From the IMG/VR virus record IMGVR_UViG_3300032304_002264, positions 1 through 64,000 of that record: DNA of 64,000 bases. One strand, 5' to 3'. The DNA is from a virus. Positions within the stretch are counted from its first letter, which is position 1. The number at the start of each line of letters is the position of its first letter. Under the pieces are notes generated by a model. That model did not search any database and was not told the origin of the DNA. It saw only the letters and a program-made list of their open reading frames with translations. Below are positions 1 through 64,000 of the stretch, piece by piece. Both the position numbers and the translations under genes were made by a program.

Positions 1-1
1 C

Positions 2-496
2 GAATTTGTTTCGCAAAGAAAAGATGGCTATTACAATCCAATTGTAGGCGGCATTCCAACGATATCACCGCCAGCACCAAAAACCCCTAAAGAGTCTGGA
101 GCTATCAATACAACTCCTAAAGTTGCTGGTCGCCCAGAAGGAACAACTGGCATTCCGCTTGCCAAAGCTAACGTATCTGTCAAAAACATTCGCGAAGTTG
201 TCGCTAAAATTGAAAATCTTCAAACAGCTATCGAAAAAGATTTAAAGCATTCGCTGTCGCTAGATGCCTTGTCCGATAATCAACAGGAAATGGCAAACAA
301 GTTGTGCGAAACCGTCGTAGTTTCTAGCCATTTAGAAAATTGGAACGAAATAGCATCTTCTTGTGTAAAAGACTTCGAGAATATCGCTTCTTTATCTACT
401 CTACCAGAAGTTTTAGAAGCGGTCGCAGATTTTGACCTAGACGATGATTACTCTGCGGCGCTATTATACCATTCAAAAAAAATAAATGAAAATTAA
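2..496 (+). CDS. C-terminal part of a probable portal protein (5' truncated by window edge)
   Basis: Frame of the 269..496 ORF is open back to base 2 (EFVSQRKDGYYNPIVGGIP...KVAGRPEGTT...). Pro-rich linker with a GRP motif, common in portal C-termini, and position just upstream of protease and capsid genes. Confidence 0.55.
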   Translation, partial: EFVSQRKDGYYNPIVGGIPTISPPAPKTPKESGAINTTPKVAGRPEGTTGIPLAKANVSVKNIREVVAKIENLQTAIEKDLKHSLSLDALSDNQQEMANKLCETVVVSSHLENWNEIASSCVKDFENIASLSTLPEVLEAVADFDLDDDYSAALLYHSKKINEN

Positions 497-881
497 TCCA
501 GAAGACGTTAAAGTGCCGCTTGAAAAAATAGTGGAAGTTAAAAACAGAGAAGTGCAAGTATCCATTGGCAAAATGACAGATACAAAAGCCGCAATGTATA
601 AATCATTTATGAGCGTATGCGCATCAGACGACAAAGCTCTTGTTGACACTACAGATATGGACGATCAATCAACCATGAAAGCTTGCGCGGTTCAATTTGA
701 TAAAATGAAAGCGATGCTTATGGAAAAAAGCGATTCTGGAGAATTGACACCAGCTCAAAAAAAACTTCCACCAGCTCTTCAAAAAGCTATTCTTAAAAAA
801 ATGGACAAATCTTCCGATCCATCTTCTCATGAAAACAAAGAAACTGAAAAAGAGGAGAAAATGGAAGAGGGAGAAGATTAA
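486..881 (+). CDS. Hypothetical head-module protein
   Basis: 131-aa ORF between portal and protease; contains LTPAQKKLPPALQKAILKK and an acidic tail. Confidence 0.6.
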   Translation: MKINPEDVKVPLEKIVEVKNREVQVSIGKMTDTKAAMYKSFMSVCASDDKALVDTTDMDDQSTMKACAVQFDKMKAMLMEKSDSGELTPAQKKLPPALQKAILKKMDKSSDPSSHENKETEKEEKMEEGED

Positions 882-889
882 TTTTCTAT

Positions 890-2449
890 ATGAAATATTT
901 ATATCGTTCTGAATTTACAGCGCCAATCATTTCCTGCAAGTCGGGAGATGATTTTGCTGTATCGCAAGCTTCTTTGTCTAATTTAAAAGATTTTTTACCC
1001 AAAGACATTGACTTTTCTCAGAACATTGATCTGCTTGGCGTTGCATTTAATGCGGCGGTAGTTAATCAATTCAATAAAAACGACGATGGAATCAATGCGG
1101 CTCTTGCTGGCGAAATAACCAAAAACTTCATTCATAAGCCAACTAATATTGAACACAAAAAAGAAAATATTGTCGGTCACATTATCAGCGCTGGATTTAG
1201 CGAATACAATGACGCTAGTAAGATTTTGACCGCTGAAGAAGTCGTCGGGATGACCGATCCTTTTAACATCGCATTAGGCGCAGTCGTTTATAAACAAGTT
1301 AACAAAGATTTCGCGAATCTTATTGAACGTTCGGTAGATCCATCAGATACGATGTATCAATCAATTTCCGCAAGTTGGGAAGTTGGATTTAGCGAATATG
1401 ATATATTGATTGGCAGCAAAAACCTAAAAGATGCTGAGAGAGTTGACCCAAAACATTTTGATGATATCAAGCCGCTGCTAAAAGCTTACGGCGGAAACGG
1501 TTCAATGAAAGATGGAACTAGAGTGTATCGACTGCTTAAAGGGGAAATTTTCCCGCTTGGGATCGGCTTCACAACCAAACCCGCCGCAGATGTAAAAGGT
1601 CTTTATTCCGAAAACGTAACGTCTAAAAACATCACTTTTAAAGACAAAAGGGATATAAAAGCGTATTTTGATATTAAAAATAACATTTTTTCTAAAAAAA
1701 ACGATCCTTTGATTTCACATTTGCATAATGATGATGTAAAAAACAAAAAAGAAACTAATATGGATATCGAACAAATTCTTGCAGAACTAAAAGGTCTTCT
1801 TATCGAGAAAAAATTCTCTGAAGAGGCTGTGGCTAATATGACAGAAACCTTTGCTGAAGCGATTAAAAAGAAAGATGAGCAATACCGCGAATCCATGACC
1901 AAGGCCGAAAAAGAAAAAGAAGAAATGGCCAAGGAGAAAGAGGACATGAAAAAGTCCGTTAAGAAAGTTGAAGAAGAGCTTAAAGCTGCTGTCGAAAAAA
2001 TTCAAGAATTTGAAAACTTCCAGAAACAAGAAGAAGCTGTCGCTTGCTTCAACACTCGCATGGACGCTATCGACCAAGTTTACGAACTTGAAGACGAAGA
2101 CCGCAAAGTATTAGCTTCCGATCTGAAAGAACTCGACCAGTCGGAAGAGGCTTTCGCTTCTTATCAAGATAAGCTCGCTATTATGTGGAAACACAAAAAC
2201 AAAGAATCCAAAGCGGCTTTTGAAAAGCAGATCGAAGCTCGCATTGACGAAGCGGTCGCTAAAAAACTTTCCGTTGCAAACGCTTCGGTGGCTAAAACCG
2301 CTGAAGAAATCACTCAAGAAGCTTTGGAAAACGCAAAAGCGTCCGAAGGAACCCTTCCCAACAACAACGAATCTCAATCTCAACAACCAACTTCTCTTAG
2401 AGAAAAATTCGCTAACGCATTTAGCCGCGACAATATCGTCGTCTCATAA
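890..2449 (+). CDS. Prohead protease-scaffold fusion
   Basis: N-terminal domain with NKNDD, KPTNIEH..IVGHI and SASWEVGF motifs typical of phage maturation proteases; long E/K-rich coiled coil from Met at 1760; upstream of decoration and capsid genes. Confidence 0.75.
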   Translation: MKYLYRSEFTAPIISCKSGDDFAVSQASLSNLKDFLPKDIDFSQNIDLLGVAFNAAVVNQFNKNDDGINAALAGEITKNFIHKPTNIEHKKENIVGHIISAGFSEYNDASKILTAEEVVGMTDPFNIALGAVVYKQVNKDFANLIERSVDPSDTMYQSISASWEVGFSEYDILIGSKNLKDAERVDPKHFDDIKPLLKAYGGNGSMKDGTRVYRLLKGEIFPLGIGFTTKPAADVKGLYSENVTSKNITFKDKRDIKAYFDIKNNIFSKKNDPLISHLHNDDVKNKKETNMDIEQILAELKGLLIEKKFSEEAVANMTETFAEAIKKKDEQYRESMTKAEKEKEEMAKEKEDMKKSVKKVEEELKAAVEKIQEFENFQKQEEAVACFNTRMDAIDQVYELEDEDRKVLASDLKELDQSEEAFASYQDKLAIMWKHKNKESKAAFEKQIEARIDEAVAKKLSVANASVAKTAEEITQEALENAKASEGTLPNNNESQSQQPTSLREKFANAFSRDNIVVS

Positions 2450-2483
2450 TCTACAAAAAAAAACAATCTAATCAAAAAAATAT

Positions 2484-3116
2484 ATGGCACTTAGAACTCT
2501 ACCATTCAGACAATATAACGAAACTGATGTTATCAACATGTTCGCTATGGGAACTGGATTCATTAATGAATCCGTTACCGACAGCGGCAACGGCGATGCT
2601 GGCGTTTTCGTTACCGTGGAATCTGGCAACCTCAATCTCGATACAGTCGTGTATGACAGCGCTTATGATTCTTATCTCGGCAAAACCAATTATCCGCACG
2701 TTGGCGTTAATCAATATCCTCGCGTATCTCTGTCGCTCAAACCAGCGACTTCTGGCGATGCGCTTCTTGGCATGACTCTCCGTCAAACCGCAAAGCTCGA
2801 CGAAAACGGCGAGAAGCTTCTCTACTACCCACAAAAAGCTGAAGAGCTTATGTGTATGCTTCCTGGTCAATCGGTTCCTGTCGCTAATCGCGGCCTGTTC
2901 ACTCTCGCTGCTACCGCCTTCGCGGGTGCTGTCCCAGCGGTCGGATCTGGCTTCAAACTTCCTAGCGGCGTGAGCGGCAGGGTTACAGGCTGCGCTAATA
3001 CCGATGCTCAGAAAATCGGTACGGTTTTGGCTACTGGCTCTCGCACAGCAAGCGTTTCAACCGCAAATCTTTCCGATCCTTTGACTGGCTCGTATGCCAT
3101 GGTCTTATTCGGCTAA
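2484..3116 (+). CDS. Probable capsid decoration/cement protein
   Basis: 210 aa, G/S/T-rich beta-type composition, between scaffold and major capsid genes. Confidence 0.6.
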   Translation: MALRTLPFRQYNETDVINMFAMGTGFINESVTDSGNGDAGVFVTVESGNLNLDTVVYDSAYDSYLGKTNYPHVGVNQYPRVSLSLKPATSGDALLGMTLRQTAKLDENGEKLLYYPQKAEELMCMLPGQSVPVANRGLFTLAATAFAGAVPAVGSGFKLPSGVSGRVTGCANTDAQKIGTVLATGSRTASVSTANLSDPLTGSYAMVLFG

Positions 3117-3142
3117 TAATTACAACTTAGAAAAATAATCAT

Positions 3143-4285
3143 ATGAAAATTACTCTTAAAAGAACTCCAGAACAAATCGAGCTTGTAAAGGCTATGGCTT
3201 CGAAAAATCGCGCTATCGCGACCGAAGCTCAAGTCGCACTTGCTGAGTTCATTGGCCCTGTCTTGGCTGAAGTGATCAACAACGCTCCTACGCTGAGCAA
3301 CTTGTTCACATCTCTCCAGTTCAACGCCGATGACAATCCTAGCATTCCGCTTGACCTCTATTATGATGTCAATGCTGAAGACTACATCGAAGTTTACAGC
3401 CAAAGCGCTGCTGGCGGTCTTCCTCAGAACCAAGTGCTTCCTACTGTTTCTGAAATGAAGATCCATACCTACACTCTTGATTCCGCACTGAGCTTCGATA
3501 AGCGCTATGCAGCCAAGAGCCGCTTGGATGTGATCAGCAAAACCTTCACTCGTCTCGCTCAAGAAATTCTTCTCAAGCAGGAAAAAACTTCCGCCAACCT
3601 CCTTCTTGGAGCTCTTGCGGCTGCTCAAACCAATGGCAAGAGGCACGTTCAACGCGCCAACACCAACGGTCGTTTCCTCTTGGCTGACCTCAACGAGCTG
3701 TTCACTCTCGCGAAGCGTATTAATACGTCTTTCCTTGGTGGCACTCCAGATGCCCGTCAAGGCCGTGGTATCACCGATATCATCGTTTCCCCAGAAGTTG
3801 TTCAAGAGCTCCGTGCTATGGCGTACAACCCCATCAACACCAAAGGTTCGCCCGCTGGTGGAACTGCTGCTGATGGTATCGCTGCTCCCGAAGACATGAG
3901 AGCTGCTATCTATAACTCCGCAGGTATTCCTGAGTTTTATGGAGTTGGCATCATGGAAATCAATGAGCTTGGTCGCGGTCAACGTTTCAACACTGTGTTT
4001 GGTACTGTTGCAGGTTCGACAGCATATACAAAAGCCGATGGAACCAGCTCCGCTGTTTTCAACGGCGCTGCCGAAGAAATCATCATTGGTCTTGATCGTG
4101 GTCGCGAATCTCTGATTCGTGCGGTTGCTGTCGATTCGGAAAACGGTTCGGAGTTCTCCCTGACTGCCGATGACCAATACAGCGTTCGTCAGCAAAAAAT
4201 CGGCTACTTCGGCTCGCTCGAAGAAGGACGTATGGTTCTCGATACCCGCGCTCTCGTTGGCAAGATCGTATCTGGAATTGCTTAA
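3143..4285 (+). CDS. Major capsid protein
   Basis: 380 aa, last gene of protease-decoration-capsid run, codon usage of a highly expressed gene, followed by strong hairpins. Confidence 0.8.
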   Translation: MKITLKRTPEQIELVKAMASKNRAIATEAQVALAEFIGPVLAEVINNAPTLSNLFTSLQFNADDNPSIPLDLYYDVNAEDYIEVYSQSAAGGLPQNQVLPTVSEMKIHTYTLDSALSFDKRYAAKSRLDVISKTFTRLAQEILLKQEKTSANLLLGALAAAQTNGKRHVQRANTNGRFLLADLNELFTLAKRINTSFLGGTPDARQGRGITDIIVSPEVVQELRAMAYNPINTKGSPAGGTAADGIAAPEDMRAAIYNSAGIPEFYGVGIMEINELGRGQRFNTVFGTVAGSTAYTKADGTSSAVFNGAAEEIIIGLDRGRESLIRAVAVDSENGSEFSLTADDQYSVRQQKIGYFGSLEEGRMVLDTRALVGKIVSGIA

Positions 4286-4293
4286 TGTATCCA

Positions 4294-4317
4294 AGCTGGG
4301 AGGTTCGCCTCCCAGCT
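4294..4317 (+). other. Perfect 10-bp hairpin with UUCG loop after the capsid stop
   Basis: AGCTGGGAGG-TTCG-CCTCCCAGCT. Confidence 0.8.
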
Positions 4318-4320
4318 CTC

Positions 4321-4371
4321 AAAACACCCGCCACGCCTCTCAACGATGCGCACCACGGTGGGTGTTTTTTT
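4321..4371 (+). terminator. Intrinsic terminator-like structure with 24-nt internal segment
   Basis: AAAACACCCGCC pairs with GGTGGGTGTTTT (one G-U pair) and is followed by a T run. Confidence 0.7.
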
Positions 4372-4405
4372 GTTTAAATTTAACATTTAAATATTACCAT
4401 AAGAT

Positions 4406-4861
4406 ATGCCTAAGAAGAAAAAAATCACAGAAGAAGCGAACGGAATGATTCAAGAACCCGCGTCCGAATCAATCGCTAGCGCTCCTAAAAAAACACTAAT
4501 TCAAGAAATTGAAGAAATGAAAGCGGCAGGCTTAATTGGCACTCTAGAGTTCACTAGCAAAATGCGCGAATTGGAGGTTGTGCTAGGGGTTAGTCAAATC
4601 AGCCCCTTCGGAACGAATGAGCTAGAAATTTTCGAACAGAATCTCGCCGAAATGTCTCTTTCTGATATGCAAAAATTGGCTTTGAAAATTGGAACAAATC
4701 CATATCACGAAAAGCCAACGCTCAAAAAGAGTCTTATTAGAGAATTCTCTGCTTACACGCGCAATAGTCGCCGCAACATTATGCCTAGTGCTGTGCAGTC
4801 ATTTGTGATTGACCACGACAATCCTAAGCACAAAGAATTATTAAAAATCCTTGCTAACTAA
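4406..4861 (+). CDS. Hypothetical protein (head completion region)
   Basis: 151-aa ORF after capsid gene; no motif recognised. Confidence 0.6.
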   Translation: MPKKKKITEEANGMIQEPASESIASAPKKTLIQEIEEMKAAGLIGTLEFTSKMRELEVVLGVSQISPFGTNELEIFEQNLAEMSLSDMQKLALKIGTNPYHEKPTLKKSLIREFSAYTRNSRRNIMPSAVQSFVIDHDNPKHKELLKILAN

Positions 4862-4867
4862 GTGTAA
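4862..4867 (+). promoter_or_regulatory. GTGTAA element 8 nt before ATG 4876
   Basis: Same hexamer at similar spacing before about ten genes. Confidence 0.65.
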
Positions 4868-4875
4868 ATTAACGC

Positions 4876-5355
4876 ATGAGTACGTTAAGCGGCTTGGCCA
4901 CAGCAATATTTCAAACAGAATTCGACGGCGAGTCAGCCACCATACCACGCTCTTATATTGAGGCGTGGCTTGGCGCTAATTTGGGGTTATTGAATACGCG
5001 CATCAACACATCTTATAGCGGAGTAAACGCTCCACTGGATCAGGAATCTCAAGCGATCTACAAGGAGATGTATATGTCGAACTATTATCGCAAACAATCT
5101 CGTAATGCGCTAAAAGGATTGGTTGGCAATACAGACGGCTCTGACATTTTATCGCTGCGAGATGGAAATAGCGCCGTTACTTTTACGAATAAGAACGAAG
5201 TTTCCAAAGTTTACAAGTCTTTGGCGGAAGAGTCTGAAGCAAAAATCGACAAGCTCGCTCATCAGTATAACATGTATCAGTCTGAGCCTTTACATCTGGG
5301 CGGATTAGAGACTGATGCTGTATTGACTATCGCAGACTACAACACGTTCTTGTAA
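4876..5355 (+). CDS. Probable head-tail adaptor/neck protein
   Basis: 159 aa, helical, downstream of capsid; assignment by position. Confidence 0.45.
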   Translation: MSTLSGLATAIFQTEFDGESATIPRSYIEAWLGANLGLLNTRINTSYSGVNAPLDQESQAIYKEMYMSNYYRKQSRNALKGLVGNTDGSDILSLRDGNSAVTFTNKNEVSKVYKSLAEESEAKIDKLAHQYNMYQSEPLHLGGLETDAVLTIADYNTFL

Positions 5356-5374
5356 GCAAGACGTATAGATAATA

Positions 5375-5404
5375 AAAAAGGCGCTGTGAAAACAGCGCCT
5401 TTTT
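5375..5404. terminator. Bidirectional intrinsic terminator
   Basis: AAAAAGGCGCTGT-GAAA-ACAGCGCCTTTTT between convergent genes. Confidence 0.85.
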
Positions 5405-5429
5405 AGTTTAATGTGTATTTAATAACCTA

Positions 5430-6551
5430 TCAAAATGGAGAGCCCAAACCAGTGAAGCTTCCGCTCATTTGAATACCGTTGGTCGAATCGTTAACGCCAC
5501 CAATTTGAGTACTAAAGGTTAAATCAGCAGTTTTGTTCGAGCCAATCGAGCTGGAAACACTAGAAGAATCGAGCTGAGCATTTCTAAAAGTATATCTAAC
5601 CGCATCTACGTTTGTGCCTGGTCTTTTTATTGTGATTATAATATCATTTTTAGGGTTCGCGTTGACCAAATCAACTAAATTACCACCAGCAGTTTCTGTT
5701 TGCACACCATTTACCGTAAGAGTTGCCGTCACAGGGAAGTCAACCACCCTAGCAAAAGCAAATTTCGAACCAAGGCGCTCAATTGGAGTTCTGCCCAAAG
5801 GAAGAGACATACTAGCGCTTTGGATATGAATTCCATCTGAACCACTAAGCAACGAAATCATTCCGCCAGTACCAAACGTGCCAAAATCAATAGTAACATC
5901 TCCTGGGCGAAGAGCGCTTACAATTGAGTCGAGAGCTCCAGTATTGGGGGTAGGATTTTTCAAACGAATATTGGTTCCAAGCGATGTTCCGCTAATTGGA
6001 TCAACGCCGACATTCCTTCCAGAGTTATTTCCAGAGAATGTAAAGGCGTTCATGTTTATACCTTCAAAGCTAACATTTACAGTAGGAATGCTGCCAACCG
6101 CCAACTCAAGCGAATAATCGGTAAGATACGCATTTCCAATACCAATGCCACCCATTCCGCTCAAAATATTTGAGCCTGTAAATTTGTTAAAGTCAGTGCC
6201 TTCGTTGCTAGTTACGATGTAGAAATTCCTACCAGTGCCATCTTGAATATGTCCAGATGGAAATTGATTAGCAGCTTGAGAGCCAGTAGAAACATAGAAA
6301 CCAAGGGCGCTTTCGTTTCTGCCGTCAGTAAGATAATAGCTAGCATCAAAAGAAACAGTAGGAGTTTCCAGAACGATAGAATCAATACGAGCTAATTCGC
6401 CATATTGGTTAACGTCTTGACGAGCGATGTTGAAATTATAATTGGCTGATTGTACGCGAGCGAGCTGGGCGTGATCGCCACTACCCGTTGAATTGTATTC
6501 TTTGCTGACGTATATGCCTTCTGATTGATAGATTATTCGATTTCGTGCCAT
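5430..6551 (-). CDS. Major tail tube protein
   Basis: 373 aa, beta-rich G/S/T composition; shares motifs with tail proteins at 19740 and 21472; ends at a terminator. Confidence 0.7.
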   Translation of the reverse strand: MARNRIIYQSEGIYVSKEYNSTGSGDHAQLARVQSANYNFNIARQDVNQYGELARIDSIVLETPTVSFDASYYLTDGRNESALGFYVSTGSQAANQFPSGHIQDGTGRNFYIVTSNEGTDFNKFTGSNILSGMGGIGIGNAYLTDYSLELAVGSIPTVNVSFEGINMNAFTFSGNNSGRNVGVDPISGTSLGTNIRLKNPTPNTGALDSIVSALRPGDVTIDFGTFGTGGMISLLSGSDGIHIQSASMSLPLGRTPIERLGSKFAFARVVDFPVTATLTVNGVQTETAGGNLVDLVNANPKNDIIITIKRPGTNVDAVRYTFRNAQLDSSSVSSSIGSNKTADLTFSTQIGGVNDSTNGIQMSGSFTGLGSPF

Positions 6552-6605
6552 AAGTGTTTATCTTTACTTTCTTTACATCAATAACAAAAAAAAGAGAAAA
6601 AAAAA

Positions 6606-7454
6606 TTACAAACGAGGATATCTTTGTTGGTGTATCTCAAAATCAATAAACCCGATAAACAAATCGTTGGCTAGTGACTTTCTTGCTTTGTCGCGTAATT
6701 TGGAAGTTACCACATCTTCAATGAAGAAAAGGGGCTCGTCGTCGTATTGGTTTTTTAATGAATCATAAGAATATGAACCATTTTTAATGTCTCCGTATTC
6801 GGTGGTCGGATTGCCAGAGAATGGAATGGTCGGGAAAACCTCATTGAGACTGTCCGCAAAAATAGAAAGTACGCCATCAAGTTGATAAGAGTTTTCCGCC
6901 ATTACCACCGCTTTCATTTGGATTTGGGTCGTATCTTCGCCGCCAAAAGAAAATGGGGCGTTGTTGATTGATTGACTCGACAAGAAAATCGCGGGGACGA
7001 CATTATCATATGGTTCGATATAAGATTCGTCCGCCGAAAAAACGCGGGAATTTGGCGTATATTTTTTATCGACAATCAAATCTTCTTCGCCGTCGTTAGT
7101 GAAGTAGATGTTAAAATCTTTTACCGCGAAAGAGCCTGATACAGAGGCGGAAGATGCCGCGCCACTGATTAACGCTCGACCATTAGTGAAATCCAAAAGA
7201 AGAGAAGAGCTTCTGGGCTGAAAAGTCCCGCCGACATGCACTCCCGAAGGAATGACCGCACCAGCAATAGAAGAGTCATTTACCCATTGTTTATATGGGC
7301 TACCAAAAGCCTTGAAGCGATCATCGAGACGATCATCGACATAATTATAAAACGAGCCACTTTTATTGGAATACGCTTGCCCCTTTTTTAGAAGATAGTT
7401 GTCAAACCACAGCATGAAAGAGTTGGTGGCTTTGTGTTGGAATTGTTCGATCAT
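6606..7454 (-). CDS. Probable tail terminator/neck protein
   Basis: 282 aa directly upstream of the tube gene on the same strand; by position. Confidence 0.45.
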   Translation of the reverse strand: MIEQFQHKATNSFMLWFDNYLLKKGQAYSNKSGSFYNYVDDRLDDRFKAFGSPYKQWVNDSSIAGAVIPSGVHVGGTFQPRSSSLLLDFTNGRALISGAASSASVSGSFAVKDFNIYFTNDGEEDLIVDKKYTPNSRVFSADESYIEPYDNVVPAIFLSSQSINNAPFSFGGEDTTQIQMKAVVMAENSYQLDGVLSIFADSLNEVFPTIPFSGNPTTEYGDIKNGSYSYDSLKNQYDDEPLFFIEDVVTSKLRDKARKSLANDLFIGFIDFEIHQQRYPRL

Positions 7455-7457
7455 AAT

Positions 7458-8060
7458 TTATTTGAGATTTAGTTGTGAAGATTGAATGGACGAAAATCGT
7501 TTTATATATTTTTGTATAAAAGCGGATACATATTGAACCCGTTTAAAGTTTCCGCCTTGAGATTTTTTAGATAACTGAAAGCCCGCCGTCGATCTTCCTG
7601 CGCCAGACTTATTAACGTAAAAGCCTAATCCAGAAATTCCACTTTCAATACCTTTAGCCCAACTACGCCCACTAGCCCAAGGCATTGGGGTCGCATCGAA
7701 AATAGATGCGGCAGAGGGAATGGTTATGGTGACAAGATAATCCGAACCTTCCCGTATGACAATAAAAGAGGATTCCAAAAGATCCAAGATCGGTTCTATA
7801 GGCTTGTCAGACTCCTCGAATCCTATAAAGCCGAAAAGGTTTCCCTTGCCAGATAATGTGCCAGAAGTATTAGAAGAACTTGGTCCCGCCATGATCTCTT
7901 GCGTGACTGGCAAGCTCAAGAAATCGCGTATCATTTGTTGTTTTATCGTATTAAACTCCTCCTGAATGGATTTATAAAGTTGCGCCTTTAAAGCTTTCGC
8001 GGAATCTTTGCGAGCTTTCTTTAAAACAGATTGAGGGATTATGACTCTGCCGACATTCAT
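7458..8060 (-). CDS. Probable neck/tail completion protein
   Basis: 200 aa, basic, in neck block; by position. Confidence 0.4.
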   Translation of the reverse strand: MNVGRVIIPQSVLKKARKDSAKALKAQLYKSIQEEFNTIKQQMIRDFLSLPVTQEIMAGPSSSNTSGTLSGKGNLFGFIGFEESDKPIEPILDLLESSFIVIREGSDYLVTITIPSAASIFDATPMPWASGRSWAKGIESGISGLGFYVNKSGAGRSTAGFQLSKKSQGGNFKRVQYVSAFIQKYIKRFSSIQSSQLNLK

Positions 8061-8518
8061 TATTCATCAATAGGTGTCAAAAAGAATTCATAATATTGAT
8101 TGCTAAACAATCCAATGGGATTGCCATCGCTACGAATTGAAAAGGAAATGCCGTCGAACTCGACCTTGCGAGCTTCTTTAATAAACAAATATCCTTGGGG
8201 ATCGACAACGATTTTCACAGAGCCGTTCGGCATGATAATTTTATTTTGAGAATCGCTGTCGGCGGAAGAATTAGAGAAAAACTCTTCTTCCATTTTGGCA
8301 TAGTAAATGCGAGCCGAAAATGTTGCAGAAACTGTTTGATATTCAGAAGTATTCGTTGCCCCAGATGTTCCATAAATAGCATTGAACGAGGGAGAGCTGG
8401 CTATTGCGACTCTTTTTGCATTTTTATAAACCGTGATTTCGCGTGAAAATGTATCGTGCAAATCAGCGAGCTTACTAGAAACTCTATCCATGAGTTTTTG
8501 ATTTATTAGGCTGGGCAT
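8060..8518 (-). CDS. Probable head closure/stopper protein
   Basis: 152 aa beta-rich, first gene of neck block; by position. Confidence 0.45.
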   Translation of the reverse strand: MPSLINQKLMDRVSSKLADLHDTFSREITVYKNAKRVAIASSPSFNAIYGTSGATNTSEYQTVSATFSARIYYAKMEEEFFSNSSADSDSQNKIIMPNGSVKIVVDPQGYLFIKEARKVEFDGISFSIRSDGNPIGLFSNQYYEFFLTPIDE

Positions 8519-8526
8519 ATTGAAAT

Positions 8527-8532
8527 TTACAC
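8527..8532 (-). promoter_or_regulatory. GTGTAA element 8 nt before ATG 8518
   Basis: TTACAC on + strand in a 41-bp divergent intergenic region. Confidence 0.65.
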
Positions 8533-8559
8533 TTTTTTTTATATTATAAAATAGATAAA

Positions 8560-8847
8560 ATGGAAGCGAACCAACACTTATTGAAGCAAAGTAAAAAAGA
8601 AATCACCACTTTGTTCAAAAATTATCTAAAGATCCTAGAGGATATGAAAGCCGATCATGATTTTCATTATAACAAGCTTTACGATTTAATACCAGAAGAA
8701 TACCACAATATCATCACTGCCGCAAATCATTTTACGCCCGAAAAATTAAATTGGATTCGCAAAAGAATACTTGACGGCGGCAACGAGTCGTTGAGAAACT
8801 TTGTTGAAGAAATGGAAAATTATCAAATAGCATTTATATTTAAATAA
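8560..8847 (+). CDS. Hypothetical protein
   Basis: 95-aa ORF, TAAAAT shortly upstream. Confidence 0.6.
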   Translation: MEANQHLLKQSKKEITTLFKNYLKILEDMKADHDFHYNKLYDLIPEEYHNIITAANHFTPEKLNWIRKRILDGGNESLRNFVEEMENYQIAFIFK

Positions 8848-8851
8848 CATT

Positions 8852-9613
8852 ATGGAAAAAGGATTTAAAGAATTGTATAGCTTCTCTGTTGACAGAGAGG
8901 TAGAAAAGGAAGTCAGCTCCACTAAAAAAGACAAGAAAACAGGAGACGAAATCAAGGTGACTAAAAAAGTCAAGGAGATGGAGCCTTTGGTAATTAAGCT
9001 CAAAAAGCCTTCCCGCCGTGAACTTGAGGAGGCTGAGCTAGAATTTAGCGTTGAAATGAGCAAGTGCATTAAAAAGGGCATTCTCACTAAAGCTATGTTG
9101 GCTAAGAAGTATAGCGACACGGGAGGTCTTATGAGCGAAGACGACGCTCAAGAACTTGTGGACAACTACAAAAAGATTTTCGAATTACAGTCGGAATATT
9201 CAAGATTGGAAATCGTTCAAAACAAAACCGAAAAACAAACCGCTAGAGTTTCTGAAATAGCAGCCGAACTGCAAGTAGTTCGTCGCAAAATCGTGGAAAC
9301 CGAATCTAACTACCAATCTCTTTTCGATCATACCGCTGACGTAAAAGCTCAAAATAGATTGATTCTGTGGTATGTTATTATGCTCACCTATATTCAGGGC
9401 GCTGATGATGAGAGTCCAAAGCCTTATTTTGGCGTTGGTGACTTTGATGATAAGCTCGAAGAGTATTACAAACAAGAAGAATCCGACGATTCGCTATATT
9501 TCTTGATTACAAAGAAAGCTGCGACAATTTTCGCATTCTGGTTCTTCAATCAAGCTTCAGACAAAGATTCTTTTGATGATTTAATGAAGAGAGTCGAGAC
9601 TGGTGATATTTAA
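8852..9613 (+). CDS. Probable tail assembly chaperone
   Basis: 253 aa, charged and helical, two genes upstream of the tape measure. Confidence 0.5.
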   Translation: MEKGFKELYSFSVDREVEKEVSSTKKDKKTGDEIKVTKKVKEMEPLVIKLKKPSRRELEEAELEFSVEMSKCIKKGILTKAMLAKKYSDTGGLMSEDDAQELVDNYKKIFELQSEYSRLEIVQNKTEKQTARVSEIAAELQVVRRKIVETESNYQSLFDHTADVKAQNRLILWYVIMLTYIQGADDESPKPYFGVGDFDDKLEEYYKQEESDDSLYFLITKKAATIFAFWFFNQASDKDSFDDLMKRVETGDI

Positions 9614-9616
9614 TCC

Positions 9617-10588
9617 GTGAGCGAAGAAGAATATATTGGAATTGTTGGCGAAATATTTGACGGTTACACTGATATAAATTATCAAGGAAAAACCGTCTAC
9701 ATCAAACATTTCTCCATTCGAGACCAAAGATATATTCACAGATTTTACAATAAATATAAATCAATCGCAGAATCAAAAGGCATCCCCTCGGAAGAGGAGA
9801 TGCTTAATTCTTTGCGTCTAGACGAGTTGTGGAGCGATGAAGACGACCGCAAAATCGTTAGCTTAGAGGAGGATATAGAAGGTTTGCAAGGCTCAAAGAG
9901 GTCTTCATTTCTGCCGTCTCAGAAAAAGAACATTCAAGCAACCATCGACTCAAAAAGAAAAGATTTATATTTTTTATTAAATAAAAAAGCAGAACTCGTT
10001 GGTAAAACATCTGAGCGTTACGGTTCGCAGCGGTCCAATGAAGAATTCATTCGTTATTTGATATATTCAGACCAACAATGCTCCCATCATTTCTTCACCG
10101 ATGAAGATTTCGCGGAGTTGTCAGAAGAGGATTTGGAATTCTTCGTTAAAGAGAATGATGCTATTAGTCAACGACTCAACGAATCTAATATTCAACATGT
10201 TGTGTTGCGAGACTTTTTCAATATGTATATTTCGCAAACCGAAGACGTTTCGTCGTTTTATGGCAAACCGATTATCGAGCTTTCTGTTTATCAGCTGAAG
10301 CTGGCAATCTATGCAAGAATATTTTTCAATATGTTTCAATATCACGAAGATATTCCAGAAAGAGCAAAGAAAGATCCAGAAGCCATTTTCGACTTCGTGG
10401 AAAGAAAAAAGGGCAACAACTCTAAATCTAGTTCGAACAATGAAAAAGGAGCTTCCGCCGTGTTCGGCGCTACAAAAGAAGATTTGGAAATAATTGATCC
10501 AAACGCTCGAACAGTTAATCTTTCCGACGAGATTAGCAAAAAAGGCGGCGTGATGAATATGGATGATTTGATTGAATTAATGGGGTGA
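9617..10588 (+). CDS. Probable second tail assembly chaperone
   Basis: 323 aa, GTG start, immediately upstream of the tape measure. Confidence 0.45.
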   Translation: MSEEEYIGIVGEIFDGYTDINYQGKTVYIKHFSIRDQRYIHRFYNKYKSIAESKGIPSEEEMLNSLRLDELWSDEDDRKIVSLEEDIEGLQGSKRSSFLPSQKKNIQATIDSKRKDLYFLLNKKAELVGKTSERYGSQRSNEEFIRYLIYSDQQCSHHFFTDEDFAELSEEDLEFFVKENDAISQRLNESNIQHVVLRDFFNMYISQTEDVSSFYGKPIIELSVYQLKLAIYARIFFNMFQYHEDIPERAKKDPEAIFDFVERKKGNNSKSSSNNEKGASAVFGATKEDLEIIDPNARTVNLSDEISKKGGVMNMDDLIELMG

Positions 10589-10602
10589 TGAATAAACTTT
10601 TA

Positions 10603-10628
10603 GTGTAATTCCTTTTAGGAAAAAGGAG
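10603..10628 (+). promoter_or_regulatory. GTGTAA element plus AAGGAG Shine-Dalgarno-like site for the tape measure gene
   Basis: GTGTAA at 10603-10608, 22 nt before ATG; AAGGAG just before ATG 10631. Confidence 0.55.
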
Positions 10629-10630
10629 TT

Positions 10631-13600
10631 ATGTCTCAGTCTATTCAAATACCCGTTACCCAAGTAGGTTTAGAGCAGAGCATCGCTGCGGCTATGAAGC
10701 GCGTGGGCAACTCTTCTCAAATTAATTTGGGAACTAACTCTAAGCAAATTAATGCGCTGAGCCAGCCTCTTGGTAGAATTACTGGTCAGGCTGACGAGTT
10801 TTCTAAATCCATGGCAGCGGCTAACGCCCGTGTTTTGGCGTTCGGAGCTTCTGCAAGTATTATTGCTGGCGTATCTGTAGCGATGTCGGGACTTTTATCA
10901 AGCACGATTAAAGTTGAGAAAAGTTTAGTCGAAATCAATGCTGTTTTGGGCGTAAGTGGAGATAAGCTGGATAAATTTGGTCAAGGCATCTTTAATGTAG
11001 CAAAAAATACAGGCAAATCGTTTGAAGAAGTTGCTACGGGCGCGTTAGAATTAGCTCGGCAAGGTTTAAGCGCCGAAGAGACCCTGACTAGATTGAATGA
11101 CGCTTTGATTCTTTCAAGGCTTTCGGGTTTGGATGCGGCCAAATCTGTAGAGGGTTTGACGGCAGCATTTAACTCGTTTAAATCTTCTGGAATTTCGACA
11201 GCCGAAATTCTTAATAATATTGTTGCCGTTTCTCAAAAATTCGCTGTTTCTGAAAAAGATATTATTGAAGGTCTCGGAAGATCCGCTTCAGTTGCGGATT
11301 TAGCAGGAGTTTCATTTAATGAGTTGGCGGCTATTATAACAGCTGTGCAAGAAAAAACGGCTAGAGGTGGAGCCGTTATTGGCAACAGCTTTAAGACTAT
11401 TTTTGCTAGAATACAAGATAAGGCTGTTCTTTCTGATCTGCAAGACATGGGTATTGCAGTGACGACTCTTCAAGGAGATGTGCTTCCAGCATTAAAAATA
11501 TTAGAAAATTTGGCGGCTCAGATGGATGGCTTTTCTCAAATTGAGCAAGCAGATATTTCTAAAAAACTTGGCGGTATTTATCAATTAGATAAGCTGTTGG
11601 CGGCTTTAAAGGACTTGTCATCCGAATCTTCGGTATATCGAGCGGCGTTAAAGGAAATCGAAATGGCTGGTGATTCTGCATATAAAAAGAATGCCGTTCT
11701 CAATGAAACCCTAGCGTCCTTAATTAACAAAGTTACTGTAAGCGCTGAACAGCTTGGCGCAAAACTCGGCGAGATTGGTGTGACAGATAATCTTAAAAAC
11801 CTATTAGGATTCTTCAATAGCCTTCTCGAAGGCATCCAAAAAGTTTTGGGAGAAGAAAGCGGATTAGGCAATTTGGTTCGAGGGCTTGTTAAGGGATTAG
11901 GCAACTTCTTCGCTGGTCCTGGACTCGCTTTATTCGGAGCTATCATACTCAAGCTTTCCAAAGACTTGGTTCAATTCGGATTCGCCAGCTTAAAAGCTTT
12001 CTTTGGTATTGGTCAAGCTGCGAAAGAGGTACAGAGTGTCGAAAGCGCAATTTCTCAAGTCTTGGCGAGAAACGTCGATCTCCAGCAAAAACTTTTTCAA
12101 TTGGAGGGCAACAGAGCGGGGCAATTGAAACTGATTACTGGCGCACTGGTCGAACAGGAAGCTCTTCTCCGCAGAAGCGCGAGCATTTCTTCTGGATTAG
12201 CCGCTCCTCTCTATAATGTGGGAGTCAGAGCCTCAGATTCGGGATTGAGAATAAAAAACAAAGCTGGCGGTTATATGCCAGCAGTCGCCAAAGAAAGTCA
12301 AGCAATCAACAGCGGAGTCGGTGGCGCTCGTAGGGGTGACAAGCCTGTGGTTATGCCTAATTTCAATTTTGGACAAGGCAAAAAAGGAACGGTTGTCGCG
12401 CACACGGGCGAATACGTTGTTCCTAATTTTGGCGGTGGAAAAGGCTCTGCCATTTTTAACCGCGATATGGTGCAAAAAATGGGGCTTCCTGATGGAGCGA
12501 AAAAGATTACGGCTTCTGGAGGATTAATTCCGAATTTTAAAGATGTTGAAATTACAAAAAAAGTTTCAGAATTCTCTTCCTTGGGTAGATTAGTTACTGC
12601 TAAAAAGGTAGATTCGATAGATTCGTTTACGTCCTCAATATCTCCAATCGAACAGACTTTAACAAGCGCAGAATATACTAAAAAAGCTCAAAAGCAATTA
12701 AAAGAAATTGTCCCGAAGTTCGGCAGAAACAATTTGCAAATTAATCAAGCGAAACTCGATCAAACACTAGGGTTTTTTAAAAAAGCGGGGGTTGATACCA
12801 CTTCGATTCAAACGTTTAAAAGCGCAGTCCAAAATTTGGATACCAAAAGGCCGACATCAGGACAATTTTTAAACATTCAGAATAGAATGAAGGGCATTTT
12901 GGGCGAAATCGACGCATCAGAAATGAGCGGCCAAAAATTGAATCAAGGCAATTCGTTTCTTGATTTGTCTGATGGCAGTGAAGTTAAAACGGTAAAAACT
13001 CAAAAAGCTTCTGAGATTTTAAAAAAAGGAATCAATCAGTATCTGTTGTCGAGCAATATTTATGATGGAGAAGATAATAAAACTCAACTTGGCAAGATCC
13101 CCGTATATTTACCCAAGGGAACTCCTCTTTTAAATTCGGCTTCTGGCTTCATTCCAAACTTTGCGCCAAAATTTAACGCCGAAACAGTTAGACAATACGC
13201 CAACGATATTGAAAAATACAAAAACCCAACAAAAGACTTTTATGAATTCCCAGACGGCACTGGCGGATACGGAGCCAACGTAAGACTCGTCTTGTCCAGA
13301 TCTCAGTCGAAAGCCGTTTCCAATAAACAGGAAAAAGAAAAGAAAATATCAGACAAAGGATTTTACAATCTAGATGCCGACGCACTCGGAGGAATTCTTT
13401 TAGTTTCTCCTAGATTTGGTAAATCCAAGGGATCTTTAGATACTTCGATGCCGATTGGCAAAATACCTTTCTTTAACCAAGCTAATACCCCCTCTATTGA
13501 TAAAAATAAATATATCAAACTAAAGGGAATTAAAACAGCCAATACTCCAAGCGGCAGAGATTTGCAAGCATTGCAAGGAGATATAAGCCAATTGTTTGCT

Positions 13601-16600
13601 GGTGGAATTGTTGACCTCGCTTACAAGCTGTATGGTGGGACTTTCGATCCAGCAAGCGGAGGCGAATTCGCCAGTAAGTTAAAATCATTAGATCCATCCA
13701 AAAAGCAACAATTATTGCCCGCCGCCGCGCAAGGAGACTTGTTCGAGGCTGCTGGCAAGGTAGCTCTTAATAGTTTCGCCAACCTAGAATCTTTATTTGG
13801 TTCAGCGGAACAAAGCCGACCTTTTGATTTCCAAAACGCCAGCGCATTGCAAAAAATGTTCGGTGTTAATGCCCGAAGAGGAGAAGCGAAAAGAGGAGGA
13901 GAGAAAAACTTTTCTTCATCAGACCAAGTTTCTGGAATAGTAAAAAAGGTATTTAACGATCCTGAATATTCACTCACTGCTTTAGAGTCTTTGAGGGGGC
14001 AGGGCGCATTTAATTTTTCTAAAGCACAAAAAGCTGCAAGCGAGGCTAGTGCTGCAAGCACCTCTAAAGCTGCAAGCGCGGCTAAAGCTGCAAGCGCGGC
14101 TAAAGCTGCAAGCGCGACTAATGCGGCTGGTGGTTTTATTCCTAATTTTGCAAATTACGAAGACGATAATATCCCAAGCTATGTCAGAGAAGACATGCAA
14201 AAAAGTCCGAGCTTCAAAAGAATTCAATCTTTGTATAATAAATTTCCGAACATTTCTTATTTAAGCAGGGGTGCGGAGTCTTTCGCATTCAAAAACAATG
14301 GAGAAGTTCTCAAGGTTCCCACTTTTAAATATGCTGGTAAAGATAGATTAAAAGATAAAATTGGTGGTATAAATGATATGAATTGGAGCGCGGCATCCGA
14401 TCAATTATCTTTTTTGGCTCCTAACTTGAAAATTATTCCGCCTAAAACAAGCGGCGTTGTAATTTCACAACCTTTCGCTGGGGAAACTGTGGGCAACGTT
14501 ATTAAGGATTATAAAAAAGGGGACTCCATAGGGAAAAAAGCGAGCCAAATTTTCAATTCTGCGCAAAGACTCAACCCAAGAAAACCAAATTGGTTGAAGC
14601 CGCTATCTGTAGACAATGGCTCAAGTCACAATTTCACTTTCCCAGAAAATCTTAGCCAAGCAAAAAAAGATTATTTCAATAACCCGAAAACATCTGCTGA
14701 CGAAATATTCAATAGAAACAAAATCGGGCTGATTGACCTTGGGGTTTTTAGATATTTTTCCAAACAAGCAAGAGAAGAAGAGAAAAAAATTACCCAAGGT
14801 AGTGTTAAGGCTGATGGCTTTGTGCCGAATTTTGCTGATTTTTCGAGCCTTAATTATACAAAAACTCCCGAATACGCCGAAAACCAACAACGCAGACGTA
14901 GAAAAAAAGCAAATTATAAAAATGCTTCGGGCGCTATAGGTAAGATTTTCGGAGCGATTGATAAAGCGGGTCCAACTGTTCTTTTGGACGGAGTAATAAG
15001 TGGCGCGGAAATTCAAGGGTTAAATTTAGATTATATCAAAAGTCTTATTGAAAATAATGGAGCCATCGCTCAAATGTTTTTGGGAGATAAGGGTTCAAAT
15101 TTCGTAGTTCAAGCTAAAAAGTATGGCATTACTGTTCAGCAGTCTGCAATGAAAAAACTTACGTCTTTAGCCGCCAAGGGTTTAAATAAAATGCAAGGTT
15201 TAGCTGGGGGCTATCTCCCTAACTTCGCAAATCCTCTTCAAGATGCCGTTGGTCGTGAAATGGCGGCTGGTGTCCCAGCATCTCAAATATATATAGACAA
15301 AAACTCATCGTTGAAAAACGCCATGAACCCAATGGGCTTGATGGTCGCTAATCGTCGTGATGAACCCGCTGGCGGATTCCAAGGAATCAACCGCGCCAGA
15401 AGAGAGGGGGCCAATCCAATGACTTATGGTGCTGCTGGTGGGTTTGTGCCGAATTATGTAGAGGCCAATGTGCGACCATATATCGGCCAGACGAGAACGC
15501 AAGCTTTAGATGCGGAAAAAAATGATTATAGAGCAGCGCTTAAAGAATTAGCTAAGGAATTAAGAGAGGCGAGAAAAGACTTAATGTATACTAAAAAGGG
15601 AGAGGTCCAACAAAGACTCGCTTTACAAGACCGCATAAAAAGCCTCAAAGAAAATAGCTCTACATTAAAAGCTCAATCTGAAGCAAATAGAAAAGCCATC
15701 ATACAGCAAACAAGAGGCGTTTTAGGAACAGGTAGAACGGCAACATTGCGTCAAGCGACAGTCACGAGCTCTGGATCTGGAGCTGGAGGAAATAGAGATA
15801 TGCTTGGAACTATTTTTGCAGTTCAGGGAGCATTGAGTGTTTTAACTGGAGCAACAGAGGGTGCTACCGAAGGCTTTGGTTTATTTGCTAATACACTTTC
15901 ATCGGCGGCTGGCACAGCAACAACAGCTATTTTTGCCAGCCAAGGCTTGGCGACAGCTTTACCTAAGTTTGCTGGTGTTCTAGGACCCGCTGGAATTGCA
16001 ATTGGCGGGCTAACAGCAGCATATCAAATTGGAACCACACTAGTTAATAAGTATTCAGGAATCACTTCCGCCGTTGCTGCATCAGTAGAAGCAATGGGCA
16101 AAGCGGCAGAGGGGGCGGCTATTAGTTTATCCACAGTTGGAGCGGCGAGAAAAGAAGAAATTAAAAAAAGAGCAAAAGAAATAGGAAGCAATTTAAGTTA
16201 TGGAGAAGTAACGCAAAACAAAGTAGGTGGAACATATGATAGAACGGGTAGATATACACCAGAAAGTACAATTAGTTTTCAAAAGGAAGCTCAATTCCAA
16301 GGAGAAATAGGTGGAGTATTAAATCAGGATTTGCGAAAGCAGTATTATTCAGTAATTGAAAGCGCTACCGCACAACAAGTTCCAGAAAGTACAATTAAAG
16401 GACAAATTGAAATAATAAAAAAAGATGGAATAATTCTAGCTTCTGAATTGAGAAGTTTCTCTTTAAAAATGGCAGATGCCGCGAAAGGATCTTCAAAACA
16501 AGTTAAGATTTTCTTAAACTCAATTAGAGAGAGTGCGGCTGGAGTTTCAGATAAATTAGCTGGAATGTCTGAGGAGCAGTTCGGTGCGCTTTTAGACACC

Positions 16601-19600
16601 TCTACAATTCAAGATCCCGAAAAACGCGCACAAGCGGCTGGATATGCAACGGCAGCGGAGTATAAAGATGCGAATTATAAATTTAAGGGAGCTAATTTAT
16701 CAGATAGAATTCAAACCCAATTGGAAATATCAGAAGAACAATACAATAAAGTATTTAAAGATTTAGATGATAAACAAAAGGGCGATATATTAACTAAAGC
16801 AAGAACAGAGGCCATAGCTACAAAGAGTCAAAAAGAAATAGATGAGCCTCAAAAAGAAAGAGACTTACAAGTAAATCTTGGAAGATTACAAGCTGAGATA
16901 AATTTAAATCAAAAATTAAGCGATAAGAAAAAAATAATTCTTAATGAAGAGCAAGCGCAAAAAGAAAAAATAGCGGAAATTGAAAATAATATATCTCTAT
17001 CTGAGAATGCAAAATTAAAAGAGATAGCAAAAATTAATAAGGAATATGGAAAATCCATCGCTTTATTAAATGAACAAGAGCAACAAGCAAAAAATATAGG
17101 AGACGCGCTCATTAGTGGACTAACTGGAGTAGCGGGAATTTCTGGAGATCAAATTCCTGGGTTTGCAGATAAAATTAAATTAAAAGTATTACCTAAATTT
17201 GATGGTAAAGATATTAATCTTTATCAAGACCAATTACGAAATTTACTAATCGACCCAGCATTAGAATTACCGTCAGAAGCCGTCAAGCCATTGATTGAAG
17301 CGTTGTCCAAAGCAGTAGTGCTTAATAAAGAATCTTCAGATGAAAAAGAAAAACAAATAGCCATATTAGAAAAAGAATATGGCATTCAAATAAAATCAAT
17401 TGACGCATCATCAGATAAGCTATCTTTAGAAAAACAAATCAGTGCGCAAATCGAGGCTCGCAACTCTGAGTCATCTTTCAAAATTGAAAATAGAGTATTA
17501 AATAATGCTTACGAAACTTTATCAGTTAACAAAGAAATTGAACAAATTAAAAGACAAACATCTCTTAATGAATTGCAAAAAGCTGAAGAAGTCTACAAAT
17601 TAGAACTAAAGAGAAAAGATTTGGAGTCCACTGGAATAGGAATTGGTTTAGAGCAAAAAATATTAGATATAGATCAAGATCTAATTAGTAAAGCTAGATC
17701 AGCAATTAAAGATTCTGGGATGATAGCTTCTGGTGGATTACGTTCAGATTTAACGCTCGAACAACTTCAAAAAATAGCTGGTGCAGATCCTGGCGTTTCA
17801 GAAGAAATTAAATTTGCTATAGAAAACGCCAAAAGACAAAGAGAATTAGCTCAAAAAGCAGCGCAAAATCAACAAGCTGGTCTTGGCGATGTAACAAGAG
17901 AAGGTGTTTTAGATAAAGTTGATAGAGGATTTTTTGGTGGAATCAATGACAGCGTGATAGCTCTTGAAAATCAAATTAATACATTCGCATTCGACATTGG
18001 AGAAAAAATACCTCAAATGTTCTCAGACAACATGTCTAGCGCCATCAATAAAATGATTGAGGGCGGCGAAAGTTTCAGCAGTGTATTACGCGGAGCGGCC
18101 TACGAATTTGTCAAAGGCATAAATCAAGCAAATATAAAAAACCTATCTGATCAGTTTTCCAAATCATTATTTAGTGGCGGGGCGGGTCAAACTAATAGTG
18201 GTGGTGGAGGATTAGCGCAAGGTATTGGAAGCTTTTTCTCCAACATGTTTATGGCCTCTGGCGGCATGGTCAACGGAGGCTCTGGATCAAAAGATGATGT
18301 TCCAGCGATGCTTATGGGCGGCGAATATGTTGTTAATAAGAAAGCTGTCTCCAAATATGGAGCGCAGTTCTTAGAGTCTGTAAACAATGGAACTTTAACT
18401 GGATACGCTCAAGGTGGATCGGTGCAAAGAGGTCCTCAAGGCAACTTCTATACCCCAGGAACTTTTGGTCAAGGAGCTATCGAAGGCAAGAGAAACCTTT
18501 TGGACTTCGCTACTCAAACTGGCACAACTGGTCAATTCGATAAAATAGTCAATCAATCTGGTTATCAAGCTATTGATTTAGAGCCAGAAAGCTCAAGGCT
18601 TTCGGTTTCTGGAATGAGAAACTCTCCGCAGTTTGAAGCGACTCAAGCGGCGAAAGAACAAGCTTTCGATCTTTATTTACAGCAATACAACGCTGAACTT
18701 GAGGCGAAAAAAGCAGAAAAAGAACAAAAGAAAGCCTTCAGAAAACAATTGATGATGTTAGCAATTTCCGCAGTGGCAGCTCCAGTTCTTGGTGCGGCGG
18801 GAGTTGGCTTTGGAGAAGCGTTTAAGGGTGCTGCTGGCCAAGGACTAATCTCTCAACTTGGAGCTGGAGCCAAAGGCATTTTCACTGGTTTCAATGGAGT
18901 GGGGGGATTAGGAAATCTTTTCAGCAGTGTCGGAAAAGCGTTTACGGGCGACTTTGCTGGCGCAAGCCAGCAATTCAAATACTCGCAGGGTATTATACCG
19001 AAGGCTATTCCAAAGGCCGAGCCAGTTTCTGGAATTAGCAGAGGAATTTCTGCTGGTTCAGTGAGATCTGGAGGAGAAGCTGCGCGAATAGGAGATATAG
19101 ACCCATTGGAATTCGATCTTCCATCGAGCGACACTTCTCTAAGCCCATTAGCCGCAAAAGAGTTTCAAAAAAGACAACAAGCCTATTCAGTATTGACCAA
19201 TATAGACGGGTATTCTCCACAGGCGGCGAAATACGTCATTCAAAATAGTTCGGGTGAATATTTATCAAAAGTGATAGCAAGAGGCGAATTTCTTAAAATG
19301 CGAGCCTCCTCTAGTTCTGTAATTTTTGAAACACAAGAACCCAAAAAGAATGCGACGGGCGGAATGATCCCATCAACTTCTGGCATCGACACTGTTCCAG
19401 CAATGCTTTCTGGCGGCGAGTTCGTTATGAACCGCTCCGCAGTTCAGGGAATCGGATCGCAAAATCTTCAATCCATGAATTCTGGTGGGACTTCTATCAC
19501 TTCAGAAGAGACGAGCAAAAAACTCAACGAACAGCTCTTAGCTAAACTAGATGAGCTTATCAGCGCATCTGGATCAACTGGCGATATCACTATCAACGTT

Positions 19601-19738
19601 GCTCCATCTGGACAATCATCCCAAGAAAACTCGCAAGATCCATCGGCGGGTCGCCAACAACTTGCTCGCCAAATCAAAGACGCGGTATTGCAAATCATCA
19701 ACGACGAGAAAAGAATTGGAGGATCTTTAAGAAGATAA
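10631..19738 (+). CDS. Tape measure protein with inserted enzyme-like cassettes
   Basis: 3035 aa. N-terminal TP901-like core (ELARQG, LSRLSGLD, TARGGAVIGNSFKTIFARI), hydrophobic segments, coiled coils, D.VPAML.GGE(Y/F)V motifs near the C-terminus. Confidence 0.9.
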   Translation: MSQSIQIPVTQVGLEQSIAAAMKRVGNSSQINLGTNSKQINALSQPLGRITGQADEFSKSMAAANARVLAFGASASIIAGVSVAMSGLLSSTIKVEKSLVEINAVLGVSGDKLDKFGQGIFNVAKNTGKSFEEVATGALELARQGLSAEETLTRLNDALILSRLSGLDAAKSVEGLTAAFNSFKSSGISTAEILNNIVAVSQKFAVSEKDIIEGLGRSASVADLAGVSFNELAAIITAVQEKTARGGAVIGNSFKTIFARIQDKAVLSDLQDMGIAVTTLQGDVLPALKILENLAAQMDGFSQIEQADISKKLGGIYQLDKLLAALKDLSSESSVYRAALKEIEMAGDSAYKKNAVLNETLASLINKVTVSAEQLGAKLGEIGVTDNLKNLLGFFNSLLEGIQKVLGEESGLGNLVRGLVKGLGNFFAGPGLALFGAIILKLSKDLVQFGFASLKAFFGIGQAAKEVQSVESAISQVLARNVDLQQKLFQLEGNRAGQLKLITGALVEQEALLRRSASISSGLAAPLYNVGVRASDSGLRIKNKAGGYMPAVAKESQAINSGVGGARRGDKPVVMPNFNFGQGKKGTVVAHTGEYVVPNFGGGKGSAIFNRDMVQKMGLPDGAKKITASGGLIPNFKDVEITKKVSEFSSLGRLVTAKKVDSIDSFTSSISPIEQTLTSAEYTKKAQKQLKEIVPKFGRNNLQINQAKLDQTLGFFKKAGVDTTSIQTFKSAVQNLDTKRPTSGQFLNIQNRMKGILGEIDASEMSGQKLNQGNSFLDLSDGSEVKTVKTQKASEILKKGINQYLLSSNIYDGEDNKTQLGKIPVYLPKGTPLLNSASGFIPNFAPKFNAETVRQYANDIEKYKNPTKDFYEFPDGTGGYGANVRLVLSRSQSKAVSNKQEKEKKISDKGFYNLDADALGGILLVSPRFGKSKGSLDTSMPIGKIPFFNQANTPSIDKNKYIKLKGIKTANTPSGRDLQALQGDISQLFAGGIVDLAYKLYGGTFDPASGGEFASKLKSLDPSKKQQLLPAAAQGDLFEAAGKVALNSFANLESLFGSAEQSRPFDFQNASALQKMFGVNARRGEAKRGGEKNFSSSDQVSGIVKKVFNDPEYSLTALESLRGQGAFNFSKAQKAASEASAASTSKAASAAKAASAAKAASATNAAGGFIPNFANYEDDNIPSYVREDMQKSPSFKRIQSLYNKFPNISYLSRGAESFAFKNNGEVLKVPTFKYAGKDRLKDKIGGINDMNWSAASDQLSFLAPNLKIIPPKTSGVVISQPFAGETVGNVIKDYKKGDSIGKKASQIFNSAQRLNPRKPNWLKPLSVDNGSSHNFTFPENLSQAKKDYFNNPKTSADEIFNRNKIGLIDLGVFRYFSKQAREEEKKITQGSVKADGFVPNFADFSSLNYTKTPEYAENQQRRRRKKANYKNASGAIGKIFGAIDKAGPTVLLDGVISGAEIQGLNLDYIKSLIENNGAIAQMFLGDKGSNFVVQAKKYGITVQQSAMKKLTSLAAKGLNKMQGLAGGYLPNFANPLQDAVGREMAAGVPASQIYIDKNSSLKNAMNPMGLMVANRRDEPAGGFQGINRARREGANPMTYGAAGGFVPNYVEANVRPYIGQTRTQALDAEKNDYRAALKELAKELREARKDLMYTKKGEVQQRLALQDRIKSLKENSSTLKAQSEANRKAIIQQTRGVLGTGRTATLRQATVTSSGSGAGGNRDMLGTIFAVQGALSVLTGATEGATEGFGLFANTLSSAAGTATTAIFASQGLATALPKFAGVLGPAGIAIGGLTAAYQIGTTLVNKYSGITSAVAASVEAMGKAAEGAAISLSTVGAARKEEIKKRAKEIGSNLSYGEVTQNKVGGTYDRTGRYTPESTISFQKEAQFQGEIGGVLNQDLRKQYYSVIESATAQQVPESTIKGQIEIIKKDGIILASELRSFSLKMADAAKGSSKQVKIFLNSIRESAAGVSDKLAGMSEEQFGALLDTSTIQDPEKRAQAAGYATAAEYKDANYKFKGANLSDRIQTQLEISEEQYNKVFKDLDDKQKGDILTKARTEAIATKSQKEIDEPQKERDLQVNLGRLQAEINLNQKLSDKKKIILNEEQAQKEKIAEIENNISLSENAKLKEIAKINKEYGKSIALLNEQEQQAKNIGDALISGLTGVAGISGDQIPGFADKIKLKVLPKFDGKDINLYQDQLRNLLIDPALELPSEAVKPLIEALSKAVVLNKESSDEKEKQIAILEKEYGIQIKSIDASSDKLSLEKQISAQIEARNSESSFKIENRVLNNAYETLSVNKEIEQIKRQTSLNELQKAEEVYKLELKRKDLESTGIGIGLEQKILDIDQDLISKARSAIKDSGMIASGGLRSDLTLEQLQKIAGADPGVSEEIKFAIENAKRQRELAQKAAQNQQAGLGDVTREGVLDKVDRGFFGGINDSVIALENQINTFAFDIGEKIPQMFSDNMSSAINKMIEGGESFSSVLRGAAYEFVKGINQANIKNLSDQFSKSLFSGGAGQTNSGGGGLAQGIGSFFSNMFMASGGMVNGGSGSKDDVPAMLMGGEYVVNKKAVSKYGAQFLESVNNGTLTGYAQGGSVQRGPQGNFYTPGTFGQGAIEGKRNLLDFATQTGTTGQFDKIVNQSGYQAIDLEPESSRLSVSGMRNSPQFEATQAAKEQAFDLYLQQYNAELEAKKAEKEQKKAFRKQLMMLAISAVAAPVLGAAGVGFGEAFKGAAGQGLISQLGAGAKGIFTGFNGVGGLGNLFSSVGKAFTGDFAGASQQFKYSQGIIPKAIPKAEPVSGISRGISAGSVRSGGEAARIGDIDPLEFDLPSSDTSLSPLAAKEFQKRQQAYSVLTNIDGYSPQAAKYVIQNSSGEYLSKVIARGEFLKMRASSSSVIFETQEPKKNATGGMIPSTSGIDTVPAMLSGGEFVMNRSAVQGIGSQNLQSMNSGGTSITSEETSKKLNEQLLAKLDELISASGSTGDITINVAPSGQSSQENSQDPSAGRQQLARQIKDAVLQIINDEKRIGGSLRR
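12263..15460 (+). repeat. Dispersed peptide repeat (A/S)xG(F/Y/L)(I/V/L)PN(F/Y), six full copies plus one partial, in the tape measure
   Basis: AGGYMP 12263 (partial), ASGGLIPNF 12512, SASGFIPNFA 13136, AAGGFIPNFA 14123, ADGFVPNFA 14810, AGGYLPNFA 15203, AAGGFVPNY 15431. Confidence 0.9.
14030..14119 (+). repeat. 18-bp tandem repeat, five units (KAASAA-like)
   Basis: AAAGCTGCAAGCGCGGCT: two exact copies (14066, 14084) and three variants (14030, 14048, 14102). Confidence 0.9.
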
Positions 19739-19739
19739 T

Positions 19740-20528
19740 ATGTTCGACCTATTAAACAACTATGAGAATAAAGTTTTCATCTCTGGGCAAGAACTGCTTG
19801 GAGTTGAAAATGTCGATGTCTCATACTCTCACTCTCCGTCCATTGCTAGATTCTTAGGACACTCAATCGGAAACACGATGGTCGCGAGTGATGCTCAAAG
19901 GCAAGTGTCATTTTCGCGCTATTTGATTTATAACGATCCAATCTTATCGTTAACAGGCGATTCTCCGACCAGCGGCAGCATCAACTATAACGGCCAAGCC
20001 TACGGCTTCAATAGCGGCTTCCTGACCGAATACAGCGTCAATTGTGCAGTCGGCACTATTCCATCTGTCAATGCCGCATTATCTGTTTATGGAGCAATGC
20101 AAAGCGGTATCAATCATTCAGGATCAGTCGCCGCCCCGACAATATATATCCCGAATCAAGGATCAATAACTTTAACGTGCGATAATTCGACAACCAATAG
20201 AGTCGTCGGCTTTGATTACTCAATTAAAATAAACAGAGAGCCAATTTACACAATTGGATCAGTCTTGCCAGCAGCGATAATAAGAGATCCTGTTATCGAA
20301 TATAGAGCTTCCGTGCAGATTGATGTTGATGATGCATTTTTGCAAAACTCAACTGGATTTTTATCTGCTAGACAGAACAAAACCGCAGCTTTTACTATAA
20401 GATCAAAAGACAACGCGCAAATTCTTCAGCAAGTCACGATACCTAACGCATCGTTAGTCGGCGAGACTTTAGCTTCGTCTGCTGATGGCGGTGTAAAATT
20501 AACCCTTAACTATGTAGGACACTCATGA
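19740..20528 (+). CDS. Tail tube-like minor tail protein
   Basis: GFLTEYSVNCAVGTIPSV and INREPIYTIGS resemble tube protein motifs; follows the tape measure. Confidence 0.6.
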   Translation: MFDLLNNYENKVFISGQELLGVENVDVSYSHSPSIARFLGHSIGNTMVASDAQRQVSFSRYLIYNDPILSLTGDSPTSGSINYNGQAYGFNSGFLTEYSVNCAVGTIPSVNAALSVYGAMQSGINHSGSVAAPTIYIPNQGSITLTCDNSTTNRVVGFDYSIKINREPIYTIGSVLPAAIIRDPVIEYRASVQIDVDDAFLQNSTGFLSARQNKTAAFTIRSKDNAQILQQVTIPNASLVGETLASSADGGVKLTLNYVGHS

Positions 20529-21472
20529 GCGCTTCTTTTTACGATAGAACAACAGGCAACATAAGCGGTGTTAACGCTTTAGCTTCATTGAGCTCTGAAT
20601 TTCCCGCTTACGGATCAAAGGTTTCAATGACATCTCGCAATAGCACATACGAGACACAAAACGGTTTCTATAACATGATGCCAATGTCAGTCAACAACTT
20701 GAATGCAAAGTTTGAGTTGCGTTATGATTTGCCAGAGACACAAGCTCAACAATTAGTCAGATTCTTGGAATTAAAGAACGGTCAGGACTTTATTGAGTTT
20801 GATGATCCATCTGATTTCTATAAAAAAGTAAGCGGCGTATGTGACAATTACGCTATTAATCATATAAACAAACGACACTACGAAGTAGCGTTTTCGCTGG
20901 AAGTATTTCAAGCTTCTTCTATACTCAATTGGTCGGGAATGTCATATATTAATACTTCCCCCAAAACTTGGGCGACCTCACAACCATATAAAAAATACGA
21001 TATACTCTATTCGGGCGTGAATGCCAACAAACTGAACAACTTTTATTACGCCACCGAAGATCATACGGCATCTAGTTCTGCGACTGATGGTCCTACAGGA
21101 TCAGCTTCGAAATGGAGTCAATCTTTCTTTTTCGAGCCAGATATTGGTATCCAAAACGATGTCAAAATGCGCGTCGATACGCTCGATTTCAAAAACTCAT
21201 TCATTCAAAAAATTAAATCTTCGCGCAACATTTCTTTAGTAAATTGGCAGTATAAGTTCGAAAATATTGATGATCAAAAAGCAAAAGCTATTTTCCACTT
21301 TTTAGAAAACAAATTAGGCTACAGAAGATTTTATCATTTGCCGTCTTCTGTTTATAATAGATTAAAGGTTTACTACTGCCCATCGTGGCAGCATACGTGG
21401 AACTATAATAATTCTCACACATTGGAAATTGAAATGGTGGAAGATCCACTAGGAATAGTTCCTCAAAATTAA
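20525..21472 (+). CDS. Minor/distal tail protein
   Basis: Two similar halves (AQQLVRFLELKNG and AKAIFHFLENKLG) reminiscent of lambda gpM-like domains, separated by a WATSQPYKKYDI segment. Confidence 0.55.
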   Translation: MSASFYDRTTGNISGVNALASLSSEFPAYGSKVSMTSRNSTYETQNGFYNMMPMSVNNLNAKFELRYDLPETQAQQLVRFLELKNGQDFIEFDDPSDFYKKVSGVCDNYAINHINKRHYEVAFSLEVFQASSILNWSGMSYINTSPKTWATSQPYKKYDILYSGVNANKLNNFYYATEDHTASSSATDGPTGSASKWSQSFFFEPDIGIQNDVKMRVDTLDFKNSFIQKIKSSRNISLVNWQYKFENIDDQKAKAIFHFLENKLGYRRFYHLPSSVYNRLKVYYCPSWQHTWNYNNSHTLEIEMVEDPLGIVPQN

Positions 21473-22584
21473 TGAGCAAATTAATATTAAAAAGCAACTC
21501 TGCAATACTAGCTACGTCGCCAGCTCCAGCATGGACGACCACAGAACAGTCGGGCTATTTTGTCCCTTTGGTTCAAGGATCTAATGTTTCGGTATCAGTC
21601 GATAGACAGACATCCAAACAAGTAGGATCGCAAAAATATGCAATAGATTCGATTGTCAGAGCCCCAGATGTTTCTTTCGATGTTGATTATTTTTTCTCGC
21701 CGCAATTAGCAAGTGAATATTTATTTGGACTAGCCTCACCATTAACTGGATCTGGGAAATCAGTGACTTCTGGCATGTCAGATAGAAATCAAAATTTCTA
21801 TTTAATTTTAAACAACGAAAATGGTAATGATCTATTGAGGGATTTTTCGGGAGTTTCTCCGCGAACTAATTTTAGCGGAATGAGATGCGTATCGGTCGGA
21901 AATTGTTTTTTAAAGAATTATTCCGTAGGATTTCAAGTGGGATCGCCGCCGATTGTTTCCACTTCATTTGGCGCATCTAATATACAAATAACCAATATGA
22001 CTGGCTCCAGAGTCAGCATCCCAGCAATCAATCTTGCGTCAGGAAATAATAGCGGATCTGGTTATTTAGATTTTACTAGTTTGAAAAATACGCTTACTGG
22101 TTACGCAAGTGAATTCGTAACTAATCGACCAAATGTTTATCGTCTGCCAGCAGCATCTCCTCAGAATGTATCAGCTCAACTTGAAAACCTACAAATGGGA
22201 GGAGTAACTCTTGTGAGTGGCGCTCTCATTCAATCTGTTAATCTTTCCGCTCCATTTGAGAGAACCGATTTATATGGTCTAGGAAGTAATCATGTCTATG
22301 GAAGAAAGCTGCAACTGCCATTAAGAGCGTCAGTAGATGTCAGCGCCATAGTAGAGCGGTTTTCTAGTGGAAACCTTGATCTATTAAATCGGTCTGAAGA
22401 AGATTACGACTTTGATATTACATTCACTGATCCCAGAAGAACTTCTTCAGGTCAATTTAGAATACGCGGAGCGAAAATTAATTCTTTTTCATGCTCATTA
22501 CCAGTAAATGACAAAATAGAGTTCACGGCCAACTATTCTGTAGAGGTCACAGACGCTTCTGGTTTCTTTATGAGAAGGTTATAA
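21472..22584 (+). CDS. Tail tube paralog
   Basis: GNCFLKNYSVGFQVGSPP and IQSVNLSAPFERTDLYGLGS align with GNAYLTDYSLELAVGSIP and IQSASMSLPLGRTPIERLGS of 5430..6551. Confidence 0.65.
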   Translation: MSKLILKSNSAILATSPAPAWTTTEQSGYFVPLVQGSNVSVSVDRQTSKQVGSQKYAIDSIVRAPDVSFDVDYFFSPQLASEYLFGLASPLTGSGKSVTSGMSDRNQNFYLILNNENGNDLLRDFSGVSPRTNFSGMRCVSVGNCFLKNYSVGFQVGSPPIVSTSFGASNIQITNMTGSRVSIPAINLASGNNSGSGYLDFTSLKNTLTGYASEFVTNRPNVYRLPAASPQNVSAQLENLQMGGVTLVSGALIQSVNLSAPFERTDLYGLGSNHVYGRKLQLPLRASVDVSAIVERFSSGNLDLLNRSEEDYDFDITFTDPRRTSSGQFRIRGAKINSFSCSLPVNDKIEFTANYSVEVTDASGFFMRRL

Positions 22585-22588
22585 TTAA

Positions 22589-22981
22589 TTATTTACCGAA
22601 GTCCACGCTGATATTTTTACTCTCAAATGATTTCATTTGAGACGGATGCTTTGCTCCTCTGCGTTTTTCAGAATAGTCCTTATAATACTTTTCTTTTACT
22701 GGGTCTACGCCGCCAGCCATTTCCGCTCGCTGAGAACTAAGCTCCGCGCTTTTATCTAGCAGGTCGCCGTATGTTCCCTTTTTAGAGCCAGTTTTCCTAA
22801 CGAAGTCGTTAGTTTTAAAAGGGTCAATTTTTGAATCAAAGGACGCATTGGGAACGGTAAAAATTCTTTTCCAAGTAGTTTCGTCGCCATTTTCTCCAAA
22901 GTATTCTTTTATATCGTTCATGCTTAACAAAACATCTCGAATCTCTTCTGTTTCTTGATTTTTAAATGTGTAATATGGCAT
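22589..22981 (-). CDS. FmdB-like small protein (no Cys)
   Basis: MPYYTFKNQETEE start resembles MPxYxYxC FmdB ribbons but lacks cysteines. Confidence 0.5.
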   Translation of the reverse strand: MPYYTFKNQETEEIRDVLLSMNDIKEYFGENGDETTWKRIFTVPNASFDSKIDPFKTNDFVRKTGSKKGTYGDLLDKSAELSSQRAEMAGGVDPVKEKYYKDYSEKRRGAKHPSQMKSFESKNISVDFGK

Positions 22982-23783
22982 CGTTTTTAATATAATTGAA
23001 ATAAAAATCCCTCTTTCTTTTCATTGAAAAAGGGGTGGACTGATAAAGGAAATCCATAATTTTTATAATTTTTAATTTTTTATATGTACCTGCATAGTAT
23101 AAGTGTTTTGAATTTTTGCATACTGTCAATGACAATTCTTCTCCAACTAAAAGCTCTATAGATTTTGAAAAACCAACGCTCATGCTTAAAGTCCCTAAAA
23201 AGCAAAATAAAAAAGAATTTCCTTTGCTTTTGCACAAGCAGCCGTCTCCATCAAAAAGACCGAGTAAAAAACTAGATAAAAATTCTTTGGGGACAATCTT
23301 TTCATTAGGAAAAGATAATGTATATGTTTTATTACCAGAGCATCCCAATTTAGCTAAATCATTAGAAAGCTTTTTATTAACAATATCAAGACGATAATGG
23401 GTATTTTTTGATTTATTTATTTTATAAATAGGTCTATTGGAACACAATTCAGATCTGACAAATTCAATAACATCTAAATCATTTAGCCCCAATGCGATTC
23501 TATTTCTGCGCAAAAAATTATTTCCATCTGTATAAAAAAGACCTAATACATAAGCTTTGGCATGAGAATTTATTTCTTCAAAATAATTTTCGTCAATAGG
23601 GTAAACTTGACGAGCTTTACTATTATTTCTCCTTGAAATTTTGAACTTATCTAATATAGAGTAAATAGGAGTGCTAGACACATTAAACATTTTAGCGATT
23701 TTTGTTGCTGGAGCGCCATCTATATAGAGATTAACAACTTCTTTTTCTTGAAATTCACTCAATTTTTTTTTCGTGTTCATCAT
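22962..23783 (-). mobile_element. Free-standing LAGLIDADG homing endonuclease
   Basis: AYVLGLFYTDG and FLLGLFDGDG motifs; N-terminal HTH-like segment; AT-rich. Confidence 0.85.
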
Positions 23784-23789
23784 TCATTT

Positions 23790-23795
23790 TTACAC
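23790..23795 (-). promoter_or_regulatory. GTGTAA element before LAGLIDADG gene
   Basis: 6 nt before ATG 23783 and 9 nt before ATG 23780. Confidence 0.6.
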
Positions 23796-23821
23796 CCAAT
23801 TTATAATGAAATAATTTTATT

Positions 23822-24901
23822 TTAAAACGATTCAAGAATTTTCTGCACTGTATTTGCATATGTCATCCGCTCACCCAATTCAATGCCTTTCGTATTGATA
23901 GGCTGTTCAGCTAAGCGTTTTTCAGCTTTTTCAAAAGCTTCTAGCATCGCATTTTCGGAATAGCTTGGAAAGCTGCCCTGATTAAAGCTTTGACCAGAAA
24001 CAAAGAACGCTCCATCATGACTATCAATATGAGAATCACATTCAACGAGAATTGAGTTTTCTTCCGTCGCCCAGTCTTTGTGGGATGTGGCATTGGATAC
24101 GATGGACCACTTACCAAGACAAGTGGCGTTAAAGCTAGGCAGATTCCATCCTTCGGCATAACTCAACCCAGTAAGATCAATATCAATCGCGTTGAGCAGC
24201 TCATTGACCTCTTCATTAGTTTTCAAGCGTGGCAGAAAATTGATGTTCGAATACCTTTTGCCCTCCAAAACGCTGTTGATGATTTCACTCATCTGTTCAG
24301 GCTTGAAGAATGGATTTGTGATACAACAAGAGAGTTGATACTTATTGTTGTTTCCATATTTTGCCAGCCAAGCTTTAATGATGCCAGCGGTGTTTTTTCT
24401 CTTTTCAAACTTGCCCATAAGCCCGAAATGAGTTACACCTTTCAAGTATGTCCGATCAGTTTTATGAAAGTCTTGATCGAAACCAAGAGGCGCGAAAACA
24501 AAGTTATCACATCCTTTTTGTTTAAACAAATCAAGCGCATAATTAGAAGTGACTATCACCTTGTCTTGAGACTTGGCAATAGCAACTTCCATATCAGTTG
24601 GCTCGCTACATTCGTAAAATGTAAAAAGATTTTGACAATGAGATTTGCGATCTTCTCCGCCGCTAAAGTGCCATAACTTTAATGACGGAGATTTTTTCGA
24701 TAGCGCAGAGTAACGATTGTCAATTGATTTTTGCAAATACTGCTTAAAGTCTTCCGAAATATTAAAAGCAGATAAGTCAACATTTCCAATTGGAAAAAGC
24801 CCAATATCAAGATTCAATTTATAAAACTCCCGCAGAATGTTAATTGAAACATTCCCAAACGAAAGAGAATTTAAAGGAGCTTCTACTATTAGGCTTTTCA
24901 T
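23822..24901 (-). CDS. GT-B (GT4-like) glycosyltransferase
   Basis: GKFEKRKN and SYAEGWNLP motifs; start placed at MKSLIVEAP (24901) to avoid overlap with the upstream gene. Confidence 0.8.
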   Translation of the reverse strand: MKSLIVEAPLNSLSFGNVSINILREFYKLNLDIGLFPIGNVDLSAFNISEDFKQYLQKSIDNRYSALSKKSPSLKLWHFSGGEDRKSHCQNLFTFYECSEPTDMEVAIAKSQDKVIVTSNYALDLFKQKGCDNFVFAPLGFDQDFHKTDRTYLKGVTHFGLMGKFEKRKNTAGIIKAWLAKYGNNNKYQLSCCITNPFFKPEQMSEIINSVLEGKRYSNINFLPRLKTNEEVNELLNAIDIDLTGLSYAEGWNLPSFNATCLGKWSIVSNATSHKDWATEENSILVECDSHIDSHDGAFFVSGQSFNQGSFPSYSENAMLEAFEKAEKRLAEQPINTKGIELGERMTYANTVQKILESF

Positions 24902-24905
24902 AAAT

Positions 24906-25412
24906 TTATATTTTTTTGTTTGTTTGCTTTGATTTTTCATATATGCAAATATCTCTTTGCTTTATATGGTATTCATTGTGATGAGCAACACAGAGCCACC
25001 TAACGTCTAGAGATTTTGAATAATCGTCATGATGAGCTTCAGCTTTTATTTCGCCGCATATTTCACATTTTTGTTTAGTCATTCGTCCATCCCGAATAGC
25101 ATTCGAAACGGCACAATGAGCTTTTCGCTTATCAGGATATTTGCTGAAATATCTATCCTGTATCTTCTTTTTCTCCTCTTTTGAAAGAGGCTTCCAATCT
25201 GGATTTGATTTTCTACAAAGATTTGATTTTGTTCTGCATCTTAATTTTTCTTTTAAGATCCAATCTAAATCAAAAGATTTGATTTTAATTCTGTCGGCGG
25301 TATCTTTTTTGGAGCAGGTCTTACATTTATTCAAATGTCCATCTGCCATTTTTGGGTGAGTATAAAAATCACCAATGTCTTTAAGCTCTGAGCATTTAAA
25401 ACATTTTTTCAT
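24906..25412 (-). CDS. HNH-like zinc-binding endonuclease
   Basis: CFKC..CKTC N-terminal finger; CEICG..AEAHHDDYSK..VRWLCVAHH. Confidence 0.7.
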   Translation of the reverse strand: MKKCFKCSELKDIGDFYTHPKMADGHLNKCKTCSKKDTADRIKIKSFDLDWILKEKLRCRTKSNLCRKSNPDWKPLSKEEKKKIQDRYFSKYPDKRKAHCAVSNAIRDGRMTKQKCEICGEIKAEAHHDDYSKSLDVRWLCVAHHNEYHIKQRDICIYEKSKQTNKKI

Positions 25413-25418
25413 TGAAGA

Positions 25419-25814
25419 TCAGAAGGGGATTTCATCCAAATCATGGTGAGAATCCGTCTTTTGCTGCTCTTTAGTAGGCTCATCTTGGGATGCTCCGTCC
25501 TTTTTAGCACCGCCATTGCTAAGAAACTTAACCTTAGATCCGCGAATGAAATTCTTCGTTTTTTCGACACTCTCTTTATCTTTCCATGTGCTAGAAGCGA
25601 GCTCCCCTTCAAAGTAAATTTGACGACCCTTCGTGAGATACTGTTGGCAGGTTTCGCCGAGCTTTTCCCAGCACTCAAGATCAATAAAACACTTGTTCTT
25701 CGAGTTAGTATCCGAGATACAGATTCTCATACGGCAAATAGACTTGCCTGTTGATGTTGATTGAGAGGTGGGGTCAGCCACCAGATGTCCGATTCCTACG
25801 ATTGTGTTATGCAT
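25419..25814 (-). CDS. ssb: Single-stranded DNA-binding protein
   Basis: GHLVADP, YLTKGRQIYFEGEL, C-terminal DEIPF. Confidence 0.9.
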   Translation of the reverse strand: MHNTIVGIGHLVADPTSQSTSTGKSICRMRICISDTNSKNKCFIDLECWEKLGETCQQYLTKGRQIYFEGELASSTWKDKESVEKTKNFIRGSKVKFLSNGGAKKDGASQDEPTKEQQKTDSHHDLDEIPF

Positions 25815-26376
25815 TTTGTATTGTTAATTTAATTTTTTTGATGAATTTGTCATGAATGTCGATGCAGCCTTGTATAGACATGTTTAGTTTGGCAGCGACC
25901 TCTTTCCAACCATGCGGCTTATTGTAAGTGAGTCCATATCTCATGTCAATAATTTTTTTTATTCTTTTGTCTTTTTGCTCTTTCGCGAGATCGACAATCA
26001 TGGCGATATATTCTTGAGCCTCTATATCTTCTAGAAAAAATGAATTATCTGGCTGGTCATTAAAATTATCGTCGAGAGGTTCTTTTTGGAATTTCTTTTG
26101 TTTATTATAAATATTAAGACACCTCCAGCGAGTTTCGTATGCGAGATAAGTCGAAAACTTCACATTGCGATCAGGCTCAAACTTTAAAGCGGCCACGTAG
26201 ATGTAATAGTCTTTGTCGTCCAGAATTTCATTTTTATCAATAAAAAACGCAGAGTTTGATATCGTTTTGTTAACGATGTCAATGTAAATGCCCGAATGTC
26301 TATCAATTAGACACTGCAAGCTGCTGCTATCGTTTTCGGTTTTGATTTTTTCAATCAATGAAATGTCTGCGTCCAT
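25807..26376 (-). CDS. Phage sigma70-family factor (regions 2 and 4)
   Basis: KFEPDRNVKFSTYL (region 2) and IIDMRYGL..WKEVAAKLNMS (region 4 HTH). Confidence 0.8.
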   Translation of the reverse strand: MDADISLIEKIKTENDSSSLQCLIDRHSGIYIDIVNKTISNSAFFIDKNEILDDKDYYIYVAALKFEPDRNVKFSTYLAYETRWRCLNIYNKQKKFQKEPLDDNFNDQPDNSFFLEDIEAQEYIAMIVDLAKEQKDKRIKKIIDMRYGLTYNKPHGWKEVAAKLNMSIQGCIDIHDKFIKKIKLTIQNA

Positions 26377-26957
26377 AATTTAATTACTTTTTCGTCAATG
26401 GTTTTTTCCAGCACTTCAACGGCGATTTGCTTGAGATTCTTTTTATTTTCGATACCGACTGTTTGCCAAGCAAGTTGAAAATCAGAATTCGCTTTGAGAA
26501 TGGGATTGTTCGCCGCCTCTTCTTCATTGGCTGGTGGAATAATTTCTCCGTCTAAAATTCGATCAATAAAGATGCAGTAGCTATCGTGACCTCGAAGCCA
26601 TTCCATCTCGTTCGCATATCGAATGTCTGGAACAATATAAACACAATTGTTTGTCATTTTCTCGGCAGCGCGTTTAATCCAAATATTCGGATCAAGCTTT
26701 CTGCGGACATGAGTTCCCCATGTAACTAACAAAGGTCTAATAATTTTCTTTTCCTCGTCGTCCGCCGTGAAAACATCAATTCCAAGCGTCTTATCAACAA
26801 ATTCTCGCAGTTCATCTTTTAATGAATCAGCTAAATTGATTTTTTTACTTTTAATTCCGATATCCGCAAGAACTTCTTGAATGAGTTCCGCCATCGTGTC
26901 TTTGCCACAGCGAGCATTACCGCAAATGCCGATAATTGTTTTTGGTTTGTCGATCAT
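26355..26957 (-). CDS. Deoxynucleoside monophosphate kinase
   Basis: GICGNARCGKDT P-loop, LADSLK, RPLLVTWGT, PDIRYANE. Confidence 0.85.
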   Translation of the reverse strand: MIDKPKTIIGICGNARCGKDTMAELIQEVLADIGIKSKKINLADSLKDELREFVDKTLGIDVFTADDEEKKIIRPLLVTWGTHVRRKLDPNIWIKRAAEKMTNNCVYIVPDIRYANEMEWLRGHDSYCIFIDRILDGEIIPPANEEEAANNPILKANSDFQLAWQTVGIENKKNLKQIAVEVLEKTIDEKVIKLWTQTFH

Positions 26958-27448
26958 AGTCCCGAACTACCGAAGCCTCCTTCTCCTCTTTGTGTTTCTC
27001 CTAGAGCGCCAGCTGAGATATCATTTGGCTCAACGGTTTTAGCAAAAACAAGCTGACCGATTCGATCTCCTTTTTTGTATATTTTTGTATCGTCTAGCTC
27101 ACAAATTAAATGATCTTGATGAACAATCATATGATTTGGTTGAAAAATATATCCAAAGCGAAGCTTGATCGAGCCTCGATAACCATTGTCAATCAGTCCA
27201 ACCGAATTGCGCAGAAATAGATTTGTTTTTGAGATCGAACTTCTAGGCATGACTAGCGTATGATATCCCTCTTCAGGGGCAATCTCAAGGCCCGTATCGT
27301 ATTCGATATATTCAATGTTTTTCCAATAAGGTCCATAAGCTCGTGTGCCAATTATTTTGGGTTCGCTTTGGGCGATGATATCCCACCCTGCATCGCCCAC
27401 ATTGGCGGGGGTGTTGATGTAATCAGTTGAATTGATTGTAAGTTTCAT
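26954..27448 (-). CDS. dut: Trimeric dUTPase
   Basis: AGWD, PRSS, GLIDNGYRG, RIGQL, RGEGGFGSSG motifs. Confidence 0.95.
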   Translation of the reverse strand: MKLTINSTDYINTPANVGDAGWDIIAQSEPKIIGTRAYGPYWKNIEYIEYDTGLEIAPEEGYHTLVMPRSSISKTNLFLRNSVGLIDNGYRGSIKLRFGYIFQPNHMIVHQDHLICELDDTKIYKKGDRIGQLVFAKTVEPNDISAGALGETQRGEGGFGSSGL

Positions 27449-27750
27449 TATTCGTTATTTTTCTTGAGATCTTCTGGGCCTCCAATTTTCTCAGCAAGAT
27501 CTTTAGCGAATTTATGCATTCCAATGTCTGCTAAAACAAAAGGGGAATAAATATATTCGGAATCTTTTTTATTGAGTTTAACGGGTATAACTTCTATTGA
27601 AGCTCCCACCGAGAAACCCTGAGAAGAGGAATTAATTTGACGATTTAGTGCCGCTATAGCAGCTTCCATAGGTGATTCTGCCGCCTCCACTAAACAATCC
27701 CAGTCTGCACTTGAGCAGATGTAGGATTGCGCCTGTTTTTTATCCTTCAT
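27448..27750 (-). CDS. Hypothetical protein
   Basis: 100-aa ORF at the head of the leftward operon. Confidence 0.6.
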   Translation of the reverse strand: MKDKKQAQSYICSSADWDCLVEAAESPMEAAIAALNRQINSSSQGFSVGASIEVIPVKLNKKDSEYIYSPFVLADIGMHKFAKDLAEKIGGPEDLKKNNE

Positions 27751-27758
27751 ACAAGGAC

Positions 27759-27787
27759 AATTTAACTTAAAATTAACCTTTTGTCAA
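27759..27787 (-). promoter_or_regulatory. Sigma70-type promoter
   Basis: TTGACA-17-TAAATT, 8 nt before ATG 27750. Confidence 0.7.
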
Positions 27788-28040
27788 GAGGTTTTTAATC
27801 AAAAAAGAAAAATATTTTTGCCGTGAAGAGGCTGTGTATCTTATTTCGGGGCAATTTATATTAAATATAACGCTTAGTAATTGCTTCGCGCCGAGCTTTA
27901 GTTCTAAGCTTTAAGATATTCACAAGCGCACACGTATAGATAAGCGTAGAGCGACATACTATGCAATAGTTTATTGATTATCGTACTCGTTACAGACTTG
28001 ACAAAAGCTTTTGTTTCGAATCGCAAAGAACTACGTTATC

Positions 28041-28068
28041 ATTATAACGACGTAAAATCAAATGTCAA
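28041..28068 (-). promoter_or_regulatory. Consensus sigma70 promoter facing non-coding DNA
   Basis: TTGACA-16-TATAAT on the minus strand. Confidence 0.7.
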
Positions 28069-28119
28069 GAAAAAAAAATTAATATTTTTCTGTTGACGCA
28101 AGAGGTATTTGCCGTTACG

Positions 28120-28125
28120 GTGTAA
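28120..28125 (+). promoter_or_regulatory. GTGTAA element before nrdB
   Basis: 12 nt before ATG 28138. Confidence 0.5.
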
Positions 28126-28137
28126 CCATATTCACAT

Positions 28138-29109
28138 ATGATCTTCGAAGAACAAATCTCCCGCAAGCCGAATAAATACCCATGGACAGAACAATTTATC
28201 GACGCAATGCATCACGGTTTTTGGACCGATAAAGAGTTCAGCTTCAAGACCGATTTCCATCAATTCAAAACGGTTCTCAACGACAAACAGCGCGAAATAA
28301 TCGTAAGAACCCTCTCCGCAATCGGGCAAATTGAGGTGGCAGTTAAAACCTTTTGGTCTAAGTTGGGAGAAAACCTTCCCCACCCCGCTCTTTCCGATTT
28401 GGGATTCGTAATGGCGAATGTAGAAGTTATTCACAATAACGCCTACGAAAGACTTCTCCGCGAATTGGATATGGAAGATGTTTTCGAGCAAAATCTTAAA
28501 TTGGAGTGGATTCAAGGCCGCGTGAAGTATTTGAAGAAATACACCCACCGCTTTTACAAAGACTCCAAGAAGCAGTATCTTTACGCTTTGATTCTGTTTA
28601 CTCTTTTCGTTGAGAACGTTTCTTTGTTCAGCCAGTTTTATGTTATCAACTGGTTCGCCAAAAACAAGAATGTCCTTAAAGACACCGATCAACAAGTTCG
28701 CTATACTCGAAATGAAGAAGCTATTCACGCAATGGTCGGCATGAAAATTATTCAAACTATTCGCGAAGAATATCCTGAACTTTTCGATCAAGAACTACAG
28801 GATCGCATCGCTCACGAAGCTGAGCAAGCTTTTGTTGCTGAAAGCAAAATTATCGACTGGATGTTGAACGGCGCTCAAGAAGAAGGGCTTTCCGCTCCAG
28901 TTTTGAAAGAATTCATTAAAAATAGAATCAACGAGTCTTTATCGGACATTGGATTTCAAAAAGTATTTGAAATTGACAGCACTCTTCTCGATGAAACTTT
29001 CTGGTTTGAGGAACAAGTACTTGCTCCAAACATGACAGATTTTTTCCACTCCAAAAGCGTAGAATACTCTAAAAAGGGACAATGTTTTGATGAGGACGAG
29101 CTATTTTAA
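28138..29109 (+). CDS. nrdB: Ribonucleotide reductase beta subunit (class Id-like)
   Basis: QIEVAVKTFW, EVIHNNAY, VENVSLF, RNEEAIH, DFF motifs. Confidence 0.92.
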   Translation: MIFEEQISRKPNKYPWTEQFIDAMHHGFWTDKEFSFKTDFHQFKTVLNDKQREIIVRTLSAIGQIEVAVKTFWSKLGENLPHPALSDLGFVMANVEVIHNNAYERLLRELDMEDVFEQNLKLEWIQGRVKYLKKYTHRFYKDSKKQYLYALILFTLFVENVSLFSQFYVINWFAKNKNVLKDTDQQVRYTRNEEAIHAMVGMKIIQTIREEYPELFDQELQDRIAHEAEQAFVAESKIIDWMLNGAQEEGLSAPVLKEFIKNRINESLSDIGFQKVFEIDSTLLDETFWFEEQVLAPNMTDFFHSKSVEYSKKGQCFDEDELF

Positions 29110-29112
29110 TAT

Positions 29113-30765
29113 ATGATAAAAGAAAAATACTACTGGCTGAACGAAGACTCCGTTAAATTTTTAGAGCAAGGATATCTCCGTCAAGGGCAGTCCCCGATTA
29201 ATAGAATTGAAGAAATTGCCGCAACAGCAGAAAAGATTCTTGGTATAAAAGGATTTGCAGCAAAGTTTACAGACTACATGTCTCGTGGCTTTTACAGCCT
29301 ATCCACGCCTGTTTGGATGAACTTCGGCAATGAGAGAGGCAATCCCATTTCTTGTTTCAATAGTCATATATCAGACAGCATCGAAGCATTTTTAACGAAA
29401 CAGGCAGAGGTGGGAATGATGACAAAAGTTGGAGGCGGAACTTCTGGATATTTTGGCGATGTTCGACCAAGAGGCTCTGAGATTTCTACTGGCGGCGCAG
29501 CAGAAGGCGCAGTTCGATGCATGGAGCTGTTTGACAACGTAGCGAAGATCATCAGCCAAGGCAGCGCTCGTAGAGGCAGTTTTGCGGCGTATCTGCCAAT
29601 TGATCATGGAGACTTCGATGAGTTCATGAAGATCCGCTCAGAGGGGCATTCTATTCAAGAGATGTCTATCGGAGTCACAATTCCAGATGGTTGGATGCAA
29701 TCAATGGTTGACGGAGACAAAGATAAGAGGCGCAGATGGGGATCTGTAATCAAGAAGCGTTCTGAAACTGGTTATCCTTACGTTTTTTTTACAGATAACG
29801 CCAATAATCAAGCTCCACAGGTTTACAAAGATAAAGGATACAAAATCAATGCTAGCAACTTATGCTCCGAGATCTTTCTTCCCTCGTCTGAAAATGAATC
29901 TTTTGTTTGCTGTCTTTCCTCTTTGAACTTGCTTTGGTGGGACGAAATCGAAAAAACAGATGCGGTTGAAACAATGACGATGTTCTTGGATGCCGTTATG
30001 ACAGAGTTTATTGAAAAAACTAAAAACAGTCGTTTGATGGAAGCTGCTCATAATTTCGCGAAGAATCATCGCGCATTAGGCATGGGAGTTTTGGGCTATC
30101 ACAGCTATCTTCAATCCAAAATGATTGCGTGGGAGAGCATCGACGCTCATCTTGAAAATGTTGCAATTTTTTCAGAAATTCGTAAACGCGCCGATAAAGC
30201 TTCTGAAGAGTTGGCTGCGCTATTTGGTGAGCCAGATGTATTAAAGGGCTATGGCCGTCGCAATACGACCACTCTCGCTATCGCTCCAACTACAAGCTCC
30301 AGCTTTATTTTGGGGCAAGTAAGCCCAAGCATTGAACCTCTTAATAGCAATTACTTTGTTAAGAATCTGGCAAAAGGCCAATTCACTTTCCGCAATCCCA
30401 AGCTAGAAGAAGTGCTAGAATCAAAGGGCAAAAATGATAAAACAACATGGAAAAGCATTTTGATTCATGGCGGCAGCGTTCAGCATCTTGATTTTTTCAC
30501 CGAACACGAAAAGAGCGTTTTTAAGACGTTCGCTGAACTTTCTCAGAAAGAGGTTATTATTCACGCCTCACAAAGACAAACCTATATTGATCAAGGGCAA
30601 TCTCTCAATCTCATGATTCCTGCTGGCACAAAACCAAAAGAAATCAATGAATTGATGATCTTTGCATGGGAGCAGGGAATCAAATCTTTATATTACCAAA
30701 GAAGCTCGAATCCATCGCAAGACTTGGCTCGATCAATTTTGACCTGCTCAAGCTGCGAAAGTTAA
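29113..30765 (+). CDS. nrdA: Ribonucleotide reductase alpha subunit (no ATP cone)
   Basis: STPVW, ISCF, SNLCSEI, VCCLSS, APTTSSS, KSLYY, C-terminal CSSCES. Confidence 0.95.
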   Translation: MIKEKYYWLNEDSVKFLEQGYLRQGQSPINRIEEIAATAEKILGIKGFAAKFTDYMSRGFYSLSTPVWMNFGNERGNPISCFNSHISDSIEAFLTKQAEVGMMTKVGGGTSGYFGDVRPRGSEISTGGAAEGAVRCMELFDNVAKIISQGSARRGSFAAYLPIDHGDFDEFMKIRSEGHSIQEMSIGVTIPDGWMQSMVDGDKDKRRRWGSVIKKRSETGYPYVFFTDNANNQAPQVYKDKGYKINASNLCSEIFLPSSENESFVCCLSSLNLLWWDEIEKTDAVETMTMFLDAVMTEFIEKTKNSRLMEAAHNFAKNHRALGMGVLGYHSYLQSKMIAWESIDAHLENVAIFSEIRKRADKASEELAALFGEPDVLKGYGRRNTTTLAIAPTTSSSFILGQVSPSIEPLNSNYFVKNLAKGQFTFRNPKLEEVLESKGKNDKTTWKSILIHGGSVQHLDFFTEHEKSVFKTFAELSQKEVIIHASQRQTYIDQGQSLNLMIPAGTKPKEINELMIFAWEQGIKSLYYQRSSNPSQDLARSILTCSSCES

Positions 30766-30783
30766 GATTTATTTTTAAAAAAA

Positions 30784-30789
30784 GTGTAA
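30784..30789 (+). promoter_or_regulatory. GTGTAA element 9 nt before ATG 30799
   Basis: Recurring hexamer and spacing. Confidence 0.65.
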
Positions 30790-30798
30790 CATATTGAT

Positions 30799-31812
30799 AT
30801 GGAGTTAGACTTCTCTTCGCAAATTAAAGACCTCTTTGAAAATTCCGAAGCGGCCAAAAGATCTGGACCTAAAAGCGGAGCTCAAACACCTGCTAAACCA
30901 TCTGAGCGAAAAAAAGGCTCCGATAAAAACCCAGCAGGTTCTGCATCCAAAGACGGCGCAAAAATTGAGTTTACAGAAAAGATCATAAACGCCCTGAAAG
31001 AGAAAGTAAAAAACCATAATGAGAAGAGCGGCAAAAAAGTCACGCTATCTCAGTTAAAGAAGGTTTATCGTCGCGGCTTAGGAGCGTTTTCCTCGTCTCA
31101 TAGACCTGGCCAAAATAGGAACAGTTGGGCGATGGCTCGCGTCAATATGTTTTTGAAGATGCAATCTGGCGGCAAAGTAAAGAATTCTTATCGTGCCGCT
31201 GATCAAGATGTGGCTTCTGGCGAAGAATTATATTACGAGCAGAAACCCGAAGATGTTTTTTGGGAGTTTAACTCTATTGATTTTGACTTGGCAAGAATCG
31301 ACCTCTTGAAAGCTAGTGTAGATTTGGACGAAGAAGGAAACATTGATCTTTTTGATATTGATTATAGCGAAGCGGAAAAGAAAACTCTTGGCAAGCCGTT
31401 TCGTCTTCCAAGCGGCTCCAACAAAAAATTTGGAGTCTATGTAAAAAATGACAAAGGAAACACTGTAATGGTTAAGTTCGGCGATCCAAATATGGAAATT
31501 CGCCGCGACGATCCAGATCGCAGAAAAAACTTCCGCGCTAGACATCAGTGCGATACTAATGTTGGTCCTCGTTGGAAAGCTCGCTATTGGAGTTGTTATT
31601 TATGGAACCGAAACCCCGTCTCTAAACTAATAGCTAATGAGCTAGAGGGAGATCTAGAAGAAATAGACGATCTTATTGAGGCTTTTTATAAAAAAGAAGA
31701 AATTTTTATTTCCTCTGAAATAAGCCTAGATGATGATTTCGTTTCACAAGAAGAACTTTTATTGATAAACCCTCTTTTAAGCAATGTTAATTATGTCGAA
31801 GAAGAGCTTTGA
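30799..31812 (+). CDS. Basic two-domain phage protein with acidic tail
   Basis: LKKVYRRGLGAF..WAMARVN and VKFGDPNMEIRRDDPDRRKNFRARHQC..ARYWSC domains (recalled as DUF5824- and DUF6321-like; unverified). Confidence 0.65.
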   Translation: MELDFSSQIKDLFENSEAAKRSGPKSGAQTPAKPSERKKGSDKNPAGSASKDGAKIEFTEKIINALKEKVKNHNEKSGKKVTLSQLKKVYRRGLGAFSSSHRPGQNRNSWAMARVNMFLKMQSGGKVKNSYRAADQDVASGEELYYEQKPEDVFWEFNSIDFDLARIDLLKASVDLDEEGNIDLFDIDYSEAEKKTLGKPFRLPSGSNKKFGVYVKNDKGNTVMVKFGDPNMEIRRDDPDRRKNFRARHQCDTNVGPRWKARYWSCYLWNRNPVSKLIANELEGDLEEIDDLIEAFYKKEEIFISSEISLDDDFVSQEELLLINPLLSNVNYVEEEL

Positions 31813-32405
31813 TCATAAAACTGATAATTAGGAAAATTTTCAGATCTGCATCTGTATAAAATGCAAGTATGATAAGTGTCCATTTTTATAGCCGCTTCTC
31901 TAACTGAATCAAATACGTGATCATTAATTTTAATTTTAAAGCCTAAAGCTTTTCTAATTTTCTTTTTAGATTCTTCAGAATGATTTTTAAAAAAACCGTT
32001 TGGATACAAGAGTTTTCCATTTTTTCTTCTTTTCTCTCTAAGGGACTCTCTTTTGGCAGCTTTTCTTGTTCCATCTATCTGTTTTTGTCTTAAAAAATCT
32101 TTTAAGGGGTGGTTACTTATCATATCTCCTCCAGAAGCAATTTTGTTAATATTTAAAATGGGTTTCAAATTATCCAAATACCACTGTTCGCGCTCTTTAA
32201 TTTTGATTTTGTCGCAAAATTCAATTATCTCAAAATTTAAATTTTCTAAACCGTATTTTTGATATTTTTGTTGTAAATAATAATTAGAGTGATTTTTATT
32301 TTTTAATTGGCTAATGTGACGCTTCCATCTAGAAGAGATATTAATAGAGCTGCCAATATAAAAAGAACTGTCTTCTAAGCTTGTTATTTTGTAAATTCCT
32401 ATCAT
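31791..32405 (-). mobile_element. Free-standing GIY-YIG homing endonuclease
   Basis: MIGIYKIT..FYIGSS..RWKRH, REQWYLD, HSEESKKKIR (NUMOD3-like), FDSVREAA; opposite strand to neighbours. Confidence 0.9.
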
Positions 32406-32414
32406 TTTATTAAT

Positions 32415-32420
32415 TTACAC
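32415..32420 (-). promoter_or_regulatory. GTGTAA element 9 nt before GIY-YIG ATG
   Basis: TTACAC on + strand. Confidence 0.65.
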
Positions 32421-32425
32421 GAAAT

Positions 32426-32605
32426 TGCCGATTCTGGAGCAAGAAACCCGTTTCATCTATGGCTTCAGAAGAATTCCTTTTGAGTGATGACGATGGCATG
32501 GAATGGGATTGGGACGACTCTTCTTTTGCTGAATACGAAGACATCATTGCGGAATATCCAGAACTGGAAAATGTAGAAATTCAGGTTGAAGAAGTTGATC
32601 TGTAA
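32426..32605 (+). pseudogene. Orphaned alternative 3' end of gene 30799..31812
   Basis: Reads CRFWSKKPVSSMASEEF...EYPELENVEIQVEEVDL*, matching CYLWNRNPVSKLIA...NPLLSNVNYVEEEL*. Confidence 0.75.
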
Positions 32606-32624
32606 GATATAATCATGCATCAGC

Positions 32625-33329
32625 ATGAGCTATAGAGTTTCAGTAATCACTTCTATTTATAAATCTGAGGAATTTCTATTCGATTGGTTTCTCGATATCA
32701 AGAGGCAATCTGTTTTTTCAGAAACTGAATTCATTCTTTTAGACTGCAATGAAGACGATTCGGACTTTTCGACTATTGAAAAGTTTTTACCGTCCAGCAA
32801 TATACAGTATTACAAGTTGGGATACTGTTCTGTTTATGAGGCTTGGAACAAAGGTATAGAGCTTTCTAGTTGCGATCTGCTAACAAATTGGAATACAGAT
32901 GATCGTAGAAGCTTCGGGTCTTTATCTAGCCAAATTTCGTTTTTGGAAAACAATCCAGACATAGATGTCTGCTATGGACCTACATTGGTTTCAAGCGTTC
33001 CAAACGAAACTTTTGAATTCTGTAAATCTGATTTAGTTTATCCATCTCTTGATGGATCTCTGGAGAATTTAATGCGCCACAATTCTCCACACTGTCTCCC
33101 CATGTGGAGAAAGTCTATTCATGAACGATTTGGTGTGTTTGATACTTCTTATTTTTCTGCGGCAGATTACGACATGTGGTTTAGAGTTTTAGCTGGTGGT
33201 GGCAAAATAGCGCCAATAGAAGAAACCGTAGGCTTGTATTATCAAAATCCAAAGGGCATATCAACAAATCCAGCATCTTTAGATAGAGCCATTAAAGAAG
33301 TGCTTAGCGTCAGAGATAAATATAAATGA
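32625..33329 (+). CDS. GT-A (GT2) glycosyltransferase
   Basis: VSVITSIY, AWNKGI, NTDD, AADYDMWFR. Confidence 0.85.
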   Translation: MSYRVSVITSIYKSEEFLFDWFLDIKRQSVFSETEFILLDCNEDDSDFSTIEKFLPSSNIQYYKLGYCSVYEAWNKGIELSSCDLLTNWNTDDRRSFGSLSSQISFLENNPDIDVCYGPTLVSSVPNETFEFCKSDLVYPSLDGSLENLMRHNSPHCLPMWRKSIHERFGVFDTSYFSAADYDMWFRVLAGGGKIAPIEETVGLYYQNPKGISTNPASLDRAIKEVLSVRDKYK

Positions 33330-34090
33330 TTAATTTAATTACATGCTGCGATCAAAACTTTTTAGATAAAGCTGTCAAATGCTTGACCAGCTCATTTGAA
33401 ATCGACAATAGCATAAAATATACCATTTATATATTTGGCGATAAAGAGGCTGGCTCCGAAATACCAGATTTTATATCGGTAAAAAGGATGCCCCAAAATA
33501 TTAAAAATCTTAATGACCCTTATTTATTTGCATATAAATATTGGTCTATATTAGATAGTTTTTTAGAAAACCAGCATGTTATATATACAGATTCTACTCA
33601 TTTTATAAATAAGTCATTATCAAATGTAATTAATTTCTATTCAAACGATTGTCTGCTTTTAAGATACAAAGACGGTCAATTCTTAGTAAAAGATTGGACT
33701 ACGAAAAAATGCATAGCAGAACTTGAAGGTGAAAATTATTTGCATAATTCACAAATTTGGGCGGGTTTTCAAGCCTACAAGAATACAATTAAAAATAAAG
33801 AATTTGTAAAAAAAATACTCGATCTATGTCTAAATACTGATATCGGTTATCCTTTGCCATCCGAATATAAACCAGATGGCGAAGATGGCGACTGCTTGTA
33901 TCATAGAAATGATCAATCCATTTTATCAATAGAGGCACTTAAAAACAACATATATCCAGAATTCAACGAATCAATAGACTTATCTTTTGGAGATTTTCAA
34001 TCAGTTTGCGTTTTTTATCCCGACGATTATTCGGGGGACGTGCTAAATAATTTAAACAGATATGTTTATCCAAGATACTTTAAAAAATAA
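33326..34090 (+). CDS. Probable GT-A fold sugar transferase
   Basis: VIYTDS, QIWAGF, HRNDQSILS motifs. Confidence 0.6.
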   Translation: MINLITCCDQNFLDKAVKCLTSSFEIDNSIKYTIYIFGDKEAGSEIPDFISVKRMPQNIKNLNDPYLFAYKYWSILDSFLENQHVIYTDSTHFINKSLSNVINFYSNDCLLLRYKDGQFLVKDWTTKKCIAELEGENYLHNSQIWAGFQAYKNTIKNKEFVKKILDLCLNTDIGYPLPSEYKPDGEDGDCLYHRNDQSILSIEALKNNIYPEFNESIDLSFGDFQSVCVFYPDDYSGDVLNNLNRYVYPRYFKK

Positions 34091-34095
34091 AAAAA

Positions 34096-34641
34096 ATGAA
34101 TAAAACAATACATTACAATACAAGATCCGAACTCTTAGAACTGGTCCCCAAGGATTGTAACTTTTTAGAAATTGGTGTTTTTGTTGGCGATTTCGCGAAA
34201 GAAATTCTCGAAAAAGTTAGCCCTAAGAATTTATATCTTGTTGACATCTGGCTCGGCAAATATGGTTCTGGCAATAAAGATGGAGAGAATCATTATGAGA
34301 TAGAAGACATGCAAACCGTTTATTTGAATCTTTATCAAAAGTATAAAGACTACAATAATATACATTTGGTAAGATCGTCGTCGGTTCCATTTTTACAAAG
34401 CTGCGAAAACGATTTTTTTGACGCCATCTATATAGATGGAGATCATACAGCTCAAGCGGTTTATGATGATATCTTCTACTCTTATCAAAAAATAAAGAAT
34501 GGCGGCATAATCATGGGACACGATTACCACTATCAAGTAAAATATGCCGTTGATATTTTTTGCGAACAGTTTAATCAGGAAATAAAATATATAGCTGACG
34601 ACGGATGCCCATCGTTCTTTATAGAAGTTAAAAAACCATAA
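34096..34641 (+). CDS. Class I SAM-dependent methyltransferase
   Basis: LEIGVFVG, IYIDGDH, GGIIMGHDY. Confidence 0.85.
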   Translation: MNKTIHYNTRSELLELVPKDCNFLEIGVFVGDFAKEILEKVSPKNLYLVDIWLGKYGSGNKDGENHYEIEDMQTVYLNLYQKYKDYNNIHLVRSSSVPFLQSCENDFFDAIYIDGDHTAQAVYDDIFYSYQKIKNGGIIMGHDYHYQVKYAVDIFCEQFNQEIKYIADDGCPSFFIEVKKP

Positions 34642-34642
34642 A

Positions 34643-35299
34643 ATGCTTATATATCACCATTTGGGAATCGGAGACCATATCATTTGCAACGGTCTCGTAA
34701 GAAATTTGTATGAAAAATACGGATCTGTAGATTTATTTTGTTATGGCTATAACGAAGCTAATGTGAAATACATGTATAGAGATCTGAAAAATTTAAATAC
34801 AATCCCCGTGTCTTCAGATCAAGAAGCTCATTCCATTATAATAAAAAACAATTTTGATGTGATAAAAATAGGATTCGAAAATTTGCATATGAACGAATCG
34901 TCAGAATCTTTTGACATCGAATTCTATAAAATGGCAGATTTGCCTTTCTCTTCTAAATTTGATGATTTTTACTTAGAAAGAGACATGGAGAAAGAGATTT
35001 TTATTTGCAAAGATTTAAACCCAAACAATGAGCCTTATATATTTATTCATGGAGATTTAGACATGAGTAAAATAAGAGAAGACATTAAAATTATTCATAA
35101 CCCAAAAGAATATAGTTTATTTAATTTAATCCTCTTATTAGAGAACGCCGAAGAAATTCACGTAATGGAATCAAGCCTGAAATGCTTAATAAATCAATAT
35201 AAGTTGAATAAGCCGAAATTATTTTATCACAATTATGTAAAATACTGTTCTGAATTTTATAACACTCAGGGTCTCAACACTTTCCAAGTCATCAATTAA
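34643..35299 (+). CDS. Probable GT-B glycosyltransferase-like protein
   Basis: HHLGIGDHII N-terminus, YIFIH, EIHVMESS; in glycan cluster. Confidence 0.55.
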   Translation: MLIYHHLGIGDHIICNGLVRNLYEKYGSVDLFCYGYNEANVKYMYRDLKNLNTIPVSSDQEAHSIIIKNNFDVIKIGFENLHMNESSESFDIEFYKMADLPFSSKFDDFYLERDMEKEIFICKDLNPNNEPYIFIHGDLDMSKIREDIKIIHNPKEYSLFNLILLLENAEEIHVMESSLKCLINQYKLNKPKLFYHNYVKYCSEFYNTQGLNTFQVIN

Positions 35300-35300
35300 T

Positions 35301-35675
35301 ATGCTCGAAATACAAATTAGCGTCGGCGAACTTTTAGACAAGTTGTCAATTTTAAAAATCAAAAAAGAAAAAATCTTTGACGACAAAAAGTTGAAGTATG
35401 TAGAAGAAGAGTTCGAGATTTTAAACGAAAAATCTTCATCTTTTTTAAACGACGAGAACATTAAGAAAATTTATAAGGATCTTTATTCGACAAACAAAGA
35501 CTTATGGGCGATTGAAGACGAATTGAGAATTCTCGAAAAACTAAATCAATTTAATGATCAATTTGTTGATCTAGCTAGAAAAGTTTACAAAGTAAACGAT
35601 CATCGTTTTTTGCTGAAAAGCAAGATAAACGACATCACCAACTCTTCAATAAAAGAACAAAAAAGCTATAAATAA
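35301..35675 (+). CDS. Conserved coiled-coil protein of glycan clusters
   Basis: ISVGELLDKLSILKIK..LWAIEDELR..ND.R..LK.KIN..EQKSY (recalled as DUF6165-like; unverified). Confidence 0.65.
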   Translation: MLEIQISVGELLDKLSILKIKKEKIFDDKKLKYVEEEFEILNEKSSSFLNDENIKKIYKDLYSTNKDLWAIEDELRILEKLNQFNDQFVDLARKVYKVNDHRFLLKSKINDITNSSIKEQKSYK

Positions 35676-35676
35676 T

Positions 35677-36273
35677 ATGCAGGGACAAATAAATTTAGAC
35701 GACGCAGCTGGTTTACATATTAAAAATATATGCGAAAGAGAAGATGTCAATACTATTGTAGAAATAGGAACTTGGAATGGCAGAGGATCTACATTTTGCA
35801 TCTATGAGTCTATTAAGAATACAGAAAAAAGATTAATTTCTCTAGAAACGTGGAAAGAAATGTATGATTTCGCTTTCGCTTTTTATCAAGACAAAAAAGA
35901 AGTGTCTATTATTAACGGATATATCAGCGATAAACTTCTGGATTTCCACTCATTGGATGATTCGTTTTTTACTGATTATGACAAAAATTTAAAATTGTCA
36001 TGGTATAATGAAGATCTAAAAAATATCAATAATTGTAAAAATGTTTTAGATCAAATCCCAGAAAAAATAGATTTTCTAATTTTAGATGGAGGCGAGTATT
36101 CTAGTTGGGATGAATATTTAATCTTAAAAGACAGATCAAGAATCATTTTTCTTGATGACACTAGACCGCCAACAATTAAAAACTTTATGGCAAGAGAGGA
36201 TCTGCTTAAAACTCGTAAAGTTATAGTGGATGATGTATACTCTAGAAATGGATATTGTATTTTTGAACAATGA
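35677..36273 (+). CDS. Probable SAM-dependent methyltransferase
   Basis: VEIGTWNGRGST, LILDGGE, FLDDT. Confidence 0.7.
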   Translation: MQGQINLDDAAGLHIKNICEREDVNTIVEIGTWNGRGSTFCIYESIKNTEKRLISLETWKEMYDFAFAFYQDKKEVSIINGYISDKLLDFHSLDDSFFTDYDKNLKLSWYNEDLKNINNCKNVLDQIPEKIDFLILDGGEYSSWDEYLILKDRSRIIFLDDTRPPTIKNFMAREDLLKTRKVIVDDVYSRNGYCIFEQ

Positions 36274-37085
36274 AGATAGCAATACAAACAATAATCTTTA
36301 ATGGCGAAAAACATTTGCCCGATAACATGTTGCTCGCATGGCTTGAGCAAGCAAATAACATAGCAGATTATGTCTTCATTACAGAGGGGGCTACAAAAGC
36401 AATAAATCATTATTGGGACGGAGACACATCGGAGTTCACCGCAGATGGCAAATCCACCGATAATACATGTTCAATAATTAAAGAATATATCAAAGATAAG
36501 CCGAAATTCTTTTTTAAAGAAGCTGACGGATTTTGGGATGGAAAAACGAATATGTTAAACTATTGGTTTGATAACTCACAAGAGATTCGGGATGTAGATT
36601 ATGTCTGGCAAATTGACGCTGATGAGTTTTATTCAAATGAAAGCGTTGATAAAATAATCAATCTATTAAATAGCGAACGTCCATCAAGGATTGATTTTTT
36701 CGCTAATCATTTTTGGGGCGATTTCAATCATTGTATTGACGAAAGATCTGATGGTATTTGGGCCAACCAAATTCCTTGGATGAGAATTTTTAGAGTCAAT
36801 GAACAAAGCAGATGGATATCCCATGAACCTCCGAACATGTATTTTAATGAATATGAAAAAATTATTTCTAAATATGAAACATTAAAATTGAAAATAAAAC
36901 TTGATCATTATAGTTATGTAACAGAAGATCAAGTGACGTTTAAAAGCAAATTTTATAACGCCCCCGATAAAATAAAATTATTTAATGAATGGAAAAAAGA
37001 TAAAAACACGCCAATATTTGGATGCAGCGTCTTTCCATTTAAAGATAGTCATTCAGAGATAATAAATAAATACTACAATGAATAA
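36270..37085 (+). CDS. GT-A (GT2-like) glycosyltransferase
   Basis: GKSTDNT, WQIDADEFY, RIFR..W..HE. Confidence 0.75.
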   Translation: MKIAIQTIIFNGEKHLPDNMLLAWLEQANNIADYVFITEGATKAINHYWDGDTSEFTADGKSTDNTCSIIKEYIKDKPKFFFKEADGFWDGKTNMLNYWFDNSQEIRDVDYVWQIDADEFYSNESVDKIINLLNSERPSRIDFFANHFWGDFNHCIDERSDGIWANQIPWMRIFRVNEQSRWISHEPPNMYFNEYEKIISKYETLKLKIKLDHYSYVTEDQVTFKSKFYNAPDKIKLFNEWKKDKNTPIFGCSVFPFKDSHSEIINKYYNE

Positions 37086-37734
37086 TTTTTTAAATACAAT
37101 CAAAAAAAATACAACATTTCAGGGGGGAGCTAATTATGAGGATTTCCAAATAGAAAAATTCTTAGAGATCTTAAATAAAATAAAAACAAAAACCCCATTA
37201 ATGATTGAGCTCGGCTCCAATGATTGTTTTTACTCTATTTTATTTAATAAATTTTTTGAAAAGTCAGAAGACCTGTTGAATGTATGCGTGGAAGTGAGCA
37301 GCAAACTCATCAATCTTGGAAAGATTAATGTAGAATCAAATAATTGCAAAAACTTCAAATTCAAACACTCTAAAATAGGAACGCTAGATCAGCAATATTT
37401 TGATATGATTTCAAAATCAGACCCAAACCTATGGGGGGATTTATCAACAGACACGACGAGCATAAAAGATCTCATAAATGAATTTCAATTGAAAGAAATA
37501 TCAATATTGCATATGGATATTCAAGGATCTGAAATATTTATTCTTAAAGAATTAGAAGACTTAGATATTAACATAAAATACATGTTTATTTCGACCCATC
37601 CCGAATCAGCTTTTGGATCGACTCATGAAAAATGTATCAATTCTTTAAAAAATCTTAATTTTGAAATACTATTTAGTGACGAATCAAGCGGCGGATATGG
37701 AGACGGATTAATCGTGTGTGAAAATAAAAAATAA
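37078..37734 (+). CDS. FkbM-type methyltransferase
   Basis: MIELGS, LHMDIQGSE, FISTH. Confidence 0.75.
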   Translation: MNNFLNTIKKNTTFQGGANYEDFQIEKFLEILNKIKTKTPLMIELGSNDCFYSILFNKFFEKSEDLLNVCVEVSSKLINLGKINVESNNCKNFKFKHSKIGTLDQQYFDMISKSDPNLWGDLSTDTTSIKDLINEFQLKEISILHMDIQGSEIFILKELEDLDINIKYMFISTHPESAFGSTHEKCINSLKNLNFEILFSDESSGGYGDGLIVCENKK

Positions 37735-38940
37735 ATGAATAATTTAAAAGAAAAATATATAGGCAAAAAAATAGATCATATGGACATACTGAACATCGAA
37801 GACGCAGCAAAAAAATCAGTGGGTAAAAAATCCATTATTGTTACGGGAGTAACTGGGCAAGATGGAAGTCACATGGTCGATTATCTTTTAGCTAATACGG
37901 ACTATGAAATTTTTGGATGCGTTCGTAGGCTTAGTGTTTATAATCATAAAAATATTTCTCATATCAATAATGAGCGTTTTCATTTGATTAATTTCGACCT
38001 TACTGACAGCCATTCAATTTCGAGAATCATTGAAAAGATCAAACCAGACTATTTTATTAATTTAGCAGCTCAAAGTTTTGTGGGCAGCAGTTGGGATTTC
38101 GCCCATCAAACTTGGGAAACGAATTCAACTTCCACCCTTCATATCCTTGAAGCAATTAGACTTTATCATCCCACCTGTAGGTTTTATCAAGCTGGCTCCT
38201 CAGAAGAGTTTGGCGACGTATCATACGTTCCTCAAGACGAGAAGCACCCATTGCGCCCAAGAAGCCCATACGGAGCATCTAAGGCGGCATCAAGGCAGCT
38301 TGTTAAGGTTTGGAGAGAGTCTTATAATCTTTATGCTATTCAAGGTTGGCTTTTTAATCACGAAGGAACTCGTAGAGGCGAAGAATTTGTTACTCGTAAA
38401 ATAACAAAAGCCGTCTCCCGTATTAAAAAAGCTCTCGATAACAATCAGCAATTTGATCCGCTTCAATTGGGAAATATTGATGCTCAAAGAGATTGGAGCG
38501 ATGCTGAAGATTTCGTAGATGGAATTTGGAGAATGCTTAATCAAGATCTCTACTATCTAAACAATATTGCGGAATACGAAGGGGACGCATTCGTCTTGGA
38601 GCTAGAAAATTTACCAAAATATATCAAAGAATATGTTTTATCATCCAATGAAACCCATTCTATCAGAGAATTCGTTGAACTGGCATTTAAAGCGGCTGGA
38701 ATCCAAGGCTATTGGGTGGGGTCGGGATTAAATGAAATGTTCTTGCAAAAAGAAACGGAAAGAGTATTGATGACGATCAATGAAAAATTTTATAGATTAG
38801 CCGAGGTTGAATTACTTCTTGGAGATTCTTCTAAAGCTAGAGCTGATTTAAACTGGCAACCGCAGACATCTTTTAAAGAACTTGTTCAAAAAATGACAAT
38901 TTACGATATTAATCTTCTCGATTCGCCAAAAAATGTGTAA
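37735..38940 (+). CDS. gmd: GDP-mannose 4,6-dehydratase
   Basis: VTGVTGQDGS, NLAAQSFV, YQAGSSEEFG, PRSPYGASK, LFNHE, FVTRKIT. Confidence 0.93.
   Translation: MNNLKEKYIGKKIDHMDILNIEDAAKKSVGKKSIIVTGVTGQDGSHMVDYLLANTDYEIFGCVRRLSVYNHKNISHINNERFHLINFDLTDSHSISRIIEKIKPDYFINLAAQSFVGSSWDFAHQTWETNSTSTLHILEAIRLYHPTCRFYQAGSSEEFGDVSYVPQDEKHPLRPRSPYGASKAASRQLVKVWRESYNLYAIQGWLFNHEGTRRGEEFVTRKITKAVSRIKKALDNNQQFDPLQLGNIDAQRDWSDAEDFVDGIWRMLNQDLYYLNNIAEYEGDAFVLELENLPKYIKEYVLSSNETHSIREFVELAFKAAGIQGYWVGSGLNEMFLQKETERVLMTINEKFYRLAEVELLLGDSSKARADLNWQPQTSFKELVQKMTIYDINLLDSPKNV
38935..38940 (+). promoter_or_regulatory. GTGTAA element formed by the last codon and stop of gmd
   Basis: 8 nt before ATG 38949. Confidence 0.65.
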
Positions 38941-38948
38941 ATATCTAC

Positions 38949-39806
38949 ATGGTCGGTAGATTTGCAATCAATAATAAGTTTGGTACTAAATACGCTATAG
39001 ATGAATTATCTTTCGCGGAAATCAAAGACGAAGCTTCTGCTTATTTTTTAGGTTTTCTTTATGCAGATGGAAGTATCGGGCATTATAATGGCGATTATTC
39101 AATACGTATAGAACTCCAAGATCAAGATCGAAAAATCTTAGAAGATTTTAGAGATTTTGTAAAATCTAATCGCCCCATATCAGACTCCTACAAGAAAGGA
39201 AAGAAATATTGCGCAATGCGCATTAGTAATAAAACGATTTATACCCACTTAACTAATAAGGGTATAATGCCCAGAAAAACTTTTACAATATCTTTCCCAT
39301 CAGAAGATATTGTCCCCAAGCATCTGTTGTCTCATTTTATTAGAGGATATTTTGATGGAGATGGTTGTATTACATGTTCAAAAAACAAGCAGAGTTCAAT
39401 CTCTTTTACAATAACATCTAATTTGCATTTTTTAGAAGGTTTACAGGAATTTTTAATAAATGAATTAGGTTTTTCAAAAACAAAAATCACAGCAACTAAA
39501 TCTATAGGTATTGGAACTCTCGTTTATAGTGGTAGTCTTAATGCAAAAAAGTTTTATAACTTCATTTACCAAGACGCAAAATTTTATTTGACAAGAAAAT
39601 TTGAAAAATTTTCATCAGTTCTTAAAAATATACAAAAATTAAAACAAAAATCCTATAGTCTTATATCTCCAACTGGTCAAGTGTTTGGTGTTTTCAATTT
39701 AAGAGAATTTTCATCTCAACACAAAATTAGCAAAAAAAGTATTTATGCCTTGGCAAAAGGAGAGAAAGATAGCGTCAAGGGTTGGAAACTTCTTTTCAAA
39801 ATTTAG
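38949..39806 (+). mobile_element. Free-standing LAGLIDADG homing endonuclease
   Basis: AYFLGFLYADG and FIRGYFDGDG; C-terminal DNA-binding-like domain; similar to 22962..23783. Confidence 0.85.
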
Positions 39807-39836
39807 TTGACAAAATGGTTTCTGCGGACATACTAT
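39807..39836 (+). promoter_or_regulatory. Sigma70-type promoter
   Basis: TTGACA with CATACT/TACTAT 16-18 nt later, 6-8 nt before ATG 39843. Confidence 0.6.
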
Positions 39837-39842
39837 CTCTCG

Positions 39843-40193
39843 ATGGCGAAGAGTAAGATCAGCAAAAAGCAAATACTCGCACGACTCACGCTTGTCCCCG
39901 CAAAGGATAAGCGTTTGTTTTACATGCGAGAAATGAAGTTCTTGAACGACTTGTGCGAACGATACTCGCTTGAGTTCATGAACATTGTTTCTTTTGACAA
40001 GAAGTTCGATTCGCTAGCCTATATAGTCTGCGACAAGCTAGAAGAAACGATGGATAAAAAGTTTCGCGCATTCAATTTTAAGGTTGACTTATCCAAGTAT
40101 AGCGATTACGATATAGGAGAAAAGGTGGGTGAAGACTCCACGGTGGAGAAGAAAATTAAATCATTAAAGGACTTTTTAGATGGCGAAAATTAA
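39843..40193 (+). CDS. Hypothetical protein
   Basis: In-frame ATG at 39843; the track's TTG start is the -35 box. Confidence 0.6.
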   Translation: MAKSKISKKQILARLTLVPAKDKRLFYMREMKFLNDLCERYSLEFMNIVSFDKKFDSLAYIVCDKLEETMDKKFRAFNFKVDLSKYSDYDIGEKVGEDSTVEKKIKSLKDFLDGEN

Positions 40194-41322
40194 ACAAGAA
40201 AAAAATAAAGAAGTATTGAATTCCAGCTCCGTTCTAGGCTCGTTCCTAAAACAAAACTCTGAAGATCACTACAACTTTGAGGAAGAGATCGACTATAAAG
40301 TTTCCAGCGGTTCTCTGCAATTAGATTTGCGGCTGGGCGGAGGGCTATGCCCAGGTTTACACAGATTTTGCGGAATGAATGAGGGGGGTAAGACGAGCGC
40401 AGCGCTGTCATTCATGAAAAACTTTTTGACCTCAGTTCCAAATTCGAAAGGCTTTTACATTAAAGCGGAAGGTCGTCTCGGCAAAGAGATGAGAGAAAGA
40501 TCTGGCATTAATTTTGTTTTTAATGCCGAAGATTGGCAAGTCGGAACTTGTTTTGTATTTGAAAGCAACATCTATGAAACTGTTGTCGCCGCAATGCGCG
40601 AGCTGGTTACTAAAAACGAAGAAGATTGCCGCTATTATTTCCTGCTTGATTCTGTCGATGGTCTAATCACTAAGGGGGATCTTGACAAGGGTTTTGAGGA
40701 CTCTAACAAGGTGGCTGGCGGAGCGGTTATTGCAGCCAATTTCATGAAGCGCCTTTCGATTGCTCTCGCCAAGAGAGGACACATGGCGGTATTTATCAGT
40801 CAAGTTCGCGCAGATATTAAGCTTGATCCTTACTCAAAAGCTCCAGTGAGACAAACAACCGCTACGGGCGGAAACGCTCTGCTGCATTTTGCAAATTTCA
40901 TTCTTGAATTTGAACCTAGATACAAGGGGGACTTAATTCTCAAAAACCCTTCGGACAAAACCATTGACGCTGTAAATAACCCTATCATTGGGCATTTTGC
41001 TAAGGTGACTGTCAAAAAATCACCAAACGAAAAAACAAACCTAACCATATCCTATCCAATTAAATACGGTCGGACTAATGGCAATTCAGTTTGGATTGAG
41101 AAGGAAATTGTTGATTTGCTGCTTCTGTGGGAATTTCTTGTCAAGGGAGGTTCGTGGTATACTGCCACCGAAGAATTTGAAGAGCTTCTCGCCGAAAACT
41201 CTCTTCTTCCTATGGGGAAGGTGCAAGGACTAGATTCCGTGTTTAGTAAAATCGAACAAGACCAAGCCTTGAGTCAGTTTTTAATAAGCTACTTCAAGAA
41301 AGCGATTTGCGATGAAGTTTAA
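40180..41322 (+). CDS. recA: RecA-family recombinase
   Basis: SSGSLQLD..LGGGL, GMNEGGKT, LLDSVDGL, FISQVR, TGGNALLH, GGSWY. Confidence 0.85.
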   Translation: MAKIKQEKNKEVLNSSSVLGSFLKQNSEDHYNFEEEIDYKVSSGSLQLDLRLGGGLCPGLHRFCGMNEGGKTSAALSFMKNFLTSVPNSKGFYIKAEGRLGKEMRERSGINFVFNAEDWQVGTCFVFESNIYETVVAAMRELVTKNEEDCRYYFLLDSVDGLITKGDLDKGFEDSNKVAGGAVIAANFMKRLSIALAKRGHMAVFISQVRADIKLDPYSKAPVRQTTATGGNALLHFANFILEFEPRYKGDLILKNPSDKTIDAVNNPIIGHFAKVTVKKSPNEKTNLTISYPIKYGRTNGNSVWIEKEIVDLLLLWEFLVKGGSWYTATEEFEELLAENSLLPMGKVQGLDSVFSKIEQDQALSQFLISYFKKAICDEV

Positions 41323-41719
41323 AACCATTAATGGTTCTACTGCGGAACTTAAAAACGCCAAAAGATACTTAATCAAGTGGAGAGGCAAGAGTCGCAGCAA
41401 ATTTCAACTATCAGTAAAGCGGTTTCTTTTTCCATATTGGAAAAACGATATTGTTTTTGAGGAATTTAAGCTGGTGGGAACTCGCCTATCTTTTGATTTT
41501 TACAACGCAAATAAAAAAGTCGCCGTAGAAGTTCAGGGCGGACAGCACACCAAATATGTTGAATTTTTTCATGGCAACCGCTTCCAATATCTCCAACAAT
41601 TAAAAAGAGATGAAAAGAAATTAAAATTCTGTGAGGCGAACGAAATCATCCTTGTGGAAATTTATCCCAAGGACGAAATCAACGAAGAGCTTTTTTTATC
41701 GTTCGGAACGATTTTGTGA
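41312..41719 (+). CDS. Vsr/DUF559-like PD-(D/E)xK endonuclease
   Basis: FDFY..AVEVQGGQH..FFH..RDEKK..FC. Confidence 0.7.
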   Translation: MKFKTINGSTAELKNAKRYLIKWRGKSRSKFQLSVKRFLFPYWKNDIVFEEFKLVGTRLSFDFYNANKKVAVEVQGGQHTKYVEFFHGNRFQYLQQLKRDEKKLKFCEANEIILVEIYPKDEINEELFLSFGTIL

Positions 41720-41747
41720 TTGACAGCTTCGCAAAAAAGCTTATCCT
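41720..41747 (+). promoter_or_regulatory. Sigma70-type promoter
   Basis: TTGACA-16-TATCCT, 9 nt before ATG 41757. Confidence 0.65.
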
Positions 41748-41756
41748 AAGCTAAGT

Positions 41757-43265
41757 ATGATCTATAACTTAGAATTGGAAAAACAACTTTTGGCGGCGCT
41801 CATTAAAGAGCCCGAAAGCTACTGTGAGATTTCGAACTTTATTAGCCATAAGGATTTCTATAGCGAAGACTCTGATCTTCATGGTTCTATTTTCACGGTG
41901 ATCAAGCAAGCGATTGATACTGGAGACCAAATTGATGAGATCATTGTCGCGCAAAGAGTGTCTTCGCTTGGATTGTCTTTTGAGGACAGATTGAATCCTG
42001 CTGATTATATCCGTTCGCTTGCCATGCGCAAAGTTCCGAATGGCAATTTAATCAAGACAGCCAAAGAACTGAAGAAGTTCACCATTCGCAGAGAGCTATA
42101 TGAATCCGCTCAAGATATTGCGCGGAAAATGAAGTCTATTGCTCCAGAGTCGAGCTATACTCAGATCATTGGAGCGGCAGACGATTCGTATAATTCGCGC
42201 ATCAATCTTTATGAGATTGGAAACGATACCCCTGAAAACATCTATGATGAGATGGAGGCATTGATTGAGGAGCGCGGCAACAATCCCATTACCGAATTCG
42301 GCATGATGGGTCCTCATGAAAAGATCAATGAGATATACGGCTCTCTGCTTAGACCAGGAAATATTACAGTTATCGTAGCGAGGTCTGGTGTAGGTAAGAC
42401 TCAATGGTGCATGGATTATAGCACCAAAGTCTCTATGAAATACGGAGTTCCTGTGTTGCATTTTGATAATGGCGAAATGAGCAAAGAAGAGCTTATTATG
42501 CGTCAATGCGCGGCAATCTCAGGAGTTCCCATGCATCTGCTTGAAACTGGCAACTGGAGAAAAGCTGGCGCTGATGTGGTCGCTAAGGTGCGTTCCACTT
42601 GGGCGAAGGTTAAAGACCTCAAATTCTACTACTACAACGTTGGTGGTATGGATGTTGACGCAATGATTAAAGTCCTCAAGCGATTCTATTATGCAAAAGT
42701 TGGTCGCGGCAATCAAATGATTTTCTCATTCGACTATATCAAGACGACCTCCGAAGCTAGCGGCGGCAAGAATGAGTGGCAAGTAGTCGGTGAAATGGTG
42801 GACAAGTTCAAGAAGTGCATTCAAAAAGAAATTCTTCACGAAGGCGATCCAATTATCCCGATGATCACCTCTGTGCAATCTAACAGAAGCGGTATTACCA
42901 ATAACCGCCAATCACAAAACATTGTTGACGATGAAAGCATTGTGTCGCTATCCGACCGAATCACACAATTCTGCTCTCACATGTTTATTCTTCGTAATAA
43001 AACTGCCGATGAAATTGAAACAGAGGGTCGCAATTTCGGCACTCATAAAATCATCAATGTAAAAGCCCGACATCTTGGTAAGGATATCGCTGGAGCCGTT
43101 GAGCCTGTGCGTATTGGAGACTCTCTGCGTAAGAACTTTATCAATCTTGAGTTTCATAATTTCTGCATTACTGAAAAGGGAGACCTGCGAGATATTGCTC
43201 GTATCGCGGAAGGGGGAATGGACTTAGAAAATGACGAATCAGACGACACACCGAACTTCAATTGA
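41757..43265 (+). CDS. dnaB: Replicative DNA helicase
   Basis: ARSGVGKT, NGEMS, FDYIK, VQSNR, VKARH. Confidence 0.9.
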   Translation: MIYNLELEKQLLAALIKEPESYCEISNFISHKDFYSEDSDLHGSIFTVIKQAIDTGDQIDEIIVAQRVSSLGLSFEDRLNPADYIRSLAMRKVPNGNLIKTAKELKKFTIRRELYESAQDIARKMKSIAPESSYTQIIGAADDSYNSRINLYEIGNDTPENIYDEMEALIEERGNNPITEFGMMGPHEKINEIYGSLLRPGNITVIVARSGVGKTQWCMDYSTKVSMKYGVPVLHFDNGEMSKEELIMRQCAAISGVPMHLLETGNWRKAGADVVAKVRSTWAKVKDLKFYYYNVGGMDVDAMIKVLKRFYYAKVGRGNQMIFSFDYIKTTSEASGGKNEWQVVGEMVDKFKKCIQKEILHEGDPIIPMITSVQSNRSGITNNRQSQNIVDDESIVSLSDRITQFCSHMFILRNKTADEIETEGRNFGTHKIINVKARHLGKDIAGAVEPVRIGDSLRKNFINLEFHNFCITEKGDLRDIARIAEGGMDLENDESDDTPNFN

Positions 43266-44304
43266 TCCTGTTTCAATCAGACCGACTCTTGAAAAGATTG
43301 GTTATCGCTTGATTGATTGCGGAAATCATTGGCGCACAAAAGCTCTATATCGGGGCGGCGACAATGAAAGCGCCGTCTGCATCTATAAAAACACAGGAGT
43401 ATGGAGCGATTACGCGCAAGGCAGTCAAAAATTTCCTTTTGAAAGGCTTATCAAACTAACCTGTGGATCAGATCCTCAAACAATTAAAAAAATTCTTTCT
43501 TCGATTAACAAGTCGGAAGAATATGTATACGTCGAAAAACAAACAATCGAAATGGACGCAATCTATCCAGAATCAATACTAAACAATCTATTTCCAAATT
43601 TCTCTTTTTACAAAAAAAAGGGATTGTCGGAAGATACTTTAAATTTTTATAAAACTGGACTGGCTCAGTCTGGCAAGATGTATCGCCGAATGGTCTTTCC
43701 AATTTATAATGAATACAGTCAAATCGTTGGCTTTAGCGGTAGAAAGACTGACCTCGATAATGATAAAATCCCCAAATGGAAGCATATCGGTAAAAAAAGA
43801 AACTGGATTTACCCAGCGTTTATTCCAGCCGAAGAAACTGTCGATTCTATTATTCGCAAAACGGGAGAAGTTGTAATTGTCGAAAGCATTGGAGATAGCA
43901 TGGCTCTTTTTGAATCTGGAGTTAAAAACTCGCTAGTATCTTTTGGTTTAGGATGTCAGCCTGTCATGCTATCGTATCTAAGCTCTTTTTCAGTCAAGAG
44001 GATTGTCATAGCTGGCAATAACGATTCGGATGGAGAGAACCATGGTTACTTAGGTTGCGTTAAAACGCTATTGAATCTTTTGCCGTATTTTGATTTTAAT
44101 TGTATTGAGATTAATCTTCCGCCAGAAAATCATAACGATTTCTCAGATGCATTTACTTCTGGATTAGATCTTAAAAAATGGTATCATACGCCAGTAGACC
44201 GATCTCAATTTATCAAACAGTTAGTGACTTTCGTTGCTGCTAATAAGCAGAAATTTAAAGAAAAAGAGCTTTCTACATTACGAAAGGTCTTAAAATCCTC
44301 ATGA
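43231..44304 (+). CDS. DnaG-type primase
   Basis: RMVFPI..IVGFSGR..PKWKH, TOPRIM VESIGD and NND..G; N-terminal zinc domain degenerate. Confidence 0.85.
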   Translation: MTNQTTHRTSIDPVSIRPTLEKIGYRLIDCGNHWRTKALYRGGDNESAVCIYKNTGVWSDYAQGSQKFPFERLIKLTCGSDPQTIKKILSSINKSEEYVYVEKQTIEMDAIYPESILNNLFPNFSFYKKKGLSEDTLNFYKTGLAQSGKMYRRMVFPIYNEYSQIVGFSGRKTDLDNDKIPKWKHIGKKRNWIYPAFIPAEETVDSIIRKTGEVVIVESIGDSMALFESGVKNSLVSFGLGCQPVMLSYLSSFSVKRIVIAGNNDSDGENHGYLGCVKTLLNLLPYFDFNCIEINLPPENHNDFSDAFTSGLDLKKWYHTPVDRSQFIKQLVTFVAANKQKFKEKELSTLRKVLKSS

Positions 44305-45317
44305 GTGAGCCGAAAAATTCATTATCCGCAAGCAGAATTAAAACACTACAGTCTTGTAGCTGGATGTATTATGCGAAGTATGTTCTGGGCGTTCCAGATA
44401 AATCAAATGACGGCGCTAGTCGAGGCACAGTCTGCCACCTAGTATTCGAAGTTCTTGGTGATCGTCGTAGAAAAAAAACCTACGATAAAATCATTAAAAA
44501 ACAAGACCCTTTCGCGGTCAAGTCAATTGAAAAACTAATCATTAAACATGCGAAGCGTCTATCTGTAGATGATGATGACAATATTGAGTTGATTAAAAAA
44601 ATGATACTCAATGGACTCATGTATGACTTCTTCGGTCTGACCGCTGGCAAACCATCGCTAGCCGTATCAGAACAAGACTTTGATATTGTCGTCAATGACG
44701 GCAAATTTAAATACAAAATCAAAGGATTCATCGACAAACTTTTCCTTTACAAGAATAAAAAATTCGCATTAATTCGCGACTTTAAAACCAGCCGCGAAAC
44801 ATTTAAGGGGAAAGAGGTCAAAGACAACTTGCAAGATTATATGTATAGCCTTGCCGTGAAACATTTATTCCCCGAATTCTCGAATAGAGCAAGCGAGTTT
44901 TTATTTTTAAAGTTTGATTTGGACGACTCCAAAAATTCAGGAGTTGTTAAAATGGCTCCGATTACCGATGACGACCTAGAAGGTTTCGAGCATCAGCTTA
45001 CAGCGATTCAAGAATATCTAGATAACTTTTCAGAAAAAGATGCTCGTTCTAATTTTGCCGCGAGACAGCCCTATCCAACAGACAAGACGTTCAGCGGGCC
45101 ATTGTTGTGCGGATTTGCAAAATATCCAGATCAACTAAAGCTTGACGGAACGCCTATGTGGGCCTGTTCCTGCAAATGGCCTTTTGATTATTTCGTCGCC
45201 CTCGATGAGAATGGCAAGCAGTTAAAATCATATTTTAATGAATCGGATGTTCCAGAGGGGCAGAAATACGAAAAACGACACTACCAAGGTTGCCCTAGCC
45301 ATATAAAAAGAGCTTGA
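44301..45317 (+). CDS. RecB/Cas4-like PD-(D/E)xK exonuclease
   Basis: LSASRI..C, RGTVCH, KGFIDKL..IRDFKT, LQ..MY, C-terminal Cys residues. Confidence 0.8.
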   Translation: MSEPKNSLSASRIKTLQSCSWMYYAKYVLGVPDKSNDGASRGTVCHLVFEVLGDRRRKKTYDKIIKKQDPFAVKSIEKLIIKHAKRLSVDDDDNIELIKKMILNGLMYDFFGLTAGKPSLAVSEQDFDIVVNDGKFKYKIKGFIDKLFLYKNKKFALIRDFKTSRETFKGKEVKDNLQDYMYSLAVKHLFPEFSNRASEFLFLKFDLDDSKNSGVVKMAPITDDDLEGFEHQLTAIQEYLDNFSEKDARSNFAARQPYPTDKTFSGPLLCGFAKYPDQLKLDGTPMWACSCKWPFDYFVALDENGKQLKSYFNESDVPEGQKYEKRHYQGCPSHIKRA

Positions 45318-45342
45318 CAACCGAAAGAAATCCTGTCATCAT
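45314..45342 (+). promoter_or_regulatory. Sigma70-type promoter
   Basis: TTGACA-17-CATCAT, 7 nt before in-frame ATG 45350. Confidence 0.6.
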
Positions 45343-45349
45343 TTGTTCG

Positions 45350-46117
45350 ATGACACCAGTTTTCACAAGCCACTTTTCCATAGGCAAGTCAATTCTTACG
45401 CTGGAGCATCCAGATAAAGAAACATCGGATGGCCCCGACAGCATCTTTTCAATTGCGAAAGAAGGCGGACTCCAGCATTTGTTCCTAGTGGAAGAGTCAA
45501 TGATAGGCTTCTTTGGAGCTTTTAAAACTGCAAAAGAGCTTGGTATTAATTTGCATTTTGGATATAAATTCATATGCTGCAATTCCGACGCTAATAACAA
45601 ATCCAATCACAAACTCATAGCGTTTGCTAAAAACGATGATGGTTGCAGAGCTTTAAATAAATTGTATTCGTTTATCAACACTGGGCAAAATGGAGCGATT
45701 TCGAATGATGACCTCATCGCTCATTGGAGCGACGATTTAATGTTGGCTGTGCCGTTTTATGATTCGTTCATATTTAATAATCAAATGATTATGGGTAATT
45801 GCATTCCGAATATCGCACCGCTTAATCCTGTGTTTTTTGTTGAAGACAACGGATTGCCATTCGACGATCTTGTTAAAAGAGCTGTGCATCGGTATGTCAC
45901 CGAGAGAATTCCAACCGCTTCCATCGAATCGGTAAATTCTATTTTTTACAAATCTAAACACGATTGCGATGCATTTCAAACTTATAAAATTCTCAGCAAT
46001 CGTAAGTTCGGACGACAAGCTTCTCTTTCTTGCCCTAATTTAGATCACTTTGGCAGTGATGAATTTTGCTGGGAATCCTACTGCGAAAAACGTGACGCGA
46101 TGCTTAATAAACCATGA
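45350..46117 (+). CDS. Stand-alone PHP domain of DNA polymerase III alpha
   Basis: SHFSIGKSIL, LIAFAKNDDGCRALNKLYS typical of the DnaE N-terminus. Confidence 0.8.
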   Translation: MTPVFTSHFSIGKSILTLEHPDKETSDGPDSIFSIAKEGGLQHLFLVEESMIGFFGAFKTAKELGINLHFGYKFICCNSDANNKSNHKLIAFAKNDDGCRALNKLYSFINTGQNGAISNDDLIAHWSDDLMLAVPFYDSFIFNNQMIMGNCIPNIAPLNPVFFVEDNGLPFDDLVKRAVHRYVTERIPTASIESVNSIFYKSKHDCDAFQTYKILSNRKFGRQASLSCPNLDHFGSDEFCWESYCEKRDAMLNKP

Positions 46118-46743
46118 ACGACTTACTAAGATTCAAAAAACAACAGAACTACATCACCATTGATGTAGAGACCGAAGGCTTAAACCTTATATCATCTAAA
46201 CCTTGGCAAGTATCATGGATTATTTGTCGCGGCGATAAGATGATATCCAAACACGATCATTTCATTCGCTGGGACAACATCAATGTCTCTGCTGACGCTG
46301 CGCGAATTACGGGTTTTAATAAAAACCACTATTATGAAAAAGCGGAATCTCCCATCGAAGTTTTTAAACAGCTATCAAAGTATCTTTACGATCCATCGTT
46401 TTTAGTGATCGGGCAAAATCTTCTTGGGTTTGATGTTTATATGATCAATGTTTGGCGCAAGCTAATGGGGATGAAAAGCGATAATTCTTATGTCAATAGA
46501 GTAATTGATACCAAGTCTATCTCGACAGCCATCTTCAAGAACATTCTGCCCGACAAAGAAAACTTTTTATCATGGCAATATAAGATGTTGCATATTCGCG
46601 AAAAAGGTCTAAAAACCAATCAAGCTTTCATGCTTAAATATTACGATATTCCCCATGACCCCAAAAGACTACATGACAGTCTTTATGATGTCGAAATGAC
46701 TTTTGAGATTTTCAAAAAACAAATTTTTAACATTGATTTATGA
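46114..46743 (+). CDS. DEDDh 3'-5' exonuclease (DnaQ-like)
   Basis: DVETEG, GQNLLGFD, IDT, LHDSLYDV. Confidence 0.85.
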   Translation: MNDLLRFKKQQNYITIDVETEGLNLISSKPWQVSWIICRGDKMISKHDHFIRWDNINVSADAARITGFNKNHYYEKAESPIEVFKQLSKYLYDPSFLVIGQNLLGFDVYMINVWRKLMGMKSDNSYVNRVIDTKSISTAIFKNILPDKENFLSWQYKMLHIREKGLKTNQAFMLKYYDIPHDPKRLHDSLYDVEMTFEIFKKQIFNIDL

Positions 46744-49298
46744 TCCAACAATTTTCTAATTACGAATCTCCATTTCCAGCGGGGGTTAAGCTCCCTGAAA
46801 TTAAAATTGAGCAGCGCCATTATCAAAGCTTGGGTATCGCCAACGATACTTCCAACTTTGAGTTTTTGCGCCGCCTCTGCTTTGAGGGCGTTAAGAAAAG
46901 AGGCATTCTAGATAAACCCAACAAAGAAAAATATTTCGAACGCTTAAAGATGGAGCTGTCGGTCTTTGAGGAGCTGGGATTCATTGACTATGTTTTGCTG
47001 AATTGGGATGTCATTAATTTCTGTCATGAAACAGGCGTTCCTACAGGCGCGGGTCGCGGTTCAGCCCCTGGAAGTTTAGTGCTATATGCCATTGGCGTAA
47101 CCAACATTGATCCAATTAAACACGATCTATTCTTCGAGAGGTTTGTCTCGAAAAGCCGTGCGCGAAAAATCGAACATAATGGAGAGATCTTTTTGGACGG
47201 CTCTCTTTTGTGCGATGTTGATAACGATATTAGTTATGACAGACGACAAGAGGTGTTGGATTATATTAATAAAAAATATGCTGGCAGAACTTCTAAGATT
47301 CTCACGCTGAACACTCTCAGTAGCAAGCTATGTATTAAAGAGTGCGGCAAGATTGTCGGCGAAATGTCGGAATCGGACGTTAATATTATTAGTGATTCCA
47401 TCTCCAAAAAGTTTGGCAAGGTCGCTAAGCTTGGAGCGGCATACGAAGATAGCGAAGTCTTCAAAGAATTCGCGGACAAAAATAAGAGAGTCTATCGCGT
47501 TGCTAAAAAAATCGAAGGACTCAACAAGAACGTGGGAGTTCATCCTTCTGGTATTGCTATCAGCTATTACTCGATCCAAGAAGTAATGCCCGTGCAAACC
47601 ACTGGGGAAGAGGCTCTTGTTTCGGGGTATGACATGAACGACGTTGCCGAGTTGATGGTCAAGTTTGATATTCTTGGTCTGCGCACATTGTCGGTAGTTA
47701 ATGATGTTTGCCAACAAATTGGTTTAAACGCGCACGATATTGATGTAGAGCATCCATCTATTTACGCCGCTCTTCAAGTGCTGCAAGCTCCCATGGGACT
47801 TTTCCAGATCGAGGCGGACACAAACTTCAAGGTGGCTCAAAAAGTCGCGCCACGTAATCTAGAACAGCTTTCGGCGGTAGTGGCTATTGCAAGACCAGGA
47901 GCATTGGATTTCCTTGACAAATACGTGGAATACGCAAGAACAGGAGAGTCTCAGTCTATCCACCCTTTCTTCGATGATGTTCTCTCCTACACTGGCAACA
48001 TTCCTCTGTTTCAAGAGCAGTTGATGAAGATGGCTGTAAAAGTCGGATTCAGTTTGGATGAATCAGAACAATTGCGTCGAATTGTCGGCAAGAAAAAAGT
48101 TGATAAAATGGCTGAGTGGAAAGATAAGATCGCTCAAAAAATCAAAGAAAATAATCTCGACCCGATCATTGGAGATGTTTTATGGAAGGTCGCCGAAGAC
48201 TCTGCAAATTATTCGTTCAATAAATCGCACTCGATGGCTTATGCGTATCTTGCCGCTACGACGGTATATCTTAAATTCAACTATCCCCAGCAATTCTTTT
48301 TGAGTCTTTTGAAATTTGCTCAATTTGAGCCGAACCCCCACGAAGAAATCCTGAAAATTTCACAAGAGCTATCATCGTTTGGAATCAAACTGTTGCCCCC
48401 CAGTCTCACAAAGTCGCAAATTGATTTTTCTATCGAAGGCGAAGATATCCGTTATGGTCTTAATACGATCAAGGGCGTTTCTACGAAGTCTTTAGAGTCG
48501 TTGCTAGAGTTCCGCCAGAACGCATTTGAAAACAAGTATGAGGTGTTCTTGGCGGCAAAACAGGCGGGTGTCAATATTGGCCTGATGTCTGCATTGATTC
48601 AAGCAGGTTTGCTTGACCACTTTGTTGAAAAAGACCGATGCCGATTAGTTCTAGAAGCTCAAACATTTAATATTCTAACAGATCGAGAAAAAAGAAATTT
48701 AATCATCTTGGGAGAAAAATACAATTTCAATCTCTTGGATTGCATTAGCGATTGCGTTAAGACAAAATCTGTCGCAGACGACAATAAAGCCGTTTTTTCC
48801 GATAAGCGCTTTGAAACATTTAAAACTAAATATAAACCATATCGACAAATCTATGACCAAAACAAACAACATCTCAAATATGCTAATTGGTTTTTTGAGA
48901 GTAAATTATTGGGCTACAGTTATTCACAAAACATCCGAGATGTTTTTAAGGAAGCTGGCAGGTCTCATTTTGTTTCTTCACAAGACTTACATTCAGTTGA
49001 TAACAACACTTCCGTATGCTCTGTCGGGTTTGTAATAGACTCTATTTGCAGAACGAGCGCAAATGGCAACAAATACGCCCGTATTGATATCGCCGATGAA
49101 TGTGGAAACATTTCAATGCTGCTTATGGATAATTCGCGAGAAGAAAAACTAACAAGCTTCCTTAATTCTGGTAAAAAAATTCCTAAAAAGGGGGCGGTGG
49201 TGATCGGTATCGGCAGAAAAAATAACGACATCATTATGCTTGACAAGATGGTGCTTTTGGAAGATAAAATATATATGAAGCTCTCAGAGCTTAAATGA
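46740..49298 (+). CDS. dnaE: DNA polymerase III alpha catalytic part (no PHP)
   Basis: GRGSAPGS, FFERF, DVDND, GVHPSG, KFDILGL, FQEQLM, YSFNKSH, C-terminal OB fold. Confidence 0.93.
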   Translation: MIQQFSNYESPFPAGVKLPEIKIEQRHYQSLGIANDTSNFEFLRRLCFEGVKKRGILDKPNKEKYFERLKMELSVFEELGFIDYVLLNWDVINFCHETGVPTGAGRGSAPGSLVLYAIGVTNIDPIKHDLFFERFVSKSRARKIEHNGEIFLDGSLLCDVDNDISYDRRQEVLDYINKKYAGRTSKILTLNTLSSKLCIKECGKIVGEMSESDVNIISDSISKKFGKVAKLGAAYEDSEVFKEFADKNKRVYRVAKKIEGLNKNVGVHPSGIAISYYSIQEVMPVQTTGEEALVSGYDMNDVAELMVKFDILGLRTLSVVNDVCQQIGLNAHDIDVEHPSIYAALQVLQAPMGLFQIEADTNFKVAQKVAPRNLEQLSAVVAIARPGALDFLDKYVEYARTGESQSIHPFFDDVLSYTGNIPLFQEQLMKMAVKVGFSLDESEQLRRIVGKKKVDKMAEWKDKIAQKIKENNLDPIIGDVLWKVAEDSANYSFNKSHSMAYAYLAATTVYLKFNYPQQFFLSLLKFAQFEPNPHEEILKISQELSSFGIKLLPPSLTKSQIDFSIEGEDIRYGLNTIKGVSTKSLESLLEFRQNAFENKYEVFLAAKQAGVNIGLMSALIQAGLLDHFVEKDRCRLVLEAQTFNILTDREKRNLIILGEKYNFNLLDCISDCVKTKSVADDNKAVFSDKRFETFKTKYKPYRQIYDQNKQHLKYANWFFESKLLGYSYSQNIRDVFKEAGRSHFVSSQDLHSVDNNTSVCSVGFVIDSICRTSANGNKYARIDIADECGNISMLLMDNSREEKLTSFLNSGKKIPKKGAVVIGIGRKNNDIIMLDKMVLLEDKIYMKLSELK

Positions 49299-49300
49299 CA

Positions 49301-49306
49301 GTGTAA
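49301..49306 (+). promoter_or_regulatory. GTGTAA element before Clp ATPase
   Basis: 6 nt before ATG 49313 and 9 nt before ATG 49316. Confidence 0.6.
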
Positions 49307-49312
49307 CTACAT

Positions 49313-51616
49313 ATGATGGAACTAGATCAACAAAATTGGACATTTAGCGCTTTAGAATCTTGGCTGGAGGTCTCTAAGATTGCCAGATCCAAAAATCACA
49401 AAATCACTAATATTTATCATCTTTTTGTTTCTCTGTGGGAGAGAAGCAGCTCTAATTTCTTAGAATTTATAGACAACAGGGGTCTCGCGATTAAGCCGAG
49501 GACTATACACGCCATTGTTGACAAATTCGCCAAAAAGAATCCAGACATGTTTTTGAACTCCCAAATGGAGTCGATTATTCAAAAAGAAATTGAAAATTGC
49601 GTTGATAAAGCTTCCCTCTTAGCCAACAAGCATGGTAATTTATTTATTGGAACCGAGCATTTTATTTGGAGCATTCTCGAATGCTCAGAAAAGTTTTGCG
49701 AATGTTTGCTAGAAAACGGGATAGATACGGAGCATTTTAAAAATTGTATTGAAGCGTTTTTAACAAGCGATGCTTTGTCGATTGAAGAGGATGAGGACTT
49801 TGATGAATCAGGCGAAGTTGCTCATAAAGATGCAAACGAAGAGCAGCAGCGGCTTAATGAATCTCAAATCAAGAGATTTTGCACTCTCTTGAACGAGACG
49901 GTTACAAAGAGCGACTTTGGCGTGATTTCGGGACGAGATAAAGAAATCAGCGATCTTGAAGAGATATTAAGCTGCAAAATTAAAAGCAATTGCATTCTAG
50001 TGGGAGAAGCTGGCACGGGAAAAACTTCGGTGGTTGAAGGTTTGGCTCAAAATATTTCTTCTCCAAAATATACAGGATCTCTTAAAAATAAAAAGATCTA
50101 TTCGCTAGATATATGCGCCCTAATCGCTGGTAGCAAATATCGAGGTCAATTTGAAATGAGGCTCAACAAACTTCTGGAAGAGTTAAAAGCAGATCCGAAT
50201 GCGATATTATTTATAGATGAAATTCACAATATCGTCGGAGCGGGATCAGGAAGAGACAATTCCCCCGATTTATCCAATTCGATTAAGCCAGCGTTAGCTC
50301 GCGGTGAAATCAAATGCATAGGAGCTACGACATTTTCAGAATACAAGAAATATATTGAAAATGACCCCGCTTTAGCTCGAAGATTTTATACTTTAGAGAT
50401 TAAAGACCCCGATATAGATCGAATGAAAGATATCGCTCTTAAAGCTTTACCAAGTTATGAAAATTACCATAAGATAAAATTCCCCAAAAAACTGTTGAAA
50501 ACATCAATCGACATGTGCGAAACCTACTTGCCGCACAAAAGATTCATCGACAAAGCTTTTGATGTGATTGATCGCTCTTTTGCTAGAGCAAAAATTAGAA
50601 TTTTAAGTTCCGATGATCAAGTGCAGGAAGAAATTCCTCAAACAGTTGTTCTCGAAGATCTATTGCAAGCTGTTGCTAATCTGTCAGGAATCAGTGCAGA
50701 TATTCTAAAAAACAATTTAGAAAAAAAGTTTTCCAATTTGGCCACTAATTTTAAAAAAGAAATTTTTGGACAGGACAAGGCTATTGATAAAATATATAAT
50801 TGCCTCGCTTGCGCCAAGGCTGGACTGAACTCCGAGAACAGACCTCTTTCTAGCTTTTTGTTTGTTGGTCCAACAAGCGTTGGTAAAACCTATACCGCTA
50901 AAAAAATCGCCAAAGAATTCTTCGGCAATGACAGAAGTTATCTTCAGCTCAATATGAGCGAGTATCAAGAGCCAGCGTCCATATCGCGCCTTCTAGGAGC
51001 TAGCGCGGGATACGTTGGATTTAGCGATGGAGGAACCCTCACCGAGTTTGTTCGCCAGAATCCCAATAGTCTTATTTTGTTTGATGAAATTGAGAAGGGA
51101 GATTTCTCCGTTTTGAATGTTCTTCTCCAAATTTTAGACGAAGGCAAATTACGAGATGGGCAGGGTCGCGAAATTGACTTTTCGCGCACGATTCTTGTTC
51201 TTACCAGTAATATTGGAGCGTCAGAAGCGGGTAAATCGTCTATGGGATTCATCTCTAATCCAGATGACCCAGTAAACGTTTTTGAATCATCCGTCAAAAG
51301 AACACTGTCTCCAGAAATGCGGTCGCGTATTGATGAGACTATTGTGTTCGAAAAAATCAATGAAGAGGCTATCTCTAAAATCTTTGATCGACACGTTGCC
51401 GAAATGAAAGAAAAAGCGCATAAAAAAGGAATAAAAATTGACTGCCAAATTAAAATATCCGATCTGGTAATCGACAGCAGCAAGCTTCACGCCCGCGAAA
51501 TTAAAAATATATTTAGAAACGAAGTTCAGACAAAAGTTGCACAATTCATCGCTTCTGGCAAAAAAAATCGCAATTTGAAGATAAAAGTTGTTGACAAAAA
51601 GGTTCAGTTGTCTTAG
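49313..51616 (+). CDS. ClpA/ClpC-type AAA+ unfoldase
   Basis: Clp-N repeat (IGTEH), GEAGTGKT, KYRGQFE, LFIDEIH, GPTSVGKT, GYVG, LFDEIEK, MGF loop. Confidence 0.9.
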   Translation: MMELDQQNWTFSALESWLEVSKIARSKNHKITNIYHLFVSLWERSSSNFLEFIDNRGLAIKPRTIHAIVDKFAKKNPDMFLNSQMESIIQKEIENCVDKASLLANKHGNLFIGTEHFIWSILECSEKFCECLLENGIDTEHFKNCIEAFLTSDALSIEEDEDFDESGEVAHKDANEEQQRLNESQIKRFCTLLNETVTKSDFGVISGRDKEISDLEEILSCKIKSNCILVGEAGTGKTSVVEGLAQNISSPKYTGSLKNKKIYSLDICALIAGSKYRGQFEMRLNKLLEELKADPNAILFIDEIHNIVGAGSGRDNSPDLSNSIKPALARGEIKCIGATTFSEYKKYIENDPALARRFYTLEIKDPDIDRMKDIALKALPSYENYHKIKFPKKLLKTSIDMCETYLPHKRFIDKAFDVIDRSFARAKIRILSSDDQVQEEIPQTVVLEDLLQAVANLSGISADILKNNLEKKFSNLATNFKKEIFGQDKAIDKIYNCLACAKAGLNSENRPLSSFLFVGPTSVGKTYTAKKIAKEFFGNDRSYLQLNMSEYQEPASISRLLGASAGYVGFSDGGTLTEFVRQNPNSLILFDEIEKGDFSVLNVLLQILDEGKLRDGQGREIDFSRTILVLTSNIGASEAGKSSMGFISNPDDPVNVFESSVKRTLSPEMRSRIDETIVFEKINEEAISKIFDRHVAEMKEKAHKKGIKIDCQIKISDLVIDSSKLHAREIKNIFRNEVQTKVAQFIASGKKNRNLKIKVVDKKVQLS

Positions 51617-51619
51617 TAT
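51591..51619 (+). promoter_or_regulatory. Sigma70-type promoter
   Basis: TTGACA-17-TAGTAT, 9 nt before ATG 51629. Confidence 0.7.
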
Positions 51620-51628
51620 ATCGGCGCA

Positions 51629-51850
51629 ATGAAAAAACAAATTAAGCAATCAGCATTTGATGTAATGAAGCAAACACAAGGACGATTCTTCGGACTTTAT
51701 CTAAAGGATGGAGAAACAATCAACGCTCAGTTTCGGCAAGAAACTGCGAAGACTGTCCTAGTCTATGATAGGAATAACGGTATCGACAGACGAATCAATA
51801 AGTCGAAGATTAATTTTATTTACTCCAAAAATACGCCGTTTTTCGCATAA
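51629..51850 (+). CDS. Small hypothetical protein (own promoter and terminator)
   Basis: 73 aa, beta-rich. Confidence 0.65.
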   Translation: MKKQIKQSAFDVMKQTQGRFFGLYLKDGETINAQFRQETAKTVLVYDRNNGIDRRINKSKINFIYSKNTPFFA

Positions 51851-51873
51851 ACTTGGCATCTCGCATCAAACTC

Positions 51874-51904
51874 AAAAACCCAGTGGAAACACTGGGTTTT
51901 TTTT
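51874..51904 (+). terminator. Intrinsic terminator
   Basis: AAAAACCCAGTG-GAAA-CACTGGGTTTTTTTT. Confidence 0.9.
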
Positions 51905-51916
51905 ATACAATATAAA

Positions 51917-52987
51917 GTGCAACCTAAAGAATTAACCAATAAGCCCTACGTGTTCTCTTCAGATAACAAAGATTCTGAGGCGGCTCTATTTGCGGAAAAA
52001 GTTCTTAAAAAGATTGGGTTCGCTTCGGTTGAGGACGTTTGCTTTTTAGATTCACAGATGGACTTCGACTGCTTGAAAGCGGTGATTGATGGCGAGCCTA
52101 GATATTTTAAGTATTCGCTGGATGGAGAAGGTTCTTTTTTCGCTCACGAGTTCGATATTCTTAAACAGCTATCTCCATTTGCGCCAGTTCCTCATAAGCA
52201 CGGAAAAATCAAATATGGAGACTCTTTGCAATACATCATCACTTCTCTTGAAGTGGCGGAAACCGTTGCGGAATTCGGAACAGCTTCCATTTTAGAACAT
52301 AAAGATTCTTTTCTATTTTCTTTTGATAAATTGCGCGGCGTGTCAGTTGATAGGAATTTTTCTCATCATATAAATGATATTTTTGATCGCTGTGATATAG
52401 ACAAACTGCCCGAACACTCAATAGAAGCTATCAGCAGCAATTCCGATATAAACATTTTGCGCTCAATCGTTGCCATTCTAAAAGACGAAATCAATTATCT
52501 TTCGCGGCAGAGTTTATGTAAAAGCTCTGATTTTTGTCATGGAAACTTGACTCCAAATAACATTTTAATAAAAAACAATCTATTTAAATTTCAGCACCTA
52601 CAAGCTGGCTACATGGGAAATCAATTGTTCGATCTGTGCTATTTGTTTATTAATATGGGAATCCCCCTAGAATATCAGCGACAGTTCGCGATGGACTATA
52701 AATCTCTTTTCCCCGATTTTAATCAAGAGAAATTCACCGAAGAGTATAACTTTTGCTTCAATTTAATGCTTCGGCTGTTTGTTTTTGAAACGATTTTTAA
52801 TTATCTGTGCGAAATATATCTATACGAAAATTCGCGCCCTTTAAAAATTCTACAGACTGTCAGCGTTTTTCTACGCAATGAAGAAGCTTTGACGATGATA
52901 CCAAGCCTTAATCAATACACTTCGTTTTTAGTTAGAGATATCATGGAGCCTTTGATTGGTTCTGGTCGAAACAACGCAGATTCGTAA
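51917..52987 (+). CDS. APH/choline kinase-like protein, probably inactive
   Basis: RYFKY..HEFDILK, FCHGNLTPNNILI, G...FDL; catalytic aspartates replaced. Confidence 0.65.
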   Translation: MQPKELTNKPYVFSSDNKDSEAALFAEKVLKKIGFASVEDVCFLDSQMDFDCLKAVIDGEPRYFKYSLDGEGSFFAHEFDILKQLSPFAPVPHKHGKIKYGDSLQYIITSLEVAETVAEFGTASILEHKDSFLFSFDKLRGVSVDRNFSHHINDIFDRCDIDKLPEHSIEAISSNSDINILRSIVAILKDEINYLSRQSLCKSSDFCHGNLTPNNILIKNNLFKFQHLQAGYMGNQLFDLCYLFINMGIPLEYQRQFAMDYKSLFPDFNQEKFTEEYNFCFNLMLRLFVFETIFNYLCEIYLYENSRPLKILQTVSVFLRNEEALTMIPSLNQYTSFLVRDIMEPLIGSGRNNADS

Positions 52988-52994
52988 GAAAATC

Positions 52995-53345
52995 CTATTC
53001 GTCAGGGAAAATCTCTTCCTCCACCACTGGCGGTGTATAAACAATCTCAGCACTGCCATCTTGTGCAAATGATACGCTATATCCTGTTGGAACACCCAGC
53101 GGCACATATCCATCAATTTTGCTGGCAAGAAACGCCTGTGCTTCCGCCGAATCGGTAAACACTTTGAGTGCTTGTGTTCCAAGCAAACCGACCTTGACGC
53201 TTGGGCTTGCCTCTCCATACCAAAAAGCGTCATACGCTTGTTGGGTGAATGATTGTAGTTGTCTCAGTGCATTTTCAGCATGAGTGTTCATGGCGTTGAC
53301 TTCTGCAATCGCTTTTAGTTCTTCTGTTTTTATTACGTTATACAT
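52995..53345 (-). CDS. Hypothetical protein, possible fibre chaperone
   Basis: 116 aa directly downstream of the fibre gene. Confidence 0.5.
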   Translation of the reverse strand: MYNVIKTEELKAIAEVNAMNTHAENALRQLQSFTQQAYDAFWYGEASPSVKVGLLGTQALKVFTDSAEAQAFLASKIDGYVPLGVPTGYSVSFAQDGSAEIVYTPPVVEEEIFPDE

Positions 53346-53349
53346 AATT

Positions 53350-55839
53350 TCAGTATCTGTTTGTCATAATATACGGGCTATTGAAATTGATCCCTAAAAA
53401 TCCAAGACCAGTGATATCCGCTCCTGCCATAATCCCAATTTGAGGTCTTGTTCCCAATTGATAGGTGGTTGCATTAGTTCCTACTCCAAGTCCAGTAAGC
53501 GTTAATGATGCGGTGGCTGAAGGAGTGCCAAGATGCAAAGTAATTGTTCTGCTTGTGAAGTTGTATTTAATAAAAAATTTGTAAAAAGTATATGGATTAA
53601 CTTCAACAATTGCTGAAGATATTTTTTGACATCCCCCACCTGAAGTATAAGCGCCGTTTCCAGTGCTTCCATTTAATATGAATGTATTTGTGGTGACTCC
53701 AGATATTGTAAAAACACCGTTTGCCGCTGTATTTCCACCAACTCCCGTTATTTCAACTAAATCTCCGTTTTGGTGATTATGACCATTGTATGTTATGACA
53801 ATAGGAGAAGCATTTGTCGCGTTGCTTATGTTTGTATTATTTAAATTACATGTTCTTCCAACAAGTTGAATTTGATATGTATTGTTGACAGGATGCTTGG
53901 ACATTTTTATACCATATCCAGAGGACGAAATCAAGGAGCCTAATCTACCATTAAGAGTTCCGCTAGTGGCTACGTTTCCGAGAACAACTCGCAAAATTGC
54001 GTCTCTGGCGGTATTGTTGCTAAACGTCATTAAATCAAATCCTAAAATATGATTTACTCTCCAATCTATCATAGCTCCACCTCCAGCATTATTGCTTGAT
54101 AAATTGTTGCCGTGTGCGCTTATAGTCGGGAAATTGAATATCGCGTGTGCGCCTGCATCATTAGCTACTGGAGCAGTGCCGAAACCAATACTTCCATTAT
54201 TCATAAAAAATTGGCCATTAGTTTGTGTTCCGTTTGCTGCAAACACAGATGTTTGAGCGAAACACTGTCTTATTTCCATCATTCTTTCATCAAACAATTC
54301 GTTTGTAACGACACCTTTTGCCGTTGAAGCATTCAATGATGGTTGAGCCGTAGCAGTAACAGGGTTACTAAAAGCAAACGCAGCACCCGAACCAACAGCA
54401 TCTAGAGTAACCAGACCAGACGCATTGACTGTGGTGCTTAAATAGTTTGAAGCATCATAGCCTAGACGCAATTGTTCCGTAGTAGATACTGCGTGGAGTT
54501 TGGCAGAAGGCGATGTTGTGCCGATGCCCACATTATCTGCAAATGTTTTTACACCCGATATATTTTGATCTCCAGTCGTATAAACAATATTATTTATTCC
54601 TGTAATGAAACCGCTGGGGTTACTCCTTGGGTAGAATTGACCAGTCTGCGATTGAGCGATAAATACTCCTGTTTCGCTTGGGCGAACTACCTCGCCAGTT
54701 ACATATCCAGACAAATCAACGCCCGTTATGAATCCAGAAGGATTACTAGCGGCATAGAACTGCCCCGTTTGAGATTGAGTAACGAACACTCCTGTTTCGC
54801 TGGGGCGCACAACACTTCCAGTCACATAAGAACCTGTTTGATTATTTAAATTAGTGATTTGCGGTTGTAAATATCCGCTCAAAGCTGCAATCTCCTCAAC
54901 TGAACCTATTGTCGCCAGAGGAGACAAATCGCTAGCTCTCGTAGAGATTCCAAATTTAAATTTATTAGAGTGGTCGAAACCAATAATTGCGCCAGAATCA
55001 TTTATTCCAGTTAATCCTGAGCCAGTAACAAAAAATAAACCGCCATCAAATGCGCCGCCTGTTAAATTTAATAATAAGTATGGACTTTGGACATTCGAAA
55101 CAGTGGAATTCGCTACTGTCTGGGTTCCAGTGACAAATAAATGATTAATATAAACATCATTAGAGAAAGTTTTATTTCCATAAATTGTTTGATTGCTATT
55201 GAAATCGACGTATCTATTATCTGCTGCGCCAGTTGTTAAAAACTTACCAGTATTATAATTCAAATCAGTGATTTGATTTTGGATAGACCCACTTATTCCC
55301 GTAACAAATCCTATGGTAGCATAAGAAGAAAGATCTACTCCCGTAATGTATCCCGAAGGGTTATTTCTTGGGTAATAGCTTCCCGTTTGATTGTTTAAGT
55401 TGGTCACTTGATTTTGCAGATGACCGCTAATACCAGTTGAGAAAGAAATGGTGGAATAGTTAGATAAATCAACTCCCGTGATATATCCAGAAGGATTACT
55501 TGTGGGATAAAACACTCCCGTTTCATTTGGGCGAATCACGCTACCAGTAGTTAAATTAAAATACTGACCAGACGACAGATGATAATATTGATTAGCGGCT
55601 CCACCCTGTAAATCGCCGAAAGTGTTGTGCAGAAGCTCTCCACTTACGCCGCTCAAATAAACTATATTGATTCCATTGTAAAAAACAGACGGATTCAACA
55701 GCACGTTGTTAACGTCGTCTTCAATTGTTATTGAATTTTGTTGATTCTGGCCTATATCCAGCGACACAGCGCTATCTGAATTATTTATATTAATAATTGT
55801 CGATGGATCTTGCGCTACATTTATTACAAATTCATTCAT
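53350..55839 (-). CDS. Tail fibre / receptor-binding protein
   Basis: SNPSG(Y/F)ITG repeats, Q.I.G.KTF and VGIGTTSPSAKLH fibre motifs, C-terminal beta domains. Confidence 0.75.
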   Translation of the reverse strand: MNEFVINVAQDPSTIININNSDSAVSLDIGQNQQNSITIEDDVNNVLLNPSVFYNGINIVYLSGVSGELLHNTFGDLQGGAANQYYHLSSGQYFNLTTGSVIRPNETGVFYPTSNPSGYITGVDLSNYSTISFSTGISGHLQNQVTNLNNQTGSYYPRNNPSGYITGVDLSSYATIGFVTGISGSIQNQITDLNYNTGKFLTTGAADNRYVDFNSNQTIYGNKTFSNDVYINHLFVTGTQTVANSTVSNVQSPYLLLNLTGGAFDGGLFFVTGSGLTGINDSGAIIGFDHSNKFKFGISTRASDLSPLATIGSVEEIAALSGYLQPQITNLNNQTGSYVTGSVVRPSETGVFVTQSQTGQFYAASNPSGFITGVDLSGYVTGEVVRPSETGVFIAQSQTGQFYPRSNPSGFITGINNIVYTTGDQNISGVKTFADNVGIGTTSPSAKLHAVSTTEQLRLGYDASNYLSTTVNASGLVTLDAVGSGAAFAFSNPVTATAQPSLNASTAKGVVTNELFDERMMEIRQCFAQTSVFAANGTQTNGQFFMNNGSIGFGTAPVANDAGAHAIFNFPTISAHGNNLSSNNAGGGAMIDWRVNHILGFDLMTFSNNTARDAILRVVLGNVATSGTLNGRLGSLISSSGYGIKMSKHPVNNTYQIQLVGRTCNLNNTNISNATNASPIVITYNGHNHQNGDLVEITGVGGNTAANGVFTISGVTTNTFILNGSTGNGAYTSGGGCQKISSAIVEVNPYTFYKFFIKYNFTSRTITLHLGTPSATASLTLTGLGVGTNATTYQLGTRPQIGIMAGADITGLGFLGINFNSPYIMTNRY
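54598..55545 (-). repeat. Peptide repeats in tail fibre
   Basis: Four NPSG(Y/F)ITG units, three V(I/V)RP(N/S)ETGVF units and three SG.(L/I)Q.Q(I/V)T.LN units; boundaries approximate. Confidence 0.8.
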
Positions 55840-56171
55840 GGATAAGTTGCGGATTTAACGACATCAACAGTGCCATACATAAGTTTGTCTGGGCATTCTC
55901 CAGATTTGTCCGCATATAAATCCCAATAACATGGCGACAAATCAAGATTCGACGTTTGAGCGGAGCTTAAACTGATCTTTGCGATGCCGCTTGGTATGCT
56001 GATAATTTGAGTGGTCAGCACAGCCTGTAAAGCATCATCAAAATTTCTGCGAATCTGCCCAGTTAAAGTGACTCCGCTTAAATTGTAAATACCATTATTC
56101 CGCTGAATAGTAAGCGTCAAATCGTAGCAGGATCTTTGTTCGATAGTTATTCCAGTGAAAGCAGCACTCAT
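55836..56171 (-). CDS. Probable fibre adaptor/baseplate-associated protein
   Basis: NLSGVTLTGQIR, G.AKISLSSAQT..L, YWDL pattern; directly upstream of fibre gene. Confidence 0.55.
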   Translation of the reverse strand: MSAAFTGITIEQRSCYDLTLTIQRNNGIYNLSGVTLTGQIRRNFDDALQAVLTTQIISIPSGIAKISLSSAQTSNLDLSPCYWDLYADKSGECPDKLMYGTVDVVKSATYP

Positions 56172-56180
56172 CGAAGACTA

Positions 56181-56186
56181 TTACAC
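56181..56186 (-). promoter_or_regulatory. GTGTAA element formed by the last codon and stop of the SET gene
   Basis: 9 nt before ATG 56171. Confidence 0.6.
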
Positions 56187-56591
56187 CCAATCAATCTCGT
56201 CTAGAGAATATTTACACGTAAGCTCTTCCCCTATTTCGATTTTTTTTGCGGCATAATAAATATCCCGCTCTCTATCGTGGATTAAATTTGGCTCGTCGGA
56301 ATGGTTTACGAAATAAGCCGCGCCAATGTCGTTTATGTAGCAGTCTATCCAAAAGCCGTATTCATTATTGTTGCAGATTTTTTTAATATAGTTTATCACA
56401 TCACTTTCAACACTGAGAAGTTCGCTCCAACGCACAAAATGAGTGTCTTTGGGAGCGAAAACCACTTCGCCTTTATCAATTTCCGTGATAGCTTCGACAC
56501 CTACGCCAGCGCCGACAATAGAGCTGGGAATGAGTTTCACCAACGCACCACTGCGTATTTGGCTAATTAATTGATGTTTATTAAACAACAT
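56181..56591 (-). CDS. SET-domain protein lysine methyltransferase
   Basis: GAGVGVEA..I.KGEVV, YFVNHSDEPN, A.K.I.IGEELTCKY. Confidence 0.85.
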   Translation of the reverse strand: MLFNKHQLISQIRSGALVKLIPSSIVGAGVGVEAITEIDKGEVVFAPKDTHFVRWSELLSVESDVINYIKKICNNNEYGFWIDCYINDIGAAYFVNHSDEPNLIHDRERDIYYAAKKIEIGEELTCKYSLDEIDWV

Positions 56592-57228
56592 CTTTGGCTT
56601 CTTGGGGTTTTTCTGTAAATTCGGTCATGTAGCTATAGTCGGTAAATAGAGTCCGTTTATTTTCCACGCTATATACAGTCAAATCAATTTTATATCCAGG
56701 ATTTTTGTCAATGGGGCTATCTACCCACGCATTGTCGTGCCACACAATTCGGTTATTGGGATAAGCATAAAAGTTACCATTGTCCATTTTGAACACATGA
56801 GCGCATTTATGCTCTGATGTTTCAGAGAAATTAGTGTCCAAGATGCTTTTATTCTCCCAGCCCCAATCTAGCGTAAACATGTATTCTCCAGCCTCTTTAG
56901 TGTTTTGCGGTGTGATGAGCAAAGCTCTAAGCCCTTTCATGCGAGCGCGAAATTGAACGTCGATATATGGACTAAAGCAATCCCAATACATCGCATGTTC
57001 AAGCGGAACTGGATCGCACGGCTTCCAACAAAATGCCGTGATGGGTCTGCGCGTCCAATTAACCCCATTTGTTAAAAACGCCTCAAATAAAGGAACCCTT
57101 TTTTCAATAGATGCCACGGAATGAACATCGCATGAAGTGTATTCGCCATGCCCCTTTTCATGATTAAAAAGATATTCGTTGCGCAATAAGCAGGTAATCG
57201 TGGGAATATTATGATTTAAGTATGGCAC
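56581..57228 (-). CDS. Hypothetical phage protein
   Basis: Start moved to GTG (VPYLNHNIP), 8 nt after a GTGTAA element; WDCFS, YMFTLDW, EHKCAH, YPNNRI. Confidence 0.65.
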   Translation of the reverse strand: MPYLNHNIPTITCLLRNEYLFNHEKGHGEYTSCDVHSVASIEKRVPLFEAFLTNGVNWTRRPITAFCWKPCDPVPLEHAMYWDCFSPYIDVQFRARMKGLRALLITPQNTKEAGEYMFTLDWGWENKSILDTNFSETSEHKCAHVFKMDNGNFYAYPNNRIVWHDNAWVDSPIDKNPGYKIDLTVYSVENKRTLFTDYSYMTEFTEKPQEAKDVV

Positions 57229-57236
57229 ATAATATC

Positions 57237-57242
57237 TTACAC
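57237..57242 (-). promoter_or_regulatory. GTGTAA element 8 nt before GTG 57228
   Basis: TTACAC on + strand. Confidence 0.6.
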
Positions 57243-57282
57243 TTTGGATGGAAAAATTCAACTATGTATTTAAAATCAGAAT

Positions 57283-57765
57283 ATGATTCAACTTTACAAG
57301 CCCAATTCAAAAAATAGTGGTTGCGCATTCTCCTTTCGTTTCGGAACGTCTGGCAAATTCAAAGAACCGTGTCTTTATGTCAATGCAATTATGCAGCATT
57401 CTTGGAACGAGAAAACCAAGAACGGTTCTTTTTCGGAGAATGTCAAAAACCCCGAAAAAACTGCAATCATTAAACTCAACGAGTTTGAAGTGGGAGGCAT
57501 CATCAATGCAATTGAAAACTACTGCGAATACAAAGCATTCCACAGCCACGAAACCAACAAGACCGCCATCTCTTTTAAACCATACGCGAAAAGCGATGGA
57601 TCTAAAGCGTTCTCATTTTCAATTACCAAAAACTCAGCTTTAAAATTCGGTATCGGTATCGAACCTGGGGAAGCTTATGCAATTCGAGAATTCTGTAAAA
57701 TGATTTTGCAGAAACTTTACGAAGCTCGCACAAACGCTCAAACACAAAATCGCAGCGATGACTAA
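57283..57765 (+). CDS. Possible Whirly/PC4-like ssDNA-binding protein
   Basis: LYK..., KLNEFEVGGII, AFH, FSFSITK, IGIEPGEAYAI pattern resembles the Whirly repeat. Confidence 0.4.
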   Translation: MIQLYKPNSKNSGCAFSFRFGTSGKFKEPCLYVNAIMQHSWNEKTKNGSFSENVKNPEKTAIIKLNEFEVGGIINAIENYCEYKAFHSHETNKTAISFKPYAKSDGSKAFSFSITKNSALKFGIGIEPGEAYAIREFCKMILQKLYEARTNAQTQNRSDD

Positions 57766-57784
57766 AAGTTAAATTATCAATAAA

Positions 57785-59680
57785 ATGGATTCTACTAGAA
57801 AAAAAAGAGTGCTTTGTCATTCAAATTTTTGCAAGGCTTTTACAGGCTTCGGCAAGCATAAAAAGAATATCTTGCGCTATCTGTTTAATACGGGTAAGTA
57901 TGAAGTCTTTGAACTTGCCAATGGGCTAATGAGAAGCTGTCCAGAGGCGAGCAGCACTCCATGGACTACCTACGGCTCTTTGCCTGATGTTCAAAAGATG
58001 GCGGAAATTAATCAAGATCAACATCAGCAGCGCCAAGCTGCATATGGAGCTTTTGGTATAGACGATGTTATCAATACTGTGCGCCCTGATGTCTATATCG
58101 GTATCGAGGATATTTGGGCATTTGATGGTTTTTATGAAAAGCCTTGGTGGAATAGAGTGAATTCAATGATTTGGACTACGCTTGATAGCTTGCCTATTCT
58201 GCAATCAGCTATTGATGCCGCGCCGAAAATCAAACATTATTATGTGTGGTCTTCTTTTGCGGAAAAAGCGTTCCAAAAAATGGGCTACAATCATATCAAG
58301 ACTCTGCACGGAAGCTTAGACGTTAATCAATTCTATCGGATGGACGATCATAGACGCGCAGCATTGCGCCAGAAGTTTAATCTTTCCGACGAGTTTATCG
58401 TAGGCTTTGTGTTTAGAAACCAACTGAGAAAAAGCGTTCCCAATTTGCTGGAAGGTTTTAAAATTTTTAAACAGCAAGTCCCAAATGCCAAACTTTTGCT
58501 TCACACTCACTGGTCGGAAGGGTGGGATATCCCAACGCTTCTACAAGAAAAAAATATTGATAGCAAAGACGTTCTAACTACTTACTTTTGTCATCAATGC
58601 AAAAGTTATTTTGTTTCTCCATTTATCGGTCAAGATCGCGACTGCCCTTCGTGCGGCGGCAAAAAAACAGTAAGCACTACGAATATCAGCAACGGAGCCA
58701 GCGAAAGCCAATTGAATGAAATCTACAACCTCATGGATGTATATTGCCACCCATTCACAAGTGGTGGTCAAGAAATTCCAATTCAAGAAGCGAAACTGGC
58801 AGAGCTGATTACTCTCGTCACCAACTATTCATGTGGCGAAGAATACTGCACGGAAGAAAGCGGCGGCTTGCCTCTTAATTGGGCGGAATACCGAGAGCCA
58901 GGAACTCAATTTATTAAAGCTTCTACCGATCCTAATCATATCGCCGAACAGTTACTTGCTGTTTATAATATGCCTTCGATTGAGAGAGCGGCAATCGGCA
59001 TCAAGGCTCGTCAGTTTGTAATAGACGAATGTTCGATTGAAGCAATCGGCCAAGAGCTTGAATCAATTATTGATTCTATGCCCGAAGTCGATTACGACTT
59101 CGACAATCCTCCTCCGCGATTCAATTCTGAATATCAGCCCGATTTCCAAGCGGATGAAAAAGACTTTATTATTTCTCTCCACAAAGAAATGCTGGGAGAA
59201 ACAATAGATGAAAATCACACTTCATTTAAAGTATGGAGAAGCAAATTGCAGCAAGAAATCAATCGAGAACAAATGCATCACCATTTTCGCCAAGTGTGTT
59301 TACAGCAACAGCATAAACCAATTGATTTTGAAAGCGTTTTGGAAAAAGACGACGAAGGCAGACGCATTTGCGTTTTGGTGCAAGGCGGAGAATCGGACGT
59401 TCTTTTATTGAACGGTCTGATGGAGAATCTGCACAAGCAATATCCGAATTACAATATTTATTTCGCTACGCGACAAGAATATTTTCCGTTGATTGAAGAC
59501 AATCCTTTTATTCACAAATGTATTTTATATTCTGAAATGCTAGAAAATTCATTTATTTTAGAGGGAGCGGGTGATCACAAGGGATACTTCGACATAGCCT
59601 TCATGCCGACCACTACAACTCAAAAAAATATTTGCTATATTCATGGTGGCAAAGATAAAATTCAATTCAATTTACAATGA
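57785..59680 (+). CDS. GT-B (GT4-like) glycosyltransferase with zinc ribbon and extra C-terminal domain
   Basis: TGFG, VFRNQLRKS, CHQC..CPSC, YNLMDVYCHPFTSGGQEIPIQEA. Confidence 0.8.
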   Translation: MDSTRKKRVLCHSNFCKAFTGFGKHKKNILRYLFNTGKYEVFELANGLMRSCPEASSTPWTTYGSLPDVQKMAEINQDQHQQRQAAYGAFGIDDVINTVRPDVYIGIEDIWAFDGFYEKPWWNRVNSMIWTTLDSLPILQSAIDAAPKIKHYYVWSSFAEKAFQKMGYNHIKTLHGSLDVNQFYRMDDHRRAALRQKFNLSDEFIVGFVFRNQLRKSVPNLLEGFKIFKQQVPNAKLLLHTHWSEGWDIPTLLQEKNIDSKDVLTTYFCHQCKSYFVSPFIGQDRDCPSCGGKKTVSTTNISNGASESQLNEIYNLMDVYCHPFTSGGQEIPIQEAKLAELITLVTNYSCGEEYCTEESGGLPLNWAEYREPGTQFIKASTDPNHIAEQLLAVYNMPSIERAAIGIKARQFVIDECSIEAIGQELESIIDSMPEVDYDFDNPPPRFNSEYQPDFQADEKDFIISLHKEMLGETIDENHTSFKVWRSKLQQEINREQMHHHFRQVCLQQQHKPIDFESVLEKDDEGRRICVLVQGGESDVLLLNGLMENLHKQYPNYNIYFATRQEYFPLIEDNPFIHKCILYSEMLENSFILEGAGDHKGYFDIAFMPTTTTQKNICYIHGGKDKIQFNLQ

Positions 59681-60846
59681 GTCACTTAGTAGAAGAGTAT
59701 GCCAAAAATCTTGGCGTAAAAATTGGCAAGCCTGTTTTGGCGGAGCATTTTTTTCCAGTCATCCCAGATAAGTATATCACCGTATCTGTAGAGTCTCAAA
59801 TTCAATCGAAACAATACAAATACTTTGATGTGGTTTTCGACAGCATTCGCTCGACGCTACAAAAGCAGTCAATCAAAATTATTCAAATCGGCTCGTCAAA
59901 ATCGCCAAAGCTTTCATCGGTTGATGAAATGATTTTTGATCTTGATTTCAAAAAACAAGCGTATATCGTTCAAAATAGCTTGTTGCATATTGGGTGCAAC
60001 GACGCTCTCATGCACTACGCGAGCTTTAACCAAGTTCCCGTTGTCGCATTGTTCGGAGATTCTTATGCCGCCTGTTGCGATGGATATTGGAGTTCTCCTG
60101 AAAATAAAACAAATATCGAAGCTCCTTGGAAAGTCAAGCCAAGCTTTAACGTCGTGGATCAACACGATTCAATCAACAAAATTCTACCCGAAGACATTGC
60201 CAACGCAATTATCAAAAAATTCGCGCCAGATAAATCTATTCCGCTTAAAACTCGTTTTATTGGAGATTTTTATCATCATCCTGTTTTCGAGTTGGTTCCA
60301 GACTTCTTCGAACAAATTCCAGGAATGTCGGAAAAGCATTGGTTTATGAGACTTGATTATCTCGATTCTCATTCATATGTTGAAACGTGGTGCGAATATT
60401 TGCCGTCGTTTTCATTCTTTGCTGATAAAATGATACCCCATCAATTCATTCAGAAAGTTCGCGGCAAGCTAAAGAGCATTTCTTTTTTCGTGGATGAGCA
60501 GAGTTCCATTTCTAATGATTATCTGAACTATATTGGCGGCTTAGGAATCGTCGTCAATTTGCTGGTGAAAGACAGCGCCACTCTTCCGAAGATTCGAGAC
60601 AAGTATTTTGATTTTAATGTGCAGGTTTATGTTAGTGCGGATAAGTCTATTTTAAAAGATAAAAAAATTAATTTTAATAAATCCTCATTTCACTCGAACA
60701 AAACAATCTTATCGCGTGGTAAAAAATACCCAAGCACCTATCACTGGAAAAAAGATAAAAATGTTGTTGACAAAAACCTCATCATAGAAGATAATGAGCT
60801 GCTGCTAAGCGAATTAAATCATTTTTATCTTTATGACACAAAATAA
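59677..60846 (+). CDS. GT9-like glycosyltransferase fold protein
   Basis: IIQIG, AYIVQNSLLHIGCND..MHYA..VPVVALFG, INKILPEDIA. Confidence 0.65.
   Translation: MSHLVEEYAKNLGVKIGKPVLAEHFFPVIPDKYITVSVESQIQSKQYKYFDVVFDSIRSTLQKQSIKIIQIGSSKSPKLSSVDEMIFDLDFKKQAYIVQNSLLHIGCNDALMHYASFNQVPVVALFGDSYAACCDGYWSSPENKTNIEAPWKVKPSFNVVDQHDSINKILPEDIANAIIKKFAPDKSIPLKTRFIGDFYHHPVFELVPDFFEQIPGMSEKHWFMRLDYLDSHSYVETWCEYLPSFSFFADKMIPHQFIQKVRGKLKSISFFVDEQSSISNDYLNYIGGLGIVVNLLVKDSATLPKIRDKYFDFNVQVYVSADKSILKDKKINFNKSSFHSNKTILSRGKKYPSTYHWKKDKNVVDKNLIIEDNELLLSELNHFYLYDTK
60767..60795 (+). promoter_or_regulatory. Sigma70-type promoter inside the upstream gene
   Basis: TTGACA-17-GATAAT ahead of ATG 60833. Confidence 0.5.
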
Positions 60847-61597
60847 AATTACAAGAGACCAAGACGGACTAATCAACGAAAAAGAATACAAGTTCACTTC
60901 AGAAGGATTTGTGGATTGGCGGGCGATGATTGATCCTCAGTTTTTGTATCCGAACAAAGATTACTTTGAACTGCGAAAGCAGCAGATGCCCGCTTCAATT
61001 GAAGGATTGGATGACAAGCAGCTATTGATTATGCTTGGCGGCATCAAAGAATTAGCTCGTCTTCGAGGCTTTACCAGCGTCAGCTATAAAGTCGATCATG
61101 TGTCTCCGAATTATGTTGTGGCGCACTGTTCAATTGATTGGCTGGGCAACTTTGAAACAAGCAATCAGCCCGTTCATTTTGAAGATATCGCAAACGCTAC
61201 AGAAGCAAATACAGACAGTTTCTGTTTAAAGTTTTTGGAAACTATCGCGTGTAATCGAGCGTTTGTGCGTTGCGTTCGCAACTTCCTCAACATTCATATT
61301 GTCGGGGCAGATGAAATCGACAAATCCAAAAACAAGGCGGTTGATATTTCTGAGTTGATTCAATCAACGGCGATTCCTATTACTCCTCAAGGAGCTTTAG
61401 AAAAAAATGTCAACGACAAGCTGAAAATCTTTTCGTTTGAAGACTTTAAGGCGTATCTCCGCAATATGTGGACTGTCGCTTCGGAAGCTAGCGATGAATC
61501 TACTCTAAGTCTTTTGGCAGATGCCAAGGATTGGAAGAGTTTCGCCGACGTTCCCGCGAAGACTGCTAGGGTTTTGATCAAAAAAATTAATGATTAA
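60833..61597 (+). CDS. Possible Rad52/Sak-like single-strand annealing protein
   Basis: VVAHCSI..FEDIANA..IACNRAFVRCVRNFLNI..DEI resembles the A..RA..RA.R..LGI helix of these proteins. Confidence 0.4.
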   Translation: MTQNKITRDQDGLINEKEYKFTSEGFVDWRAMIDPQFLYPNKDYFELRKQQMPASIEGLDDKQLLIMLGGIKELARLRGFTSVSYKVDHVSPNYVVAHCSIDWLGNFETSNQPVHFEDIANATEANTDSFCLKFLETIACNRAFVRCVRNFLNIHIVGADEIDKSKNKAVDISELIQSTAIPITPQGALEKNVNDKLKIFSFEDFKAYLRNMWTVASEASDESTLSLLADAKDWKSFADVPAKTARVLIKKIND

Positions 61598-62045
61598 ACG
61601 GATTTCCAATCCCGCAGAGTTCGAAAAGCTTATCGACGACATGTATGAGCTTTTCGAACAGCATGATTCTCATGAAGGACACGCCTTGTTAGCTCATAGT
61701 CCAGAGACTATCAAGGCGAACTTCGCACATCCATCTATTTTGGCGTGGGACTTTTTGGTGTGGGGCAATTATACAAACGGAAAATTCGACGCTATGATCG
61801 CTTTTCAAAAAGTTAGATGCCCGAAATTTAATCAACAAATAATTCACGAATTCCTCTGGTTGTCCAAGAATCCTGCGGCGGGATATAAACTGTTTAAGGC
61901 GGCGATTGCCGCTGCTAGAAAAATGGGTTGCAAATACATCTCAATGTCCACAGTTGTCAACAATCCTTCTCATGAAAAATTAAAATCATTCTACAAAAAA
62001 ATGGGATTCCTTAAAGATTCCGAAACATACATTAGTAAATTATGA
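61590..62045 (+). CDS. GNAT-fold acetyltransferase
   Basis: GYKLFKAAIAAARKMGCKYI and LKSFYKKMGF motifs. Confidence 0.7.
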   Translation: MIKRISNPAEFEKLIDDMYELFEQHDSHEGHALLAHSPETIKANFAHPSILAWDFLVWGNYTNGKFDAMIAFQKVRCPKFNQQIIHEFLWLSKNPAAGYKLFKAAIAAARKMGCKYISMSTVVNNPSHEKLKSFYKKMGFLKDSETYISKL

Positions 62046-62200
62046 ATAATAAAAAAGCAAAAAAACTGAGAAAAATACTCAGCCCCGAAAACCCGATTTC
62101 TAAACGAGCATATCGTAGAGCCAAGAGAATCTACTCTCGCCTTCCAGAAGAGAGCAAGGTGGACTTCTTGATGGGATTAGAAGCGATGGTCGCGAATTAG
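62042..62200 (+). CDS. Small basic protein, 52 aa (not in the ORF track)
   Basis: ATGA overlap with the GNAT stop; MNNKKAKKLRKILSPENPISKRAYRRAKRIYSRLPEESKVDFLMGLEAMVAN. Confidence 0.6.
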   Translation: MNNKKAKKLRKILSPENPISKRAYRRAKRIYSRLPEESKVDFLMGLEAMVAN

Positions 62201-63999
62201 ATCATAGTAGCTTGCAACTTGTATGAGTAGTCGGCGTAGCCGCTTCCACTTGCAAATAAGCCGCACTGCCCGCTTGAAAAACCCGTAAGTCGATACTGTG
62301 TAGTGGTATCGTTTACGGATTCTTTTGTTAAATCGAAACCCGTTGTATTGACAACGCCTTTCAACTCGGAAAGTCTTCTTTGTCCGCTGCCAGAGACTTC
62401 TATAAAATATTTTACTGAAGTGAATTGTCCAGATGAGAACTGGTGCAATATGCCTGTGTTGCTTAAAAATCTTCCTGTTTTATAGACAGTCTGACCAAAA
62501 GAGTTGCCATCGTATAAATTTAAGGCGCTAGAATTAGTTTCGGAGAAAACAATAATGTTTTCGACAGTAACAAACGTAGCAGGTCCAAACGTGAATGAGC
62601 TTCCAGAGCCTAGCGTTCCGTAGGGAACGACCGTGAAGTAGTGTGGAACGTCTTGAGCCAACGTCCCCCTGTTGATTGTGAGGGAGCGAGCGTTTACAAC
62701 GTCTGCTGCGCTTTGAGAGAACAAGTAGCCTTCTTGAGCGAATGGATTTAAATAGGTTAATTCGTTCACTGCTGAACCGCTGCCAGTCAAAGCGTAAACA
62801 TCATACCGATCCATTTGTGTGAAGTTCAAATCGTTCTGCAATACAATCTCGGCGTTAATCAACTCTGTGGCTTGCGCCGCTCCAGAGAATTCTGTATAAT
62901 CTGGCACAATGTCCAAAATATTCGGCACGTTGCCATAGACATAAAACTCTCCCGTAAAAATAGAACCATCGAAAGTATTTGGCAGCTTGCACCTTACTCC
63001 GAAGTCTTTTTGGTAAGATCCAAAAACATTTTCATTATCTAAAGCTGAAAAGGCTAGCGAGCGAGAGTATTTTCCAGTGAAGAAGTTTTCGGAAGCAGTC
63101 GTTCCATTTGCATTTAAAATATCGAATACGCATCCGCTAATTAGGGGGTTTTCTAAAAATTGTTGATTAGAAGAAACCGCGTTAAGCTGTTGATCTAAAA
63201 TGTCAAAGAAAAGTGTGACATCTTTTTTCAAATGAACGCCGCTTCCTATGAATACTTGATTTAAGTTACCAGTGTCAACATTAAAGACGGGGTAAATTTC
63301 AAACAATGGAACTGATAGTCCCGTAGGATAGTTTAAATAAAAATTTGATGGCGCTGTCGTCTGGAAATTATTTATGTTAAAATTTGTGGCAGTGTCGTTG
63401 GTGAGTTCAGTATACAGTCTAATGCTTAATTCGTAAGGCGTTTCAGAGACATTAGTATAACTGTAACCGCTTTCGAACGAAGAAGATTCGCTATCGTCTA
63501 TGCCACCCACAAATACATTATCAATCTGAAGATTCGATATATTATATCCGTCACCTGCAACTACGGTAGTTATGACATAATCGAATGTAACGCTTTCTTC
63601 TGGCAGAAGCGTTACGAAAGTCTCGACTGATAACTCCTGCTCTTCCAATCCATAATAAGAAGGCGCTCCTTGAATTATGCTTATCTCAAATCCATCATTG
63701 GTTATACTTACTGGGTCTTCCTCTTCATCAGATCCAGGACCATAAAATATTGACCAATCCAGCTTCGGCCTCGAATTAATAGAAATCGCACCCCCCCATC
63801 CAGGCGTATTATACTTAATCAATGTAGAACCGCTAATCTGATATAAATCAATTTCAGAGGTGATTAAGCCGCTCTCAACGCTAGGACCAACAAAGGAAAG
63901 TTCATTAATTCCAGTGTTTAACAAAAGATCGCTAAAATAATATGTCGGCAAAGGAACTCCCCCAGTAATCGGGAAAGCCAATGAATTGTTGTTTGATCC
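62197..63999 (-). CDS. C-terminal part of a large tail-tip/structural protein (5' truncated)
   Basis: Frame open to the window edge; SG/TG-rich; YFTVVPYGTLGSG resembles an FN3-type motif of tail-tip proteins. Confidence 0.6.
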   Translation of the reverse strand, partial: GSNNNSLAFPITGGVPLPTYYFSDLLLNTGINELSFVGPSVESGLITSEIDLYQISGSTLIKYNTPGWGGAISINSRPKLDWSIFYGPGSDEEEDPVSITNDGFEISIIQGAPSYYGLEEQELSVETFVTLLPEESVTFDYVITTVVAGDGYNISNLQIDNVFVGGIDDSESSSFESGYSYTNVSETPYELSIRLYTELTNDTATNFNINNFQTTAPSNFYLNYPTGLSVPLFEIYPVFNVDTGNLNQVFIGSGVHLKKDVTLFFDILDQQLNAVSSNQQFLENPLISGCVFDILNANGTTASENFFTGKYSRSLAFSALDNENVFGSYQKDFGVRCKLPNTFDGSIFTGEFYVYGNVPNILDIVPDYTEFSGAAQATELINAEIVLQNDLNFTQMDRYDVYALTGSGSAVNELTYLNPFAQEGYLFSQSAADVVNARSLTINRGTLAQDVPHYFTVVPYGTLGSGSSFTFGPATFVTVENIIVFSETNSSALNLYDGNSFGQTVYKTGRFLSNTGILHQFSSGQFTSVKYFIEVSGSGQRRLSELKGVVNTTGFDLTKESVNDTTTQYRLTGFSSGQCGLFASGSGYADYSYKLQATMI

Positions 64000-64000
64000 A

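Follow-up and report, generated by a model that had tools for sequence, protein, structure and literature searches.

A tape measure protein carrying a hypervariable array of cassettes separated by a conserved junction peptide

The window analysed here, a stretch of 64,000 nucleotides from the IMG/VR virus record IMGVR_UViG_3300032304_002264 (positions 1 to 64,000), contains a single uninterrupted open reading frame, P0001 (Table 1), whose product is, by its sequence, a tape measure protein (TMP) of the TP901 family. Residues 124-315 correspond to Pfam PF10145 (PhageMin_Tail; E 9e-28, 98 bits against a gathering score of 33.2) and residues 20-470 are matched by PHROG tape-measure families (E 2e-46). 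The minor tail PHROGs 290 and 14 are matched by the downstream ORFs at 19740-20528 and 20525-21472, which places the TMP gene ahead of minor tail (Dit/Tal-like) genes, and synteny of the tail genes flanking the TMP gene is kept across ~50 related loci. In its middle the TMP consists of a hypervariable array, the cassettes of which fold independently; the fast turnover there contrasts with this conserved tail module.

Table 1. Features of the TMP gene, in coordinates of the window.
Feature	Position (nt)	Strand	Remarks
TMP gene P0001	10631..19738	+	one uninterrupted ORF, 3035 aa
N-terminal TMP core, conserved	10631..12262	+	aa 1-544; aligned in all homologues
Pre-array module, beginning with decayed motif AGGYMPAVA	12263..12520	+	aa 545-630; c0 paralogue
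Motif copy 1, GLIPNF	12521..12538	+	aa 631; AF2 pLDDT <50
Cassette c6 (family 6, ~200 aa), optional, first position	12539..13138	+	E123..D142..E148-x-K150 conserved
Motif copy 2, GFIPNF	13145..13162	+	aa 839
Cassette c1 (family 1, 321 aa), universal core cassette	13163..14125	+	Ala/Ser-rich C-terminal linker
Motif copy 3, GFIPNF	14132..14149	+	aa 1168; breakpoint against closest relatives
Cassette c11 (family 11, 220 aa), protein-kinase-like candidate	14150..14809	+	motif-level conservation
Motif copy 4, GFVPNF	14816..14833	+	aa 1396
Cassette c7 (family 7, 123 aa)	14834..15202	+	helical, 20 members
Motif copy 5, GYLPNF	15209..15226	+	aa 1527
Terminal module c0 (family 0, 69 aa), highly conserved	15227..15433	+	last cassette
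Motif copy 6, GFVPNY	15440..15457	+	aa 1604; array ends here
C-terminal module ct1 (GGMVNG..DDVPAMLMGGEYVVN)	18260..18430	+	ct2 paralogue, hhalign 99.8%
C-terminal module ct2 (GGMIPS..DTVPAMLSGGEFVMN)	19358..19525	+	ct1 paralogue, hhalign

The hexapeptide G[FYL][IVL]PN[FY] occurs six times in P0001, together with one decayed copy, and is absent from every other frame of the 64-kb window. From the composition of P0001, 0.001 copies would be expected by chance (probability of at least six, ~1e-21). In a preliminary description of this DNA the repeats had been placed 3-9 nt upstream of the hexapeptide starts; as its coordinates mark the preceding (A/S)x residues, the positions agree. The partial copy listed there at 12263 (AGGYMPAVA) is real, since distant relatives carry a full motif at the equivalent position, the N-terminal end of the pre-array module. 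The family-wide consensus is the decapeptide AAxG(F/Y)(I/V)PN(F/Y)A, usually preceded by a low-complexity linker, in which G, P and N are 100% conserved (n = 638 distinct instances). As had also been proposed, the peptide is kept while the codons differ between copies: in 191 distinct motif instances the synonymous-codon entropy equalled that of the gene background, so that conservation acts on the peptide. Judged by this variation, strong selection acts on the motif as a peptide and not as DNA. In the AF2 model the motifs have pLDDT <50 and lie between confident globular domains, which is the expectation for exposed junction sites; motif sequences and model together place the same short peptide at every cassette junction, in exposed linkers. 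The position of the first full motif is always close to residue 630 in the homologues (mean 628, sd 12), and in other lineages motif pairs ~90 aa apart are also found near the TMP C-terminus. A full-text search of the searchable literature revealed no description of the motif, the single match to a variant string being unrelated to phage or TMPs.

Comparison of 121 homologues demonstrated 2-12 motifs per protein and ~43 cassette clusters in 78 different orders, with arrays of 1-11 non-muralytic cassettes. The N-terminal core, the universal core cassette and the 69-aa terminal module are constant, so the modular array postulated from the letters alone is borne out: cassette number and identity vary among relatives, and motif and flanks do not. 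The predicted segment lengths (~200, 320, 220, 122 and 69 aa) were likewise recovered, and the five cassettes of P0001 are mutually unrelated by profile comparison, as had been claimed. Array length is uncorrelated with the length of the remaining protein (r -0.14). A minimal array is present in relatives with ~35% identity in the N-terminal core. The ancestral frame consists of the N-terminal core, motif, a 74-90-aa pre-module, motif, core cassette, motif, a 55-69-aa terminal module, motif and C-terminal half; in the present clade this frame has gained further cassettes by insertion or swapping. Related TMPs additionally carry muralytic Pfam domains (lysozyme, VanY, GH19, SLT, NlpC/P60), which occupy a separate site in the C-terminal third of the protein and not the array; the lysozyme, VanY and NlpC/P60 domains indicate that this TMP family tolerates globular enzymes. 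Among the cultured phages in INPHARED nothing matched the array or c0, and only generic matches to the TMP N-domain with 26% identity were obtained. Scans of viral contigs with c11 and c6 as single queries returned zero loci, and a metagenome scan with c1 returned one locus only.

Exchange between phages was visible at the motif itself. The homologue P0005 is 96% identical to P0001 over residues 1-1173, and the alignment stops on motif copy 3. Of the ends of alignments with at least 75% identity (n = 199), 68% lie within 10 aa of a motif compared to 6.5% of random positions, and blocks of DNA homology terminate a few nucleotides from motifs; these nucleotide-level breakpoints derive from IMG/VR and metagenome loci only and not from the closest homologues, P0002-P0007. 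As read from these alignments, the breakpoints of inter-phage exchange fall on the motif. The earlier idea of the linker as a recombination joint therefore holds for the position of the breakpoints, but the motif is not conserved as DNA and hence is no classical recombination site.

The pre-array module and c0 are paralogues according to hhalign (probability 96.8%, E 3e-10). The former is modelled with beta strands (pLDDT 72-83), and c7 is helical (pLDDT 64-84). The c0 module is the final cassette in 113 of the 121 homologues, has 24 invariant columns over 30 diverged copies, and is without a match in PDB or Pfam. A complex prediction with three c0 copies and both flanking motifs obtained a score of 0.00, which speaks neither for nor against self-association. 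Two cassettes were predicted as confident globular alpha/beta folds, connected by the motifs as flexible linkers, so the segments are, as suspected, not plain helical TMP sequence. Nevertheless, the model of the whole array (1141 residues) yielded no meaningful match with Foldseek against PDB and BFVD or with VIA-align wide, and nothing significant was found among PDB sequences by phmmer or profile search. Structure prediction and Foldseek for each segment had been suggested as a check; models of the whole array and of c1 gave globular folds for two cassettes but matched no known fold. The tested cassettes had zero matches in Pfam and PHROGs; the array regions of P0001, P0043 and P0048 contained no Pfam domain besides PF10145 at E <=0.1-1, and no peptidase family was detected with Pfam and profile searches. 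Three cassettes were searched for stand-alone homologues, and only giant TMPs or fragments were returned.

Two cassettes show the residue pattern conserved E ... D ... (D/E)-x-K that characterizes PD-(D/E)xK nucleases, in which the E lies on a helix and the core fold is alpha-beta-beta-beta-alpha-beta. In c1, G191, E195, D222 and K243 are invariant over 33 copies with 12-77% identity, with D or E at 241, and in c6 the residues E123, D142, E148 and K150 are conserved in at least 90% of the sequences. Within the whole-array model c6 is alpha/beta with pLDDT 85-94, and its homologues number only 21 among 1.84 billion representatives, all of them giant motif-bearing TMPs or fragments. For c1, fold searches with the model gave no meaningful match, no usable ESM Atlas neighbour was obtained, and phmmer and profile searches of PDB sequences returned nothing significant. 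A D-x9-12-E-x-K pattern is also found in families 10, 14 and 15. The conserved residues of c1 and c6 consequently look nuclease-like, a lead at the level of motifs only.

The cassette c11 shows the order of motifs known from protein kinases, with a Gly-rich loop, a beta3-type Lys, D-x(4-6)-N-FTF and GLIDxG conserved among its seven members (Gly-rich loop, beta3 Lys, DxxxxN loop, DxG). Family 3 aligns in register with c11 and adds an alphaC-type Glu and DLHGxN. Both resemble minimal kinases (OspG, SteC, T7 gp0.7; RIO/Bud32/Kdo-kinase-type DLxxxN loop) in their length of ~170-220 aa and motif order, but DxG lies farther from the catalytic loop than is usual, and no significant HMM or fold match was obtained. 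The sole PDB profile match of c11, covering its Gly-loop and DFG-like regions, was an aminoglycoside phosphotransferase (E 0.048), its nearest ESM Atlas clusters, which give no more than a lead, are of the SteC, OspG and T7-kinase types (score 0.92-0.95), hhalign against T7 kinase gave a probability of 0.9%, and a Pfam search gave zero matches; family 3 found nothing significant among PDB sequences. The poor model of c11 in the whole-array prediction (pLDDT 25-48) is explained by few true homologues and many unrelated rows in its alignment columns. These outside leads are weak and none is significant, but they are coherent, and at motif level c11 may be called kinase-like. The earlier view of some segments as enzyme-like thus holds in part: the core cassette and c6 carry nuclease-like and c11 kinase-like residues, but significant fold or HMM matches were not obtained.

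TMPs occupy the tail tube and are the first to be ejected, and lambda gpH and T5 pb2 undergo processing. Our best explanation, which we put forward tentatively, is that the TMP-borne hypervariable cassette array represents injected cargo enzymes, with the decapeptide as a putative processing site. The array would travel in the tail lumen within the TMP, would leave the virion ahead of the DNA and might supply, as soon as infection begins, cargo enzymes whose set varies and would comprise the nuclease-like core and first-position cassettes as well as the kinase-like c11 and its distant relative, family 3. The decapeptide would then most likely serve to free the cassettes, processed either by a domain of the TMP itself, for which the universal core cassette is the obvious choice, or through self-cleavage at PN|F that depends on the Asn. 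In its most far-reaching form, which we regard as rather unlikely, this would be a self-processing effector polyprotein passing through the tail, cut at PN|F in one of these two ways, and releasing a phage-specific cocktail of nuclease-like and OspG/T7-type kinase-like proteins before phage gene expression, with the junction peptide also making the cassettes exchangeable.

Alternatively, the array might be cargo or another functional insert whose cassettes stay covalently linked, the decapeptide being a docking peptide at every junction, with the chaperone of tail assembly, the lumen of the tube or adjacent TMP chains as partners; through such binding, many foreign domains in one long chain would remain soluble and in register while the tail is assembled. 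This possibility is somewhat doubtful. In its favour, the monomer model leaves the motif without structure and the motif follows flexible linkers, as linear binding motifs typically do, lambda chaperones bind TMPs at several sites, and the C-terminal motif pairs of other lineages fit as well. Moreover, the pre-module and c0 are paralogues that start and end with the motif, which may thus belong to a small repeated assembly module. However, G, P and N are invariant wherever unrelated domains meet, which is the classic layout of polyprotein sites. That the cassettes are purely structural, acting in assembly as spacers, intramolecular chaperones, plug or length-setting elements, perhaps removed before tail completion and diversified neutrally or by the host envelope, appears improbable. 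The universality of core cassette and c0, the restriction of the tested cassettes to TMPs, with no free-standing homologues to point to enzymes in their own right, the failure to find known enzyme folds and the lacking correlation of array length with the rest of the protein would suit it. Against it, the residues kept in diverged families are charged sets of catalytic type and not just core hydrophobics, and 78 architectures in 121 proteins with swaps between 96%-identical phages resemble the turnover of an arms race.

Nuclease-like signatures in the core and first-position cassettes and block exchange exactly at the motif would also be expected of selfish in-frame mobile elements of the homing-endonuclease or intein kind, with the motif as insertion or splice boundary. 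We consider this very improbable: the motif lacks intein hallmarks (no Cys, Ser or Thr at +1, no His-Asn), no conserved DNA sequence could serve as homing site, many cassettes are without any nuclease signature, and the core cassette is ancestral and universal instead of sporadic. Inteins were rejected as the junctions read ...G(F/Y)(I/V)PN(F/Y)A, with Pro before and Phe or Tyr after the Asn. The coincidence of breakpoints and motif might finally point to a DNA-level repeat, a recombination site or a chance or compositional repeat, but this reading is hardly credible given the chance expectation above and third-codon positions that vary to the same degree as elsewhere in the gene; a DNA-level repeat was rejected on the synonymous-codon entropy.

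TMPs with embedded enzymatic domains are known, such as that of mycobacteriophage TM4 with an Rpf-like motif and T5 pb2 with a peptidase domain. The array shares with them a PF10145 TMP that tolerates globular domains in its chain, but their muralytic site is C-terminal, whereas the array cassettes are non-muralytic, of unmatched families and bounded by the decapeptide. As in viral polyproteins, a single short conserved peptide in exposed linkers parts unrelated domains, and there is one universal domain that might be a candidate processing enzyme; here, however, a structural protein of a tailed-phage virion serves as carrier. In polymorphic toxins the CdiA VENN and Rhs PxxxxDPxGL motifs mark the border between constant and swappable domains. 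The likeness lies in a short peptide at a border beyond which recombination replaces domains; the array differs in having its motif at every junction, in the context of a phage tail and without involvement of immunity genes. Polyvalent proteins, described by Iyer et al. 2017 (PMC5512222), are giant phage proteins with 2-15 unrelated shuffled domains, for which delivery together with the DNA and, in some cases, processing into units have been proposed. Several unrelated shuffled domains per polypeptide also occur in the array (five here; 43 clusters and 78 architectures in relatives), but the signature domains named there (MPTase, known nuclease/methylase/ART and others) were not detected in it by Pfam; PMC5512222 mentions TMPs 0 times, and in its searched passages a repeated junction peptide was not found. 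Fragment shuffling and domain mosaicism are a general phenomenon in phage host-interaction proteins, according to Smug et al. 2023 (PMC10684548), whereas shuffling in the array is confined between dedicated invariant junction peptides.

In this TMP family a single carrier exists in hundreds of natural variants, its cassettes interchangeable and its junction peptide defined, and the tested cassettes have neither relatives outside TMPs nor a recognisable fold. Such a shuffled array across hundreds of uncultured relatives suggests a previously undescribed mode of variable protein cargo carriage. To our knowledge, injected phage proteins and their diversification are largely unknown beyond a few model phages. 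If the cassettes are delivered enzymes, the array would represent a large untapped catalogue of early host-takeover or anti-defence functions, and would also offer a ready scaffold on which phage tails could be loaded with cargo; should the self-processing reading hold true, the array would be the counterpart, in a tail tube, of type III secretion effectors. A motif with a processing or docking role would add a new short functional peptide to tail assembly, and both cases bear on the way in which a tape measure accommodates ~1000 residues of globular domains.

The tape measure protein (TMP) of the window contains six copies of the hexapeptide G[FYL][IVL]PN[FY] (aa 631, 839, 1168, 1396, 1527 and 1604; nt 12521-15457), whereas ~0.001 copies are expected from its composition, and scanning all frames revealed none elsewhere in the window. 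In relatives, 638 distinct instances define the consensus A-A-x-G-(F/Y)-(I/V)-P-N-(F/Y)-A with invariant G, P and N, usually following an A-, S-, K-, G- and P-rich stretch. The preliminary description had reported this repeat together with a partial copy at 12263, and both were recovered; the latter reads AGGYMPAVA and represents a decayed motif copy, since distant relatives have the full motif in the same place. At each position of the motif, synonymous-codon entropy matches the value for identical amino acids in the rest of the gene. This agrees with the proposed conservation as peptide with free codons and shows that selection at every junction acts on the peptide. In an AlphaFold2 model of aa 560-1700 every motif copy had a pLDDT <50, and the motifs are thus predicted to be flexible linkers in the monomer.

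With the closest relative, the homologue P0005, identity amounts to 96% over aa 1-1173 and to ~42% over the remainder, the high-identity alignment stopping exactly on motif 3. Considering alignments of at least 75% identity, in which pairs are non-independent, 68% of 199 internal alignment ends were no more than 10 aa away from the end of a motif, compared to 6.5% of random positions. At the DNA level, blocks common to the loci start and stop within a few nucleotides of the motif codons. The linker had been proposed to act as a recombination joint, and exchange breakpoints indeed fall on it, but the idea of a conserved DNA site is not supported, because the motif is conserved as a peptide while synonymous codons are free. 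That breakpoints coincide with the motif is rather due to selection for junctions that work, or to short microhomology.

Searching with aa 540-1660 of the window's TMP yielded 513 proteins of 1670-5300 aa. The best 120 of these have between 2 and 12 motifs each; the first motif invariably lies close to aa 630, and ~77 aa separate the last two. The 466 inter-motif segments were grouped into 43 clusters (25 recurrent), and 78 different cassette orders occur among 121 proteins, the order of the window (families 6-1-11-7-0, hereafter c6 to c0) being unique. As anticipated from the window alone, cassette number and identity vary between constant flanks. Profile comparison showed most families to be mutually unrelated; families 1, 2, 13 and 18 belong to a single superfamily, termed the core cassette, which is found in 118 of the 121 proteins. 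Family 0 (69 aa) closes the array in 113 of the 121, and family 3 is the commonest accessory cassette. The minimal array, seen in relatives with only ~35% identity in the conserved N-terminal part, has four motif copies, which flank in turn a 74-aa pre-module, the core cassette and a 55-aa terminal module. Pre-module and terminal module are paralogues (hhalign 96.8%). Only 21 homologues of c6 were found among 1.84 billion representatives, and every one belongs either to a giant TMP that carries the motif and comes from a further lineage or to a fragment. Motif 3 of the window is preceded by a long low-complexity linker of Ala, Ser and Lys, AASEASAASTSKAASAAKAASAAKAASATNA (window 14014-14131, aa 1129-1167), which close relatives lack in their c1 copies.

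AlphaFold2 predicted c6 (pLDDT 85-94) and c1 (80-94) as confident globular alpha/beta domains, c7 as helical (64-84) and c0 with moderate values (56-74); c11 was modelled poorly because of noisy alignment columns. When c1 was modelled by itself on a clean alignment comprising 33 diverged copies, its mean pLDDT was 82.9. The array is therefore not plain helical TMP sequence. The cassettes of the window and of the two cassette-richest relatives had no Pfam or PHROG match, searches of the PDB by sequence and by profile brought up no significant match, and no free-standing homologues of c11, the core cassette or c6 were found.

Nevertheless, the enzyme-like character previously ascribed to some segments, which these searches did not substantiate, finds some support in conserved residues of c1, c6 and c11. 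In the core cassette, whose copies are 12-77% identical, only G191, E195, D222 and K243 are invariant, while position 241 is D or E; this E..D..(D/E)xK arrangement is the pattern of restriction-endonuclease-like nucleases. c6 keeps E123, D142 and E148-x-K150, and D-x9-12-E-x-K occurs in the other first-position families, 10, 14 and 15. From the N- to the C-terminus, the elements conserved in c11 are a Gly-rich loop, a Lys, D-x(4-6)-N and GLIDxG. Its sole PDB profile match (E 0.048) was to an aminoglycoside phosphotransferase and lies at the Gly-loop and DFG-like regions, the nearest ESM Atlas clusters were SteC, OspG and T7-kinase types (0.92-0.95), and compared directly with T7 gp0.7 it showed no significant similarity. 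Family 3, with the motifs G.G..F, VKKF, E, DLHGxN and iDxG, aligns with c11 in register (hhalign global 63.8%, E 9e-6). We regard these nuclease-like and kinase-like signatures as coherent motif-level leads rather than demonstrations.

Lysozyme, VanY and NlpC/P60 domains of relatives are located outside the motif array, in the TMP's C-terminal third, where they lie 290-500 aa N-terminal to the first member of a pair of paralogous GG..VPAML..GE(Y/F)V modules. Precomputed Pfam annotation additionally lists GH19 and SLT for relatives; the window's TMP has no Pfam muralytic domain. The TMP family therefore tolerates globular enzymes in its chain, and the motif array constitutes another variable site, separate from the C-terminal one. 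Three homologues from other giant TMP lineages (P0127, P0131 and P0136; 4300-4500 aa, different N-termini) also bear the array and have extra motif pairs ~90 aa apart near the C-terminus; TMPs therefore use this small module with flanking motifs in more than one position.

Coordinates of the TMP gene, its C-terminal variable site and further genes of the window
Feature	Position (nt)	Strand	Remarks
TMP gene	10631-19738	+	single unbroken ORF, 3035 aa
C-terminal variable site	18260-19525		homologues P0025, P0028, P0043, P0087
Ribonucleotide reductase	29113-30765		
GDP-mannose 4,6-dehydratase	37735-38940		weak glycosyltransferase-like match nearby
DnaB helicase	41757-43265		
DNA polymerase III alpha subunit	46740-51616		
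ClpB-like AAA+ ATPase	57785-59680		two-ring

The array evolves fast, its folded domains are restricted to TMPs and have catalytic-type invariant residues, and every border carries a signal at the peptide level. TMPs sit in the tube lumen and are the first to leave on ejection, and processing is established for lambda gpH and T5 pb2; on this basis the array would ride in the virion and exit ahead of the DNA. The decapeptide would best be read as a processing site, since viral polyprotein sites are arranged in this way, with a single conserved peptide in the exposed linkers that join unrelated domains, and since the universal domain with catalytic-type residues could be the enzyme. Alternatively, the chemistry might be Asn-dependent self-cleavage, as occurs in nodavirus and tetravirus coats, here at PN|F. 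We give this whole picture, a virion-carried array leaving before the DNA with the motif as processing site, tentatively and at somewhat less than an even chance. Its main rival, in which the motif is a docking peptide for a chaperone, the tube or sister chains and the cassettes stay linked, appears somewhat less likely, and cassettes serving assembly only or being structural are an improbable explanation. Selfish in-frame elements are a weak candidate, as is a DNA repeat, against which the background-level synonymous entropy of the motif argues. For any model, ~1000 residues of globular domain per chain within the tail lumen present a difficulty.

The nearest known kinds are enzyme-bearing TMPs and polyvalent injected proteins, and the array is a new form of these with an unusually clean and testable architecture. 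A full-text literature search for the motif strings retrieved no phage paper, and none of the INPHARED cultured phages has the array or c0. The polyvalent-protein paper (PMC5512222) makes no mention of tape measure proteins.

At its N-terminal part the window's TMP belongs to the TP901 family (PF10145, 98 bits, aa 124-315), with further matches to several PHROG TMP families over aa 20-470. Two minor tail genes directly follow the TMP gene, four tail-module genes (5430-8518) lie on the minus strand opposite to it, and the tail module as a whole is syntenic across ~50 related loci. Seven head/tail ORFs tested between 890 and 10588 (portal-, capsid- and chaperone-position) had no PHROG match at E ≤0.001, and the ORFs 890-2449 and 3143-4285 matched nothing in Pfam. 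Putative chaperones are encoded at 8852-9613 and 9617-10588, and the tube protein at 5430-6551 on the minus strand. Based on the TP901 TMP and tail module, the replication genes of the window and related contigs as long as 130-184 kb, the source is a large uncultured siphophage. The c0 module is also present on six phage-sized MAG contigs (L062-L067, 64-139 kb) that bear this TMP family and are labelled Saccharibacteria, Neomarinimicrobiota, Verrucomicrobiales or, in three of the six, Flavobacteri-. These are probably mis-binned phage contigs, and the Flavobacteri- labels are therefore only a weak hint at Flavobacteriales as candidate hosts.

Follow-up and report, generated by a model that had tools for sequence, protein, structure and literature searches.

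Residues 1175–1393 of a phage tail tape measure protein (TMP) form an exchangeable module that, judging from structure prediction (AF2) and structural searches (Foldseek and VIA), has a kinase-like fold. This cassette (P0001, 219 residues) is encoded at positions 14153–14809 of the window, that is, of the whole 64,000-nt stretch of DNA analyzed here. All features below are located on the plus strand. Taken as a whole, our reading is that the cassette is a minimal kinase-like domain that is delivered with the virion and phosphorylates host targets; we regard the chances of this complete reading as evenly balanced.

The carrier protein and its exchangeable cassettes

The TMP gene (10631–19738) is a single ORF of 3,035 aa. 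It matches PF10145 from Pfam at aa 124–315 (E = 9e-28) and TIGR01760 (E = 2e-35), and the PHROG tape measure families match it as well. Downstream of the gene lie lambda-like tail-tip genes, specifically Phage_tube_2-like and gpL-like minor tail genes. Both the HMM match and the place upstream of the tail-tip genes identify the carrier as a phage tail tape measure protein. It comes from an uncultured freshwater phage, and GenBank phages gave no match to 25 kb of sequence (megablast) nor to the capsid protein (tblastn). The TMP contains no cysteine, compared to 1.04% in other phage proteins, and cysteine is also absent altogether from the relatives of this TMP. Such a composition would suit exit from the cell or the virion in an unfolded state.

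Seven linkers with the consensus G-[FY]-x-P-N-[FY] are found along the TMP from aa 546 to aa 1609. Two of them, GGFIPNFA (14129–14152, TMP aa 1167–1174) upstream and ADGFVPNF (14810–14833, TMP aa 1394–1401) downstream, directly adjoin the cassette. The preliminary description had placed the cassette inside the TMP and exactly between two linkers, and translation of the ORF agrees with both statements. A role of the linker as a DNA recombination site was rejected, given that codons differ freely between the copies; for the same reason the linker is considered to be conserved at the peptide level. A literature search for the linker peptide returned no papers.

Homology to the relatives stops at the linkers. 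The cassette is 35–40% identical to its counterparts in L002 and P0005, compared to 78–93% for the N-core, cassette B and module E. The nearest allele (73% identity) resides in P0008, behind an unrelated cassette. One metagenome contig is 96% identical to the window up to position 14055 and resumes at 15221, with 616 nt replacing 1,165 nt; the loose ends at its break points read GGFIPNF and GFLPNF. In four metagenome runs, the region 14279–14886 was almost uncovered at a likeness of at least 80%. Diverged alleles such as that of L002 escape detection at this threshold, and hence the low coverage does not imply kinase-less relatives. The cassette is an exchangeable module, one of several cargo cassettes situated between linkers in the middle part of the TMP.

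Four real relatives of the cassette were identified among 1.8 billion proteins searched. At least three of the four sit inside TMPs, and the remaining one, a fragment of 178 aa, terminates at the same linker. P0006, a candidate from the representative search, was rejected as a spurious repeat protein. P0005, P0007 and P0008 entered the analysis as whole proteins. A wider search of a 5.8-billion-protein set for stand-alone or fused homologues yielded only P0003, P0004 and P0008, and no stand-alone homologue was found in either protein set. No locus was confirmed when genome and metagenome contigs were scanned with the family alignment.

Conserved residues and the predicted fold

The five motifs reported in the preliminary description are present in the TMP frame in the order given there. 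The cassette starts with a two-helix extension (14153–14254, cassette residues 1–34, model helices 9–17 and 21–30), which, according to the alignments, is missing in the short alleles of L002 (L002:9983–10498) and P0005. Strand 1, the Gly-rich loop and strand 2 are formed by YLSRGAESFAF (14258–14290, model strands 35–39 and 43–48) with invariant G1214 and E1216. Strand 3 contains VLK (14306–14314, model strand 51–56) with invariant Lys K1228. The last N-lobe strand and the hinge correspond to VVISQPF (14456–14476, model strand 103–107) with invariant Q1280. The catalytic loop DNGSSHN (14612–14632), in which D1328 and N1334 are invariant, is immediately followed by an invariant FTF. The DFG-equivalent GLIDLG (14726–14743, model strand 191–193) includes invariant Asp D1369 at 14735–14737; the position 14735 given for this motif earlier is that of its Asp codon. 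Further in the text the invariant residues are numbered within the cassette: G40 (G1214), E42 (E1216), K54 (K1228), Q106 (Q1280), D154 (D1328), N160 (N1334) and D195 (D1369).

The FTF strand and an insert occupy 14633–14725 (model strand 161–163, helices 169–175 and 182–187). The insert makes the stretch from the Asn of the catalytic loop to the metal-binding Asp about 22 residues longer than usual: the spacing from N160 to D195 equals 35 residues, compared to 13 between the corresponding Asn and Asp of PKA (textbook numbering). In the AF2 model the cassette stops about 25 residues past D195, with a single helix there, and therefore lacks the C-terminal subdomain that usually binds the substrate.

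Pairwise identity within the family across lineages is just 27–42%. In the 7-member alignment, 25 of the 165 core columns are invariant; G40, E42, K54, Q106, D154, N160 and D195 never vary. Five positions (the Gly-loop G, K, D, N and D) had been named in the preliminary description before any homologue was known, and all of them are among the invariant columns (rough hypergeometric P = 5.5e-5), so the motif match exceeds what is expected by chance. The Gly-rich loop reads SRGAES in the window and GSGAE or GEGQE in the relatives, with G40 constant. The strand-3 motif is V-[IL]-K throughout the family, and the metal-binding motif is GLID[LVM]G, with D195 directly after strand 191–193. The D-x5-N spacing of the catalytic loop, pointed out previously as a departure from the usual D-x4-N, holds for the window cassette and four relatives, whereas L002 and P0005 have D-x4-N. 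The catalytic-loop His159 varies across the family. Helices 63–75 and 78–88 contain no invariant acidic residue; at position 68 most members have D or E, and P0007 has R. The invariant E42 may stand in for the Glu of helix C, the usual partner of the Lys.

The AF2 model, which rests on just seven aligned sequences, has pLDDT 91 and pTM 0.83, whereas the model from the single sequence was unusable (pLDDT 39). The order of elements in the alignment-based model is b1-loop-b2-b3-helices-b4-b5-hinge-helices-loop-b7-b8, that is, the bilobal PKL fold. A bilobed prediction for residues 1175–1393 or so had been named beforehand as the check on the kinase assignment, and the model agrees with it. Each invariant residue is placed on the expected kinase strand or loop, including the K, D, N and D singled out earlier.

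Top Foldseek matches in PDB all have the kinase fold: APH(2''), capreomycin phosphotransferase, RIO1, PRPK, CDC7 and NleH2. An unbiased VIA search of 48,161 PDB chains produced 84 chains with Z ≥ 5, and all of the best 50 listed entries are kinase-fold proteins with Z from 5.3 to 7.4. The best ones are Rv3197 (Z 7.4, 158 aligned residues), RIO1 (Z 6.8, 165 aligned residues), MPH-E (Z 6.7) and HopBF1 (Z 5.7); many ePKs are also found among the matches. In BFVD the matches comprise kinases of phages and viruses, together with small phage proteins that are uncharacterised. These structural scores are middling (Z below 8, TM 0.3–0.4), and such a range can reflect a common arrangement only. ESM features of both the window cassette and the 35%-identical L002 cassette point to families of the kinase clan, namely SteC, YrbL, APH, OspG and T7 kinase, with a similarity of 0.92–0.93 to the OspG, T7 kinase and YrbL families. 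Thus the bilobal model with its Gly-loop, strand-3 Lys, catalytic Asp and Asn, and metal-binding Asp supports assignment of the cassette to the PKL-fold superfamily.

Likeness to known kinases and tail proteins

No family for the cassette was found in Pfam, NCBIfam or PHROGs, and no kinase family was recovered when four members of the family were searched against Pfam at E ≤ 10. Sequence searches of PDB, both with the single sequence and with the profile, gave 0 matches at E ≤ 10, and tblastn of the cassette against GenBank phages gave nothing even at E ≤ 10. The T7 kinase (PF27024), OspG (PF22303) and YrbL (PF10707) families have no HMM or profile match to the cassette; in particular, when the family alignment was compared with E. 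coli YrbL by hhalign, the probability was 0.1 and no link emerged. For the canonical ePK family (PF00069), neither an HMM match at E ≤ 10 nor the activation segment with APE and the C-lobe helices F to I was found. No sequence link from the cassette to an outside protein was found in these searches or in those of the two protein sets.

Truncated kinase domains have been described in phage 'polyvalent proteins' by Iyer, Burroughs, Anand, de Souza and Aravind in 2017 (PMC5512222). These kinases have lost the C-terminal subdomain wholly, while the ATP-binding and phosphotransfer residues are kept. They have Glu before strand 2, Gln in the last N-lobe strand, and an insert between the His and the phosphotransfer Asp (PMC5512222). 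The cassette shares three diagnostic features with them: the loss of the C-terminal subdomain, E42 directly before strand 43–48, and Q106 in strand 103–107. The cassette also has an insert ahead of the metal-binding Asp, of about 22 residues and located between N160 and D195; the loop His (H159) is not conserved in its family. Polyvalent proteins are giant multi-domain proteins predicted to be delivered with the virion and to undergo cassette-like recombination, with MuF-, portal- or otherwise linked carriers (PMC5512222). Tape measure proteins are nowhere mentioned in that paper, whereas the carrier of our cassette is a TMP. More generally, a search of literature titles and abstracts returned no description of a kinase inside a TMP.

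The minimal effector kinases NleH2 (4lrk), HopBF1 (6pwd) and OspG (PF22303) are about 160–200 aa long and, like the cassette, have no activation segment and lack most of the C-lobe. The Foldseek E-value for NleH2 is 9e-3, the HopBF1 match covers 130 aligned residues, and the OspG cluster is one of the ESM neighbors mentioned above. All three are delivered pre-made into the target cell; they are type III secretion effectors directed against eukaryotes, whereas the cassette resides in a phage tail protein directed against a bacterium. The best overall structural matches are RIO1, Bud32-PRPK (Z 6.7) and the ABC1-like Rv3197, in which both lobes and the N-terminal helices are covered (model residues 1–209 for RIO1). 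These are housekeeping enzymes of cells, with longer C-lobes and D-x4-N, and they have no sequence relationship to the cassette.

The cassette is close to T7 gp0.7 in ESM features, but membership in the T7 kinase family is not detectable, and there is no HMM match. The T7 kinase targets host proteins at an early stage of infection; it is made once the DNA has entered, from an early gene, and is not known to be a component of the virion. It was recently reported to disarm defences broadly (PMC13645617).

Two precedents concern the carrier. The protein gp96 of Thermus phage P23-45 is a TMP fused to the virion RNA polymerase, which acts at the start of infection (Chaban et al. 2024, PMC10770324). 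It has a single N-terminal polymerase, whereas here several exchangeable modules lie inside the protein between linkers, and the kinase-fold cassette is one of them. The TMP of mycobacteriophage TM4 carries a peptidoglycan-hydrolase motif (PMC1796659). There too a non-structural functional motif is found inside a TMP, but its target, the cell wall, is not in the cytoplasm, and no ATP is needed.

Predicted activity, delivery and alternative explanations

The proposed domain would be self-contained: an N-lobe with the Gly-rich loop and the strand-3 Lys, a hinge, and a C-lobe stump in which just the Asp and Asn of the catalytic loop and the metal-binding Asp would remain. All residues for ATP-Mg binding and phosphotransfer are kept across highly diverged relatives, and for this reason an active phosphotransferase is predicted as the most likely nature of the cassette. 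Several observations count against the main reading. They are the missing sequence link to kinases, the middling structural scores and the 7-sequence alignment, as well as D-x5-N, the lack of a conserved alpha-C Glu, the variable loop His and the 35-residue gap between N160 and D195.

The top structural neighbours include the small-molecule kinases APH and MPH, and hence a protein substrate stays only a candidate. The cassette could instead be an active kinase-fold enzyme that modifies a small molecule, an envelope component or a nucleotide compound, similarly to aminoglycoside, macrolide or lipid-type kinases. We consider this unlikely. In its favor, the best structural matches include APH(2''), MPH, capreomycin phosphotransferase and ABC1-like Rv3197, the model lacks the C-lobe that binds protein substrates, and ESM features recall APH too. 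However, RIO1, PRPK, NleH2, HopBF1 and many ePKs score equally well, and the nearest ESM clusters are those of OspG, SteC and T7 kinase. Moreover, the C-terminal helical subdomain that binds small molecules in APH-type enzymes is likewise absent.

A similarly low probability is assigned to a pseudokinase or nucleotide-binding scaffold without phosphotransfer, which could, for example, serve in binding, act as a plug, or be a spacer for tail assembly or length. The lengthened catalytic loop, the truncated C-lobe, and the fact that neither an alpha-C Glu nor the loop His is invariant agree with it, and the protein that carries the cassette is one that determines length. On the other hand, a mere spacer would not retain G40, E42, K54, D154, N160 and D195 unchanged at about 30% identity. 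The relatives add, drop and exchange cassettes, so the cassette is dispensable for the core job of the TMP.

The main reading further holds that the kinase is delivered. A TMP fills the tail tube and exits the tail ahead of DNA; if present in the virion, the kinase would reach the host pre-made, before any phage gene expression. There it may phosphorylate proteins of defence, transcription or translation, by analogy with the T7 kinase. The preliminary description proposed such a virion-delivered kinase acting on host proteins, similar to T7 gp0.7 but injected, and we infer the same from the location of the cassette inside a TMP, from the TMP-fused RNA polymerase of P23-45 (PMC10770324), and from cassette swapping. 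By a rough estimate, the lumen of a siphovirus tail would hardly have room for three folded copies of a 25-kDa domain, and therefore the cassette would have to travel unfolded and, on release after ejection and entry into the cytoplasm, refold.

The same estimate, by which folded cargo is ill-suited to the lumen, agrees with a kinase that works inside the cell that produces the phage, or while virions are assembled, and is not delivered. It could, for example, act late in infection on virion, chaperone or host proteins. It might be excised before tail completion at the conserved linkers, which could be processing sites. We find this less probable than either of the alternatives above: a free-standing gene would suffice for such a role, yet stand-alone homologues were not found in the protein sets searched, and the polymerase of P23-45 belongs to the virion and serves at entry (PMC10770324). 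Finally, a chance resemblance of motifs without a kinase fold, with which the absence of HMM matches and the poor single-sequence model agree, is very improbable and close to refuted by the confident alignment-based model, the exclusively kinase-fold structural matches among those listed, the conserved motifs and the independent agreement of language-model features.

Beyond virion delivery of a kinase, a broader interpretation is possible, to which we adhere only tentatively. The TMP may be a reprogrammable injection vehicle, from which cassettes would be ejected before DNA, refold in or at the cytoplasm and possibly be cut at the linkers. The kinase would then disable targets of host defence or takeover before the genome is exposed, and exchange of alleles at the linkers would reflect an arms race.

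Pfam, NCBIfam and PHROGs do not detect the family, so present annotations label such cargo simply as TMP. The cassette provides a structural anchor for the truncated kinases of polyvalent proteins, hitherto known from computational descriptions only. Phage kinases are known to disarm defences, but the studied example, T7, needs prior expression. If our reading is true, a kinase in the first protein leaving the tail would act before DNA meets restriction or other entry-stage defences, and the virion RNA polymerase of P23-45, the one experimentally shown TMP-fused enzyme, would be extended to a general system of exchangeable cargo.

Tape measure gene and its linkers

The kinase-like cassette (14153–14809, + strand; residues 1175–1393, 219 aa) is contained in a single unbroken ORF (10631–19738, + strand) encoding 3,035 aa. 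Tape measure models (PF10145, E 9e-28; TIGR01760, E 2e-35; several PHROG tape measure families) cover the N-terminal ~470 residues of this protein, and the gene is followed by those for a Phage_tube_2-like protein and then a lambda gpL-like minor tail protein. These matches and neighbours identify the ORF product as a long-tailed phage's tape measure protein (TMP). No GenBank phage similar at the DNA level or by the capsid protein was found; fragments of the TMP gene came mostly from runs labelled as freshwater or lake-water metagenomes. Cysteine is absent from all 3,035 residues, compared with 1.04% in twelve other window proteins, and also from the TMP relatives P0004, P0005, P0007 and P0008. 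The TMP contains only two tryptophans, both within the kinase cassette.

Immediately upstream lie ORFs 8852–9613 (253 aa) and 9617–10588 (323 aa), whose size and position are kept in the related IMG/VR loci L001 and L002. They match no Pfam or PHROG family and, judged by position, could be tail assembly chaperones. Elsewhere in the window, a DNA polymerase III alpha-like protein (46740–49298) adjoins a ClpB-like double AAA+ protein (49313–51616).

Seven linkers of the G-[GF]-x-x-P-N-[FY] type are located between TMP residues 546 and 1609. They split the middle of the protein into cassettes of ~200, 320, 220, 120 and 70 aa (residues 637–835, 846–1164, 1175–1393, 1403–1523 and 1533–1600; window 12518–15457), referred to as A, B, kinase, D and module E. 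The kinase cassette is bounded exactly by two of these linkers, as claimed in the preliminary description; they read GGFIPNF(A) and (A)DGFVPNF. Codons differ among the linker copies, so conservation is of the peptide rather than of DNA. Similar A-x-G-G...VPAML..GE[YF]V segments, whose starts resemble the linkers, are found near the TMP C-terminus and directly ahead of the cassette array. The family phrog_13338 is matched twice, best at residues 2542–2590; these matches and segments together fall in window regions 18254–19445 and 12263–12517.

Predicted fold and conserved residues

The motifs from which a kinase had been proposed were all recovered at their positions: the Gly-loop YLSRGAESFAF at 14258, the VLK lysine at 14306, the hinge-like VVISQPF at 14456, DNGSSHN at 14612, and GLIDLG at 14726, the Asp codon of which is at 14735. 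The cassette has no match in sequence libraries (Pfam, NCBIfam, PHROGs, PDB sequences). A phmmer search of 1.84 billion representative proteins yielded only four true relatives: P0004, P0005 and P0007, which are TMPs or TMP fragments, and P0003, a 178-aa fragment terminating at the same linker as the cassette. A fifth match, P0006, is a repeat protein and was rejected as spurious. P0008 came from further searches, as did L001, which encodes P0004, and L002, a syntenic phage with a TMP of 2,871 aa. No stand-alone homologue was found in the protein-set searches.

Across lineages the cassettes are 27–42% identical, with 25 of 165 core columns invariant. The invariant set includes G40, E42, K54, Q106, D154, N160 and D195 (G1214, E1216, K1228, Q1280, D1328, N1334 and D1369 of the TMP) and thus all five positions singled out in the preliminary description, a coincidence with a chance probability of ~5.5e-5. 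L002 and P0005 have D-x4-N in place of the window cassette's D-x5-N; the length of the loop thus varies while both D and N are fixed.

AlphaFold2 produced a useless model from the single sequence (pLDDT 39); with the seven-row family alignment, pLDDT was 91 and pTM 0.83. The elements of this model follow the order canonical for kinases: a pair of helices at the N-terminus; strand 1, the Gly loop and strand 2; strand 3 with K54; a second pair of helices; strands 4 and 5 with Q106; the hinge; helices D and E; D154 to N160; strand 7 (FTF); a two-helix insert; strand 8; D195; and one last helix. The G40–K54, K54–Q106 and Q106–D154 spacings (14, 52 and 48) are near those of PKA (~20, 49 and 45), and the N160–D195 interval is ~22 residues longer, PKA values being from textbook numbering.

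The top Foldseek matches in PDB were exclusively kinase-fold (APH(2''), capreomycin phosphotransferase, RIO1, PRPK, CDC7, NleH2; E about 1e-3, TM 0.3–0.42). In an independent VIA-align search of 48,161 representative chains, 84 had Z of at least 5, and all 50 entries listed were kinase-fold. They included Rv3197 (Z 7.4, rmsd 4.7, 158 aligned), RIO1 (6.8, 165 aligned), MPH-E (6.7), APH (6.4), TkArkI (6.0), HopBF1 (5.7) and YihE (5.5), where Z below 8 by itself can reflect a common arrangement, according to the tool's own warning. The structural search carries weight because the list is uniform, both lobes are covered and the motifs agree. Matches in BFVD were kinases of phages and viruses, along with small phage proteins that are uncharacterised. 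By language-model features, the window and L002 cassettes (35% identical) both recall kinase-clan clusters (SteC-like, similarity 0.95; YrbL, APH, OspG and T7 kinase, 0.92–0.93). A bilobed kinase fold is thus predicted, and the first refuting outcome named in the preliminary description, no such fold, does not hold.

Exchange of cassettes at linkers

Between the window TMP and that of L002 or P0005, identity is 82% in the N-core, 79% in the pre-cassette module and 89–93% in module E, compared with only 35–40% in the kinase cassette. Cassette B is 78% identical to that of L002 and 50% to that of P0005. The closest kinase allele (73%), from P0008, is located behind a cassette without a window counterpart. 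No related TMP has a homologue of cassette A or D, and cassette B and module E are common to the window and related TMPs.

A 16-kb contig from metagenome run X2 matches 10631–14055 at 96% identity, and its match picks up again at 15221; the 1,165 nt between them in the window are replaced by 616 nt. Loose ends at the break points carry ...GGFIPNF... and ...KGFLPNFAD. In contigs of the freshwater runs X4 and X6, 12537 is joined to 13139; the missing 601 nt equal cassette A plus one linker, so whole cassettes are gained or lost at linkers. Together, the identity contrasts and these joins indicate that cassettes are exchanged at linkers; the kinase cassette is either swapped for distant alleles or evolving much faster than its flanks. 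Both allele replacement and fast evolution are typical of host-interaction modules.

Two other cassettes were noted in related TMPs. In P0005, the one directly after the kinase cassette (residues 1368–1549) shows on visual inspection an Arg...Ser-x-Ser pattern (LFRGV, SASTD) that recalls ADP-ribosyltransferases, with no Pfam match. The 849-aa cassette of P0007 (residues 429–1277) has a P-loop (GAAGSGKTT) and weak matches to nSTAND_NTPase5 (E 0.0036) and to the cytidylyltransferase-related region PF16581 (E 0.041).

Kinase type and possible role

The cassette ends ~25 residues past the metal-binding Asp, and hence the activation segment and the entire C-terminal subdomain are absent. A clade of such truncated kinases has been described in phage 'polyvalent proteins' (Iyer et al., 2017; PMC5512222). 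Its diagnostic features are a missing C-terminal subdomain, a Glu that precedes strand 2, a Gln conserved in the final strand of the N-lobe and an insert ahead of the Asp. E42 and Q106 of the cassette match this description, and its insert of ~22 residues between N160 and D195 may correspond to that of the clade. The conserved His of the clade is not conserved in the cassette family (H159 varies), and that paper never mentions tape measure proteins. We consider the cassette a probable relative rather than a proven member. NleH, OspG and HopBF1, minimal effector kinases that are injected, are also similar to it in structure and size; membership in the T7, OspG or YrbL families was not detectable (Pfam on family members; hhalign against E. 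coli YrbL).

Virion-associated phage polyproteins with truncated kinases have already been published, as has the fusion of an enzyme to a TMP. In the literature searched, we found neither a kinase-fold cassette within a TMP nor the linker peptide described.

The analysis supports the predicted fold, the conserved residues, the TMP carrier and the modularity; the cassette is presumably catalytic. It could alternatively be a small-molecule kinase, with a substrate other than host proteins, or a pseudokinase or spacer, although a mere spacer would hardly keep G40, E42, K54, D154, N160 and D195 invariant. A further alternative is a kinase that acts in the producing cell. The favoured reading is a pre-made, TMP-borne minimal kinase. 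The TMP lies in the tail tube and is expelled first; the cassette would be present in the virion and would probably unfold and refold, perhaps with cleavage at the linkers. Precedents are gp96 of phage P23-45, a TMP whose virion RNA polymerase is active as infection begins (PMC10770324), and T7 kinase, described as an example of phage kinase effects on host proteins and defences (PMC13645617). By analogy with these, the kinase would act on host targets at entry.
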